Numbered from the stretch's first letter, positions 1-64,000 are shown. The stretch: 64,000 bases of DNA from Vermamoeba vermiformis (GCA_045837725.1 JBEWZL010000109.1:372001-436000); one strand, 5' to 3'. Numbers and translations: made by a program. The notes: generated from the sequence alone by a model not told the origin.

Positions 1-2590
1 GCAAACATCTTCTCATTGCAATCGTTGCATTCGATGAGCAGTCTCGGACACTGATTTCTGTGGCCGTTGTAATTGCGAGCAGTGAATGAGCCGTTGCAGT
101 CAGGGCACGTCAAGAGCTGTTCGGGGCAGTTGCTCTCGTGCACCGCCAGAGAGGCTAGCTCCACATATCCGCGACACCATTTGCACGGCCACTTCCCGCA
201 CTGAGTCAAATGTTTGTCCAAGTCACCGGCGACGAAGGAGTTTCTTACATTTCTTGCACGCCAACTGACGCTTCGGGCACAAACCTGACACGTGCCAGTA
301 GTAATCACTGACAGAGACTTGCTGTTGGCACATCGAGCATGTCTTTCGTTGTTTCGGGCATTGAAACGTAACATGATGATTGTACAGGTAGGCACTGATT
401 TGTACTTGACACTTCTCGCACGTAACTATTCTAGCCGTGCAGTGGTTTGCCAAGTGATCCTCGCACTCACTTGGTGTGATCAACTTGCGACACTTTTGAC
501 ACGGAGTCTTGCGTCGAGGACAGTCTTGATTAGTGTGCTGCGAGAGCTCAGTGGTGACCAGTTGCTGACCGCACTGTTGACACGCGACCATTCTTCTGCG
601 GCATTGGCTTGACACGTGTTGGTCGTAATTGCGGGCCGTAACATTTTCTTTGCATTGTGAGCACTCTAACATCCGTTTAGGACAGCGCTTCACGTGCTCT
701 TGATAATCACTCGCGGCGTAGGATATTTTGCACGTGGCACATGGCAGTACACGTCTTGGACACTGAGTTGACAAGTGCTTGTTGTAGTCGTCGACAGGTA
801 CTTGCTCTTTGCACTTCGGACACGGCACTTGGCGCTTTGAACAGTCTTTTGATCGGTGCTGATCACGATAGCTCGCAGTGAATCGTTCTTTGCAAAGGTC
901 ACATGTCACGACTCGTCCTGGGCATTGAGTAGACATGTGTAGCTCGATGAAGTTGGCAGCGTACTGTCCCTGACACCCGTTACATGTTACTTGTCGTCTC
1001 GGGCATTGGCTTGACATGTGTTCGTCGAGCACATTGAATGCAACAGACCTGTGACATTGTTGACATGATACTCGTCGCATAGGACACTGTTGAAGGTGAA
1101 TTTTTTCCGTGTTTGGTTTAAATATCGTCCCACATTGATTGGGACAACTAATGCGTCTTTCTGGGCACTTCTCCAAGTGAACGTTTGCGTACATTTTCTT
1201 GAAAGCTCCGTGGCACTCGGGACATGTGAGTGGCATGTGATCGCATTGGTGCTCTTTGAGATCACGTCTGAGCATTCCTTGCTTACAACCGTAGTTGCAC
1301 GACACCAGCTTAAAGTCGCACTTGTCGAGGTGCTTTCTCAATGCATTCTTGTTTCCCTTCAAAATCATCACCGGACATCCTCGTGTGCTGTTGGGGCAAG
1401 GCACTTCGGAGTATGCGCAAGCTTGAACATGTTTTTGCAAGAACTGCCTTTGAACTTCAACAGTGCACTTGTCATTCGTGCATTTGGTTAACTGATACGG
1501 ACAGGTGCTTAAATGACGACTAATATACTCCTTGTAGGTCATTTGTCCCACGCATCCATTGTCGCATATTACACGTCTATTAAACCACCAAATTAGTAAA
1601 AAACCGGTCGGAGATTTCCGTTGGAATACCTCAATTCACACTGCTGGGTCTCGTGATTGGCGATGTCTTTTCTGACGAGCATGTAGCCACAAGCACGGCA
1701 TGGTACCTTGACCATTTCACAGATGTTGGACAGATGTTCTTCGATCAATCTGCGCATGATTCGTTGTTGACACTTTTGACAGCTGACGAGCAAGTTCTCG
1801 GGATTGAACTCGCACTTGACACGATGTTGTTCGATCTCACTGACCGTTGACCAAGCATTGCAATCTTTGAACTCGCATTGAACGGGCTTTTTTCTGATCA
1901 ATCGTCTGATTGGCTCGTTGGCAGTCCATTCAACAATCTTTCGGCAGTTCGGACATTTTCGGCCATTTTGTTCGATGCATGGCAAACAAAAGATGTTCTT
2001 GCAGCAATTGCCTTCCACGGCTTCTTTCAGTAAATCGAAACAAATTGCGCAATTGAGTTCCTCGAGAGTTAGTCGTCCAAATCTGGTTTCATAAAGTTGA
2101 TCTGAGTTCTCTTTGTCTTTTTGTCCAATTTCCTCCAGAGCATCTCTTGCAAAGGGGTTCATGGGGTGCATTACGTTGGTATTGTTGTTATTGAGAACAT
2201 TTAACATTAATTCTTTCGGATCGGGGCTGTCAAGGCGAGCGCAAAGTACTCGCAGTATAAATTCGGACGGATGAACAGACAACGCTGAATTTCTCCGCAC
2301 TATGATACATATTGCTTTGAATTCGGGTTCTTGAAGAAGAACGGAAAGTTTGCCTGGATTTTGGTGATGAATTAAAATTACGGAACTTAACAATAAAATT
2401 AATTAAAATAATTACCATCGTAGGTAGGCAATCTACCATAATATTGTTTAAATTTAGAAGGCAGGGTTCCGAGCTCTAGTTGTTCTAATTTTTCAACCAG
2501 AAAGCAATTTACAATGACTCGCCAGTATCTCTCCAAATCATTGATAGTTTGAGGCTTGGCGAGCTTGGCGATGAATTCTAATAGCTCCAT
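1..2590 (-). CDS. LOTUS-like + RING + TRAF-type zinc-finger array protein, copy 1 (3' end runs off the window; +1 frameshift near 243)
   Basis: ATG 2590 (MELLEFIAKL); GT-AG introns ~2415-2354 and ~1628-1578; RING CAICFDLLKEAVEGNCCKNIFCLPC..CPNCR; about 20 CxxC-x11-H-x3/4-C repeats. Repeats continue in the +1 frame past the TGA at 223-225 (GDLDKHLTQCGKWPCKWC..CPDCNGSF). Confidence 0.85.
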
Positions 2591-2786
2591 CGCTATTAAC
2601 CTGATGAAATTTAAAATTTAATTTGATTGATTGATTTGATCTGAAAGAACTTGACAAAACACTTACTATCATGACATGTTGGTTACCGAAGTTTAGTCCG
2701 CTGGATAATGAATTAAAAAAAGAAATCGAACGGAGAATTCGATCAAGTCACGTGCCTTTCGACATCTTTTGACACTTGAACCGAGG

Positions 2787-4864
2787 TCAATTAGAACAGA
2801 CATGCATCTTGCGAGTGAATGCAGGCATCGATTCTTTGCAATCAGGACACTGCACTTCACGCATTGGACACTTCTCAGAGTGCCTCGCAATGATGTTCGC
2901 AGCATATCTATTTTGGCAGTGTTGACACGGGACAGGCCGTTCAGGGCATATCGCTTCGTGACTTTCTACCTCGGAGAAATGAAACTCCTTGTGGCACGAG
3001 CCGCACCGTTCGGTTCGTTGGATGCACTTGCCAAAATGGGAACTCACTGCCTCCCATGTGAGCTCTTCTTTGCATGCCGCACACCAAACAGATCGCTTCT
3101 TGCACTCGTGCGACAGATGACGTTTGTAATCGCCCGCGTTGACCGGATCAGCACACTTTTCGCACTTGACTATTCTCATCGGACATTCTTTTGCTTCGTG
3201 GTGGCCAATTGAAGATGCCATTACTTGATCGCCGCACAATTGACACTCTACCGAACGTTGCGGGCAGCTACTTGACGTGTGTTTGGCGAGAGAGGCAGCA
3301 ACGACTGACGTCAAACACTTTGGACACTGCACTTTTCTACGTGAGCATGACGATTGAATGTGCTGTTGCAAATTGTTCTTCGAGACACTCGTGCCACATT
3401 TGTTCGGACATTTGATTTGCTGTGCAGGACAGGTGTCATTGTGCCTCTCCAAATCTTTCTTCTTAAGTACTTTAGCACAATCAGGGCACTTCACCGACAT
3501 GTGGTCGCACGTGTGCTTCTTCACATCTCTTCGTAGTATCTGTTGGTCGCAGCCGTGCTCACACTTCACAAGCTGAAAGTCACAAGTCGCAAGGTGCAAG
3601 TGTACTGCTCCCCGAAGTGGCTTTGCTTTGCAGCCTTGCGCACAGTTCGGACAGTCTATTTCGACGTAGTTGCACTCGCGATTGTGCTCTTGTAACAATC
3701 GTCTTTGCACTCGTACAAGACAGTTCCTGTTACTACATTGAACCATTTGATGTGAGCAACTGTTGAAATGCACCTCGTTGAACTGCTTGTAAGTCATTTG
3801 CTCGCCGCATCCGTGAGCACAAGGGATTAATCTGCGTGCGGCAATGATATTAGATAACTTTGTAACACATCGTGTGCAATGTACCGGAATTCGCAGAACT
3901 TTGTTGAGTGTTCGGCGAGATCTTTTTTGACGACCACTTTTCCGCAAGTGTAACACGGTACTTTGTTCATCTCGCATGCGTTGGATAGATGTTCTTCCAT
4001 CAAGTTGCGCATGATTCGTTGTTGACACTTCTGACAGCGGGCGAGAAGACTATTGGGATTGAACTCGCACTTGACACGATGTTGTTCGATCTCACTGACT
4101 GTTGACCACATACCACAGTCCTCATAGTCACATTGAATAGGCTTCTTGGCGATCAGTCGTCTGATTGGCTCGTTGGGTGTCCACGTGACGACTTTTCGAC
4201 AGTTCGGACATTTGCGACCATATCCTTCAATGCACGATGCACAAAACAGATTCTTGCAGCAGTTTCCTTCGACTGCGTTCTTCAGTAGCTCGAAGCAAAT
4301 GCCGCACGTGAGTTCTTCTGAAGTCAATCGACCGAACTTTGTGTCGGAGTTTCGTTCGGTTCCTTCAAGCTCCTTGATTGCGTCTAAAGCAAACGGATTT
4401 TGTCTCAGTTCGCTCTTCTCGTTTGTTATTGTAATATTATTGACAATATTGCTGTTGGTGGTGCCATTGGTTGGATGTAGTTTTAACCGCTGCTGATCCA
4501 GATCGTTGAATTGAGCACGAAGGATTTGCAGAAGAAAATTAGCTGGCCTTATCCATAATTTGGAGTGTTTTGTCGTCAAATAGCATATTGGTTTGAATTC
4601 AGGTTCTTGTACTAGAGCATTAAGTTTGCCTGGATTCGAAAAATAATTTTTAAAAATCAGAACCACAGTTATTTTCCAATTACAATTACCGTTTAGCGTT
4701 GAGCGTTGACCATAAAATATTTCATAATAATGTGGAAGAGAATCGAGTTGTAGTTCCTCTAATCTGTCAACCAGAAAGCATTTCACGATTAGTCGCCAGT
4801 ATCTCTCCGCTTCAGTAGGACCATTTATATTTATGAGCTTAGTAATGAAATCTACTAACTCCAT
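2787..4864 (-). CDS. LOTUS-like + RING + TRAF-type zinc-finger array protein, copy 2
   Basis: ATG 4864 (MELVDFITKL); two introns at the same positions as in copy 1; RING CGICFELLKNAVEGNCCKNLFCASC; about 15 zinc-finger repeats; no MATH domain. Confidence 0.85.
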
Positions 4865-5114
4865 TAACGCGATATCTTCGCACAACTAGCTAAAAAATAA
4901 TAAATATATTGCAAGTTCCGCATATTCTTGCTAGTGCATCGACTGATGCTCACCTGTTGTTACTATGACATATTGCGTATCTGATATAACGAGAGAAAAT
5001 TGAAAGGAGACTATGGGCGCGAAAAAAAAGTATGAAAAAAGTTTATAAAACTGTTCAGTTGCGACACGAATGTAAAGTAAATGAAAGAGTACCCTTTAAT
5101 CTTGAAAGGATCTC

Positions 5115-7115
5115 CTACCCTTTAAGCGCAAATAAGGCCTGCATCTTGCGGTCTTCACATTCTTGGTAGTGCTTCTGGAGATAGCTTGCGGCGAATATCT
5201 CTTTGCAGTACGAGCACGTGACGCCTCGTTCTGGGCACACTTTTATGTGCCTTGGCAAATTAGCTATGCGGAAGAATTTGCAGCACTCGGGACACTCCTC
5301 GGATCGCTCGGGACATTGCTCCATGATGTGAGTGACTTGCTCTTCTTTAAGAAATTGCGCCCGGCACAAGCGGCACTTGACAAGTAGTTTGCCACACAAA
5401 CGAGTCATATGCTCCTCGTATTCAAGTGCACAGACCAGCGTGGTGCATTTGGGACACTTGCTGAGTCGAATTGTACATTCTTTTGCTTCGTGATGTGCGA
5501 GAGAGGATGCAATCAGTTTCGTTCCACAGAGGCATTTAACCACACGCTGCGGACAATGATTTGTCACGTGTTTGGCAAGCGAGGCAAAGACCATTGATTC
5601 TTCACACTTTGAGCACTCAACTTTTCTACGAAGGCAAGACGATCGGACATGTTCCTGCAAGTCTTTCTGCATCACACCCGCGCCACAATTGTTGGGGCAG
5701 TTGACTGGTCGTGACGGACATTCGTCTTTGTGCCTCTCCAAGTCCTTCTTCTTGATTAATTCTGGACAATAAGGACATTTCACTGGCGTGTGGTCGCACG
5801 TGTGCTTCTTGTAGTTGCGTTTGATGATCTGTGCGTCACACTCGCACTGGACGAGTTGAAAGTTACACGTCGCAAGGTGTTGCTGAGTAAGGCCACGAAG
5901 AACATTCTGTTTGCAGCCATGTTCATTATTAGGGCAGTTGATAATAGCGTAATCGCACACTTGCTGGTGTTCTTGTAAGAGCTGTTTTTGCACTCGTGAA
6001 GGGCAATTCTTGTTGCGACATTTAACGAGCCGATGCGAACAGGTGTTGACGTGCTTAGTGTATTGTTTATAAGGTATTTCTTGCCCACATCCATGTGCAC
6101 ACAATACACGCCTAATACAACGTCAGATCAATTTAATTCTAATGTTTTAGAGATTCTACGTACCTGAAGTCGCAGAGTTGGGCCTCGTGTTCAACAAGAT
6201 CTTTTCGCACGATCATCAATCCGCAGTCGTGACACAGCACGTCATTCAGTTCACAGGTGTTGGCTAGATGTTCTTCCATCAAGTTGCGCATGATGCGTTG
6301 TTGACACTTCTGACAGCTGACTAGCAAACTGGTGGGATTGAACTCGCACTTGACACGATGTTGTTCGATCTCACTGACTGTTGACCACATACCACAGTCC
6401 TCATAGTCGCATTGAATAGGCTTCTTGGCGATCAATCGTCTGATTGGCTCATTGGGTGTCCACGTGACGACTTTTCGACAGTTCGGACATTTGCGACCAT
6501 ATCCTTCAATACACGATGCACAAAACAGATTCTTGCAGCAGTTTCCTTCAACTGCGTTCTTCAGTAGCTCGAAGCAAATGCCGCACGTGAGTTCTTCTGA
6601 AGTCAATCGACCAAACTTTGTGTCGGAATTTCTTTCGGTTCCTTCAAGCTCTTTGATGGCATCCAACGCAAATGGATTGAGAATTCCTTCCTTGTTTTTA
6701 ATGTTGTTGTTGTATTGTTAATATTGCTGGTAGATTGGATTGCAATTTCAGATCAGCAATATTTTGCTGAAGACGAAGAATGTGGATGAGAAAATCGGAA
6801 GGCTTGATCCATATGCTTGATTGTATTGTTGTCGTACAGCATATTACTTTGAACGCAGGTTCTTGCACAAGAACGGAAAGTTTGCCTGAATCCAAAGCTT
6901 AAAATCTGTAAGAGCTTTGATTGCAAAGGGAACTTACCATTATATGGAATTTGTCGGTCGTAGTATTTTTTAAAATAGTCGGGAAGGGAACTAAGTAGTA
7001 GTCCTTCAGATCTGTCGACAAGAAAAAGTTTTACCAATAATCGCCAATATCTCTCCTTATCATCGCTCGGATTATTCGTATGCACAATCTTAGCGATGGA
7101 TTCTAATAGTTCCAT
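5115..7115 (-). CDS. LOTUS-like + RING + TRAF-type zinc-finger array protein, copy 3 (+1 frameshift ~6700-6720)
   Basis: ATG 7115 (MELLESIAKI); same exon structure. The exon 2 frame ends at TAA 6698-6700 and resumes +1 as NNNIKNKEGILNPFALDAIKE into the RING. Confidence 0.8.
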
Positions 7116-7431
7116 ATTCTAAGCCTAAGATAAATCAACATTAGATCCGGATTGGTGTGGTGAGTTTGTATTGTAAGCTCACCTGTTGCTATCAAGCAAA
7201 ATAAATTGAAAAATTGCACGAGTAGTCAAACCAGGAGGATTTGGCCAAGGAAAACTTGCTGGTTTATGCATCCTTTATCCTTAATTGTTCCGTAATTACG
7301 GAATAATAGCTCTTTGCAAAGCGGATCTATCGTAGCGAAGGTGCAGCTCCAAGTACACTTACGGTAAGTATGACTGAGCTTATTGTTAACGCTGACCTGC
7401 TCTTTCGATGGCAGAAGTGCCTCGTACTCGT

Positions 7432-9122
7432 TCATTCGTACTGCTCTTCTTTCAACAAGGTCAATGCGTCTTCAGTGAGTTGCGTCAAGGTCACTGAATC
7501 GTTCAACACGTCAACAAGCCCTGCAATGCCATCGCTATCAAGGATCATTCCTGTGATTTTGCCAGCCAGGTGCGCGTTCTCATTGATGCTCTTCAAGTGC
7601 TTCGTGACCCGTGCGTACAACAGATCGCCCAACAAGTTGCGTTGTTGTTCTAGACTGCTGCTATTGGCTCAAATCATCCACTGTAATGATTTGATTGTTG
7701 TTGGGGATAGGTTTGGCTTGTTGGCTAGGAGCAGAAGTGTTGTCGCGTGAAGGCTTGTCTTGGTGTCGGTCACGGTAGTTGTCACGATGATTGTTGTAGC
7801 CATTGGATCTTGAACGATACGTTGTATAGCCTTGTGTGTCGGGCACAAAGTCCTTCTTATAAGGTCTGTTTGATTGGTGTCTATTGACAGGTTGGACACG
7901 TCGTGGAACATGGTCCCGAGAAGTGACTCCAGAACCACCATTGAAGCTCATGTAGAGCTCTTCAGGCATGTTCGGCCGTCTGCCCTTCGTGCGCACAGTG
8001 TGTTGTTGCATCAACTTGCGCCGTCGTTGTACATTAGGCACGCGCAAGTGTATTTGCAGAGGCCTCGAGAAACCAGGGAGAACACGACCGTTCATCTTGT
8101 CGAAGGCCCTCTGTGCTGATTCAGATGTAGTGAACCATATAAAGGCCGAATTAACTCCTCGATTGTCAGTCATTACACGTGCTGCTCGGATGTTGCCGTA
8201 AAAGTGGTTGAATCCGCTCCACAACTGGCCTTCAGTCACATCATCTTCCAAGTCCTTAATATATAGTATAACACCAGCATATTTAGTGAGATACTCTTGT
8301 CTTAATCGTTCGTATTTTTTGCGTAACTCGATCTTGTTTTCAGTTTGAGCGATGGTGTTGTCAGGATTGAATTCGCATGTAATTCGATGTTGTTCTATTT
8401 CTCCGATTGTTGACCATGTGGTGCAATTATTATAGTCACATTTAATTGGTTTCTTAGCGATCAGTCGTCTGATCGGTTCATTGGGTGTCCACGTGACAAC
8501 TTTTCTGCAGTTCGGACATTTTCGGCCGTACTTTTCAATGCACGACATGCAAAATAAATTCTTGCAACAATTTCCTTCAACTGCGTCCTTCAATAGCTCG
8601 AAACAAATGCCACAACTAAATTCTTCTAACGTCAACTTGCCGAATCTGGCTTCGTATTGATGCTCTTCCTTTTCTTTTAGTGCAAGTTGTATAAACGGAT
8701 TATTTTTGTTTGATATATAATCATCATCAGTGTTATTTGCGGCATTGGCTGGATTTGTCGTATCAAATCCGTTACTGACAACTCGCTGCAAGAAATCTGA
8801 TGGCTGAATCCACACTGCTGATTGTATTATTTTTGTATGGCATATTGTCTTGAATTCTGGCTCTTGAAGAAGAGCAGGGAGTTCGCCTGGATTTGATATT
8901 TTTTAATTTTCTGAACTTTATCGATTATTTTTGGTATAAATTACCGTTATTAAACGAGGCAAATCGACCATAATAATGTTTGAATAAAACAGGCAGAGCT
9001 TCTAATAATACCTGTTCTAATCCGTCAACAAGGAAGCAGTTTACGATTATTCGCCAATATCTCTCTTTATCATTGCTTATATTAATGCTTCCAAACTTGA
9101 TGATGAATTCTCGCAGCTTCAT
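7432..9122 (-). CDS. LOTUS-like + RING + zinc finger fused to PABP-derived RRM4, linker and MLLE/PABC domain (copy 4; +1 frameshift ~7661-7670)
   Basis: Same N-terminal domain, intron 1 and RING as copies 1-3. Then ELRKKYERLRQEYLTKYAGVILYIKDLEDD..AFDKMNGRVL (PABP RRM4-like) and, in the +1 frame, EQQRNLLGDLLY..LAGKITGMILD (MLLE-like). Confidence 0.85.
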
Positions 9123-9407
9123 CGCCTCGATCTGCCTAATCAAAGTAAAACAATTAATAATTTAAAAAAAAAGGCGAAAATTATGAGCTCATTAAATTCA
9201 ATTCCAGCGGGGAAAAGTACACCGACACTATTTACCTACTTACGTGTTGCTATTTTCTCATTAATAGTGTTAATTTTCCGTTTGGTGACACGATTTTTTT
9301 TTGGCGTCAAGTTGTTTGATCTATTTCCGGCTGAGTCTTTAAATTCAATTTTGGCAGCAAGACCAGAATATACACGCACCATTAATTAGATTATATTTAT
9401 AATCAAT

Positions 9408-11144
9408 ATGGCCGAGTTAACGACCAATGGTGAATTGGATCAAGCAGAAAAAGATCTGCTTGTAGCTATGAAGCTGCAACTCGAGAACAATACTGGGTCA
9501 GAAGATGAACGAGGAAATATAGCACATACACTCGCATTTACTAAATTTTATCCGTGGAATAACGCTACAAACAGTAAGAAATTAATTAAAAATAGTGGTC
9601 TTTAAATTATCTTTGTAAATTTCGTTAGGTTAAGCTTGATCGAGTATTAATATAATTTTTAAATATTATTTAGGACTTATTAAACAATATTGGCTCGAAA
9701 TTGAAGGCATGAAAGTCCTCGTAGATGCGTTAAGACGAGCCCCCGAAGGCACCACTCTTCAAATGAACTTAGCTTCAGCAATCTGGTGCTTTGGGGAATC
9801 AGGTATAATTATATAATATAATAAGAGTTGTGATTATTATTTTTTGTGTCAAATCCGGTCTAGGAAATTTAATTTAACGAAATTTAATTTCAATAGAGAA
9901 ACTGTCCTTGGAAGCCGTTAAAGCTGGAGCAGTATCCGTAGCTATATCCTTATTAAAATCGAGCTTTTCTCAAGTAGCTCAAAAAGGAATAGGCAAGTGG
10001 ATCCATTTTAAAAATTCGATCGCGATCTTGCTGACAAAATTTCTTCGTTTTAATTCCAGGAATGCTAATGGGATTTATCGTGCATGAGGAACTATTAGAT
10101 ATGATGGTAGATGAAGGCGTTATCGATGTGTTTGCGGATCTAGTACTGAATTTTAATGAGCAAAACATTTCCGACGGAGATTCGTCCCGACTTGTGGCAA
10201 CAATTCAATCTACTATCAATAATTGTACGTATAATATATCTTTATTAATTATATATAGCGATATTATGACCGAAGGATGTATTTGAATATTTTAATTGAT
10301 GTTTTTATCCAACAGATAACTGCCGCGGTCGATTACTAAAAATAGCTCCACACTTGGTGAAATTTCTGTCCAAAAATAGCTATTACAATACAGCCCTTAA
10401 TATACAATTGGCAACACTGAATCATAGCGGTGCTGTGTTGGCCGCGCTGGCTAACGACGGTAAGGTGTCACCATTCAATATTTGCAGTACATTTCCTAAT
10501 TAGGCAAAACCGTTGAAATTCGTACATCCTATAGTAGGGCCCGTCTTTTAATTATTTTTGCATTTGCGAAGTTAATACGAGTCAGTCATCTTACGAATTT
10601 CAATTTGCAGATCGGATCTACTCGTACGTTTCACAAGAAGATATTTCAAAAGCGTTAACGAGAGCTACCAAACGATTATATGCTGAAAAGTTGGCCCAGG
10701 CAGAGCAGAGTTTATCATATGTGTGGACGTACTTCAATCGATTCATACAGCTGTTTGAGAGCGATCACGTGCTGGTCAGGCGTTATTGTGCATTTTCAAT
10801 GGCTTATTTAGCCATATCAGGCAAGTACTTAACACATAAATACCCTAACGTGTCACTACAATACTTTGACACGTGTCAAGTTTGAGTCACTTTCAACTAA
10901 CAAATTCGGTCCTTCAGAAATGAACCGAACAAAACTGATTAACCAAGGACTACTCGGTAGAATACAAATGTTAACATTTTCAAAAGACAAAAAGACAAGA
11001 AAGTTCGCACAAAGTGCAATGAAACGATTCGATCAGCCGTTCGTGGCTTCACTGCAGACCTTTGCGTATTGGAAGTTGCTGGAAAAAGAAGGCGCCAGTC
11101 GCTGCCAACAGATCATAGCCGAGTGTAACATAACTGTACAGTAA
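9408..11144 (+). CDS. Armadillo/HEAT-repeat protein, multi-exon
   Basis: Spliced helical repeats such as LQMNLASAIWCFGES, AVKAGAVSVAISLLKS, VRRYCAFSMAYLAIS and NRTKLINQGLLGRIQMLTFSKDKKTRKFAQSAM. Confidence 0.65.
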
Positions 11145-11222
11145 AAACCTTCGAATGTAAAAATACGTTCAACATGTTTATTCTATTCATCATTTATATA
11201 ATACTACATAGTAATACAGTGC

Positions 11223-14200
11223 TTATTTGGGCACAATTTCACCAGTCAAACCATCGATCCAGTGCTGCTTCTCAGGCGTGTAGTACAAGAAGACGCGCGA
11301 TGCAGGACCAGTGTACGAGCCAGGCACCGTGGCTACAACATCGACTGGGAACTCTGCCACACCACTGCAACGTGAAAGAACGATCAGTACTGCGCGTGTG
11401 TGGAGTGCACGAATAGGCTACTTACGCTTTGTCAAAGCCACGCCAGTAGAGTGCAATGTTGCGGCCAATGACCTCGTAGAAATCAATTTTCTCTTTCTTC
11501 ACGAGATCTTTCAGCTGTTCGTGACGCGGTTCAAAACCACCAGGCAAGCCAATGATCGCGAGCACCATCGGCAGATCTTCTTTGGTCACATTGGTCACTT
11601 TCACCATCACTTCACAGCCTTCACCTTCATTCACAGTCTTCTTGCTCAGCTTGGCCTCGAGCTTGACCTTGCAATCAGCCGCGGAGTTGGGCGTGAGAGC
11701 GTTGTAGCTGACTGTGAACTGGTACGGCAACGAGCCCTTGCCGAGCTTCAAATTCAACTTGTGCTTGCCGGAGCCGATCTTGACGTCATCAAAAGAGATT
11801 CGGATTGGCGTAGAGACTGATAAGTTGACGGCCTTTTCTTCGACGACCTTGCCGTTCAAAGACTACAGAGAACTTAGTTCGCCGTACTAAATAAGAATTT
11901 TTTCACGGGATACTTACGACTGTCAAAACTGGGGCACCGTCAGAAGGAGCAGGAGCAAACTCGGTGTTGTACATGTTCATGGCCTTCAAAGTCAACGAAG
12001 TGCCTTGCGTGTTGCCGTAGCCGTAGGGCGACAACGAGCTGTCCAAGAACTTCTTGCCGAGCTCAATGTTGCTTTGATAGGTCTTGGGATCAATTCTCAT
12101 CCAAGCCAACATTGCGAGTGCTGTGGCTTCAACTTCAGCATTGCCAGAGTACACGATCGTCGAGCCAGGCTTGTTCACGCGGCCATTCGTCTTGTCTTGC
12201 ATTGAAGCCAGCTGTTCAGCCAATTTCTTGGCTTGTTCAGTTTGCTTCAAACGATGGTTCACATTCGCTGCTAGTGCCATCACGTAAGAGGCCTCGTTCT
12301 TAGTCAATTTGTTCAAGTGCTCTAACTCTTTTTCAACTTGACTGGCACTGACACCAGCTTCAGTTACGGCCCACATGATGTACGCTGAAAGTCAAAAGTT
12401 AGCCTCTATAATCAGGTGTAATAGCGCTTTATCTTACCATGAGCCGCGTCCTTGGGAGGTGAAGCCCAAGCGTATTTGCCGTACGCCTGTTTGAACTCGC
12501 CTCTGCCGTCACGTTGAGCCAACAGCCATTGCACACTGCGGTCAAGGAGACCCTTGTCGACTGAACAAAGTATGAGTCACTGGCGCGACTAAAACAATGG
12601 TTGAACTTACTGTCGTACACGGGCATTGTGTCCAACAACATGACCACACCAAAGGCTGTGAGAGCAGTGTGGGCAGGAGTACCGCCGTACCACTCAAAAC
12701 CTCCTCCACGGCACTCGTAGCCCTTGATCTTGTCATATCCGACCTTGATCTTGGGAATGAAGTCATTGAGCTTGTTAATGTCGCCCTTGTTCGCGAACCA
12801 TTGGGCAGCGAGAATGAGCGGGAACATGGTCGAACCAACTTGCTCGAAGCAACCGCCAGGAGTCTGGCACAATCGATCGCACAATGCTTCGTAGCTGCCA
12901 GCAGGTGACGGGAAGAAGGCCAACGAAGCGGTGATGGAGTTCTTGGAGATCTTGCTGGGGATCTCAAACTCGATCTCTTTCTCGCCGTCGTGACGCAGAA
13001 CGTCAGAGGCATCGATTTGTTGAGGGAAACCTAACGGCATGATGCGCATTTGACGCTCAATCTTGTCCAAATGACCACTGCCTGATTTAGCTTCTAAATT
13101 CACCTTAGCGTGACCAGGGCTGTCGGCCTTGAGTTTGAGCAATCTTCTCACTGATAGAAATAACGTTAGTTCACGTGTACGGCGATAAAAAGTATCGAGC
13201 ACGCACCTCTTTCGTTGCCTTGCATCTTGATGGACTTGAAGTCCGCAGCTTTCTTCGCGTCAACGTGAAGATTAGAGTCGGTCTCGATGGACACCTTGGC
13301 GTCACTGAACTTCTTCTTGGTGTTGTTGACGAGCAAGATGGGCAGCAAGATCTCGTCAGTCTCGGTGACTTCAATAGGCACACGAGCGTCAGAGCTGAAA
13401 GGTTCCTTTGACTCGATCAAAAAGTCACTGACACCAAAGCCGTTGTTGCGATTGAACGCATCGACCATGAATCTGAACGAAGTGATGCTCTCGCTCAATG
13501 TGAAGTTAACGGTTGCCTCTCCCGAGTCATTTGTGGCAATTCCACCGGTCCAGTACAAAGTCTTGGTGAAGTCCGTTCTCTTCGTTGAATCGCGATTGGC
13601 TGATTTTTTGTGTCTGTACTCACGCGCGAGGAAAACATTGCCCGCTCTCTCGAAGTTAATTTCTGCACATAGACGTTAGGACTATTGTATATATAATATC
13701 GAAAGAGCTGTGACCAACCTTCGTTGTCTTTGACAGCTGGAGCGACTGGCACTGGAGGTGGTGGGGGTCCTCCATAGTAACCTGGAGGTGGTGGTGGCGG
13801 CATGGAGTAGGATGAAGACGGCATGGAGAGCATTGGTGGACTCATTCGTCGACCCATTGCTATTGGTGCTCTAGCTCCAGCTGAAGGTGAAGGCATGGAT
13901 GGTAGCGAAGGCTTAGCAGACTCCATGATTCGCGATGGAGCAATCATAGATTCTGCTCTTGGAGAAGGCGCGCTGTTGGTGACTGCCATTGGCGGTGCCA
14001 TTGGTGCTGAAGGTGCACTCAAAGTTGATGTTCTGGCCACTGTCTTAGCTGACAGAGTCGCAGTGTTGCGTACCGGTGAAAGGACACTTGTGGGGGCAAC
14101 ATTAGGTCGTCGTACAGGGGACGGGGGTAGTCCTCCTGACTGCATTGGAGGAGGTGGTGCTCCTCCTGCCATCGGAGGAGGGGGTACTCCATAAGAAATG

Positions 14201-16660
14201 CCACTGTTATATGGAGAGAGTGGAGGTGGTGGCGGTGGCGGAGACAATTTGACACCTTTAATCTGGACACAAATTCATTTTGTCAGTTACTACCCCATAT
14301 TATTAGTGCTTGAAAAAGTGACTTACCGAGTTTTCAGTTGATACCAAAACTCGTTCTGCAGACTTGTTGTCCTTCAAGAACGCAATCATATCCTCCTCTG
14401 ACTTGAAAAACACGAATCTGCGCCAGCCCTGGACAAACGGGTTAGAACTGATGATAATAGCGGTCAATCGAAATATACTCACTTGAGTGCCGAGCAACAA
14501 GTCAATTGCTTGGCGAGATTTGGGCTCCTATTTGAAGTAAATTTGGCTGTCAAAAAGCTCGTTCACTTCGGACTCGAGCAGAGCCATTTCGGGCAAACGA
14601 GGTGCCTTCTTTCGTTTCTATAAATAACCACATGTTAGCACGTGAAGAAAGACCGACTAGTTAAGGCTCCTCAAGCTTACCTCGACCATCTCGAGAATTG
14701 CGTCGTCGGTCACAGTAACGGCAAGTACGGCTTTAACGGGCTCGTCAAACTCGTTGGTAGTCTTGACTTTGACTTCAAGCTTTTGATTGGGCTTGAATGA
14801 CTCCTTGTTCGGAGTGATCTTGACTTTAATCTGACGAGCAAGATGACGGAAGATCAATCGCTCAGCAACAGGAGTGCTCTTCTTGAACAGAGTGGCTCTC
14901 AATACACCTACGATGTTTAAAGATCAGTCTATGATGTCGAAGTGGTCTTTGATGAGTATCTCTCACCTTCACCGGCTGCAGCAGGAGGATAGAATGTGAT
15001 GACTTTAGTGCCCTTGCTCTTCACGGGGGCTGAAGCGAGCTCAAAGTCACGCTTGTAGAGCTTGAGAGTGTAGTCGTCAGTTTCGTTTGACACGACTGTC
15101 AGCTCAACAGGCTCGCCCTTTTGATAAGTATCCTTGCTTGAGCGAATGATAGCACCACGCTTGTGCACTTTGCAAGTCTCACGAGGCAACTTGATCAAGT
15201 CGCGAATACCTCCAGGAGTAGTCACGTGCATAAAGTAAGTGTTGTGCTTCTCAGGCGTGAACACCACTTTGCCACGGCCCTCGTGGGAGGACTCGAGTTC
15301 GCAGACACGAGTGAACTTGGCCCTAAGAACATAGACGTCAGCACTTAGTAAAATACGCGGATTACGAATGAACGTACAAGTTCTCAATGGTCGCAGCGGC
15401 GCTGAAGCCAGAAGCTCTTGCAGCACTCGATTCGATGCTGAGCAGTTGTCCCTTGACATCAGCGGGATCACCGTTGTTTTGGAAGCACTCAAAGTACAGA
15501 CCGGTCTCGATGCCGTTGATCAGCTGACCGCTCTCAGGATAGAAGTTGACTTTGATCGTGGCCAACAGAATAGGAATGGTCTTGCCAATCGACTCAACAT
15601 TGCCTCCGTCTTGCACTGTGAATGTCAACGTGCCCTCACCGACCTTGATGTCATCGGGCAGTTTGAATGAGACACGGCAATCACCTTTCTGGTCCAAGGT
15701 GGTCTCACCGCTGCAATGCATTCGAGTTAGTTTTCATGAACAGCAAAGCACGTGATTGGTTGACTTACCGCCATACTTCAGCTCCGTCAATACGAGCAGT
15801 AGCCGTTACTTGGGCACCAGCGGGGATACCTCCTTCAGCTCTAATAGCCTAGTGTTCGTAAACATAATTAATATGAGGTTTTAAGAAGAAAAACTGAACG
15901 TAGGTAAACCAGTCATGAACGGATGGGAATTCCATACACGATTGCGAATATGAAATCAAATCAAATATTGTGGATCTTACATTTAATACTGCTACGGCAG
16001 TGTCTCCAGCACCAAGTCCTTTCTTTACAAACTCCGCTTGAAGTTTTAATTTTGGTGCTACGATTTACCAGTCAGTTAAGGCGGTGAAATAATATCTAAT
16101 AAATAGCAAAAATATTATTTAAGCGATTAATTACCAAAGAACTCGCGGACTTCGAAACTTCTTTCGGCTTTAGCGAAGATCATATCGGAGGTGCTTTCTT
16201 CCGCAACAATTGAGATTTTGTAGTCTCCTCCAGCAGCATCGTTGCCGATCTTCCATGAAGCAACGATAACGGAGTTCGAGATCGGCACGAGTGAGTACTT
16301 TGCAACCTCATCTCCTAAAAAGAAAATTTAAATTTGAAATCCTTAGAAAATCTAGCATTGGCACTTTATATGCTATCGAGCAGTATATAAGTAAGGGATC
16401 ATGACGTAGAATTTTTCGTAATTTACCTTTGGGCGAAGAGATGGTAACACCGAACTTGGGAGTGAACTGCTTCGGCAAGGGATGATTAGTAATACCGTTA
16501 AGCACAACTGCACGGATCAAGACCCATTCATCTAAATTATAAATAGGTCTGTCCGTGGAGATGTGGATGTCGTAACGGTCGAGTAAGAAGTTGACGCTAG
16601 ACTAAATTCAAAATAAATCAGCAAATAATTAATCAATATGACCACAATATTACTTACCAT
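11223..16660 (-). CDS. Alpha-2-macroglobulin / thioester-containing protein of bacterial-like type, no signal peptide, in-frame TAG at 14528-14530
   Basis: ATG-only exon at 16660-16658, then SSVNFLLDRYDIHISTDRPIY (MG2). Also DLLLGTQGWRRF, a Pro-rich bait-like region, RTDFTKTLYW, thioester motif PGGCFEQ (12840-12857), GGGFEWYG and C-terminal PGSYTGPASRVFLYYTPE; stop at 11223. Confidence 0.9.
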
Positions 16661-17013
16661 ACTTCTACTTGCTTTTAAAGAAATAAAAAAAATGTGGTGA
16701 AAATCTTGTTTTGTTCTTTTAACTCAGTTGACGGGGGAAAGAACCCAAGCCATCAATTCCAAATTAGGTAATTACCTACATTTATTGTGGACGTCATTGT
16801 ACCAATCTTCCATTGAAAACGCAGAATTCCACGACACACTCATACCTACATTACGGACTTAAGCCAAGATCAAGGCAGGCGCTAGTGAATGTCTTCGTAA
16901 AATAAATGCACTACGTATTATTTCATACTTACTATACACAATCGAGTAGGTAAAAGTGGCTTTTATGTAACAAGTGACACAAGCACGTCAAAAAATCCCG
17001 TGCCAAGTCAAAT

Positions 17014-18398
17014 CTAATAGTACGGCTGGCCAGTGGACACATCTCCTCCGTCCACGTTCCTTCGCTTGAACGGAATCATCTTTTGGTCTTTGCTCGCGTC
17101 TCTCTTGCGCTTCTTTTGCATGTACTTGTCCAACTTGCCTTTAGCCTTGAGCTCTTTGAATTTCTCGGCCAACTCCGCTCGTTTCAAGTCGCCTAATATA
17201 TTATTAGCCTCAAGGTATAATAATAAGGTGTATTATATATATTCAATTAGGTACGTACTCTCTTTGAAGTAATAAGGTGTTTTGCCTTGAGCGACTTTCT
17301 CCGCTTCCTTCTTTTTAAACTCTCGCTTAATCTGTTGACGCAATTCATCTCTCTTTTCCTGTGCCCGTCTTTGTTGCTATAGTAATATAATATAAATATT
17401 ATGTTAACGAAGCAAAAAAGTGGATCACGTACCAAGATCTCCAGACCTCGTCTAAGTTTCTCAGCCATAACAGGATCCTTTTCTTTCGTAATATCTTTTT
17501 GTAGCGTAACAATTTCTTGGTCTTTTAAAGTATCCAAGAAATCATAGCTCTTTTTGAACAGATCTGCGTTGAAATGACCGCTCAAGTTGTCAAAACGTGG
17601 ATCACGTCGGAACTATGAGGCATTAGTATCTCGTCTATAATAAAATATGATAGTACATACTGGTTTTTCAACGTGCACTACAATTCGTTTTCGAGAGACA
17701 GGCACTTTTGCTGAAATCTCTGCTGGAGCGCTCTTTGAACGCTTTTTTGTTGGATCTTTTTGCTCGTCCTTTTGTTTCTGTTTCATTTGCTGTTTTCGGT
17801 GCTCCAGTCCTTCCTGTTATTAATTTACAACGTTAGACAGATACAGGCCATTTGGGATCGGATTTCGTTTTACTTGCCTTAATTCTCTGTTTAAAGTCTA
17901 CAACGCCTTCTGTTTTCTTAAATTGTCGAAGCTCGTCAAATGGCATTTCTGCTAGTTCTTCTGCTAATTCCTATGAGAAGAAAGGTTTCAGAAAATGACA
18001 GATCGCGATCCAAACTAATTAATTCGTCACAATGAATTTTGAAAAATACTATATTTGCCGTAATAATTACTCACATCATCATCATCACTTTCTTCGTTCT
18101 CATTTTCTGAATTTACATCGTTGTTATCGAAATCCATATCGTCATCATCAGAAACTCCGTTATTATTCATCTCTTCGGGCTCATCACTTGAGTAATCGTC
18201 TCTATTATTTTTTTTCTTATTATTTACAAACTTTTTCTTCGCGTAAGCGTGAGTCGGTTGCGGATTTTCTTGATCACGATCGTCATCTTCCGTTTGATTT
18301 CTGAATTTAGGCTTCTTAGGTTTTCGTTTTCGCTTCTTTTTATCGTTTATAAAGAAGGAATCTCGTGGTTGAGATTTGGGTTGTGTTGGTGTGGCCAT
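17014..18398 (-). CDS. RRP36: rRNA biogenesis protein RRP36 (DUF947)
   Basis: Acidic/basic N-terminus; SAPAEISAKVPVSR, RDPRFDNLSGHFNADLFKKSYDFL, KTPYYFK, LAEKFKELKAKGKLDKYMQKKRKR. Confidence 0.88.
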
Positions 18399-18799
18399 GA
18401 TTGGATCTGATTAATTATTTTTTTCCGAGTGAACTTCAACTACACAACCACCCGCAAATCCTTCCTCACAGTAATCAGTTTAAAGTATACATTGACCCGC
18501 AATCGGTCTTTCGACAGCTGTATGTTTAACGTAGAAGCGCAGAAAAAGCTGGAATTCTATCATGGCAAGAACTAACCACAATCAGCCATTTAAAAAATAT
18601 CACCCAAAATGACAGCTTGGCACAATATCACCCCAAAATTTACAGCCTTCGCCTAACCAAAATATCGATTTATTTCCACTAATTTACCTGAATCCATCCA
18701 CACGTGCCTCGACATAAATTCTCTGAGAATCGTTACATGGCATAATTATCTTCAACACGAATAATATAAACAGCAACAGCAAAGTTAAGCTTCCTTAAC

Positions 18800-19522
18800 A
18801 TGCAATTTTTCAACAATGAATCCAGCACTATCCGAGTCATCGCACCTGGCTTGGTTTTGATGAAAGGCGCATTGAACAAGGACAAACAAATATGGCTTGC
18901 CGAGTACGCGACGAAGGCAGGAGAAGATCCACAACACGGCTTTTGGACGACTCTAGCCAACGGCGAGAAAGTGCTCAATAACGATAAAGGACGCGGCCGA
19001 ATTTACGACACTATCCACGCGTTTCCTGACGCTCAATTAGTGCAAGGTCTATGTGAAGAGATGGTGGCAGTTGCCCGCAAGAACGACGCACACATGCCGC
19101 AGATGTTCCCAACGCATCTTCTATTGCTCAAGTACGCTACTCCCGATGGCATGTGCTGGCATAGCGACTCCGATCCTAATGACGGAGACAACGACCATCC
19201 TATTGTATCTGTCACTATTGGAAATTCTTGCGAGTTTGGTTACAAGCTTACCGGAAAACCTGAATCTACTATTACCCTCGAATCAGGCGACGTGTTAATA
19301 TGGGGAGGCCCTAATAGAATGCTCTTACATTGCGTTCATAAGGTCAACAGCAACACTTGCCCTGACTACTTGCCGATCAAGGACGTTCGCCTGAACTTTA
19401 CGTTCCGCGACGCACCGAACGTGCTTGGCAACGAAGACAAGTACAAAGTATGTGTAGAGTCCGATTATGACACATTGCTGCCCTTTGCGATCAAAAAGGC
19501 AGCTTTAGCAGCTAAAAAATAA
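18800..19522 (+). CDS. AlkB-family 2OG-Fe(II) dioxygenase, intronless
   Basis: HxD (WHSD), PIVSVTIG, LESGDVLIWGG..R...H and RLNFTFR motifs. Confidence 0.85.
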   Translation: MQFFNNESSTIRVIAPGLVLMKGALNKDKQIWLAEYATKAGEDPQHGFWTTLANGEKVLNNDKGRGRIYDTIHAFPDAQLVQGLCEEMVAVARKNDAHMPQMFPTHLLLLKYATPDGMCWHSDSDPNDGDNDHPIVSVTIGNSCEFGYKLTGKPESTITLESGDVLIWGGPNRMLLHCVHKVNSNTCPDYLPIKDVRLNFTFRDAPNVLGNEDKYKVCVESDYDTLLPFAIKKAALAAKK

Positions 19523-19658
19523 TTTGCTGCAATCAGATGCGAACTTTGTAAATACAATTTCTGTAAAATAAAATGTTTATTATGTTTCCCTTATACATAC
19601 TTCCAGATATTGGAATGTAAGTTTACTAAAAGTTCATTGAACCAGTTTCTTCATCTCG

Positions 19659-20141
19659 CTAACGGAACAGTCGATTCAAGAAGAATGCTACCGCATATGT
19701 GGCTACTACACTCATACCAACGGTTACGAGTCTTGTTGTCAACGGATGTTGGTCAATTCGTTGTAACCTGAGTCGATACTCGTTCACCTCCAGAGTGGCC
19801 TTCCTTCCACGGCTCTCGGGATGCACAATTTGTATTCTCAAGAGCTCTATACCAGCGCGAGTGATTTGAATGAAGTCATATGCCTCTAGCCACAACGTAT
19901 TCTTCACTTCGTCGATCGCATCCAAGACCGCGATCAGATCTTTGCGCATGTTCAAAGCGATAAGAGTAGGATGTTTGAGGACGTACTTCTTGACTTCTTC
20001 CATATCCAAGATATCGGTAATGTAAGTCATGCAAGGAGTGTCTCTCAGCTCTTCGACGCGAGGAAAGAGGAAGCATTCGCAGAGTAGAGTTTGACGTTCG
20101 ATTGCGGGCACGCGTTGAATAATGTCATGAAGTTGTTCCAT
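19659..20141 (-). CDS. Hypothetical 160-aa protein with C-terminal hydrophobic (tail-anchor-like) segment
   Basis: Intronless ORF with coding-like composition, ending LVTVGMSVVATYAVAFFLNRLFR. Confidence 0.55.
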   Translation of the reverse strand: MEQLHDIIQRVPAIERQTLLCECFLFPRVEELRDTPCMTYITDILDMEEVKKYVLKHPTLIALNMRKDLIAVLDAIDEVKNTLWLEAYDFIQITRAGIELLRIQIVHPESRGRKATLEVNEYRLRLQRIDQHPLTTRLVTVGMSVVATYAVAFFLNRLFR

Positions 20142-20358
20142 TGTTGTGTCGATATGGAAAGTACTATTATTAAGTCAAATGTTGTTGCCGAGCTGCGAAT
20201 AAAAACAAACTGAACTGAGTTACGTGAGTTGGCAAAATTTGCAACGTGAAGTCAATAGGCTGCAAATATTTGCGTGGTATCCTATGGACTAAATCAAGTG
20301 AATAGCGCTTGTTTTATTAACTAGACAATGAATTTATATTATAAATACCGCGGCTATT

Positions 20359-21744
20359 TTAATAGTACTTCTTCCAGCCAATAGGCAGACCGGCGTCTTC
20401 AGCGGCTAAATGGGCGTTGTTCAAGTAGAATTCTTCGCCGTGCTTCAACGACAAAATAAAATATGACTTGGCAAGCGCCCTGATATTCTCAATTTCGTGG
20501 TCGGTCAAATCTCTGATTTTCTTAGCGGGGTTTCCAGCCCAGAATTCTCCAGAAGGCACACGATCGTGAGACAAGAGCACTGAGTTAGCACCCAACATTG
20601 AGTTCTTTTCCATGTATGAACCTAATAATTTCGCATGTGAGACCGATGCAAAAGTGTCAAAAAGTCATTCGTGAGCACAGTTACTGAAACTCCGATTTGA
20701 CTCGCGTCATTAATAATTATTCACACTCGGCTAGCAGTATTTAATGCACGTACCTTCGGTCAAAATAGAGCCCATGCCAACGAGGCAACCGTCTTCAATA
20801 GTGCATGCGCGCAATTGGCAGCCGTGGCCTGGATCACCATGTGTCAGAATGTACCCGTACGATAACAATAGCACATCTCTTTTTATATCATTTCGTATGT
20901 ATACTCACCAATAGTGACGTGGTGACCAATAATTGTTGAACCATCGTGATCGGCTCCGATGGGCTGGAATGCCTCTGTGATAACAGTGTTGTCCTATTAA
21001 TAGAAACGTTAACACCATTAATAATATTACGACACGGTCGGCTAGTATATAATGGCGTATGTATATTATAATAATAAGATATAGTAGTCTCGAAAATGAC
21101 GCGTACTTGTACGTTGGTCCAAGCGCCAATGCGAACCAATTTGACATCACCACGAATTGTAACGTTGTACCAAATAGATGCTTTATCCCAGACCTATGCG
21201 ATAATATGTTAATATGGGATATCCGATGATAGGCCCTTATATTGCAGGGCAGTATCTGGTATCGCGGATTTGTGGTTGAAATTCATAAATAAATTCTAAT
21301 TACCTCGACGTTGCCAGCTAAAGTAGCACTTGGTGCGACAAATGTTTCAGGGCTGAGTTTAGGCTCTAATTTCTTATCTAGTCTGACAATTGTCTTGTGT
21401 TTATCCCCTAATAATTCATAATAAATATCAGTAACTCCCCAATAAGTTATTTCGGCTTATGTCATAATTATAAATCATAATATAATGGATTATTAATTAA
21501 TTGAAAATAACAAGTGATAAGAAAGCCGAATAATGTTAGATCGAGCAAAATAATTTTAGAGTCCTTACTATATCGCATAAATTATGCATAAATATATTTT
21601 CTTACATTTATCGGCAAATAAAACGTTTCCTGGGATTTTCTCCTCGAACAAATAAGCATATTTGCCGTATTTTGATTTTGCTTCTTGGCCTGGCAGATTT
21701 CGTCCCAGCCGACGAGCCACTTGACTAAGAACACCTCGAATCAT
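20359..21744 (-). CDS. Gamma carbonic anhydrase-like subunit (mitochondrial complex I type)
   Basis: Six exons: Arg-rich presequence MIRGVLSQVARRLGR, then FVAPSATLAGNV, IWYNVTIRGD, IGAWTNVQD, VTIGHGC, LVGMGS and WAGNPAK hexapeptide repeats. Confidence 0.9.
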
Positions 21745-22064
21745 CTAATACTCGCAATTATTATTTTTCTACGATTAATTGAATAATTTTGGTGCTGATA
21801 TTTGACTGCTGCAGATTGGCTTTTTGATCGAATCTGGTGCGTGTCCACAGTGCTTACCTTTTATAGTACAACTGATAATAATACGAGTGGTATCTCAGTC
21901 AATAAATATACAACGATTACTCCGGCTGGAAGCGATTTTTTTGGTCCGGCAGAATTTTCAGCTGAGCCTGACAGATCCACAATCAAACGGACGCTTGAAC
22001 GCTAACGAATATAGACAGCGCACGTGCTTAGGATAAAAATAAGGCTATGGTAGCTACTCCTTTA

Positions 22065-23942
22065 TTAATGTCTAATAATAATATCTTCACGACCAGCACC
22101 AACACCAATGTAAGTAATGTGAACGCCAGCGAGTTGTTCGACGCGTTCAACGTACTTGCGGCAAGTCTCAGGGAGCTCTTCGAACTTGCGGACCTTGCTG
22201 ATATCGACCTCCCAGCCAGGAAGAGTCTCGTAGACGACCTCAACTCTCTTCAACACATCCAAATCTGCAGGCATGTAGTTGATTTCTTTGCCGTCCAACA
22301 TGTAGGCCTATCAGTATGGCGTTAATAATTGCATCAATGACAATAATAGAGTCCACAGAAAGTACTTACAACACCGATCTTGATCTCCTTGAAGGCGGAG
22401 AGGATGTCGAGCTTGGTCAAACCAATATCGGTAAAGCTGTTGATGGCATTGCTGTAACGCAACTCGGGGATATCGAGCCAACCGCAGCGACGAGGACGAC
22501 CAGTGGTAGTACCGTACTCGTGACCTCTCTAAACGCAAACTCGATCAGTCGCTGCACGAGAACCAAATAATTTTTGGTACTCAAATTTGGATTGAATGGA
22601 AATTTGACGGTCAAAACCACGCAAGGTGACCGTTACAAAACCATAAAAGGCAAGAAAAAAATGGGCGGGAAAAGGGAACTGGGTGTTACGTACGGTCAAA
22701 AGCTCGTGACCAACTTCACCTTCGACTTCAGTAGGGAAAGGACCCTCACCGACTACAATAGGCGGCAGTTAGTACTTGAAGGCCGATAAAATAAGTAGCT
22801 CGGACGTACCTCTAGTGCAGTAAGCCTTGACAATACCAATGATGGTGCCGATCTTCAATGGGCTGATACCCAAACCCTGGAGTTACAACGTTAGTACCTA
22901 CGGTCGTAAGAGACTAGGTAGGTGTACGTACGGTGCAAGCACCACCCACAGTGCAGTTGGATGAGGTGACGTAAGGATAAGTACCGAAGTCAATATCCAA
23001 CATGGTAGCGTTAGCGCCTTCAACCATGATCTTTTTGCCGGCCTTGTGGGCTTCGTTGACGTAAGTAATGGAGTCAATGACGAAAGGAGCGAGCTGCTTA
23101 GCGTATTGACGGTACTTCTCGAGTTCTTCTTGAGGATTCAACTTCAAGGCGGGGTAAGCCTTCATCATAGAGTTGTAGAGGGTGTTGAACTTCTCAGCGA
23201 AGTGGTCGAAGTTACCAACAAGATCGGCAACTGTAAGTAGCTATTATTAGAACTTGAATCCGGTAACGCGTAAAGGTGGGCGGTTAATAAAAGCCTAAAT
23301 TTGAGAATATATAGCACCCATTATCTAAGCGATCCTATATAATATTATATGATAAGTCTTGCAGCTTTACCTCTGAGGCCAGATCTAAGAAATAAAATTT
23401 AAATTAGAACAACGTCCTACTCCGTGTAACCGCTCTGTACACTTACCGAGTCATCTTAGTGCTGTAAGTTGGTCCAATACCCTTCTTGGTGGTACCGATC
23501 TTCTTCTCAGCACGTTCTTCTTCGCCCATACGGTCCAAGGCGAGATGGAGGTCAGTTACAAGATGAGCTCTGTCACTAATCTTAATACGACCTTCGTATT
23601 TAATATTTTTCTTCTCCAAAGCTTCTAATTCTCCGAAGAAGGTAGGTACGTTCATAACAACACCGTTGCCAATAACACAGGTAACGTGATCGTACAGAAC
23701 TCCTGAGGGAAGGAGGTGGAAAGCGTATTTAACGCCATTTACAATGATGGTGTGGCCTAGTAATTATACAATGAATATTTTAATTATTCAATTTTTTTGA
23801 AGCGCTACGGACCTGCATTCGCACCACCGTTGAATCTAGCAACAATATCGCTCTTCTCGGCCAAGAGATCGACTAATTTGCCTTTGCCTTCGTCACCCCA
23901 TTGACTACCAATAATGACGAGGACCTTGTTTTGATCTGCCAT
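22065..23942 (-). CDS. purA: Adenylosuccinate synthetase
   Basis: [72 protein letters not shown] and TKLD; intact after splicing. Confidence 0.97.
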
Positions 23943-24722
23943 TGTGTTTGTTTAACGAGTTTGATGCTGAAAAAACTCGTTATAAATTATTCAAACAAGA
24001 CCATGAACTCAATATAGAATTCCAAAATGCCTAAAATAACACGTTCTTAGCATCTTTTCGGTAATTTGGCGTCTAACTTGAGGATGGGCCTGCGATCTTG
24101 CTTGTGGTTACCTGGGTGTCAGGCGCCTAATTACAAGTCGTTATCACGTACCTCTATTATTATATAATTTGCATAAGGTACGTACTAACAATAAGACAGA
24201 CGACGTTGTCTTGATATCAAATTTGAGCTCAAACGTATCGAAATATTATTTTTATGTGGATAATTTAAAGGTCCTTAATTTCTATTTTTGTAAAATAGCA
24301 ACGAGTATTTCAAATTGCATGCTGGAATTTATAAACAAATATACTGAGTCGCAGAAGGAGCACTATTTCCGAACAGGTCTGAAAGTCGATTAGGTTGTCA
24401 AGGAGAGCTCATTGTTAAGTTTAAGATGAATGTAAGATACTCGTGGCGCCTTGTAAGCTCTTCAAACGAGTCTGCCACGATCGGTGATCCACCTGGAATT
24501 CTTGAGCATAAAACAAATTGTCGTCATGTCAACTATTAGCCGATTGTCTCCTTCCTGCACGTTTCGCAAGAACAAATACAATTACCCGACGAGTTTCACG
24601 AATCGTAGTGCAGGCTGTATCATAGGAATGGAATCACATGGGTCCGAATTTCTGACGCATAAACAAATGTTTGGAGACTTATCAACGATCATTTTCAATA
24701 TTATATATCAATATAATACCAC

Positions 24723-25840
24723 ATGTCGAGGGTCAAGAACGACACAATTGTCAGCATGGAAGATCCACTCAACTCAACGTCCGATCTGAAATCGATGCGG
24801 TCTGAATCTGAACACCACGAGCTTGATAGGGTAAGTATATTATAGTGATAATAAGATTGTTTTAAAACTGCGATGAGATTCTAATGCCTTGTTAGCCAGC
24901 GGTACTTGACACATCTGAACTTCGAACCGTTGACTTTGGTCGTGACGTCATTTCAGAGTTCTTAGCGACATTCTTCGTCGTATTTTTCTCCATTAGTTGC
25001 GTCATTTCATCGGTATCGCTATTGTCTGATTATCCAGTGGGTCTTCATTTCACCATCCTGTTCTTCCATGTATTTTTACTTCTCATCGTCATTTATGCCT
25101 TTGCGCATCTTAGTGGTGGGCATTTTAACCCTGCTAGTAAGTAATATTAGCGATTTCATAATTATTTTTGCCAATAAGAGCGAGTTGGATCCTTTTTACG
25201 TAGCAACGATTGCAATTTAAATCGAAATTTATTCTGCGGTTAACAATTTTATTTGGTTAAAGTACTGTCGTATGATATAAGCTAATCATATTTATCAAAT
25301 CAAGTTACTATCACCGTGTTCTTGGCTCGTAGAATCACTCTGATCCGAACGATCTTCTACGTCGTTGCTCAGCTTGTTGGCGCCATTGCAGGAACGGCAG
25401 CTACACTACTATGCTATCCTTATGACATGCGGATGAAGGGTGGCGGCGGCGTTATCAACATTGTAGCCGGAACTGAGCCCTGGAACGCCTTGTTTATGGA
25501 ATTCTTCTTGACTATGGGCCTTGTCTTCGGCGCATTCAGTATTGCCTTTGATCCTCGTGGCTGGGGCAAGCTCGGTCCTATTGGCCTTGCTACGATCGTT
25601 GGTCTTCATTTCCACGTCGGTGCCGCAGTCTCGTTCGGAGCCATGAATCCAGCACGTGTGTTCGGTCCAGCAGTCATTTACAACTCGTGGGAGAATCACT
25701 GGGTGTACTGGGTGGGAGCTATTCCTGGAGCAGCACTTGGAGGTTGTACGTACGAGTATCTGTTCATGAAGCGCGAGCATGCAAGATCCACTGTGCCATC
25801 AACTGCTGGTGAAACTTCGAAGAAAAAGAAACTCGAGTAG
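24723..25840 (+). CDS. Aquaporin (MIP family)
   Basis: Three exons; SEFLATF, SGGHFNPA|V, GAMNPARVFGPAV and HWVYWVG. Confidence 0.93.
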
Positions 25841-25976
25841 AGCGTGTACATTGTAGAAGAGGTCAGATAGTGCTATTAGGTAATTAAAAGTATCATATAT
25901 TGTTTCATAATAACAATTGTTTATCGATTGTGCGAGGCGCACCAAAAATACAAAACTTTTTCCAAGTCGAAGGTTA

Positions 25977-27968
25977 TTAAGCCATAGCAACGGTAACACC
26001 AATAGTGAAGCTAGTACGAACGATATGGTTAGAGAATAGGTCTCGGGGACAAATGGTTGACTTAGACTTACCCTGTTTGGAACATATTGAAAGTGGCACC
26101 GAGGGTCAATTCACCCTTGAGACCCAATGAAGTCCATTTGTTGACGGCGCGACCAATAGCCTTGGCGATCTTTTCGACACGACCGACGGCGAATCCTTTC
26201 TCCTTTTGCACATCGGCGGGAGATTGGGGTTGTCCGTCTTCGCCGTCAATGGTGGCTTCGAGATCTTCCTCGAGCTCGGCATTTTCTTCTGCGATCTGTT
26301 CTTCAGTAGTCTTACCGGTCAACATAATTGAAGCGGCAACACTAATAGCGGCCTACATTTAATGAATTAGCTTGGTGCATGGTTGGAGCGAAAGTTCTAC
26401 GTACAACAACAACTTCGATGCTCAATTTGATGTCAAAGCCCATATCTCCAAGTCTCAAACGAGCCAAGTTAAGGAAGTACAACAATCTGGCGTTCAATTT
26501 GTCGAGCAATGCGTCGCTTTCCAAGTCTTCAACCTTACGTTGATATCTCTTCAAAATGAGGTGGACTTGAGCGCCGTTGGATCCAACAGGAACCCACAAA
26601 TCTTGTTGACCACCCTCGGCGATGGTATTAAGAGGGACATAGGCTTGACCGCTACGAAGCGTTAGTATTCGAATATAGGTGAAGGACTGAAATTTCGATT
26701 AATTTTGAGATTTTCTGACTTACAAATCGCCAGCAGATCCGACCAAGTTATAGTCCTTAGCAAGAATTTTAAGTCCGTCTTCCATCTTGTCTCTAACGAT
26801 GTTAGAAACCTCGAAACCAAAGTTTTGTCTCCAGACAGGGGCTTGAGCTCCATGAGCAACTCTTCCTTTACGCTTCTTTTTGTCGCTGGAGTTCAACGAG
26901 AGAATAACGTAAGGATTAGCAGCCTTCTTTCCTGGAAGAGGCGCGAAGCCTTTGCCTTCAACTACGGTGATGTCCAACCACGTAACAGTTGTTGCGCCAT
27001 TGCGATCTCCTTTACGAGCCTAATTAAGAAACAATTAAAAATCAAGATTAGGCAATGATAATAATATTATTAGATTGATTACCTTCTTGGCAATGGTTCG
27101 TGTAACGGAGTTATAAAATGATTCAACACTGTTGCCGGTGTGGGACTTGATCGGAACGGGAATTTCTTCAGCAGGAGCCTGAGTAATATTAACGATATTA
27201 ATCTCCGTCAATTACGTTAAATATGAAGATCCAGAAACAATTGTTGTTCCGCTGCAGATCTATTTTTGTTTGTTTCGCTTACTTTCAGCAATGAAACTCC
27301 GATCTTGAGTTGAGAGGCGCCCTTAATCTTATCGCCCTTGAGATTAAGCCAATTTTCGACTTGATTCTCAACTGCCAAATTGATTGTAAAAGCAGCGTCT
27401 CCACTAAGTTACGTCAAAAATGTCAGATATTGTCATAAATAGGAAAATATGAGTTGGTATCAATATGACATGGCATAGTATTAATCATTAAAGAATGAAT
27501 TCTGTTGATTTGCTAATTCACAACTTTCAGCGGCAAAGTTGCCGAGATCGTTGCAATTTAGCGTGTTTGATTGATTTTACGTACATAGACTTAGGTTTGC
27601 CAATAGTAGAGAAGTTGTATACTTCGAGAACGAGGTTGTCGTTCAATCGGCCGCTTTGAAGATCTGCATCTGTCAAGCGCATCACAAAAGTTTCATTCCA
27701 CTACGCAAGAAATGGGTGTTATTAACGATTATAGTGCCGCAATGTATCACGCATATACTAGATGTACAAGATCATATAAGAAAACGCTTACTTTTGGATT
27801 TACTTCTTGCTTGAAGATCTTTGACTTGTGGCGATCCTTGGGCTTGGAGGCAAGGTATAAAATGACGTAAGGATCTGATCCGGGGTTCATTTTATTCAAA
27901 GCAGGCAAGTCCTTGCCTTCAACCAAGTTAACTTCCAAAAATGGAACGAGAGGACCTCCTGACGCCAT
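25977..27968 (-). CDS. Tandem C2-domain protein with uncharacterised C-terminal domain
   Basis: Two C2 domains (LEVNLVEGKDL..SDPYV..NPK|WNETF; LDITVVEGKG..ANPYV..APVWRQNF..KDYNLVG); multi-exon; stop at 25977. Confidence 0.8.
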
Positions 27969-28592
27969 GGCTTAGGTGTAGAGTGAAGGGTAAAGAAGGA
28001 TTAAGAGAAGTGTTGAGGTGTGATGCTGCGAGCGATCAAAATGATAATTTTAAATTGATTTTGACGTCTTTTATGCATTTTTCTTTGGCTCTGAAATGTG
28101 ATAGGAATATTTTTTTATTATGACACGTGATCAACCACCAGCCAAAACCTCAGATGCGATTACAGTTTCTATTTCGTTAGTTTGCACGTATTGAAGAACC
28201 ATAGAACGGTCACAGATCAAGAAATAACCAGCTCGTAGTCGGAAAACTTGCCGACAAACTTTCATTACATTAAAAATTTACCAAAATTTGGCTATTAATA
28301 AGGTACCTACAACTAATGATTTGCAGGCCATGGTTCATGTTTCAATTAAATCTCGGGTATATCTTACTGATTTGTATGACAGCTGGCGGCACACAACTTT
28401 AATCAGTTAGGCAATGTTAAAAATATCTTTGGTCTATAATTAATAACTCATACTTAGATATTTAATGATCGTCTGTGAATCTGTTGTTAATACGATTGAA
28501 TAGCGGGAGCCAGAATGGATTGGCTCCGCCAAGATTGACTCCAGTTATCGCTTTCCACCATGGTAGTTTCTTTCCAACCATGACCTGCTAGT

Positions 28593-30607
28593 TTATTGAG
28601 GAGCTGATTTTACAATTTGTTCCAGGGCTTCAAATTTGTGGTCGTAATCTTCTTTTTCTCGTTCAATGTTTAGCTGCAGCCATTCTTCGGTATCTGCAAC
28701 AGCCTTTTCGAGTGTTTCTCTCGTCTCATCGATTATACCATCGCTTGACTCTTCATGAAGCATATTCTTAATGCTCGCCAAGTAGTTTTCAAGTCGATTT
28801 TTGGCTTCGTACGTTTGTCGGATCTTCTTATCTTCTTCTTCGAATTCTTTCGCCAGCTGTACCATGCGCTCTATCTCTTCCTCACTCAATCGATCTCTTT
28901 CGCTGGTAATTACTAGGTCGTTCGTCACTTGACTCGATTTTTCGGTTGCGCGTACGCTGAGAATCCCATTTACGTCGATCTCGAAAGTTACTTCTATTTG
29001 GGGAACTCCGCGAGGCGCTTTGGGTATTCCAGTCAATTCGAAGGTACCAAGGAGATGGTTGTCCTTCGTTTGGGCCCTTTCACCTTCGAAGATCTGGATC
29101 AACACTCGATCTTGATCGTCCTGGTACGTAGAGAAAATCTTGCTCTTTTTTGTCGGAATATGCGTGTTGCGGTCGATAATATTCGTCATAATTCCACCAA
29201 CCGTTTCAATTCCTAATGATAGCGGAGTAGTATCGATGACGATGTGAGAGGGTCCTTCGCCGCCCCAAGTAGACAAAGCGCCGCCTTGTGCTGCCGCTCC
29301 ATATGCCACTGACTCATCGGGGTTGACGCCCTTATTCAGTTCTTTGCCGTTGAAAAAGTCTTTGAGAAGTTGTTGGACCTTCGGGATCCGTGTAGATCCA
29401 CCGACCAAAACGATTTCATCCACTTGATGTTTCGCTAATTTAGCGTCGCTAAGAACTCTTTCTAAGGGACCCAAAGTCTTCTTAAACAAGTCCATATTGA
29501 GTTCTTCGAATTTGGCTCGACTTAAAGTTTCACTCAGATCTTGACCACCAAAAAATGACTCGATGTCAACACGTGTCTGATGAACGGTACTGAGAGATTT
29601 CTTGGCGCTTTCAACTGCTCGTCGCAACTTTTGTAAAGCCTTCTTGTCACCTGTAGCGTCCAAGCCAGTCTGTTTCTTGAACTGCTTCAGGAGATATTCC
29701 ATGACACGGTTGTCAAAGTCTTCACCACCAAGGTGCGTGTCACCATTCGTGGCCAAAACTTCAAACACGTCACCGTCAATAGTCAGCAACGAGACGTCAA
29801 ATGTTCCGCCACCGAGATCGAAGACGAGTACGTTCTGTTCTTTGCCTTTTTTGTCCACTCCGTAGGCCAAGGCGGCTGCGGTAGGTTCGTTGATGATGCG
29901 AAGTACGTTCAATCCCGCGATGCGTCCTGCATCCTTGGTGGCTTGTCTCTGCGCGTCGTTGAAGTAGGCCGGAACCGTGATGACTGCGTGACGAACGGGA
30001 GTGCCAAGGAATTCTTCGGCAATGTTCTTCATCTTCTGCAAGATCAACGCACTGATTTGTTCGGGGCTGAAGACCTTGCTCTCGCCTTGGACTTTAACTT
30101 CAATGTAGGGCTTGTTGTCGACATTCACGACCTTGTAGGGCAACAACTTGATGTCTCGTTGAACATTCACGTCGTCAAAAGTGCGTCCAATCAGTCGTTT
30201 GACGTCGAATACGGTGTTTGTCGGATTGATTGCCGCTTGATTCTTCGCAGCATCCCCGATCAATCTCTCGTCATCCGTGAATGCTACGTAACTTGGCGTG
30301 ATTCTGTTGCCAGACTCGTTTGGAATAATCTCGACTCGATCGTTCTTATAGATGCCAACACAACTGTACGTAGTGCCGAGATCGATGCCAATGACGGGTC
30401 CATCGGATTTCACTAAAATCAAGTTTAGTAAATCGAGCATTGATGCTGCGATTCGATGTTATTACCATCGTCAATGACTATATCTGCGGAGGCTAGGCTC
30501 GTTGCGAAGGCAAACAATACTACTGAAAAAGAGGCATGGTTAGTTTTGGATCTGGCAATCTAACTCAATTTTCAGTCCTTACTGGTGATAATAGTGATCG
30601 TGTTCAT
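28593..30607 (-). CDS. ER-type Hsp70 (BiP/GRP78-like) with signal peptide; C-terminus uncertain
   Basis: Spliced signal peptide [75 protein letters not shown] and [12 protein letters not shown]. Confidence 0.92.
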
Positions 30608-30741
30608 TCTCGTTAGTGTAATAATAAATAAATGAATCAATGCTCCAGATTTGAATTTCTCTTGTCCGTTTGTGGAGTGATGACGGGGCAGTTTTAAAAA
30701 CCGACCAATGAGAGCGCACCATTTTATCAAATTTAACTTCT

Positions 30742-30952
30742 ATGACGTCATCAGAATGGTGTATTCTTACCTTCTGGAATTTCTTAAGCTCAATTGCTGC
30801 CAAAGATAGGATGGGACGGATCGAGCACATCCATTTTGGTCGTCGATGACGTCATCACCTAGTTTTTCCAATCCATCATAGCGTGGTGTAGCTTAGATGG
30901 CGTATTTTGGATGAGATCAATAGTAGTATTGCTGAACAGATCTGACGTGTCA
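30742..30952. promoter_or_regulatory. bZIP (CRE/UPRE-like) elements upstream of BiP
   Basis: ATGACGTCAT 30742-30751, GATGACGTCATC 30845-30856 and TGACGTGTCA 30943-30952, all within 350 nt of the BiP ATG. Confidence 0.45.
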
Positions 30953-31209
30953 GCAACTCAATCAGATCCAATACTATGAGGGCAACTGTATTGTGTTCAT
31001 ATTTTAGACGTACCTGCAGCGTATAGTTCAATATAAAATGCTTCTATCATACTTAGGCCTCGGCTAATCAAGATGCAGAGCATTGTTGAAGAATGTGGCT
31101 GCATGCGAAGAGCATTATCTCGTGTCAAAGTGGCTGGATCTGATCGATTCAAAAAAAGTTATTTATCAAAAACTATGTAACAGCTATGCGTGCGAGCAAT
31201 AGAAAAGGA

Positions 31210-32321
31210 TTAATTATGCACTCTCAAGTCCTTCTTGAGTTCTTCGACAACTTCGTGAGGTAATGTAGTCAGGTGCGAGTAATTAGGGTGCATTATCGTT
31301 ACTGCAACCTTTTGTAACGGATCCAAGTTTAGGAAATCCTCTTTCTAAAACAAGCGATTAATATAAGAATAGTTAACATAATGTTGTTTATACTTGTTGT
31401 TGAGTAAACGGGAATTTTCTGAAATGCACCGCGCTAGTTTTGCCATCCGCAGTCGTACGTTCTTCATCGAGCTCTTCGTGCGTGACTGTGCTCTTGATTT
31501 GATGGTCTTTGAAGTATAGGTATATATGGTCTTCAATATGGCCTAGGCAGAAGAGTTAGCACGAAATTGAAACTCAGCGTTAGATCGGTCTTCTTACCTA
31601 ATCTTCTCAATTCAGCTGCTCGTTTCTGGGCATCGGGAATTTCGATCATAAATGTAGCCACTTAATAAATATATTAGCGACTGATGAATGGTTTAATGAA
31701 GAAAAAAAAGCCTGGCGCGTACTGGATCTAAACAGTCCTTAATTGCCGAGCCTTGGTGTGATTAACATACCTATATCATTGCCTTGAGGTAATAAAGGAT
31801 TATAAGCGCGTAATTCATCGGCTATTTGCTCTTCACCGCCTCGTTCAGCATGTAGCATTTCGTGGATCTAAAGAAAGCAGCAGTGTTAGAACGATTTGAA
31901 TTTACATATATAAGCTAATATATAATACCTGCCACCATACGAAGTCATAGTTTTCGAAGGTCATCGTGGCGTATGGCCCGATCTAAATTAGGAAGTTAAT
32001 TTAGAACGCGTAGATCTCGCTTGATAATAAACTTACATGGATTTGTCTATTTTTCTTCAATTGCTTCTTGAGTGGCAAATAGCTCTTTCTAATAGCAGAG
32101 TATTTGTCGATAGGCCAGATCAGATCTGACTTGGTAATTTGAAGGAGGTTCTTGGCATGTTTGTGAGGGTAGTCCAATGACTGAGAATGATTACCATGTT
32201 GATGGTGATGCGTAGAGTATTGTGCAAGGAGTCCTTGCGAAAAGGTTGCGGATCTAACTTGAGTTTTACTCGAGATCTGACGGCAAATAAAATTAGAATG
32301 ATTTAATTATTGCACATACAT
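31210..32321 (-). CDS. DUF3501-family protein (partner of aerobic-type rubrerythrin) with putative mitochondrial presequence
   Basis: Joined exons read KKNRQIH|IGPYATMTFENYDFVWWQ|IHEMLHAERGGEEQIADELRAYNPLLPQGNDI|VATFMIEIPDAQKRAAELRRL|GHIED..ERTTADGKTSAVHFRKFPF..HPNYSHLTTLPHEVVEELKKDL. The first exon/start is uncertain. Confidence 0.85.
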
Positions 32322-32763
32322 CTTTATTATCTTTTTAATGCTATAATTAATCGCCATCTAAGCGCATTAAGTATCGTCATGTAACGCGACCGTCAAAAAA
32401 AATAATATCAAGCCCGGGCCCAAAAATACATGTGCTTGGCTTAAAATTTTTGTGCTATAATATTATAAAGCAATATATTATAGGCATTAATAAATCGAAA
32501 AAATTGATAGTATTTTACCTTGGTGACCGATCGGAAAGTTTTTTGAATAATACTCCGCATGTTGGTAACGCTGAGTGATGAAACTAAATATAATCTAATA
32601 TATTATGGTTTGTGAGTATCTATTATAACAATAAATTGAAAATGAAAGGCATCAGTGAGCCAAAAAATGTGGCGTCACGTGTCTCGCTAACAATTTTATT
32701 TTTTTTTGTTACGTAGCAACAGAGCTATATTAATACAGAACTTATATAGCACAGTATATAGTT

Positions 32764-35177
32764 ATGTTTTCCAGCTTGCAAACAAAAGTGCCGCTTGCCC
32801 CTTTGGCGCGCTTGATCCGATCGGTAATAATTTTGCAGCTCAGTTCTAAATTTTCAGATAAATTAATTGCGCGTATTATTATTATAGAGAAATGCCAAAA
32901 ATGTTGCTGGTAGCGCTAGAATGTTGAAAGGTAATTTTTAAAACATATTTCAGATGTAATAATTTTATTTCGTTTGTTTACTCTATGCCTTCGGCTTAAA
33001 GGCACATTTTACGTATAATGTACTATTTTATCCATTTTAATATCATTTTCTAACATTTTTCTTCTTAGTTGAGTCCACCAATGACAGATCCGTAAGTGAA
33101 ACTCATTTTCATGAACTCCTCTGATATCCATTATCATGATCTGTTAGGCATTAGTAATGATAGGAATAATATTTAATGTTATATTTATGGTATTAACAGC
33201 TCCAGAACGAGCCATTAATTACGTTTTTTCCGCAGATGGTGCGCAGTACTCAGACTCGTTCCATGTTTACAACGAAGACTAACAATACCAACACCACCAA
33301 AAACATTAAGAAGAGTTCATTATATAATACTACATTAACTGCAACAGTCTTTGTTACGACCTCAAACGACACATCTGTCATTGTGAGCACACGTGACTAT
33401 GCTCGATGGGCCAAGACAGTACGTTAACGATAATATTACTATAATTATTAGTATTTGGAGACGATTATTACTAAATTATTATTCGTAACGAAAATTGAAG
33501 TCAGTACGTGGATCACATCCGCGTAATATTATGTCAATCTCTTTTAAAGCGACATGGAAATTATAATTATGCATGCTAAAGCGAGAGTTATATTTAGATG
33601 AAAATGATGCCCAAGGATAAGTTGAAGCAGATGCTTGACCAACAAAAGAAAGCTAGTGGTATTGCCGTACAAGGCGAGACTACTACACCTACTGACGGCT
33701 CTGTTCCTAATAATGCCACGAGCACTACTAGCAACGGTGCTGCTACATTCTCACAGCGTAAAGTAAGTCTAATTTGAATACAAAATTAAAAAAATATTCA
33801 AATTAGACAAAACTCGTAAAATTAAATTAGACTATGCTTAGGGCGTTAAATTTACAGGTGCTAATATTTTATTATCTAGATTAAAGTATATATGGATGCT
33901 ACTGGTAAAGTAGCAGATCCTTGGAAGCCCGGTGACAAGTCTGGCTTGTGGACTCGATTCAAACGCACAATGTCTACTAATATATTCGCTGGTTGGAGGT
34001 AAATATAAGAATATGGCAATTATTTTCAATATCAAAGGTCATTAAAGCGAGAATATGGATCCACGTACTGGATCAGATCTGCTTTCAAAATCGTTTTAAT
34101 TGACTAAGATATATTGTTATAGCTAGTGGCATGATGACTAATGACACATGATAGCACAAATTATACCAAAAAACAATACCCTTCATGATTCATATGAATT
34201 TCTTCACCTGATCCACTAAATCTCATCTTTTATATTATTTAGTAGTATAAGATCGATTTATTAATACTGTTATAGAATTCGAAGTATGTTCAAGAAGAAA
34301 CAGTGGGGCACCTTCGATAAAAACAAGTTCATCGCTGAATGTTTGGATGTGTATCAAAAGTTCAACAGACAAGTTGCTTCTGGCAATTGGAACGATATGG
34401 GCGATTATGCCGCTTTGAGTGTTATCGAGGTAATATATTTTACATTATATATTCTTATCGATGAGTCGCGTCATTCATAAGAAAAGTTAGGAAATCAACT
34501 GGATGCGCAGCTAAAATTCCAAATTTCGTTTCAGCTTAATGCTGTAATATTTAGTATGAATAATTATTAACGAATCAATAGGATGTACGCAAGGAGTTTG
34601 GTGGTCGCAAGCTGAATCCGGAGTACCAATACAACTGGGAGTGCGCGCAACTCGACGGTAATGTTGTGAATATGGTCGTCATTCAAGTCCCTGCACCGCT
34701 CAACAAGACCTTCTTGCAAGCTACTTTACGGGTCACTAGCAAGCAGGTACGCGTTCAATTTCAAAATTCAAAAAATTAGCCGCGAGCGATAAATTTCAGT
34801 TGCCAAATTTGGGTTTGAAAAAAATCTGTCAGAATTGAAAATTCCTTATTTGGACGCTAAGTTTTGGTGGCACTGTAAAGCTCCAGAGATAGATTGAAGG
34901 CGCTGTCCGTTACTTAATGAGAGAAAAAAATTGTTTTCCTTATTAGGGCCATCACAAATTCTGAGCGGACCAACTTTGTAATGAGAGTGCTAATCTTGTT
35001 TTTTTTTTCTAGGAATTGAAGATTTTGAGCCGCGACGGCAAGTTCTTGGGCGGATCTCGCGAACCTGCTGATGTTACTGACTACTTCGTGTTTGAACGAT
35101 CGTTGGATATGAAAGAAGCGCCTGTTATTCTGATTGGTCAGACTGAGAGACGAGAAGAAAGACGAGTAATAATATGA
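32764..35177 (+). CDS. Mitochondrial Tim44-like domain protein (mL45/Mba1-like)
   Basis: Presequence MFSSLQTKVPLAPLARLIRS; about nine exons; FDKNKFIAECLDVYQKFNRQVASGN, FLQATLRVTSKQ|ELKILSRDGKFLGG and DVTDYFVFER. Confidence 0.75.
34124..34218 (+). ncRNA. Intronic box C/D snoRNA (snR47/SNORD36-like LSU rRNA guide)
   Basis: Terminal stem TAGTGG/CCACTA; box C ATGATGA 34131-34137; box D CTGA 34208-34211; D guide TGAATTTCTTCAC is complementary to conserved LSU rRNA GUGAAGAAAUUCA. Confidence 0.85.
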
Positions 35178-35828
35178 AATAATATTCAAAACAATAAAAA
35201 CCGATTTGTATTCAAACCTCCAACGACGGATGTTGCCTTTTGGGTCCTCATTGGCTTGTAGAGTGGCGTAAATATCAGCAGGTAAGTTATAGTGCATGTA
35301 GAACATATACAGTACCTACTATTCCATTATCTTCTGGATCATTCGATTCAATCTCGATCGAACAGTCTGGATCCTATGTCGAGCTCTAGAACGAATTATT
35401 TATTCTGGAAATTCATTCCGTAAAGTCTAATCTGGCATCGAACATTCGATTGGCGAATTGGGCATCGAAGACTCCCGAACCGTCGCGGTTTCGCAGAAGC
35501 AGATTCAGAATCCAGAACCTTCGCCTTCTACGAATGCTCAATCTCCTTCTAGATAAGAATATTCGCTCGTGCCTCAAAGAACATTCTTTAGCCGTAATCG
35601 ATCTATATCAAAGAAGCTTCGCAATGTTCTTCAGGTTGCTGAAGAATCTTCTTCCCTAATAATAGCACCGAAGCGGAGAACATTCCGACGCCGTGTAATT
35701 CTTTGGCGAATATGTTGTGTTTTTGTGGAGGTAAGTTGAAAGTTTAAACGGATGTGGCACTACGGTCAATTAAAAGTTTTTTTTTACAAGTAAGATTACA
35801 AAAAAGATATTACCATCTTTCTACTATA

Positions 35829-38683
35829 CTACTCTTTCCAGCAGTTCAAACAAATCTTCGTTTTCAGGCCTTTCTTTTTGATACACTTCGTGCACACGAT
35901 TCTGTTGCACTTTGAGCACTGTTTTTTATCCTAGTAATTCATTCATATTAATATCAACCCTATATAATCATACTACTCGGCATTGTTAATTAATACATAC
36001 CTTTTTCTTTGAGCAATCGCTATTGCAAAGCATGCAGTTGTTGACTGAATCCATGGGCAGAGGTGGAGGTAGACCGCCGGGAGGCAACGACAGACTGCTA
36101 GGTGGAGGAGGCAGTGAGTCTGGAGGAGGAGGAGGCAGGGAGCCTGGTGGTGGTGGTAAGGAGGACGATGAGCCTAATGGCGGAGGTAACGCTGAGCCGG
36201 GTGGTGGAGGCAGATCCGACGTCGGATCTTCTTTCAACACTCCTTTTTGGATCAATGTTTCTGTAGCAGAGCGCTATTAATATCCTTGTTGTTCGCAACA
36301 ACATCCATTATACGTACCTTTCTTAACTCGCGTTTTGAAAAACTTCGATAATTTGTTTTTGACTTTCTCTTTTTTCTTTTTCTTCGCGTCGTCCACGGGT
36401 TCAGCGGTTTGAGGTGGTGGAGGCATGGAAGAGGGAGGTAATGGCAAGTTAGTTGAAGGCGGTGGTGGTGGCATTGAGCCAGGAGGTGGTGGTGGCATGC
36501 CTCCAGGTGGCGGAGGGAAGTGCGAAGGTGGCAAATTGGACGGCGGTGGCAAGTGTGAAGGTGGTGGCAGTGACATGGACTCGCTGCTGCTGGGTGATTT
36601 GGGTGATTGGCGACCAGGACTGATCATTGAGTCTGGCGGGGGCGGTGGCAGAAAACTGTCGCTGGCTGAACCTAAATTACCGCGTGTCAAAACTTCCGCG
36701 TACACGTGACTTTTCAACAAAAAAATCTATATTTGTAATATACTATATATACTAAGTGCTTATATATTAGATAGTAGGTGTCGGGTATATATATAATATA
36801 GTATAGGTATTAGTATATTATTATTAGTATTGTTGATTACGTGTTAAAAATATATTGGGATACACACTATTATCTTTACCGAGCAAAAATCCCCCGACAG
36901 GCGCACTAGACCGCGATCTGTTTTTAAAGTCAAGTTTTTTCTTATTGCTAATGCCACCCGATGAGGCCATGCGCATTGGACCCGGATCCTCTGGTGCTGC
37001 TTCTTCGTCAGGCTTGTTGCCCGTTTGTCTCAAATTGACTTTTGCAAATTCGGGAATCTCCTCTGACATGGCTGTATTATACCATAATTAGCAATTATAT
37101 TTAATTTGACCCGAGAAAAATGAATCAAATCGTAATCTGCCGCAGAATCCTGCTGTATTTCGACCAGAAATAGATCGTTATTGGTTCTATTATAGTACAT
37201 TATATATGACTATAAGCACGTACGTCTCTTTTTAATATCTGATGCTGAAGCAGAAGAAGTTCGTAATTTTACGGCAGTTGGATCAAACATGGCCATTGGT
37301 CGACCACCATCCATCATTCGAACACGCTAAATTAAGTAATACCGATGATTAGTATTATTTTCCATATTAGGAAACTAATGCTATGATTAATTTTCATGAA
37401 CGATTGACGTACTGGTTTGTCTGGTGTTGTTTCGCCATTTTCACCTGATTCTCCTGCAGTACCTAATTATAATTAAATTAATATATTATTATTTTACTAT
37501 ATTTATATTGCTAATATTTACGGCCGTAATGAATTAACAAAAATATCTGGCAAAATTATTACGGCAAGATCTTTTCGTTAGGTGGAAAAATTAATCCGTA
37601 ATTAACCGAAATATCGATAATTAAGCCTTCTTATAGTCATGTCTGTATTCAATATTGACGAGTAATTGCAATTATTTACCTTCAGCGCCAATTTCGCCTG
37701 ACGTCGTGGTGCTCGCCTCGGGAGTTTCAAGTGTTCCTGGTGCTCGGTGTCCTCGGCTCGGAGGTCTTCGATTATTACGTTGAACACGTGCTCGGCTCAC
37801 ATTTGGCTATAAAAGGAAAATATGCCCAAATTAGGAATGTTCTCCATGTGTCAAGATCAAAATTTGCAATTCGTGATTTCAATGTGGTACAATTGAATAA
37901 ATTATATGAGGTGCTCTATCAATATTAACACTAGTATAATAATTAAGCCTGAATTTACGTAATTTATGCAATATATAAAAAAGAATTTTTTTCGCTCGTG
38001 GAACGAAATTCAGATCGAGTTGGCAGCTTATCAAAAGCGATTTAAATTTTAATTTCATATTCAATAAAATTTTTGCAATAGTTTCGATAGACTTACGCTT
38101 GATAGAGTTGGACCAGCGCTTGCTGTTAGCGAATCAAAGAGATGCTGCGTTTTTTTCTTATCATAATCGATGAGCGTGTGATAGGTCCTGACATATGCTT
38201 GTATCAGACTAGCAGCATCGTTTCTATTTTTTTCTTCAATTGCTTGTTTTTCCTCTTCGGTTAGTTCAATCTGCGGTGGTGGAATCTCAATCTGCTGTGG
38301 TTCACTTCCTTCAATCGGCGTACTCCAATCATCTTCTATAGGTGGTGGTATATTATCGCTTGTTTCGCTTGGTTGCGGTGGTAAAGGTAAAGAAACGGCA
38401 TCCGTTTCAGGTTGTGCAGGTAAATCTGGCAAAGTTGGGGGAAGAGGCAGACTTTCGGGAATATTAGGTGTTTCTTGTGCTATGGGAGGAGGCAGGAATC
38501 TATAATAACATAATTAATATCATTTAATTGCGTAATTAATTCAGCGAGGTTTGATCAACGGAAAAAATTTTAATTTAATTATCAACGAAATCAAAAGCTG
38601 AGTATGAAAATGAATATATACCCAACATCCATAGGTGGTAATGGTAGTTCCATTGGAGGCGGGGGTAAGGAGGGAAGATCCAT
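35829..38683 (-). CDS. Proline-rich actin-regulator-like protein: IQ, CPI-like, WH2-like motifs, RPEL-like, C-terminal FYVE-like zinc finger
   Basis: AASLIQAYVRTY; LSS|PNVSRARVQRNNRRPPSR; FDPTAVKLRTS; IPEFAKVNLRQTG; polyPro; KLSKFFKTRVKK|ETLIQKGVLKE; CMLC..CSKCNRIVCTKC..ICLNC. Confidence 0.72.
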
Positions 38684-39114
38684 TATTTTGAGTATGATAA
38701 TGCAATCTGCAGTACACTTTAGATTATTGCGAGGATAATCGAATGATATGCACTAATATATAAAAAATAGATATGGCTATGTTGTATCACTCGCACTGCT
38801 GGTTTAGACGATTCACTAAAACGGTTTTTTGGCATTATGAAGCTGTGCCGCGAGATTATTGCGAGATTAATCCACGAGACCACAAATGCATGTAATTTAC
38901 GTAATTTATAGTACATACAAACACTTATACTCTTATTTTACAAACTTTTATGAAACTACAAAGCTGGATGGGGCAAAAAGTGCGGTAAACGTAAATTTGA
39001 TGTTCTTTCTCGTGCGTTCGCCTCAGGGTTTAGCGAAGGTACTATTTATAAGTAATAAATAAGTATTACCGTTGTTTCTTGCTTTTTTGTTAGTTTATTA
39101 TTCCAACAAAACAG

Positions 39115-40575
39115 ATGGACACAGAAGGCATCGTAAAAGTTTTAACTGAGGCTCGCACAGAGATCGATCAATTCAAGTTTGAAGAAGGTGCGAAGCTTTT
39201 GCAAGGCCTGCTTGATGGCCGCAAAGAAAATCCCCTTGTGGAACAGTTCGCATCCGTAATCGAAGGCTGGATCGGCGAAGCTCTCTTCGGATGTGGTCGT
39301 GTAGCTGAATCTATCCCTCATTTAGAGCTGGCTTATAAAATGTCTGAAGAAAATAGCGACCCTGAAGGCCTTGAAATGTTTGCAATGAAGCTCTATGAAG
39401 CGCACCGTTTCCTAGGCGACAAATCCGCGTATGAAAGCTGCTTGAAATTAGTAGAATTATTCAAAAAATATAATAAGCCTGATCTACAAAAGACATTCGA
39501 GAACCAAGCAAAAGTTTTGAGCAAAGGCGAGCCATTAAACAGAATTGCATTAGAAGTTGACGGTGTCAGCTATGAACTCGATGGTAAATTCTATTTATAT
39601 TATATAACGATATAACAATATTAAACACATATTATAATACGTTTATTTTATTTAATACTAATTTTTGAACAAATTTTGATCTTGGATCTGATCTTTTTCT
39701 CTTTAGCTATCAACGAGATTCCAGATTTGAAGACAAAAACAGTCAAATTCAATTTTATTCGCAACAGACCAACTATTCCACTCGCTTTACATTACATCAC
39801 TGCCGGTCGATCGCATCTCGCAAAGGGTGAATACGAACAAGCCCTAGTTCAATACCACACTGCTATTAAAGTCGACCCATACGACCCTACTGCTAAATAC
39901 GAAGAGGCTATTACATACTTGTTGGCTCAACGTTTCGCGGACGGCCTTGAAGCCCTAGAAAAGGTTCGTACCGGCTGCATCCAGATGTCGGCTTAAATCA
40001 TCGTCAATATTAACGGAATGCTTTTAGGTCGAGCAATTAGCTCCTGGTTGGTTCTTAGTGAAACAATATATTTGGATTGCTAGAAAATTAATCGAGAATA
40101 CAATGAGCTACAATACTTTCCAAGTGATCCGTGCACTCGAAGAAGCCAATTTTGGTGTTGAGAAGCAAATTAATGTCAGCGAGAAGTTATTGGTCACTGC
40201 ACCATTAGCTGTGCTTCATTTACAACTAGGCAAGGCTTTGCAACTGAATAACAATGCTGAGCGAGCTGAAGCTAGCTTCAGGTACGTCTTAATATCATTT
40301 AAACAGCAAATATACTACAAATCTATAATATGAAGCACATAAAAATGCTATAATAAGCATTACTAAACCGGTTTCTAACATCGCGTACTGGATTTAGAGC
40401 TGGCCTTGAAAAAACAGATGTTGATGCATGCACTCGCACAAGACTATTATTTGCATTGGCTACAGCTACTTCTAACAAAGAAGAGAAGCACAAACTGCTT
40501 GAAGAGGCTGTGCACTTGAAAGGCCACTTGCCCACTGTTGCGATCTCTTTAGTAACTCAAGCGATTGAGAAATAA
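39115..40575 (+). CDS. TPR-repeat protein
   Basis: Four exons; TPR helices such as GRSHLAKGEYEQALVQYHTAIKVDP and LHLQLGKALQLNNNAERAEASFR. Confidence 0.78.
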
Positions 40576-40734
40576 AGGCGATTAAACGATTTTATACTCA
40601 TATGCTTGTTATATTACATTACTACCCAGGGCAACAAACTGGATCCTTTAAAATTACAAGCTTTTTGTTCCTGCTCGGTTATTCATTTTGCTTCCAAGTA
40701 GGGACTAGTGTAATTATTATTATATATTAATATC

Positions 40735-41519
40735 ATGGAGCAACTACGTAATATGCTGCGGCTTGGTAACGCTGCAGATGATCTCAACTCTGTAAGATCA
40801 ATGTTCGGACTGGGCGAAGTTCCACAACAACAGCCAGGTCTATTATCAGAAGTTAGCTCGTCAATGAGTTTTACTACGGTAATTATAGCCTCTAAAGCGC
40901 TGTCGGATCTAGCGGCGAATTAAAAATTTAATTTTTCATAATTTCTAATATTTACAAAAATTAGAGAGTGATCGGATTTGTAATCAGCTTAATTATTGGT
41001 ATCGGAATGCTATTTATGGTAAGCCAAAAGATTTTCTAGGTCAAAATGTGTGAATGCTGACGTCAGATGTCCTTTAGAGCACCTTCTTCTTGCTCATTCC
41101 TCGTCAATTTGCAAAGTTCTATACACTAGGCACGATATGCTTGCTCGGCAGGTACGAAGCAAATTGTTTATGCAAGATCCAGTCAACTAACCAAACTATC
41201 TGAAAATATCAGTATTATATTCTTAGTTGGCATTAAGAGCCTTCTATCGACGTTATTCTCGAAAGAGCGATATATTTCAACCACTGTATACTTATTATCG
41301 CTATTTGGCACGCTCTATTCTGCTCTCATCGTAAGTACATCCGTCCTTTTACCTCCTTCTTCGACCCTTATTAATCGATATATTTAGATGCAAGCGTTCT
41401 TATTATCACTTATCCTTGTGATTATTCAAATTGCCGCAACAATATGGCTCGGCGCAAGTTTTATTCCGTTCGCGCAAAGTTGCTTGCGATCTTCAGTCGG
41501 ATCAGTCTTGCCAGTTTAA
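40735..41519 (+). CDS. SFT2: Vesicle transport protein SFT2 (Got1/Sft2 family)
   Basis: Five exons: SFTT|RVIGF, PRQFAKFYTLG, FLVG, FSKERYISTTVYLLSLFGTLYSAL and WLGASFIPFA; four TM segments. Confidence 0.85.
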
Positions 41520-41583
41520 TCTTGGAACCGAATCAAGTTATTGTAAATATAACAAGCAATTACTTAGTCTTTTAAAAGTAAAT

Positions 41584-43353
41584 CTAATGTTTATAATACT
41601 CCTGAGAATTGATCGTTGGAGTAGGCTCGTCCAGTAGTCTTTGGAACTCATCGGCTGGCTTAGGCTTGCGCAGTTTGAGGACCAATAGGACTGCTACCAA
41701 TATAAGAACGGCACCTATAATCGATCCGCTAATAATCCAATCAATTGTCGAGTCTTTCTGGTCCGCAGGAGCATTGACAGGTGTCACCACAGGCGAGTTC
41801 TGATCGGTCGGTGCCTCGCTTGGACTTGCGACCGGCTCTGGCTCACTAATGGGTGTATGTGGCACGGGGACTGGGGGTGAAATTGGAGCCACGGGAGGTT
41901 CTACTGGCGGCTTTACAGGTGGTTGAACAGGTGGGGTAACTGGAGGGTTTGTTGGAGGTTCTACGGGCGGCTGAACAGGTGGATTAACTGGCGGTTCTAC
42001 AGGAGGGTTCACGGGAGGCTCTATAGGTGGATTGACAGGTGGTTCAACTGGAGGATTGACTGGAGGCTCTACAGGAGGGTTGACAGGCGGGTTCGTTGGT
42101 GGCTCGACAGGAGGAGTGATAGGTGGATTAGACATCAGTGTATACAAGTCGAATTGCTGGTAGCTCGTGCACGAAGGCGAGGTACATATGACCGCAAAGA
42201 GGCTCGATGAGTTTTGATAAAACAACGTGACGGCACTGCCTTGAATAGACGAGGTCACTTGAGGGGTGAAACTCGCGTCAGTAGCACTTGACAGGAGTAA
42301 TGATTGCACATTCGAGGATGAGCAGTCTTGTGCGTTGCAATACAAGTAACGGACGCTACTAGTAGCACCATTTAACGGGTCTTGCGTGCCCGACCAATAT
42401 ATTCAACTGGCCATCGACTATGGAGGCTTCCATCGTGCAAGTCTGGTTCGTAATAGGTAGTAGCTGACGGTCATATGCGATGGTATAGTTATCCGTGTTG
42501 ATATTAGCAACTAGAAGACCAGACCAACAGCCTTGAACATATGAAGTCCATTCATTATCGAGTGAGGTGCGTGCAATTATGTCATAGTCGCTGGGGCTTC
42601 CATATTGTTGAAGAATAGTCCAAGCATAGCAATTTATATCGGAGCACGTAATGATCTGGACTGAGTCTTGAATTGACGAGATGACGGGAAGAGTTGTGTT
42701 TGGATCGATCTGGATGTCGATGTCGTAGATAGTTGAAAGCTCAATATTCGTCTTATCTCTTCTAAAATAATTATTTTGCATATTGTATCTGATATAGAAG
42801 ATCATTGGCTCGTAATCTGCAATTGCCAAGTGAAGTGTATCATTGCTATCGATTGTAACGGCAAAAATATCGTTCGTACCGCTATTTCTAACTGTAGTTT
42901 TTGTAGCAGATGCACATGTAACGTCATTGCAATAGAGCGCTTTGAGAGATCCGCCATTTTGATAAAGCAAGATTGCTAATTTCGAGAGTGGGCTTACAAC
43001 GGCTTGTAATGAATTAAATAATGTCTGTTCCACTTGTCTAATAATTATATTGCTCGAGCAGGACCCTTTAGGGCAATAGGCAATGCAAATACCGGTGCTA
43101 TTAAAATAATTTTTTTGACATCCGTGCGCGATCAGAATGTCTCCTGCATCTCCAACTGTCACTGCTTGTGCTAAATTTCTACGACCTAAAAATATTAATT
43201 AATACAATATTTAATAATAAAATTAACGCAAAGAATCGGATGTTGAAATCTGTTTTAGGAGCTTTACTTACCGTAAACGGGTAAAATTACTAATAACAAT
43301 ATTAGGGAGGCAGTCAATATAAGCAACCGTTGCGTTGATCTGTAATGCAGCAT
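41584..43353 (-). CDS. Type I membrane protein: signal peptide, C-x4-C repeats, PPV(N/E) stalk, TM, dileucine tail (+1 frameshift ~42390)
   Basis: Hydrophobic leader exon; repeats LYCNDVTC, ITCSDINC, LYCNAQDC, VICTSPSC; TM WIISGSIIGAVLILVAVLLVL; tail DEFQRLL. Confidence 0.75.
41890..42128 (-). repeat. Coding 12-nt tandem repeat (PPVN/PPVE/PPVQ)
   Basis: About 19 consecutive PP-x-x tetrapeptides. Confidence 0.9.
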
Positions 43354-43611
43354 CTGATCCTGACACGTGTCAAACTGAAATTGCTTGCATTATCTTAGTT
43401 GTTGTCAATTGATGTGTCAGCTTGAAGTCGATTCTCAGTCGGACCTAAAATTAGAGTTCAAAATAGCCTCCGAGAGAAATATCTTTGGAAAAGTTGGTTT
43501 GTTGATTTGGTAACCACCAACCAAACATTAAATTTGTTTGATCTGCGGACACGACCACGCATAAAATGGGACCAGTCGCATGTCTTCATTCACTTTATTT
43601 TGCAAGCAGCG

Positions 43612-44461
43612 ATGAACAGTCCGGAAAAGAAAGAAGAAGACGAGACTATGGACGTCGAAACAGATGAATCGGATTCAGAGTCGGAGGAGCTCGAATACGA
43701 CTCTGAGTACGACGATATTGTCGATGAGTAAGTTTTTACGAACAATCCTTCGAATAAAATTTAAATTATCGAGCAGAATGGAGTTTGCACTGGAACTCCT
43801 CCCGATGCCGTTTGGATTTGACGAAGAGAACCCTTGGAAAGATGATTTCCGCGAGGGATCGTCAGGTTAACCAACAAAATTTTGTCCGCGTTTTGCACGT
43901 TACTTTACGAATGCAAGAATATTGTCCCGCGATTCGATCTCGCTTGAATTCTTGAGCCAAGCGATTAATGAATCACACCATGTACATATTCAAAAAAAAA
44001 CCTATAAAAAAATTTATCTATGCAGGCAATTGTATCATCTGTAACAACGCTGCGTTTGTTTTATCCAGATCAAGCTCAAATCGTTCGAAAGCGCTGTTTA
44101 ATGCTGCCGTTTGCGGGAGGCAGAAGAATAAACATTAGAATACACAGTGCACGGCAAGGAGCCTCGATTTGCCACTAGAGACCAATGCCCTTCCATTTTT
44201 GGATTACGCCATTGGTCAGCATTATTTAAAGAGCGGCCAATTGAATCAGTAGGCACCTCCCTTAACAAATTTCAATTTACTATGCAATAGAATGCACAGT
44301 TTATTTCGCTACACGACGAGTACATTTATGCTCGAAATGGAACGGATCTGTTCTTCTTCGGATAATTGCTTCACGACTCTGGTACAACTTGCCCACGAGG
44401 ATTTTAGACCTTAACCACCTTCTTGTACTAATGTTGTGTTTTAGAAATGAAATTTACCTAA
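43612..44461 (+). pseudogene. Degenerate intron-containing gene with acidic N-terminus
   Basis: MNSPEKKEEDETMDVE.. exon with GTAAGT donor; later exon-like blocks (44070-44248, 44291-44381) have splice signals but in-frame TAA stops. Confidence 0.4.
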
Positions 44462-44644
44462 ATACAGCGAAACTGTTGGCCGGCTTATTTTTAGAAAGAA
44501 TGGACCAATCGCATTTTGCCGGTAGTTCCCAATTAAAAATCGATGTTTCTTTACTCTATCAAGCAAAATTAACATGAACACCACATTAAATTAAGGTTGA
44601 CTTAAGTATAGCTTGGATTTAAGTGAAATGTGCTTTATGCCGGC

Positions 44645-47191
44645 ATGAAGCTCGTTAGAATTGATCTGATCTCGCTTATTATATTATTGCTCGCGAGGGC
44701 ATGCATAAATATAGCATTGGAGCCTATTGTCACTTACGACGAAGCTCTTTCAATCGACCTACGAACAAAGGATTGCACGATCACCGTTACAAAACCGGAA
44801 GAAGTTTCAAACATCGTTTCTTCAGCTCAACAAGGTAATATTTTATTTTTGGCAAACTTAAGTGAATTTATATGACGTGCAAAACGCTCAGGGTAATCCT
44901 GATCAAGACAAAATATAAAAATTATTTTTATTTAATCAGTCCGAATTGATAATTATCCAGGTTCTTTACTAATATTATGGATATTATACTGCAGTATAAT
45001 ATCGTTTACTAATGAATATTCAGGGGATGTAATTTGTTTGTTGCCTGGACTATTTTATCCGGCCCTCTCTTTGACGGAGAATCCTGCACGAGCAAATACT
45101 ACGGATTATATTACTATACGAGTGAATGATGTCAGTCTACTGCCTCCACCTGGTATAAGGATATCCAATGCTTACGAAAGCGTTCTACCTAAAATTGGCA
45201 GATCCGTTATCGAAGGAAGTACGTACCAAAAAGATAACGCTATTGATAACATACTTTTAATAATAATTAACTTAGTAGTAGTACTAAATATGGACCATGT
45301 CTAACGTGGTTGTAAAACTGAACTCTGATAATTCGTTCTAAATATAGATGTGCACCACATTGCCTTTCTTGGAATCGATTTTTACGCGCAAGTGGCGAAC
45401 GCCTTTAGTATAGAGCTGAGACCTATCAACACAACGAACGCGCCGCACCATGTCATTATGGATCGGTGCCTATTTAGAAGTTCTGTTCAGTTGTTTGCGG
45501 CGACTTCTTTCTCAGGCCAGTACATTGCACTATTAAACTCGCATATTACGGGTAAAATAATTCAATATTTAATTCGTAGAAATTATTTGGCTAATTTATT
45601 TTTTTTTGTAGCCGCTGCCTCTTTTGCTACGTATATCGCTGGCGGCTCTGTTATAAAGATCCAAAATAATTATTATGATTTTGAGGGTGTTTTCTTGAAA
45701 ATATCATCTTCCGTTGTGACCAACTCCGATATCGAGATCCGCTACAACAGATTCGAAAAGCGAGGACCGTAAGTACTCCAATGTTGTACCTATTATTGTT
45801 ATTAACAATGTAATAAGTACTAGTAACAATTTTGGGTTTGGTTTATTCCTTTATGAACGAGTATTGATCGAGAGTAACTTCATCGGTACGTGCCACTTTC
45901 ATGATCCGAAAACTTACTTATTTAATTATTTCATTCAGCACCTTCGAAGTTGGACTTGAATATTTATAGTGACTTAATATTGTTTATGAACGATATTGGG
46001 CCTTGCTATCAGCGAGATTTTATTTTTAGAAACAATTGGGCAGAAAACTTTGTGAGAGGTAATTTTTAGTTGAATCATTTATAATTATTAAAGTTAAATC
46101 ATATTTATACAAAAAGGATTACTAAAGATTTTTCCCCAGGTTTTGGTATTTACCCAACAACTAATATATCTGGATCTGTCGCGATGGAGTACTCGATCCA
46201 AGATAATTTTTTGAAAGAAGGCAGTCAGATTATTCCATATTCATCGGGTACAGCTATTAATTTTACTCAAAATACTGTCTTAAATGGGCGCGGATCATAT
46301 TTTAGTGGCATTTACCCAAGGGATCTCAATTACGTCAGTTTCAACTTTGAGCGGAATATTATTGAAGCAGGAGAGTATGGTCTCGCTACTACTAATTTTA
46401 TTCCTATTGTGGATATAATTGGACCACAAAATTGGAATTGGCAAGATAATCTCGTAATTACAAGTACGTTCATAGGAACTTTTCCAAATAATACTTTGCT
46501 GGAATATAACATGACCGACGTTGGTTTTGTTGATATGGAAAATGATAACTATAACTTGCTGCCATCAAGTAAATATAGTGCGGAGAATTATGGCATGCAA
46601 TTAGGCGTGGATATTTGCAAGTTAATTAACACTGCAAAGCTTAATATTGTCGTACCTGACTGTCCACTAGATAGCGTTAATTTACAGCCAAATGAGGTTA
46701 TAGAGATCACAACCGACCTTACCATAAATGGAAATCTGACAATGTACCCAAACTCGACGTTACAAGTGCCGTTCGATGACGGCAAACTTAACGTCTCGAA
46801 CTGTGCAGATTTTGCGGGAATTTTAAATTTGGTGAATACTGCAAACGTTGAAAATGGTACGGAGGTTATTATAGCCTACTATGGATGCTATGGTGGTGGA
46901 GAATTCGACGAAATTTCATTGGTTGACGAATCGGAAGATCCGTGTTTGTTAAAATATGTCAAATTGACATATGCACCAACATATTTATCAGCAACAATAA
47001 CAATTGTCAACACATGCAACGACAGTAATAACAATACGCAACAACTTCCTGGTTGGGCCATAGCAGTGATCATTATCGGCAGCTGTTTGGTGCTCGCAGT
47101 AATATTCATAGTCATTTCTGTGACAGTGGGCCCATGTAAAACGAAAAAGTTCTCAGTTTTTTTACAAAATATATATAATAAGAATAAATGA
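44645..47191 (+). CDS. Beta-helix (pectin-lyase-like fold) type I membrane protein, copy A
   Basis: Signal peptide; seven exons in frame; QQG|DVICL, LPPPGIRISNAYESVLPKI, PHHVIMDRC, DVGFVDMENDNYNLLPSSKY..LGVDI; Cys-rich juxtamembrane domain; TM. Confidence 0.72.
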
Positions 47192-47388
47192 GCCAGTCCA
47201 CTGTTGTTGTACAAATCTTGTGTTGGTGAATTCACCAGGGATTAAGCGGATCTGGCACTTTTTCGGTTGTCGTTCTAACTTAAGTAAATATCTGTATTTA
47301 TTACTCAAACACTTGCAAAGTTATTTTTCATATAATGCATGATTATTGAACAAGACCTTAACAAAACACGTTTTGTTTCATTCGAAAT

Positions 47389-49052
47389 TTAGATCAACAG
47401 ATCGAAACGCGATTTATTTGTTGTATCAGAATCGAGTTTTCGTATTTCTTTTGCAGCAATTATAAGGTACTTGTTACTTTGATGTATTTTCAAGATCTCG
47501 GTAAGTTCGTCTTTTGTAGAACGAGCACCAAGAGTGATTAGTTTCCTTACGTTGTTGGTATAATCCTGATAACCGCCTTGTTAAAAACATCCGTTTTCTT
47601 TTATTCCTGCCAATATCACTCTTTGTAAAAGCTGACCATCGGCGAGGGAAGTCCTCGGGTATTGTTGCGCCGCGATCCACAAGGAAATCAAATATTTCGA
47701 AATCGCTACACAGTAACACGGAATCAACGACAGTCATCTATTTTATGTTAATTTGTGAGTATAACAATAATGACTTATGTTTCTATAGTCAGTTACTTAC
47801 GTTTGCGAAAACATTCCGGATGCGCTTGGTGCTCGGAACAAATACTCCACGTATACAGACCTCGTCTATTGGATGATTAATATCCCATTTATATTCTGGG
47901 ATAATTCTTGGAAGTAAACCAGTGTTTTGAGGTAAGATCCAGCTCCCGAGTTTTTGCCGTTCTCCTAACAAAGTATAAGAATACTTTAATAATACATTTT
48001 TATCTACCTACATTACGCCTAATGAAGCTAACGAGATCTCTTTTCTTATTCAATTCGATCAGTTTAACCCACGCGTGATCTTCGTATTTTTTAAAGTTCC
48101 AACACCAACAAAGTTGTTTTTCGTTCTGGACGTTGTTTAAGCTCGTTGATATCATCAGTTGGCTTAAGAAACTGATCGGCAAAGATGAAATCGATAATTA
48201 TTGGTTTCTAGTGTTGCCAATCAGGAATTGTTCGTTATCAAGGTAGGCTACGTCCGTAACAAAAGACTAAAACGATGTTATTTAAGGTCATTAAATAGAT
48301 CATACTTACATTAATTATAAAGGCAAGAACCTTTTCTGCATTAGCAGCGTCAATTTGTTCGAGCAGATTCGATCTGCCAAGTTTTTTTTGGAGTTCTGGA
48401 TTGATAGGCCTTATTTGCTGTAGTATACTGTCGGACGTAATAGTAGGGAAATAAAATAGAAGCGAGTCAGCATCGTTATTATTGACTGCAAGCTAGAAAG
48501 TTGAATTGGATCAGTGACAGTTCATTTACGATTTGTTACATAACCTCAAATAATAAAATCGCAAGAAAAAACGTGTAGTATACATCATATCATTTCGTAC
48601 CTTAGCATGATATTCGATGAATTTCCGCCGCACGCGAGACGCTGAATGCAGTTTATGACAGGTAGATCTACAAATTTTTGTTATTCAGTCAGCTTCGGCG
48701 ATTTAAAATACGGAATGTGTAATGATATTATAGTAGCACCATTATTAGCTATCAGAACACTAATTAATTGTTTTGAACTCGAATAATTAAATCGCAAAAA
48801 TCTTCTAAAATTCAATTTGGCTTACTCGAGTAATTAATTATCAGCCTCGGTCCTTATTATATACTTACGGCGAATGATCGAATACACATTTTTTAAAGAC
48901 TAAATCTTCGTGCAATCGGGCGAGCAGATCTTTACAAGTGAATAACAACGCTCCAAAGTCTAATAGATCGATGTATTTTGCATAATTATAGAATAATTCT
49001 GTTGGTACATTTAGTGTGACCGCCGCTTATAACCCTTTAGTAGCGCTGCCAT
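47389..49052 (-). pseudogene. F-box/ankyrin-like gene, copy A (disrupted)
   Basis: Compared with copy B: 26-nt insertion after codon 5 giving TAA; indels near 48093, 48183 and 47900; deletion near 47578 removing the last intron and flanking exon bases. Confidence 0.85.
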
Positions 49053-49338
49053 TAGTGGTAATGGCCTGGGTAGTTCTAGAAAATTACGCCGTTGCATTTT
49101 ATTTGGCTCACAAAAATATCCACAAAGACAATAACCGAGCGAAAATTTATCGTATGCAATTAGATCACGACGCAACTACTGGAAAATATATTGAGTATTG
49201 CATAGCAATGTTACCGTCTGAGATAGAAACGCCTACCATTTGCTAGAGAGGCGATTCCATATATAGTTGATATATCAGGGAGTGTCCTGTTGTATGAGGA
49301 TTGTTTCCATAGTCGACTGTTACAAGCAACTCAAGCAT

Positions 49339-49814
49339 CATGGAAAATATGCGGTAAATAATTGTGTGAACTTGAATAATTCGTCCATTATTTTATTTAA
49401 TAGCCATTTACTGTCAAATGATAATCCTAATATTATAAAGCGTGCGTTACTTATTTCCAAAATATTTTATTAATTAAAAATCTTCGGTTGATCCAGCGAT
49501 TGACAAGCAAGAACGATACGCACAAATCTTTGAAGCTGTGAGAACGAACAAACGCATTAAAAAATTGCTACTTCGTTGCGAGTTACTTGGCGGGCCTACA
49601 GACTACGACTTGTACAAGTTTGCCAGTGCCCTTGAAGCAAATACATCACTCGAGACTTTAGTTTTACGAGGTAAAAAAACCATTTAAATTGCATTTATCA
49701 AGTTCTTAATAATTACGTGACTTATTAAGGGCCTTAACACTAACGTACCGCACGGATTTGCTGCGGTGTTGCAAGCATTGACTCAACACACCAAAACTGA
49801 CCGCATTTGAGTGT
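49339..49814 (+). pseudogene. Truncated 5' copy of the LRR-F-box gene
   Basis: Matches 55758-56239, has lost the exon-2 donor, and stops at the duplication breakpoint. Confidence 0.8.
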
Positions 49815-51168
49815 TCAACCCTTGAAAGAGTCTACGCCTGTGTTCTATAGTTCTAACCAGTTTGCTGGCCTTGCCCCAGTCCCGAACCATCATTTCGATC
49901 CCGGTACCAGTGAGCACTTGGGCTACTTTGACGTCATCAGCTAGCTACACGTCCTCACCGTATTATCATCGCGACGCCGTCCTCTATGCATACAATGTCA
50001 ATTCAATGCAGCGCGACGTCCTGGCACTGCCTAGTGAGCCACCGGATCCAGCTCCGTACGCCGGCACCGAGCCGAATTACTGCTCGTCTGGCACCCCTCT
50101 GCACGCGCAGTACATTCCGAAGCAGTCTTGGACGAACAACAATACACCAGCTCCAGCTCTTTACGGCCTTTCTAACATTGAAAGTGACGAGTCCCCTACT
50201 ACCCTTGCCCTTCAGAGGGTGCATGCTCCGAGTACCTGTCAACAGTGCAGCAGCAGTACACGCCACTGCAGTCCTGGGCAGGCACTGACACTCCTCAAGA
50301 AGAGCAATCTGAGCTCGACGCATATGATGCCGAGTTCAATACTGACTTGGAGGATGTAGACTTCCCTAATGCGTGCATTACGCTCTTGAATGCTACGCAC
50401 CACATCCCTCCGATGACCGGCGATATCGTAGCTCCAGCACAGTGGGAGAACGATACTCGTGACGCTTCATGGACTTGCTATGAAGTTCAGCAACGGATAC
50501 TTTAAAAACAACGCTGAGGCCCAAAGACTCGTAAGTTACTTTTGCCCGTACTCTAATGTCATATCTTTAACGTCGATTTGGTGGCCAGAGCAAAAAAAAA
50601 CAACCCAACGAAACCGAACCCAAGCTAGATCAAGCATGCTACACAAACTTCTCGTGTAGCCACTCGTTTGGCCAAATCGTAGTGAACGAGGCGATATTGT
50701 CGATGAGTAAGTTTTTACGAATAATCCTTCGAATAAATTTTAAATTATCGAGCAGAATGGAGTTTGCACTGGAACTCCTCCCGATGCCGTTTGGATTTGA
50801 CGAAGAGAACCCTTGGAAAGATGATTTCTGCGAGGGATCGTCAAGTTAACCAAAAAAATTTTGTCCGCGTTTTGCACGTTACTTTACGAATGCAAGAAGA
50901 TTGTCCCGCGATTCGATCTCGCTTAAATTCTGAGCCAAGCGATTAATGAATCACACCATGTACATTTTCGAAAAAAACCTGTAAAAATATTTATCTTTAT
51001 AAACCACGATACCCAGCCACCTCACCTACGAATTTCGGGCCATACTCAAATTTTCTGTTATATTTTTAGATAAAAATCGCTGTATCTTTACACTTTCAAG
51101 CAAAATGAACATGAACACCACCTTAAATTAAGGTCTATTAAAGTAGAAATGTGCTTTTATGCCACGCA

Positions 51169-53646
51169 ATGAAAATAGTTACAATTGATCTGATCTCGCT
51201 TATTATATTATTGCTTGCGAGGGCATGCATAAATATAGCATTGGAGCCTATTGTCACTTACGACGAAGCTCTTTCAATCGACCTACGAACAAAGGATTGC
51301 ACGATCACCGTTACAAAACCGGAAGAAGTTTCAAACATCGTTTCTTCAGCTCAACAAGGTAATATTTTATTTGAAAATTTAAGTTAATTTATATGACGCA
51401 CAAAACGCTCAGGGTAATCCTGATCAAGACAAATACACAAAAATTATTTTTATTTAATCAGTCCGAATTGATAATTATCCAGTTATTTACTAATATTATG
51501 GCAGTATATATTATCATTTCCTAATGTATTATTCAGGGGATGTAATTTGTTTGTTGCCTGGACTATTTTATCCGGCCCTCTCTTTGACGGAGAATCCTGC
51601 TCGAGCAAATACTACGGATTATATTATTATACGAGTGAATGATGTCAGTGTACTGCCACCACCTGGTATAAGGATATCCAATGCTTACGAAAGCGTTCTA
51701 CCTAAAATTGACGGCAGATCCGCTATCGAAGGAAGTACGTACCAAAAGAATATTACGTCATTGATACTATATAATAATAATACTAACATACTAAATATGG
51801 ACTATGTCTAACGTCGTTGTAAAACTGATCTGATAATTTGTTCTAAATATAGATGTGCATCACATTGCCTTTCTTGGAATCGATTTTTACGCGCAAGTGG
51901 CGAACGCCTTTAATATGGAACTAAGGCCTATCAATGCAACGAACGCGCCGCACCATATCATAATAGATCAGTGCCTATTTAGAAGTTCTGTTCTGTTAGT
52001 TTCGACGACTTTCTTCTCGGGCCAGTACATTGCGCTATTAAACTCGCATATTACAGGTAAAATAAATCAATATTTAATTCGTAGAAATTATTTGGCTAAT
52101 TTATTTTTTTTTGTAGCCGCTGCCTCTGTTGCTACGTATATCGCTGGCGGCTCTGTTATAAAGATCCAAAATAATTATTATGATTTTGAGGATGTGTTCT
52201 TAGACATACTATCATCCGTTGTGACCAACTCTGATATCGAGATCCGCTACAACAGATTCGAAAAGCGAGGACCGTAAGTACTCTGAAGTCTTACCTATTG
52301 CTATTAACATAACATTAGGACTATTAACTATTTTGGGTTTGTTTTATCCCTTTATGAACGAGTATTGATCGAGAATAACTTCATCGGTACGTGGCGCTCA
52401 TGATCCGCAAAACTTATTTAATTATTTCATTCAGCGCCTTCGAACTTGGACTTGAATATTTATAGCGACTTGATGTTGTTTATGAACGATATTGGGTCTT
52501 GCTATCAGCGAGATTTTATTTTTAGAAATAATTGGGTGGAAAACTTTGTGAGAGGTAATTTTTAGTTGAATCATTTATATTTAAGGATTACTAAAGGATA
52601 TTTTTCCAGGTTTCATTATTTATCCATCAACTAATTGGACTGGATCCGTTGCGACGGAGTACTCGATCCAAGATAATTTTTTGAAAGAAGGCAGTCACAT
52701 ACTTCCCTATACATCGGGTACGGCTATTAATTTTACTCAAAATACTGTCTTAAATGGGCGTGGCGCATTTTTTGCATTCATTGACCCAACGGATCTCAAT
52801 AACGTCAGTTTGAACTTTGAGCGGAATATTATTGAAGCAGGAGAGTACGGTCTCGGTACTACTAATTTTATTCCTATTGTGGATTTAATTGGACCACAAA
52901 ATTGGAATTGGCAAGATAATCTCGTAATTACAAGTACGTACAGACGAACTTTTCCAAATAATACTTTGCTGGAATATAACATGACCGACGTTGGTTTTGT
53001 TGATATGGAAAATGATAACTATAACTTGCTGCCATCGAGTAAATATAGTGCAGAGAATTATGGCGTGCAATTGGGCGTGGATATTTGCAAGTTAATTAAC
53101 ACTGCAAAGCTTAACATTGTCGTACCTGGCTGTCCACTAGATAGCGTTAATTTACAGCCAAACGAGGTTATAGAGATCACGACCGACGTTACCATAAATG
53201 GAAATCTTACAATGTACCCGAACTCGACGTTACAAGTGCCGTTCGATGACGGCAAACTTAACGTCTCGAACTGTGCAGATTTTGCGGGAATTTTAAGTTT
53301 GGTGAATACAGCAAACGTTGAAAATGGTACGGAGATTATTATAGCCTACTATGGATGCTATGGTGGAGGAGAATTCGACGAAATTTCATTGGTCGACGAA
53401 TCGGAAGATCCGTGTTTGTCAAAGTATGTCAAATTGACGTATGCACCAACGTCTTTATCAGCAACGATAACAATTGTCAACACATGCAACAACAATAATA
53501 ACAATACGCAACAATTGCCTGATTGGGCCATAGCAGTGATCGTTATCGGCATCTGTTTGGTGCTCGTGGTAATATTCATAGTCATTTCTGTGACAGTGCC
53601 TGCTGTTCGCCAAAAAGTTTTTCCGTTTGCTCCTCGACGCAAATGA
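51169..53646 (+). CDS. Beta-helix type I membrane protein, copy B
   Basis: Paralog of 44645-47191 with the same exon structure; tail VPAVRQKVFPFAPRRK. Confidence 0.75.
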
Positions 53647-53834
53647 GCCACTGTCGTTGTACAATTCTTGCGTAGGCCTGCTTAGAATTGGATCAGGCAC
53701 TTGGACGAGGATCGTACTTTCTCGGTTGTCGGCTAGTTAAAGTAAATATCTATATTTATTACTTAAACACTTGTAAAGTTATTTTTAATGTATTATTATG
53801 GAACAAGACTTAACAAAACGCGTTGTTATTTAGA

Positions 53835-55598
53835 TTAACGGATCGAAACGCTATTATTATTTGTTGTATCAGAATCGAGTTTTCGTATTTCTTTTGCAGC
53901 AATTATAAGGTACTTGTTACTTTGATGCATTCTCAAGATCTCGGTAAGTTCGTCTTTTGTAAAACGAGCGCCAAGAGCGATTAGCTTTTTTACGTTATTA
54001 GTATAATCCTGATAACCGTCTAAATTTAATTTGTTCACAAAAAAATAAAGAAATGAGCTGTTAGCATCTCTTGGACCTATTTGAAAGAATCAGTTAAATC
54101 AAACCGAAAATTTGTAGCATGATTGCGGTTACCTGGTTCTAATGACATCGTTAAAAACATCCGTTTTCTTTTATTCCTGCCAATATCACTCTTTGTAAAA
54201 GCTGACCGTCGGCGAGGGAAGTCCTCGGGTATTGTTGCGCCGCGATCCACAAGGAAATCAAATATTTCGAAATCGCTACACAGTAACGCGTAATCAACGA
54301 CGGTCATCTGTTTTATGTTGATTATTAGTATAACAATACCGACTTATGTTTCTATAGTCAGTTACTTACGTTTGCGAAAACATTCCGGATGTGCTTGGTG
54401 CTCGGAACAAATACTCCGCGTATACAGACCTCGTCTATTGGATGATTAATATCCCATTTATATTCTGGGTATAATTCTTGGAAGTAAAACAGTGTTTTGA
54501 GGTAAGATCCAGCTCCCGAGTTTTTGCCGTTCTCCTAACAAAGTATAAGAATACTTAAATAATACATTATAATCTACCTACGTTACGCCTAATGAAGTTA
54601 ACGATATCTCTTTTCTTATTCAATTCGATCAGTTTAACCCACGCGTGATCTTCGTACTTCTTGAAAAGCTCCAACACCAACAAAGTTGTTTTTCGTTCTG
54701 GACGTTGTTTAAGCTCGTTGATATCATCAGTTGGCTTAAGAAACTGATCGGCAATAAGGAACATGAAATCGATAATTCTTGGTTTCCTAGTAAGGAATTG
54801 TTCGTTCTCATGGCAGGCTACATCCGAAACAAAAGACTGAAACGATATTATTTAAAGCCATTAAATAGATCATACGTACACTTATTATAAAGGAAAGAAC
54901 CTTATCTGCATTAGCAGCGTCAATTTGTTCTAGCAGATTCGATCTGCCAAGTTGTTTTTGGAGTTCTGGATTGATAGGCCTTATTTGCTGTAGTATACTG
55001 TCGCATGTAATAGTAGGGAAATAAAATAGAAGCGATTCAGCATCGTTATTATTCACTGCAAGCTAGAAAGTTGAATTGGATCAGTGACAGTTCATTTGCG
55101 ATTTGTTACACAACCTCAAATAATAAAATCACAAGAAAAAACGTGTAGTATACATCATATCATTTCGTACCTTAGCATGATAATCGATGAATTTCCGCCG
55201 CACGCGAGACGCTGAATGCAGATTATGACAGGTAGATCTACAAATTTTGTTATTCAGTCAGCTTCGGAGCTTTAAAATACGGAATGTGTAATGATATTAT
55301 AGTAGCACCATTATTAGCTATCAGAACACTAATTGGTTGTTTTGAACTCGAATAATTAAACCGCAAAGAATCTTCTAAAATTACATTTGGCTAACCCGCA
55401 GTAATTAATTATTATACCTCGGTTACTATTATATACTTACGGCGAATGATCGAATACACATTTTTTAAAGACCAAATCTTCGTGTAATCGGTTGTGGAGA
55501 TCTTTACAGGTGAATAACAACGCTCCAAAGTCTAATAGATCGATGTATTTTGCATAATTATAGAATAATTCTGTTGGGACATTTAGTAGCGCTGCCAT
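53835..55598 (-). CDS. F-box-like N-terminus plus ankyrin-like helical protein, copy B (intact)
   Basis: MAALLNVPTELFYNYAKYIDLLDFGALLFTCKDLH; seven exons in frame; TVVDYALLCSDFEIFDFLVDRGA and VKKLIALGA. Confidence 0.7.
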
Positions 55599-55757
55599 TG
55601 TGGTAAGGGCCTGGGTAGTTCTAGAAAATTACGCCGTCGCATTTTTTTTAGTATTTGGCCACAAAGACAATAACTGAGCGAAAATTTATCGTATGCAATT
55701 AGATCACGACGCAACTCCTGGAAAATATATTGAATATTGCATAGCAACTCAAGCATC

Positions 55758-58446
55758 ATGGAAAATATGCGGTAATTAATTGTATCAACTTGAATAATTC
55801 GTCCATTATTTTATTTAATAGCCATTTGTTGTCAAATAATAATTCTAATATTTGTAATGCGTTTGCGCTACTTACGGAATATATTTTAATTTTTTTTAAT
55901 TTACAATTTTCGATCCAGCGATTGACAAGCAAGAACGATACGCACAAATCTTTGAAGCTGTGAGAACGAACAAACGCATTAAAAAATTGCTTCTTCGTTG
56001 CGAGTTACATGGCGGGCCGACAGACTACGACTTGTACAAGTTTGCCAGTGCCCTTGAAGCAAATACATCACTCGAGACTTTAGTTTTACGAGGTAAAAAT
56101 GCCAATTTAAATTGCATTTATCGAGTTATTAATAATTACGTAATTTAATTAAGGTCTTAACACTAACGTACCGCACGGATTTGCTGCAGTTTTGCAAGCA
56201 TTGACTCAACATACACCAAAACTTACCGCTTTTGAGTGTAGTAAGTATAAATAGGACTTTATTATATGGTTAATAATTAAATGACTATATTTAGCATCGC
56301 GTCCTGAGTTTGTACCGGCTGAATGGACTGCCTTGATCGAGTTCCTGCGGTCAAACACAACGTTAAAGACTCTTGACCTGTTTAACTGCCACTTGACCGA
56401 GGAACAATTAATCGAGTTAATGGACGTACTGAAGCATAATAGCGAAGTGAAGTTTCTTGATTTGGAAGGTACGGCAAAAACGCGGTATTTTTTCGCGGAA
56501 ATTTACTACTTCAGCCCTCATGCCCTAATACAATAATTTTCTATCTATCCGTTGGCATTTTACTAAATTATATATTACCGGATCGTTTGGTTAATATTTT
56601 TTTTAAATACTTCAAAAATGTTATTTTGGTGACAAGTCGCTAACGATCATCATATTGTATAGGCAGTGACCTTTCGTTCGCAAGTTTAATGGCCATTGCA
56701 CAGTTCGTGGCGAGCAGCACTACGTTGGAAGAACTCAGGATCAGCGAGTTGGATCTGACCAAAGATGAAGAAGCGCAATTAATAGCAATCATGCAAAACA
56801 ATACGAGCTTAGTGTTTGTTCCGCGAAATGTTGAGTTCCTCAACACAAGTCAATTTGTCGAAAGAAATCTTAAAGCCTGGCACGCAGCAGAGAAACAACG
56901 ACGAAAATTTGAATTCCCAGAAAAACCTCAACCATGGCAGCCAGTATTATTGCCTGATACTACGCACGAACCAGCTATTAAACAGCTCTCATCGGACATT
57001 TTGCGATTGATTCTGTGGCAACTCGATGTCCGGTCATTGTGCGCGTTTCGAAGAACAGATAGACAACACTACGCGTTCACGAAAAACAACATTTTTTGGC
57101 GTGATTATTACACAAAGTACTTCTCGTGCGTCCCTGGCGACGTATTTTTACTGACAGATTTGACGTACGGCATCAAACTTGCGAATGCTCGGACACCTGT
57201 TGAGGCCTTTGCAACGCCCTTGTGGGAAGAGATGTTGATCAATTCATTCCGTGCGCGTACTGTCAGTGCCAAGGACTATCCAACAAACTACTGCATTCCA
57301 TTTATGGAACCAGTGTACCGTCAATTTCCGCAGCTGATTGGTGCCACGGACAGCAGCGGCGAATTTACAGCCCTGCCTCCAAGCAGCGACTGGCACAAGA
57401 AAGGCTTGCCATACGCTTACACGTGGTTCTTGATCTACGCAAAGGGCTCAGCAGTCTACCACCTTGGCTTTGAAAAGTTGCACGATGGCCAGTACAACGG
57501 AATTTTGTTCTTCACGCAAGACTTTTCCGCTGCTTTTTCTGCGCGATTCGATTACATGTTATATATTTTTGAATGGTTTACGACCTACAGCGAAACAGAA
57601 TTTGCAGAAAAGTGCAAAGATTTGTGCCAGCTCTACTTGTGCACGCGAGAGACAAACAATTATGATAGGACTACAGCTCCATTCTACAAAGACGTCGAAA
57701 AAACCTTGCTGCAGCCAGCACTCAAAGCACGTGACAAATTGATTACTTCTCTCAACAGCATGATTGACTCAGCAGCGAAAGAATACTGCAGTACAAATAA
57801 TACTGTCAATATGACCCTGGTCGAAGATTTGATCAAACAGTTCAAAAGAGTGAGTGACTTGCCGGATTTGGACTTGGAGCGTGTACGCCAGTACATACCA
57901 AAGCGATCAAGTTTGAATGCAAAGTACGTGACCGACGACAATGTCACGTGTCACAATTTCACGACACATGATTGGGAGATTCCTGAACAGGCCAATAGGA
58001 TCCAATATAAAGCACCTAGACACCGAAAAAAAGCAAAAAAGCTGCCTCAAGTCGTACTCGCGAAGCTCTATCGAGTGGCACTGAACTTCATTCTGATGCC
58101 GGTACTCAAGACGTTTTGGCTGGATGACATTAATAATCCGGACTACGAAATTTATCCGTTTTTACGATGGTCCAAGGAGTCATTTGACACATTTAAAGAG
58201 CTGTATTATTCGTCAAGTTCCTATGTGCCCTTCGAACACATTTCAATTGGCAAAGCTTGTCCCGCACAATGGCCGATGATTGCTCTCGGATTGGCCAATC
58301 AAATCATGCCGTACATTATTGCTGCAATGAATGGTATTATGCAAGGTACTACGACAGATCTGGACAAGTTGGTTGTTGTTTTGGATCAAACCTTCATTCC
58401 ACAACGAATCAAATTTCATCTGCGGAAGATTGCTGAGGGCAAATAA
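55758..58446 (+). CDS. RI-like LRR + internal F-box + unknown C-terminal domain protein
   Basis: ALEANTSLETLVL, FLRSNTTLKTLDLFNC, VLKHNSEVKFLDL; F-box IKQLSSDILRLILWQLDVRSLCAFRRTDR..NNIFWR. Confidence 0.75.
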
Positions 58447-58682
58447 GAATGCGATAGTTGTTAATAAAACTAATCTCCATAGCACACTTTAGTCCGAGCA
58501 AATCCGAGACTAAATTTCCGGACATCGCTTGAAAAAAAAGAGTGCCACCACAAAAACTCTTTTCGCTCAAAATGAACTACCAAAATATTTGAATATAGAT
58601 CAGATTTATTGTCATGAGCTGCTTGAAACCATTCGCGAAGGAAACTCGTTTTCGATCGAATCCAGAGTAACTTTACTAATAT

Positions 58683-59178
58683 TTACAAGCGCTTCTGGGA
58701 CTTGATTTTGTTTCTAATTATCGATAGAACGCGGTCAGGATCTCTTGAAGAGAATCCCTTACGGATACTTTCGGATTTGGTTTTGATCACGATCGACACC
58801 GGTTTCTCCTTTCTACAATTTAGCCCGGATCTTTTCATATCTAAGGCCCACCATATATCCGACAAACCCATGCCTATACAATAGCAAATTAGCGATCGCG
58901 GCGTCAATTTCGGCTAATTAATTTTAAAATTTCCGAAGATAGTGTAATTTAACTTAATTGCTGTTCTTACCCCATCCTTTGTGTTCTATCCACTCGAGTC
59001 CTAGCTCTTTATTAGTGGTCACGTATGAAATATCTTCGTAGCGGATTCTCTTGGATAGAGCGAAGGGGAAGTAGTACCGATGAATAGTGACTCCTTGTTC
59101 ATCCAATGTTACATACTCGTCTTCGTACAGCAAGGTTAAAGGTTCAGAGTCACTATGGTGCGTCGCGTTGTTGCCCAT
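58683..59178 (-). CDS. Small conserved PH-like protein, possible N-myristoylation (MG)
   Basis: Two exons: YEDEYVTLDEQGVTIHRYYFPF..KGWG|MGLSDIWWALD..KGFS. Confidence 0.6.
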
Positions 59179-59797
59179 TTCGGATCAATTACAATTTTCC
59201 GGAACTGTTCTGTTGCTCACTATTGCTTAGAGGAATTGATTGAACTACTTTATGGAAGTTTTCTCTATTTATGCGTTGATTTGTGAGCTCAAAGCTACGA
59301 AAAATCGAAACAACGAACTCTGAGGAAAAGTTCCGAACAATTGGTTACAATCCTATTAAAATTAAGCTTGATATGCCGCTCTATCCATCTTTTGTTCGGA
59401 ACAATAATTGCGTTGAAGATCGAGGTCTGAGTACGAAACGTTGAAAGGTACATTGAGATCTGGCGCAGAGCCGATGAATTGGGTTTACTTATATTACAAC
59501 AGCCACTGCCTGACTGGTCATATTTACGTGCCACTTATCCATTCTTTGAGTAGTGCGCGGTCCACTGGTCCCAGGCACTAATACCCGATTTATTAAGGTT
59601 GACACGTGTCAACAACCACGGACGTCTTCCGAGCCCTCCGTCCTTTGTGGTTTTGCTATGACTCTGTCATCAAGTACTGATCGGTGACTTCTCGGTGACT
59701 CTTCAACGAAACAGTGCGCAGCTGTAATGGAACCTAGATCCTGATCCGGATCAAATTTTCATCACTCAGCTACAGCAATATATCCGCTTGCAATACT

Positions 59798-61550
59798 TTA
59801 ATTCGATTGTAGAACTTGATCTATCTTCTTGATTTCATCATAAGCAATGGCTAGGTGCTTGTAGGAGGGCATATCTCTGTTAGCCGCTACTTCACCCGGT
59901 TCAGAATTTGCAAATCTGGCACCATAGGCAACTAGTCTCTTAATATGCTCTGTACAGTCTATTGTTTGGTCTGAATATAATAAGTAATAATACAAAAATG
60001 AGGTATAGCCAAGATTTCCTCCTCTTTTCGCATTCGGATCTAAAAAAAAGTTAAAAAAAACTTTGACTGTCAGATCCGGTTTTTTAAACCTCTATTAAGA
60101 TTACCTGTTCCTAGTTCTAATAACCTGGTCTGAAACTTTTCCATATTCTTAAACCTTTCATAACTTAACCAAAGGTGCGGAAAGCCTTTAGTTAATTTTC
60201 CGCCGTAGTGCTCCACAATAAACTCTAACATTTCAAAATCTTTGACAGCTACTATATAATCTGTTACTGTCATCTATTTCCTAATTTAGTAATCCTATGT
60301 TTATCTCATCATTTACGTACATTAGTGAATTCTTCTGTAAGGTATTTGGTTCCGTTAATAAAGGTGCTACTGATGCAGACCTTGCCGATTGGATGATTGA
60401 CGTTAAATTTGTACTGAGGATACTTTTCTTGGAAATAAAATAGCGTGCGTAAGTATGGCTCAGCGCCTTTTAGGTACGGATGCGGCATGTTCTACCAAAA
60501 AAAAAATTAACTTAAGAGTATTATTAATAACTACTGACGTACTCTATTTAAATATGATTGGCTAATACTTTGTCGTTTTTTGTTTAGATCCGCGAGTTTA
60601 ACCCACGCGTGATCTTCATACTTTTTGAAAAGCTCCAACACCAACAAAGTTGTTTTTCGTTCTGGACGTTGTTTAAGCTCGTTGATATCATCAGTTGGCT
60701 TAAGAAACTGATCGCCAAGCATAAATAGCAGTTCTATAATTACTGCTGATTTCTTGTCGTCTGCGTCGCGTGGATAATAATCCTGCTTGATTGAGGGCAG
60801 ATCGGCAATAAAAGACTGATTTAAATTAATATTTATAACGTCAATAATATCACATACCTCTATGATAAATGCGAGGACTTTATCCGCGTCGACAGCGTCA
60901 ATTTGTTCGAGCAGATTCGCTCTGCCAAGTTTTTTTTGGAGCTCTGGGCTGACTGGCCTCAGTTGCTGGATTATACTATCGCACGCGAGAGTAGGAAAGT
61001 AGAATAATAGGGCATCTGGATCATTGTTTCGTAAAGCAAGCTAGAAAACGGATGTGATCAGTACTTTAGAAGCTTTAAGAAGTGTTCAGTTGATCTGTTA
61101 CAGGGAATTTTATCTTAATATATTAATATAATTACCTGCGCGTTATATTCAATAAACTTCCGCCGCACAGAAGACTTTGACTGAGGATTTTTAATGGTGA
61201 AACTAAAAGTTGTTAATAAATATAGAAATTAATGCTTTATTAATTAATAACCATACCAATAATTATTATAGTATAAATGTGCTTAAATATTTAACGTATA
61301 ATTGCAAGATTTTTGCAAGATCCTTCAGAAATGTAAAAATTGGTATAAATAATGGAGCACTGCTCAATTAAGTTGAATATATTTACACTTACGGCGACTG
61401 ATCAAACACAACTTTTTTAAAGACCAAATCTTCGTGCAATCGGTTGTGCAGATCTTTACAGGTGAACAGCAGAGCACCAAAGTCTAATAGATCAATATAC
61501 TTAGCATAATAATAAAACACTTCTGTCGGAACATTCACTAGCGATGCCAT
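59798..61550 (-). CDS. F-box/ankyrin-like gene, copy C (older paralog, intact)
   Basis: MASLVNVPTEVFYYYAKYIDLLDFGALLFTCKDLH; same seven-exon structure as copy B. Confidence 0.7.
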
Positions 61551-61645
61551 TTTGTGTTGACTTGCTTTCAATTTGAAATAAAATAAGAAAATATTATGAT
61601 ACTCCCAAAAAGGAAAAATCACGTGATTTTATTAGCGCCTAGATT

Positions 61646-64000
61646 TTAGAGAATTGGCGGCAGTGTTCGTAACCTCAGCTCTTTCTCGTTCATCAATTGC
61701 ACGACATCGTTGAGGTCGTTAGCAGACAACACGCCCTTGAGACTATGCACACTCTTCAGCCACATCGCTTTGCACCACGGCACATTGCGCAATGCTCGGA
61801 AAAATACTCCGCGAACTTCATTCGGTCTGAAGAACTTGGCTGCGTGGTCAATGTAGTTCAGCCACAAAACGACGGATCGGCGAGTCGGATCCACGGTCAA
61901 TGCTCGTTCCAGTATTGATGTTATTCTGTTACTACTGCCTAGTCTATTCTCCGACTTGATTGCTACGAGCCACACCAGCGATGATTTTTGACTGCAACAA
62001 AAATAAAATTAATAAAATTTTCCGATTGAACAGGCGAAGTCTAAGGTCATTGTCTCGATACTAATGTATCATATGTTACTATAGTATGATAGTATTACTT
62101 ACTTCTCGGCATGTTCGTCGATTAATCGTCTAAATTGGGCAGCAAGATGACCGTACGCTGCTGCATGTCCCGCAAGAGCCCACGACCACAATGCACTCGG
62201 TCGAAGGTTAATGACCGCTGTATTAATGTCTCGCAGCATCGCAGGCGATATTATATTCAGATTGACTAGCATGAAGTAATGTGATAAGGATCTGCACAAA
62301 AAAAGTTTCAGTAAGTTGCCCAAATAAGGAAATATTCACAGGTGTACTTACGCCATCAACAATTGTTCTTGAATGAGTTGATTAGGGGCTGTAACAGCAA
62401 CTGCCTGATCGTATATTGATTTGATCTTTTCGAATGGTCCGTGCGCTATCCATTCGAATAGTGCGTAACAGACGGTGAAGTCTTTGAACAATACGAATGA
62501 GTCTATTGAACTCGTGGCCTTCAGATCTGATCTCATCTTGTCGAATTTTTGCTCGTAGTTCTATATACATTGAACACGTTAGGAAGAGTTAAGCAGCGAG
62601 ATATTTTAATTCTTTTACCTTTCTGGCCTTCAGAATGCGAGTTGCAGGAACTGTAGCGGGAGGTGCTCCTTTTTTGGCAGGTGCTAATGGCGTGAAATTT
62701 CCTTCCGTCAATGAGACCAGGATATTCAATGCACTGTTCCTCGCCTCATCACCTTCAGAGTCGAGTTCCATTTGCACGTAAGCACGTGACAACACGACCA
62801 CGTGCTCTTTGACCTCTGGTGGCAATTTCGCTCCCATAGCCAGTGCAGTGTTGTACACTTTTTTAGCTTCTTTGATGTTTCCGTTCAATCGCTCTGCTGT
62901 CGCATAAGCATTCCATAAATGGAGATTCATGCTGTCACTCTTCAGCAAAGTCTTCGACAAATCACGTGCCATCGCGATATCGATTCGTCCTTCAGTGAAA
63001 ATGTTGATAATTTGCAGCCGTTGTTGCAGCGCCTTTGGGAACGATTTTGAAGTTTGTGCAAAAACGTTTCTAAAAATGGAGGTCTGGGTTAGATTACCAT
63101 AAAAGGAAACAACTTTTAGCGTACCTTATTAATTCTATTCTATTTACATCGGTTGTATCTACAGAGATTACGGGCAACCATTGATCGTAATCTAACTTTA
63201 AATAATTGATCTGTAACATAGAGCGTTAGATTTGATTTTATTACCGAGGATATCTGCACTTACTTTTTGCTTAGCTTTGTCCTCTGAATGGTCAAAATAG
63301 CCTAATTTAGTCAAGACATCTGTCACGTGACGGTTGTCTTCGAGCTCTAGCTCTGACTTGTCCTTCTCGTACTCGTTGTTGCTGTCAAATCGTTGTGACA
63401 TTTTGACACCTAAGAACTCGAGCATTCGCAGCACGAACTCTAATCGCAAGTCTTCATACGACACGCGGAACAAAAATCCTCTAATATCTGTCACAGGCGG
63501 AATAATTAGTACAATCCCGCAAGACAACCTATCGATCAAGGCTTACCGTCAAAAAGTACAACAGCCTCAGGGTCTTGTTCGTCAATATTCTCAGTCGTGG
63601 TGCGTGCAGGGAGCCAATTTGAGTCATCTAAACGCTGTTCACTTGACAGCCATTCCGTTAACTGATCGGCCTCTTCTTGCATGGCAACGATTTCAGCAGC
63701 ACTCGGTTGCACTTCATTCATTTTGACGTCTTCTTGTTGCTCTTCTTGTTCTTCGTCATCGCTATCTTCATCTTCGTCTCGTTCCTTTTTATCGCTGGTA
63801 TCATTAGTAGGCTGCTCTGGGAACACCGGATCATCTTCAGTTGGCCGCTCTGGATCGTAATCGGGAATCAAATCCTCCTATAAAAACTTGGTTAGACTGA
63901 CAACTGAACGACCTGTGAGATCTCACAAGCACGTACCTCTTTCAGCTTATCTTCCATAGTTCCGTGCCATACACGCCAGCCCTTGGCGTCTTTCTCGCCG
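61646..64000 (-). CDS. NRDE2: NRDE-2 homolog (HAT-repeat nuclear RNA-processing factor), 5' part outside window
   Basis: EQDPEAVVLFD|DIRGFLF, LSKTLLKSDSMNLHLWNAYA and FFRALRNVPWCKAMWL..LMNEKELRLR. Confidence 0.85.

What the first reader, a model, noticed from the sequence alone, without database searches (positions are those of the whole stretch)
1..9122. Tandem family of putative RNA-associated E3 ligases: LOTUS/OST-HTH-like + RING with swappable C-terminal modules
Seen: four head-to-tail genes share a ~100-aa N-terminal domain (ERYWRxIVxCFLVDxLExLxLxxLPxxFxxYYGRxxxYxGKLxxLxQEPxF) and a RING. They then diverge into TRAF-type zinc-finger arrays of different length (no MATH domain) or an RRM-MLLE module. 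Inference: the LxxLPxxF/YxxxYG..GKLxxLL pattern resembles the LOTUS/OST-HTH winged helix, which binds RNA or DEAD-box helicases. Established: TRAF-type RING ligases are expanded in amoebae and act in cell-autonomous defence. Together this suggests a diversifying RNA/RNP-targeting ubiquitin ligase system, possibly antiviral.
Basis: partly seen in the sequence, partly recalled or inferred. Interest (0 to 1): 0.8.

Follow-up and report, generated by a model that had tools for sequence, protein, structure and literature searches.

The report
Tandem TRAF6-like ligases with winged-helix head
Four neighbouring amoeba genes encode TRAF6-like ubiquitin ligases that share a rare N-terminal winged-helix domain, possibly a distant LOTUS domain, and carry different tails; this is a lineage-specific twist on a known kind of enzyme, and its function is untested.

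Summary
Window 1-9122 (minus strand) carries exactly four head-to-tail paralogues. Each has a ~100-aa N-terminal domain, a RING and a first TRAF-type finger. The tail is then either 12 to 19 or more C2HC fingers (g1-g3, no MATH hit) or an RRM-linker-MLLE colinear with the C-terminal part of a PABP (g4).

The RING-finger core is TRAF6-like (PDB 5vo0_A, E 5.3e-9).

Three of the four genes carry a one-base frame break in this assembly. The N-domain shows purifying selection (dN/dS about 0.2-0.35). The antiviral role is untested. OST-HTH-RING fusions were already described in 2010.

Verdict: a new variant of a known kind, of moderate interest.

The parts
7432..9122 (-). g4: N-domain + RING + one TRAF-type finger + RRM + linker + MLLE. 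Exon 1 is 9122-8945, the intron 8944-8887, and exon 2 8886-7664 with an in-frame TAG at 7661-7663. The MLLE continues in the +1 frame from 7668 to 7435, with its stop at 7432-7434.
   Evidence: Model. Pfam RRM_1 3.2e-11, MLLE 5.8e-13 and RING models 2.6e-5. Colinear with PABP model TIGR01628 positions 262-457 and 532-595. The two frames abut at residues 470/471 of the spliced relative P0002.
5115..7115 (-). g3: N-domain + RING + 12 C2HC fingers. Exon 1 is 7115-6938 and the first intron 6937-6886. Exon 2 starts at 6885, has a frame break within 6700-6717, and continues to 6164. The second intron is 6163-6112 and the last exon 6111-5118, with the stop at 5115-5117.
   Evidence: zf-TRAF 5.3e-27 and RING 2.3e-5. 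The joint 6884/6937 is seen in X5 contigs.
2787..4864 (-). g2: the only copy with an unbroken spliced frame (654 aa). It has N-domain + RING + 14 C2HC fingers. Exons are 4864-4690, 4629-3885 and 3831-2790; the stop is at 2787-2789.
   Evidence: zf-TRAF 2e-28. The RING + fingers 1-3 best match TRAF6, 5vo0_A, E 5.3e-9 over 155 residues.
1..2590 (-). g1: N-domain + RING + 17 C2HC fingers up to an in-frame stop at 223-225. At least two further fingers follow in the +1 frame (239-3), which runs off the window. Exons are 2590-2416, 2353-1630 and 1576-226.
   Evidence: zf-TRAF 3.4e-34 with 14 stretches. Joints 1576/1630 and 2352/2415 are seen in X5 contigs.
8764..9122 (-). N-terminal winged-helix domain of g4, about 100 aa and split by the 58-nt intron. 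The equivalent first ~100 codons in the other genes start at 7115 (g3), 4864 (g2) and 2590 (g1).
   Evidence: Alignments A1 and A2. AlphaFold model m978de62fdb56 of the orthologous P0002 residues 1-108: pLDDT 79.4, pTM 0.68. Fold searches.
4184..4315 (-). RING of g2. The others lie at 1929-2060 (g1), 6463-6594 (g3) and 8492-8623 (g4). The spacing is C-x2-C-x11-CC-x4-C-x2-C-x7-C-x2-C. The usual His ligand is Asn in the window's genes, and an extra Cys precedes ligand 3.
   Evidence: Pfam stretches, converted to window coordinates. Alignment to TRAF6. Sequences.
4055..4399 (-). 345-nt RING + finger-1 core of g2, from the NPF motif to CEFNP (residues 136-250 of the spliced protein). Its protein is identical to that of g3 (window about 6334-6678). 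The two differ at 14 of 345 bases, all synonymous.
   Evidence: Coordinates were converted by hand from the residue numbers.

Best explanation
This is a lineage-restricted tandem family of TRAF6-like RING-zinc-finger ubiquitin ligases in an amoebozoan. The nearest named relative is a Vermamoeba vermiformis transcript.

Shared cassette. All four genes have a family-specific N-terminal winged-helix domain of about 100 aa, a low-complexity linker, a RING and a first TRAF-type finger.

Inferred mechanism. By analogy with TRAF6, the RING plus first finger would recruit an E2 and build ubiquitin chains. The winged-helix head and the interchangeable tails would choose the target. The tails are long arrays of TRAF-type C2HC fingers in g1-g3. 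In g4 the tail is the RRM4-linker-MLLE part of a poly(A)-binding protein, which would dock that paralogue on mRNPs and on proteins with PAM2 motifs.

The head domain is most likely a very divergent member of, or convergent look-alike to, the LOTUS/OST-HTH winged helices (about 0.5). If so, it would bind a DEAD-box helicase or G-rich RNA.

What is shown: gene structure, domain content, TRAF6 kinship of the core, the winged-helix fold (predicted), and purifying selection. What is inferred: E3 activity, E2 choice, targets, and any RNA or helicase binding.
For: Gene models and copy number.

The core is TRAF6-like. phmmer of g2 RING + fingers 1-3 against PDB sequences puts TRAF6 first (5vo0_A E 5.3e-9; 3hcs_A 5.3e-8), aligned over RING plus three fingers. 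Passages of PMC10181826 state that the RING and Zn fingers of TRAF6 are needed for E3 activity with Ubc13-Uev1A.

Tails. zf-TRAF E 3e-34 to 5e-27 in g1-g3. In g4, RRM_1 scores 43.4 bits against a cut-off of 20.7, and MLLE 49.1 against 27. The PABP model TIGR01628 aligns colinearly.

Architecture in a transcript. P0002 (546 aa, a EukProt transcriptome ORF named Vermamoeba vermiformis) has N-domain + RING + RRM + MLLE in one frame.

Selection. N-domain dN 0.33-0.42 against dS 1.2-1.8. The g2/g3 core has 14 of 345 differences, 0 nonsynonymous.

Transcription in a relative. Spliced joints for 3 of 7 introns appear in X5 contigs.
Against: LOTUS.
- No Pfam match to PF12872, or to anything convincing, for any of the 12 rows of A2 at E<=10 or for the window pieces at E<=1.
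- The profile search of 1.84 billion representatives gave 9 hits at E<=1e-3. Five are family members and four are zf-BED repeat arrays that I judge spurious. None carried an OST-HTH match in the Pfam scan at E<=0.01.
- The profile against PDB sequences gave only noise, best E 0.55.
- Foldseek lists no LOTUS entry in its top 50 and nothing at E<=1e-3.
- Atlas scores are under 0.9, where the tool says hits are leads only. The first Atlas call found nothing.
- The Ghxph motif is met only loosely. The family has G-[KE]-L-x-x-L, with a charged residue where the motif wants a hydrophobic one.
- The head is near neutral (K+R minus D+E from -2 to +6; pI 5.3-9.5), which gives no clear support for nucleic-acid binding.

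RING.
- All RING models score below their gathering thresholds.
- The usual His ligand is missing, so activity is not guaranteed.

Integrity and expression.
- Three of the four genes are frame-broken in this assembly.
- Two raw-read RNA-seq runs labelled as the same species as the best DNA holder laid only 17 and 24 partial reads on 9.3 kb.
Confidence: 0.7

Rival explanations
1. The head is a generic winged helix unrelated to LOTUS, for example ORC2/Cdc6-like, cullin-WHB-like or TTC3-like. It would serve as a dimerisation or protein-docking module, or bind DNA. The family would then be ordinary TRAF-like ligases with no special link to RNA, apart from the one PABP-derived fusion in g4.
Against: LOTUS or LOTUS-like entries take 5 of the top 50 places among 48,161 chains, although, from recall, they are a tiny share of solved winged helices. 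The three best named Atlas clusters are all OST-HTH. The K-L-x-x-L-L-x-x-P stretch before the wing resembles the LOTUS consensus as I recall it. One paralogue recruited RNA-binding modules.
Confidence: 0.4
2. The array is partly decayed. Under this reading g1, g3 and g4 are pseudogenes, or truncated forms that lack their tail, and only g2 is a working gene.
For: One frame break in each of g1, g3 and g4. Near-zero depth in two RNA-seq raw-read runs. Tandem families commonly shed copies.
Against: Apart from the single shift, each gene keeps long open frames and an intact domain order. The g2/g3 core has 14 differences, none nonsynonymous, which is hard to get if g3 had drifted for long. The g4 frames abut exactly at residues 470/471 of P0002 with no loss. 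X5 contigs carry spliced copies of g1 and g3 relatives. The one contig that spans window 1-1576 differs from the window by a single one-base gap, whose place was not shown. Three one-base insertions in 9 kb could also be assembly errors.
Confidence: 0.25
3. One reading: a diversifying ubiquitin ligase system that targets RNA or RNPs and acts in antiviral, cell-autonomous defence.
For: Tandem paralogues with swapped tails. A TRAF6-like core. A TRAF-like ligase acts in Dictyostelium immunity to a bacterium (PMC10181826). An alpha-2-macroglobulin/TEP-like gene lies 2-6 kb away. From recall, Vermamoeba hosts giant viruses.
Against: No sign of positive selection at the level tested (dN/dS about 0.2-0.35 in the head, lower in the core). 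No infection data. No viral look-alikes of the head: the BFVD best hit has E 7.6e-3 and is a generic winged helix, and the three IMG/VR hits are spurious. Only g4 has RNA-binding domains.
Confidence: 0.1

Closest known systems
TRAF6 N-terminal region (RING + zinc fingers 1-3; PDB 5vo0, 3hcs)
   Same: It is the best solved sequence relative of the core (E 5.3e-9) and is colinear over the RING and three TRAF-type fingers. The likely working mode is the same: E2 recruitment by the RING plus the first finger.
   Different: No TRAF-N coiled coil or TRAF-C/MATH domain in g2-g4. An extra N-terminal winged helix. The RING His ligand is replaced and a CC pair is present. The finger arrays are much longer (12 to 19 or more).
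Dictyostelium TRAF-like ligases such as TrafE (PMC10181826; passages read)
   Same: An amoebozoan RING + TRAF-finger E3 family with several paralogues. One of them acts in cell-autonomous defence.
   Different: The paper describes TrafA-E as having all the stereotypical TRAF domains, including the TRAF domain. The family here lacks that domain and has the winged-helix head. No functional data exist here.
OST-HTH/LOTUS proteins fused to ubiquitin-system domains (Anantharaman, Zhang and Aravind 2010, PMC2848206; sections 4 and 6 and passages read)
   Same: [quoted passage not shown] If the head is a LOTUS domain, this family is another such fusion.
   Different: Amoebozoa are not in the passage I read. 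Combination with TRAF-type finger arrays or with a PABP tail is not mentioned. The head here is not recognised by PF12872.
Oskar / TDRD5 / TDRD7 extended LOTUS domains (PMC5458760; passages read)
   Same: Predicted fold, and a helix after the wing (model residues 90-99) where eLOTUS has its alpha-5. Oskar is the joint best structural neighbour.
   Different: 3-14% identity in the structural alignments. No profile match. These are animal germline proteins with Tudor or OSK domains, not ligases.
RNA-binding ubiquitin ligases and MLLE-bearing ligases (CNOT4: RING + RRM; UBR5: HECT + MLLE) - recalled, not tested here
   Same: g4 combines a ubiquitin ligase domain with an RRM and an MLLE. It would therefore sit on mRNPs as these proteins do.
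   Different: The g4 tail is colinear with the C-terminal part of a PABP. The RING core is TRAF6-like, not CNOT4-like.
XAF1 / TRAFD1 (TRAF-type finger arrays without MATH) - partly recalled
   Same: Arrays of TRAF-type fingers without a TRAF-C domain. A weak Pfam hit to TRAFD1-XIAF1_ZnF (E 0.023) appears in g3.
   Different: From recall, those proteins lack a RING and a winged-helix head, and their arrays are shorter.

Membership tests
LOTUS / OST-HTH (PF12872) | Winged helix-turn-helix fold | tested here: met
   AlphaFold model with pLDDT 79.4 and pTM 0.68. Foldseek and VIA neighbours are winged helices. This is a prediction, not a solved structure.
LOTUS / OST-HTH (PF12872) | Significant match to the family's sequence profile | tested here: not met
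   No PF12872 hit at E<=10 for any of the 12 rows of A2, nor at E<=1 for the window pieces. Reverse searches recovered no LOTUS protein. A profile-profile search (HHsearch) could not be run.
LOTUS / OST-HTH (PF12872) | Extra helical insert between helix 2 and helix 3, carrying a Ghxph motif (PMC2848206, section 6) | tested here: inconclusive
   The model has a two-turn helix (59-66) and a one-turn helix (69-72) between helix 40-51 and the wing, which is compatible with the feature. The motif is only loosely met: G-[KE]-L-x-x-L. I could not see the paper's alignment figure.
LOTUS / OST-HTH (PF12872) | Solved LOTUS domains stand out as the nearest structures | tested here: inconclusive
Extended LOTUS (eLOTUS) | C-terminal alpha-5 extension needed for Vasa binding (PMC5458760) | tested here: inconclusive
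   The model has a helix at 90-99 after the wing, where pLDDT falls to 76 and then 42. Helicase binding is not testable here.
RING-type E3 ligase | Eight cross-brace zinc ligands and a match to RING profiles | tested here: inconclusive
   Eight Cys are present in the spacing C-x2-C-x11-CC-x4-C-x2-C-x7-C-x2-C, but the canonical His is Asn. Five to seven RING-type models hit each gene at E from 2e-5 up to about 1, all below their gathering scores. Homology to the TRAF6 RING is significant. Catalysis is not testable here.
TRAF family proper | RING followed by TRAF-type zinc fingers | tested here: met
   zf-TRAF E 3e-34 to 5e-27 in g1-g3, and one finger in g4. TRAF6 alignment.
TRAF family proper | TRAF-N coiled coil and TRAF-C/MATH domain | tested here: not met
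   No MATH or TRAF-C family at E<=1 in any piece of g2, g3 or g4. The g1 C-terminus lies outside the window. These are therefore TRAF-like proteins, not TRAF family members.
Poly(A)-binding protein (TIGR01628) | Four RRMs + linker + MLLE, scoring above the family cut-off | tested here: not met
   Only model positions 262-457 and 532-595 are matched. The scores are 71 and 30 bits against a cut-off of 497, and 93.9 bits for P0002. This is a captured PABP C-terminal module, not a PABP.

The most novel reading that the evidence does not exclude
The head would be a true extended-LOTUS domain that recruits a DEAD-box helicase or G-rich RNA to a TRAF6-like, chain-building ligase. The tandem array, one member of which carries a captured PABP tail, would then be an amoebal RNP-surveillance or innate-immune ubiquitin system, for example against the giant viruses that replicate in the cytoplasm of such amoebae. 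That would place LOTUS-helicase partnerships outside animal germlines.
Probability: 0.1. Interest if true: 0.75.

Novelty: new variant of a known kind. Interest (0 to 1): 0.4.

Why it matters
TRAF-like RING-finger ligases and winged-helix-plus-RING fusions are both known, so this is not a new kind of system. Three things are new.

- The head is a ~100-aa winged-helix domain that no Pfam model recognises. It was found in only a handful of proteins among 1.84 billion cluster representatives.
- It is joined to a TRAF6-type core.
- One paralogue has captured the RRM4-linker-MLLE end of a poly(A)-binding protein.

If the head proves to be a LOTUS domain, the family would extend LOTUS-ubiquitin fusions to Amoebozoa. 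It would also give a tractable test of what non-animal LOTUS domains bind. If not, it defines a small new winged-helix family attached to ligases. Either way the locus is a clear example of module swapping and sequence homogenisation within a tandem array.

Tried and rejected
- Own genome. None is held, so there is no genome-wide count or phylogeny.
- Word-index protein searches. 1 of 1438 candidates, 0 of 216 and 3 of 916. They gave only P0001, P0002 and P0013.
- Metagenome scans. The first alignment was too variable. The smaller one matched 277 stretches, none real. P0003 gave one locus, L001, which is a GC-rich bacterial-looking contig with a 16-residue chance match.
- IMG/VR scan. Three loci, each a 28-29-aa off-frame ORF inside a longer ORF, so spurious.
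- BFVD fold search. Nothing at E<=1e-3.
- First Atlas call. No usable hit.
- First AlphaFold model. It used the in-frame intron read-through of g2, reached pLDDT 61, and gave only weak winged-helix matches. The second model superseded it.
- Fetching Pfam PF12872 through the genome search, to build a LOTUS alignment for hhalign. Not possible, because the locus is not in a held genome. No profile-profile test was therefore done.
- zf-BED arrays P0005, P0006, P0007 and P0009. I judged them repeat-driven false hits.
- Programmed +1 frameshifting at the stop codon. All three breaks need +1. I rejected this for g1, because the finger repeat pattern (S-F-V-A-G) places the shift about five codons before the stop. 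It remains formally possible for g3 and g4.
- Tiny introns at the breaks. No GT..AG of plausible length links the frames.
- Sequencing runs. No RNA holder is listed.
- Homodimer test of the head with complex prediction. It was never run.
- Earlier findings of this scan. None.
- Literature searches. I saw no paper on a LOTUS-like + RING + TRAF-finger family in amoebae. Subscription journals are not covered.
Full report
WHAT IS THERE

Stop-to-stop ORFs and the minus-strand sequence show four co-oriented eukaryotic genes. Their introns are short, 52-62 nt, and begin GTA and end AG. I built the models by coordinates in a script.
- g1: 2590-2416, 2353-1630, 1576-226
- g2: 4864-4690, 4629-3885, 3831-2790
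- g3: 7115-6938, 6885 to about 6701, then 6714-6164, 6111-5118
- g4: 9122-8945, 8886-7664, then 7668-7435 in another frame

The intergenic gaps are about 200-320 bp.

Contigs of run X5, which the record only guesses to be RNA, hold the joined forms 1576/1630, 2352/2415 and 6884/6937. That is three of my seven introns. The g4 intron is confirmed by the spliced relative P0002.

A profile of the N-domain, run over all six frames of the 64-kb window, finds four copies and nothing else. All seven ORF pieces score E<=4e-21, and the next best ORF scores E 0.6.

DOMAIN CONTENT

Pfam results:
- RING-family models hit all four genes at E 2e-5 to 6e-4, always below the gathering scores.
- zf-TRAF is strong in g1 (3.4e-34), g2 (2e-28) and g3 (5.3e-27).
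- RRM_1 (3.2e-11) and MLLE (5.8e-13) are present in g4, both above their cut-offs.
- No MATH or TRAF-C family appears at E<=1.

A pattern count of C2HC units gives 17 in g1, plus at least 2 in a tail that leaves the window, 14 in g2, 12 in g3 and 1 in g4.

The RING plus fingers 1-3 of g2 find TRAF6 as the best solved relative (5vo0_A, E 5.3e-9, 155 residues aligned across the RING and three fingers). In that alignment the TRAF6 His ligand faces Asn, and an extra Cys precedes ligand 3. The RING is thus a CC-for-CxH variant. The CC pair and the missing His are also seen in P0001, P0002 and P0013.

The g4 tail is colinear with the PABP model TIGR01628 at positions 262-457 and 532-595, far below the family cut-off. 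It is the RRM4-linker-MLLE end of a PABP joined to the shared cassette.

THE FRAME BREAKS

Only g2 is one clean frame (654 aa).
- g1 stops at 223-225, yet TRAF fingers continue in the +1 frame to the window edge.
- g3 breaks inside a CAA-rich linker (6700-6717).
- g4 breaks between its linker and the MLLE (7665-7672).

In g4 the two frames align to P0002 residues 58-471 (70% identity) and 470-546 (77%). They abut with no loss.

All three breaks need a +1 shift. No plausible intron links the frames. For g1, the finger repeat pattern places the shift about five codons before the stop, so read-through at the stop is unlikely there.

I cannot tell whether these are assembly errors or fresh mutations. 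Three points argue against long-dead copies:
- The g2 and g3 cores differ at 14 of 345 bases, all synonymous.
- Spliced copies of g1 and g3 relatives exist in X5.
- The one X5 contig that spans window 1-1576 differs from the window by a single one-base gap, whose place was not shown.

Against activity, two raw-read RNA-seq runs carrying the same species label as the best DNA holder laid only 17 and 24 partial reads.

THE N-TERMINAL DOMAIN

Sequence evidence.
- Pfam sees nothing, either in the window pieces at E<=1 or in any of the 12 rows of alignment A2 at E<=10.
- An exhaustive HMMER profile search of 1.84 billion cluster representatives gave 9 proteins at E<=1e-3.
- Five of these are true relatives. 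P0002 is a 546-aa transcriptome ORF that its source names Vermamoeba vermiformis. The others are P0003, P0004, P0008 and P0010.
- The other four are zf-BED repeat arrays with many short stretches, which I take as false.
- P0001 and P0013 came from the word-index searches.
- No LOTUS protein appeared, and a profile search of PDB sequences gave only noise.

Structural evidence.
- A first AlphaFold model, built on the intron read-through of g2, was poor (pLDDT 61).
- The second, of P0002 residues 1-108 with alignment A2, reached pLDDT 79.4 and pTM 0.68.
- Its elements are helices 3-11, 18-31, 40-51, 59-66 and 69-72, a hairpin at 75-80 and 83-88, and a helix at 90-99. This is a winged helix.
- Foldseek against the PDB lists winged-helix proteins. 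The best is E 3.9e-3, none reaches 1e-3, and no LOTUS entry is in the top 50.

Two further points lean toward LOTUS.
- The Egl-BicD paper says the Egalitarian domains closely resemble LOTUS (PMC13186709, passages).

In addition, the ESM Atlas search restricted to named clusters puts three OST-HTH clusters first (0.85, 0.83, 0.82). The tool counts scores under 0.9 as leads only, and an earlier unrestricted call found nothing.

I put LOTUS kinship at about one in two. The fold is settled as far as a prediction can settle it.

EVOLUTION WITHIN THE ARRAY

- Protein identity among the paralogues is 46-54% in the head, 68-76% in the RING-finger-1 core and 41-53% in the arrays.
- g2 and g3 are an exception. 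Their cores are 100% identical over 115 aa and 96-98% identical in DNA, against 62-75% in most flanking windows.
- This fits a conversion tract or a shared recent origin followed by strict constraint.
- Nei-Gojobori estimates give dN 0.33-0.42 and dS 1.2-1.8 for the head, and dN 0.16-0.19 for the core.
- This is purifying selection. dS is near saturation, so site-specific positive selection is not excluded.

HOW IT MOST LIKELY WORKS

Shown: gene structure, domain order, TRAF6 kinship of the core, the predicted winged-helix head, the PABP-derived tail, and constraint.

Inferred: by analogy with TRAF6, whose RING and fingers are needed for activity with Ubc13-Uev1A (PMC10181826, passage), the core recruits an E2. 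The head and the tails select targets. g4 would sit on mRNPs through its RRM and MLLE. [quoted passage not shown] The near-neutral charge of the head gives no clear support for nucleic-acid binding.

COMPARISON AND NOVELTY

The proteins are TRAF-like, not TRAF family members, because they have no TRAF domain.

[quoted passage not shown] A LOTUS-RING ligase is therefore not new in kind.

Three things are new here: the unrecognised head family, its union with a TRAF6-type core and long finger arrays, and the PABP-tail paralogue. My four literature searches showed no description of such a family in amoebae.

Verdict: a real, tidy, lineage-specific variant of a known kind. The antiviral reading is untested.

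Noticed in passing
window 11400-15520, minus strand: An alpha-2-macroglobulin / thioester-protein-like gene lies 2-6 kb from the ligase array. Pfam A2M scores 5.8e-12 at 13169-13675. TED_complement scores 1.2e-4 at 12432-13259, just under its cut-off.
   Followed up: partly
window 4890-4953 and 7119-7182, minus strand: Upstream of the g2 and g3 start codons there is a shared AACAG|GTGAGC followed by a T-rich tract and AG. This looks like a 5'-UTR intron of about 58-64 nt. No read evidence was seen for it.
   Followed up: no
window 2414 joined to 6699 (run X2): One low-depth DNA contig (depth 10.9 against about 400-1100 in the depth table) joins the g1 intron 1 region to the g3 linker, skipping 4284 bases. 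Only 22 letters lie on the shorter side. It may be a graph artefact between paralogues or a deletion haplotype.
   Followed up: no
window 46085-47191 and 52585-53646, plus strand: Two very similar ORFs of about 350-370 aa, each with a hydrophobic tail. The first gave no Pfam match; the second was not scanned.
   Followed up: partly
window 18770-19519 (+) and 28593-30458 (-): A 2OG-Fe(II) oxygenase, AlkB-like (1.3e-22), and a 621-aa single-exon Hsp70/BiP-like ORF recognised by eye.
   Followed up: partly
P0005, P0006, P0007, P0009: Long zf-BED repeat arrays (10-27 BED stretches) score E 2e-9 to 8e-7 against the N-domain profile through many short stretches. This shows how repeat proteins can fake significance in profile searches.
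   Followed up: yes
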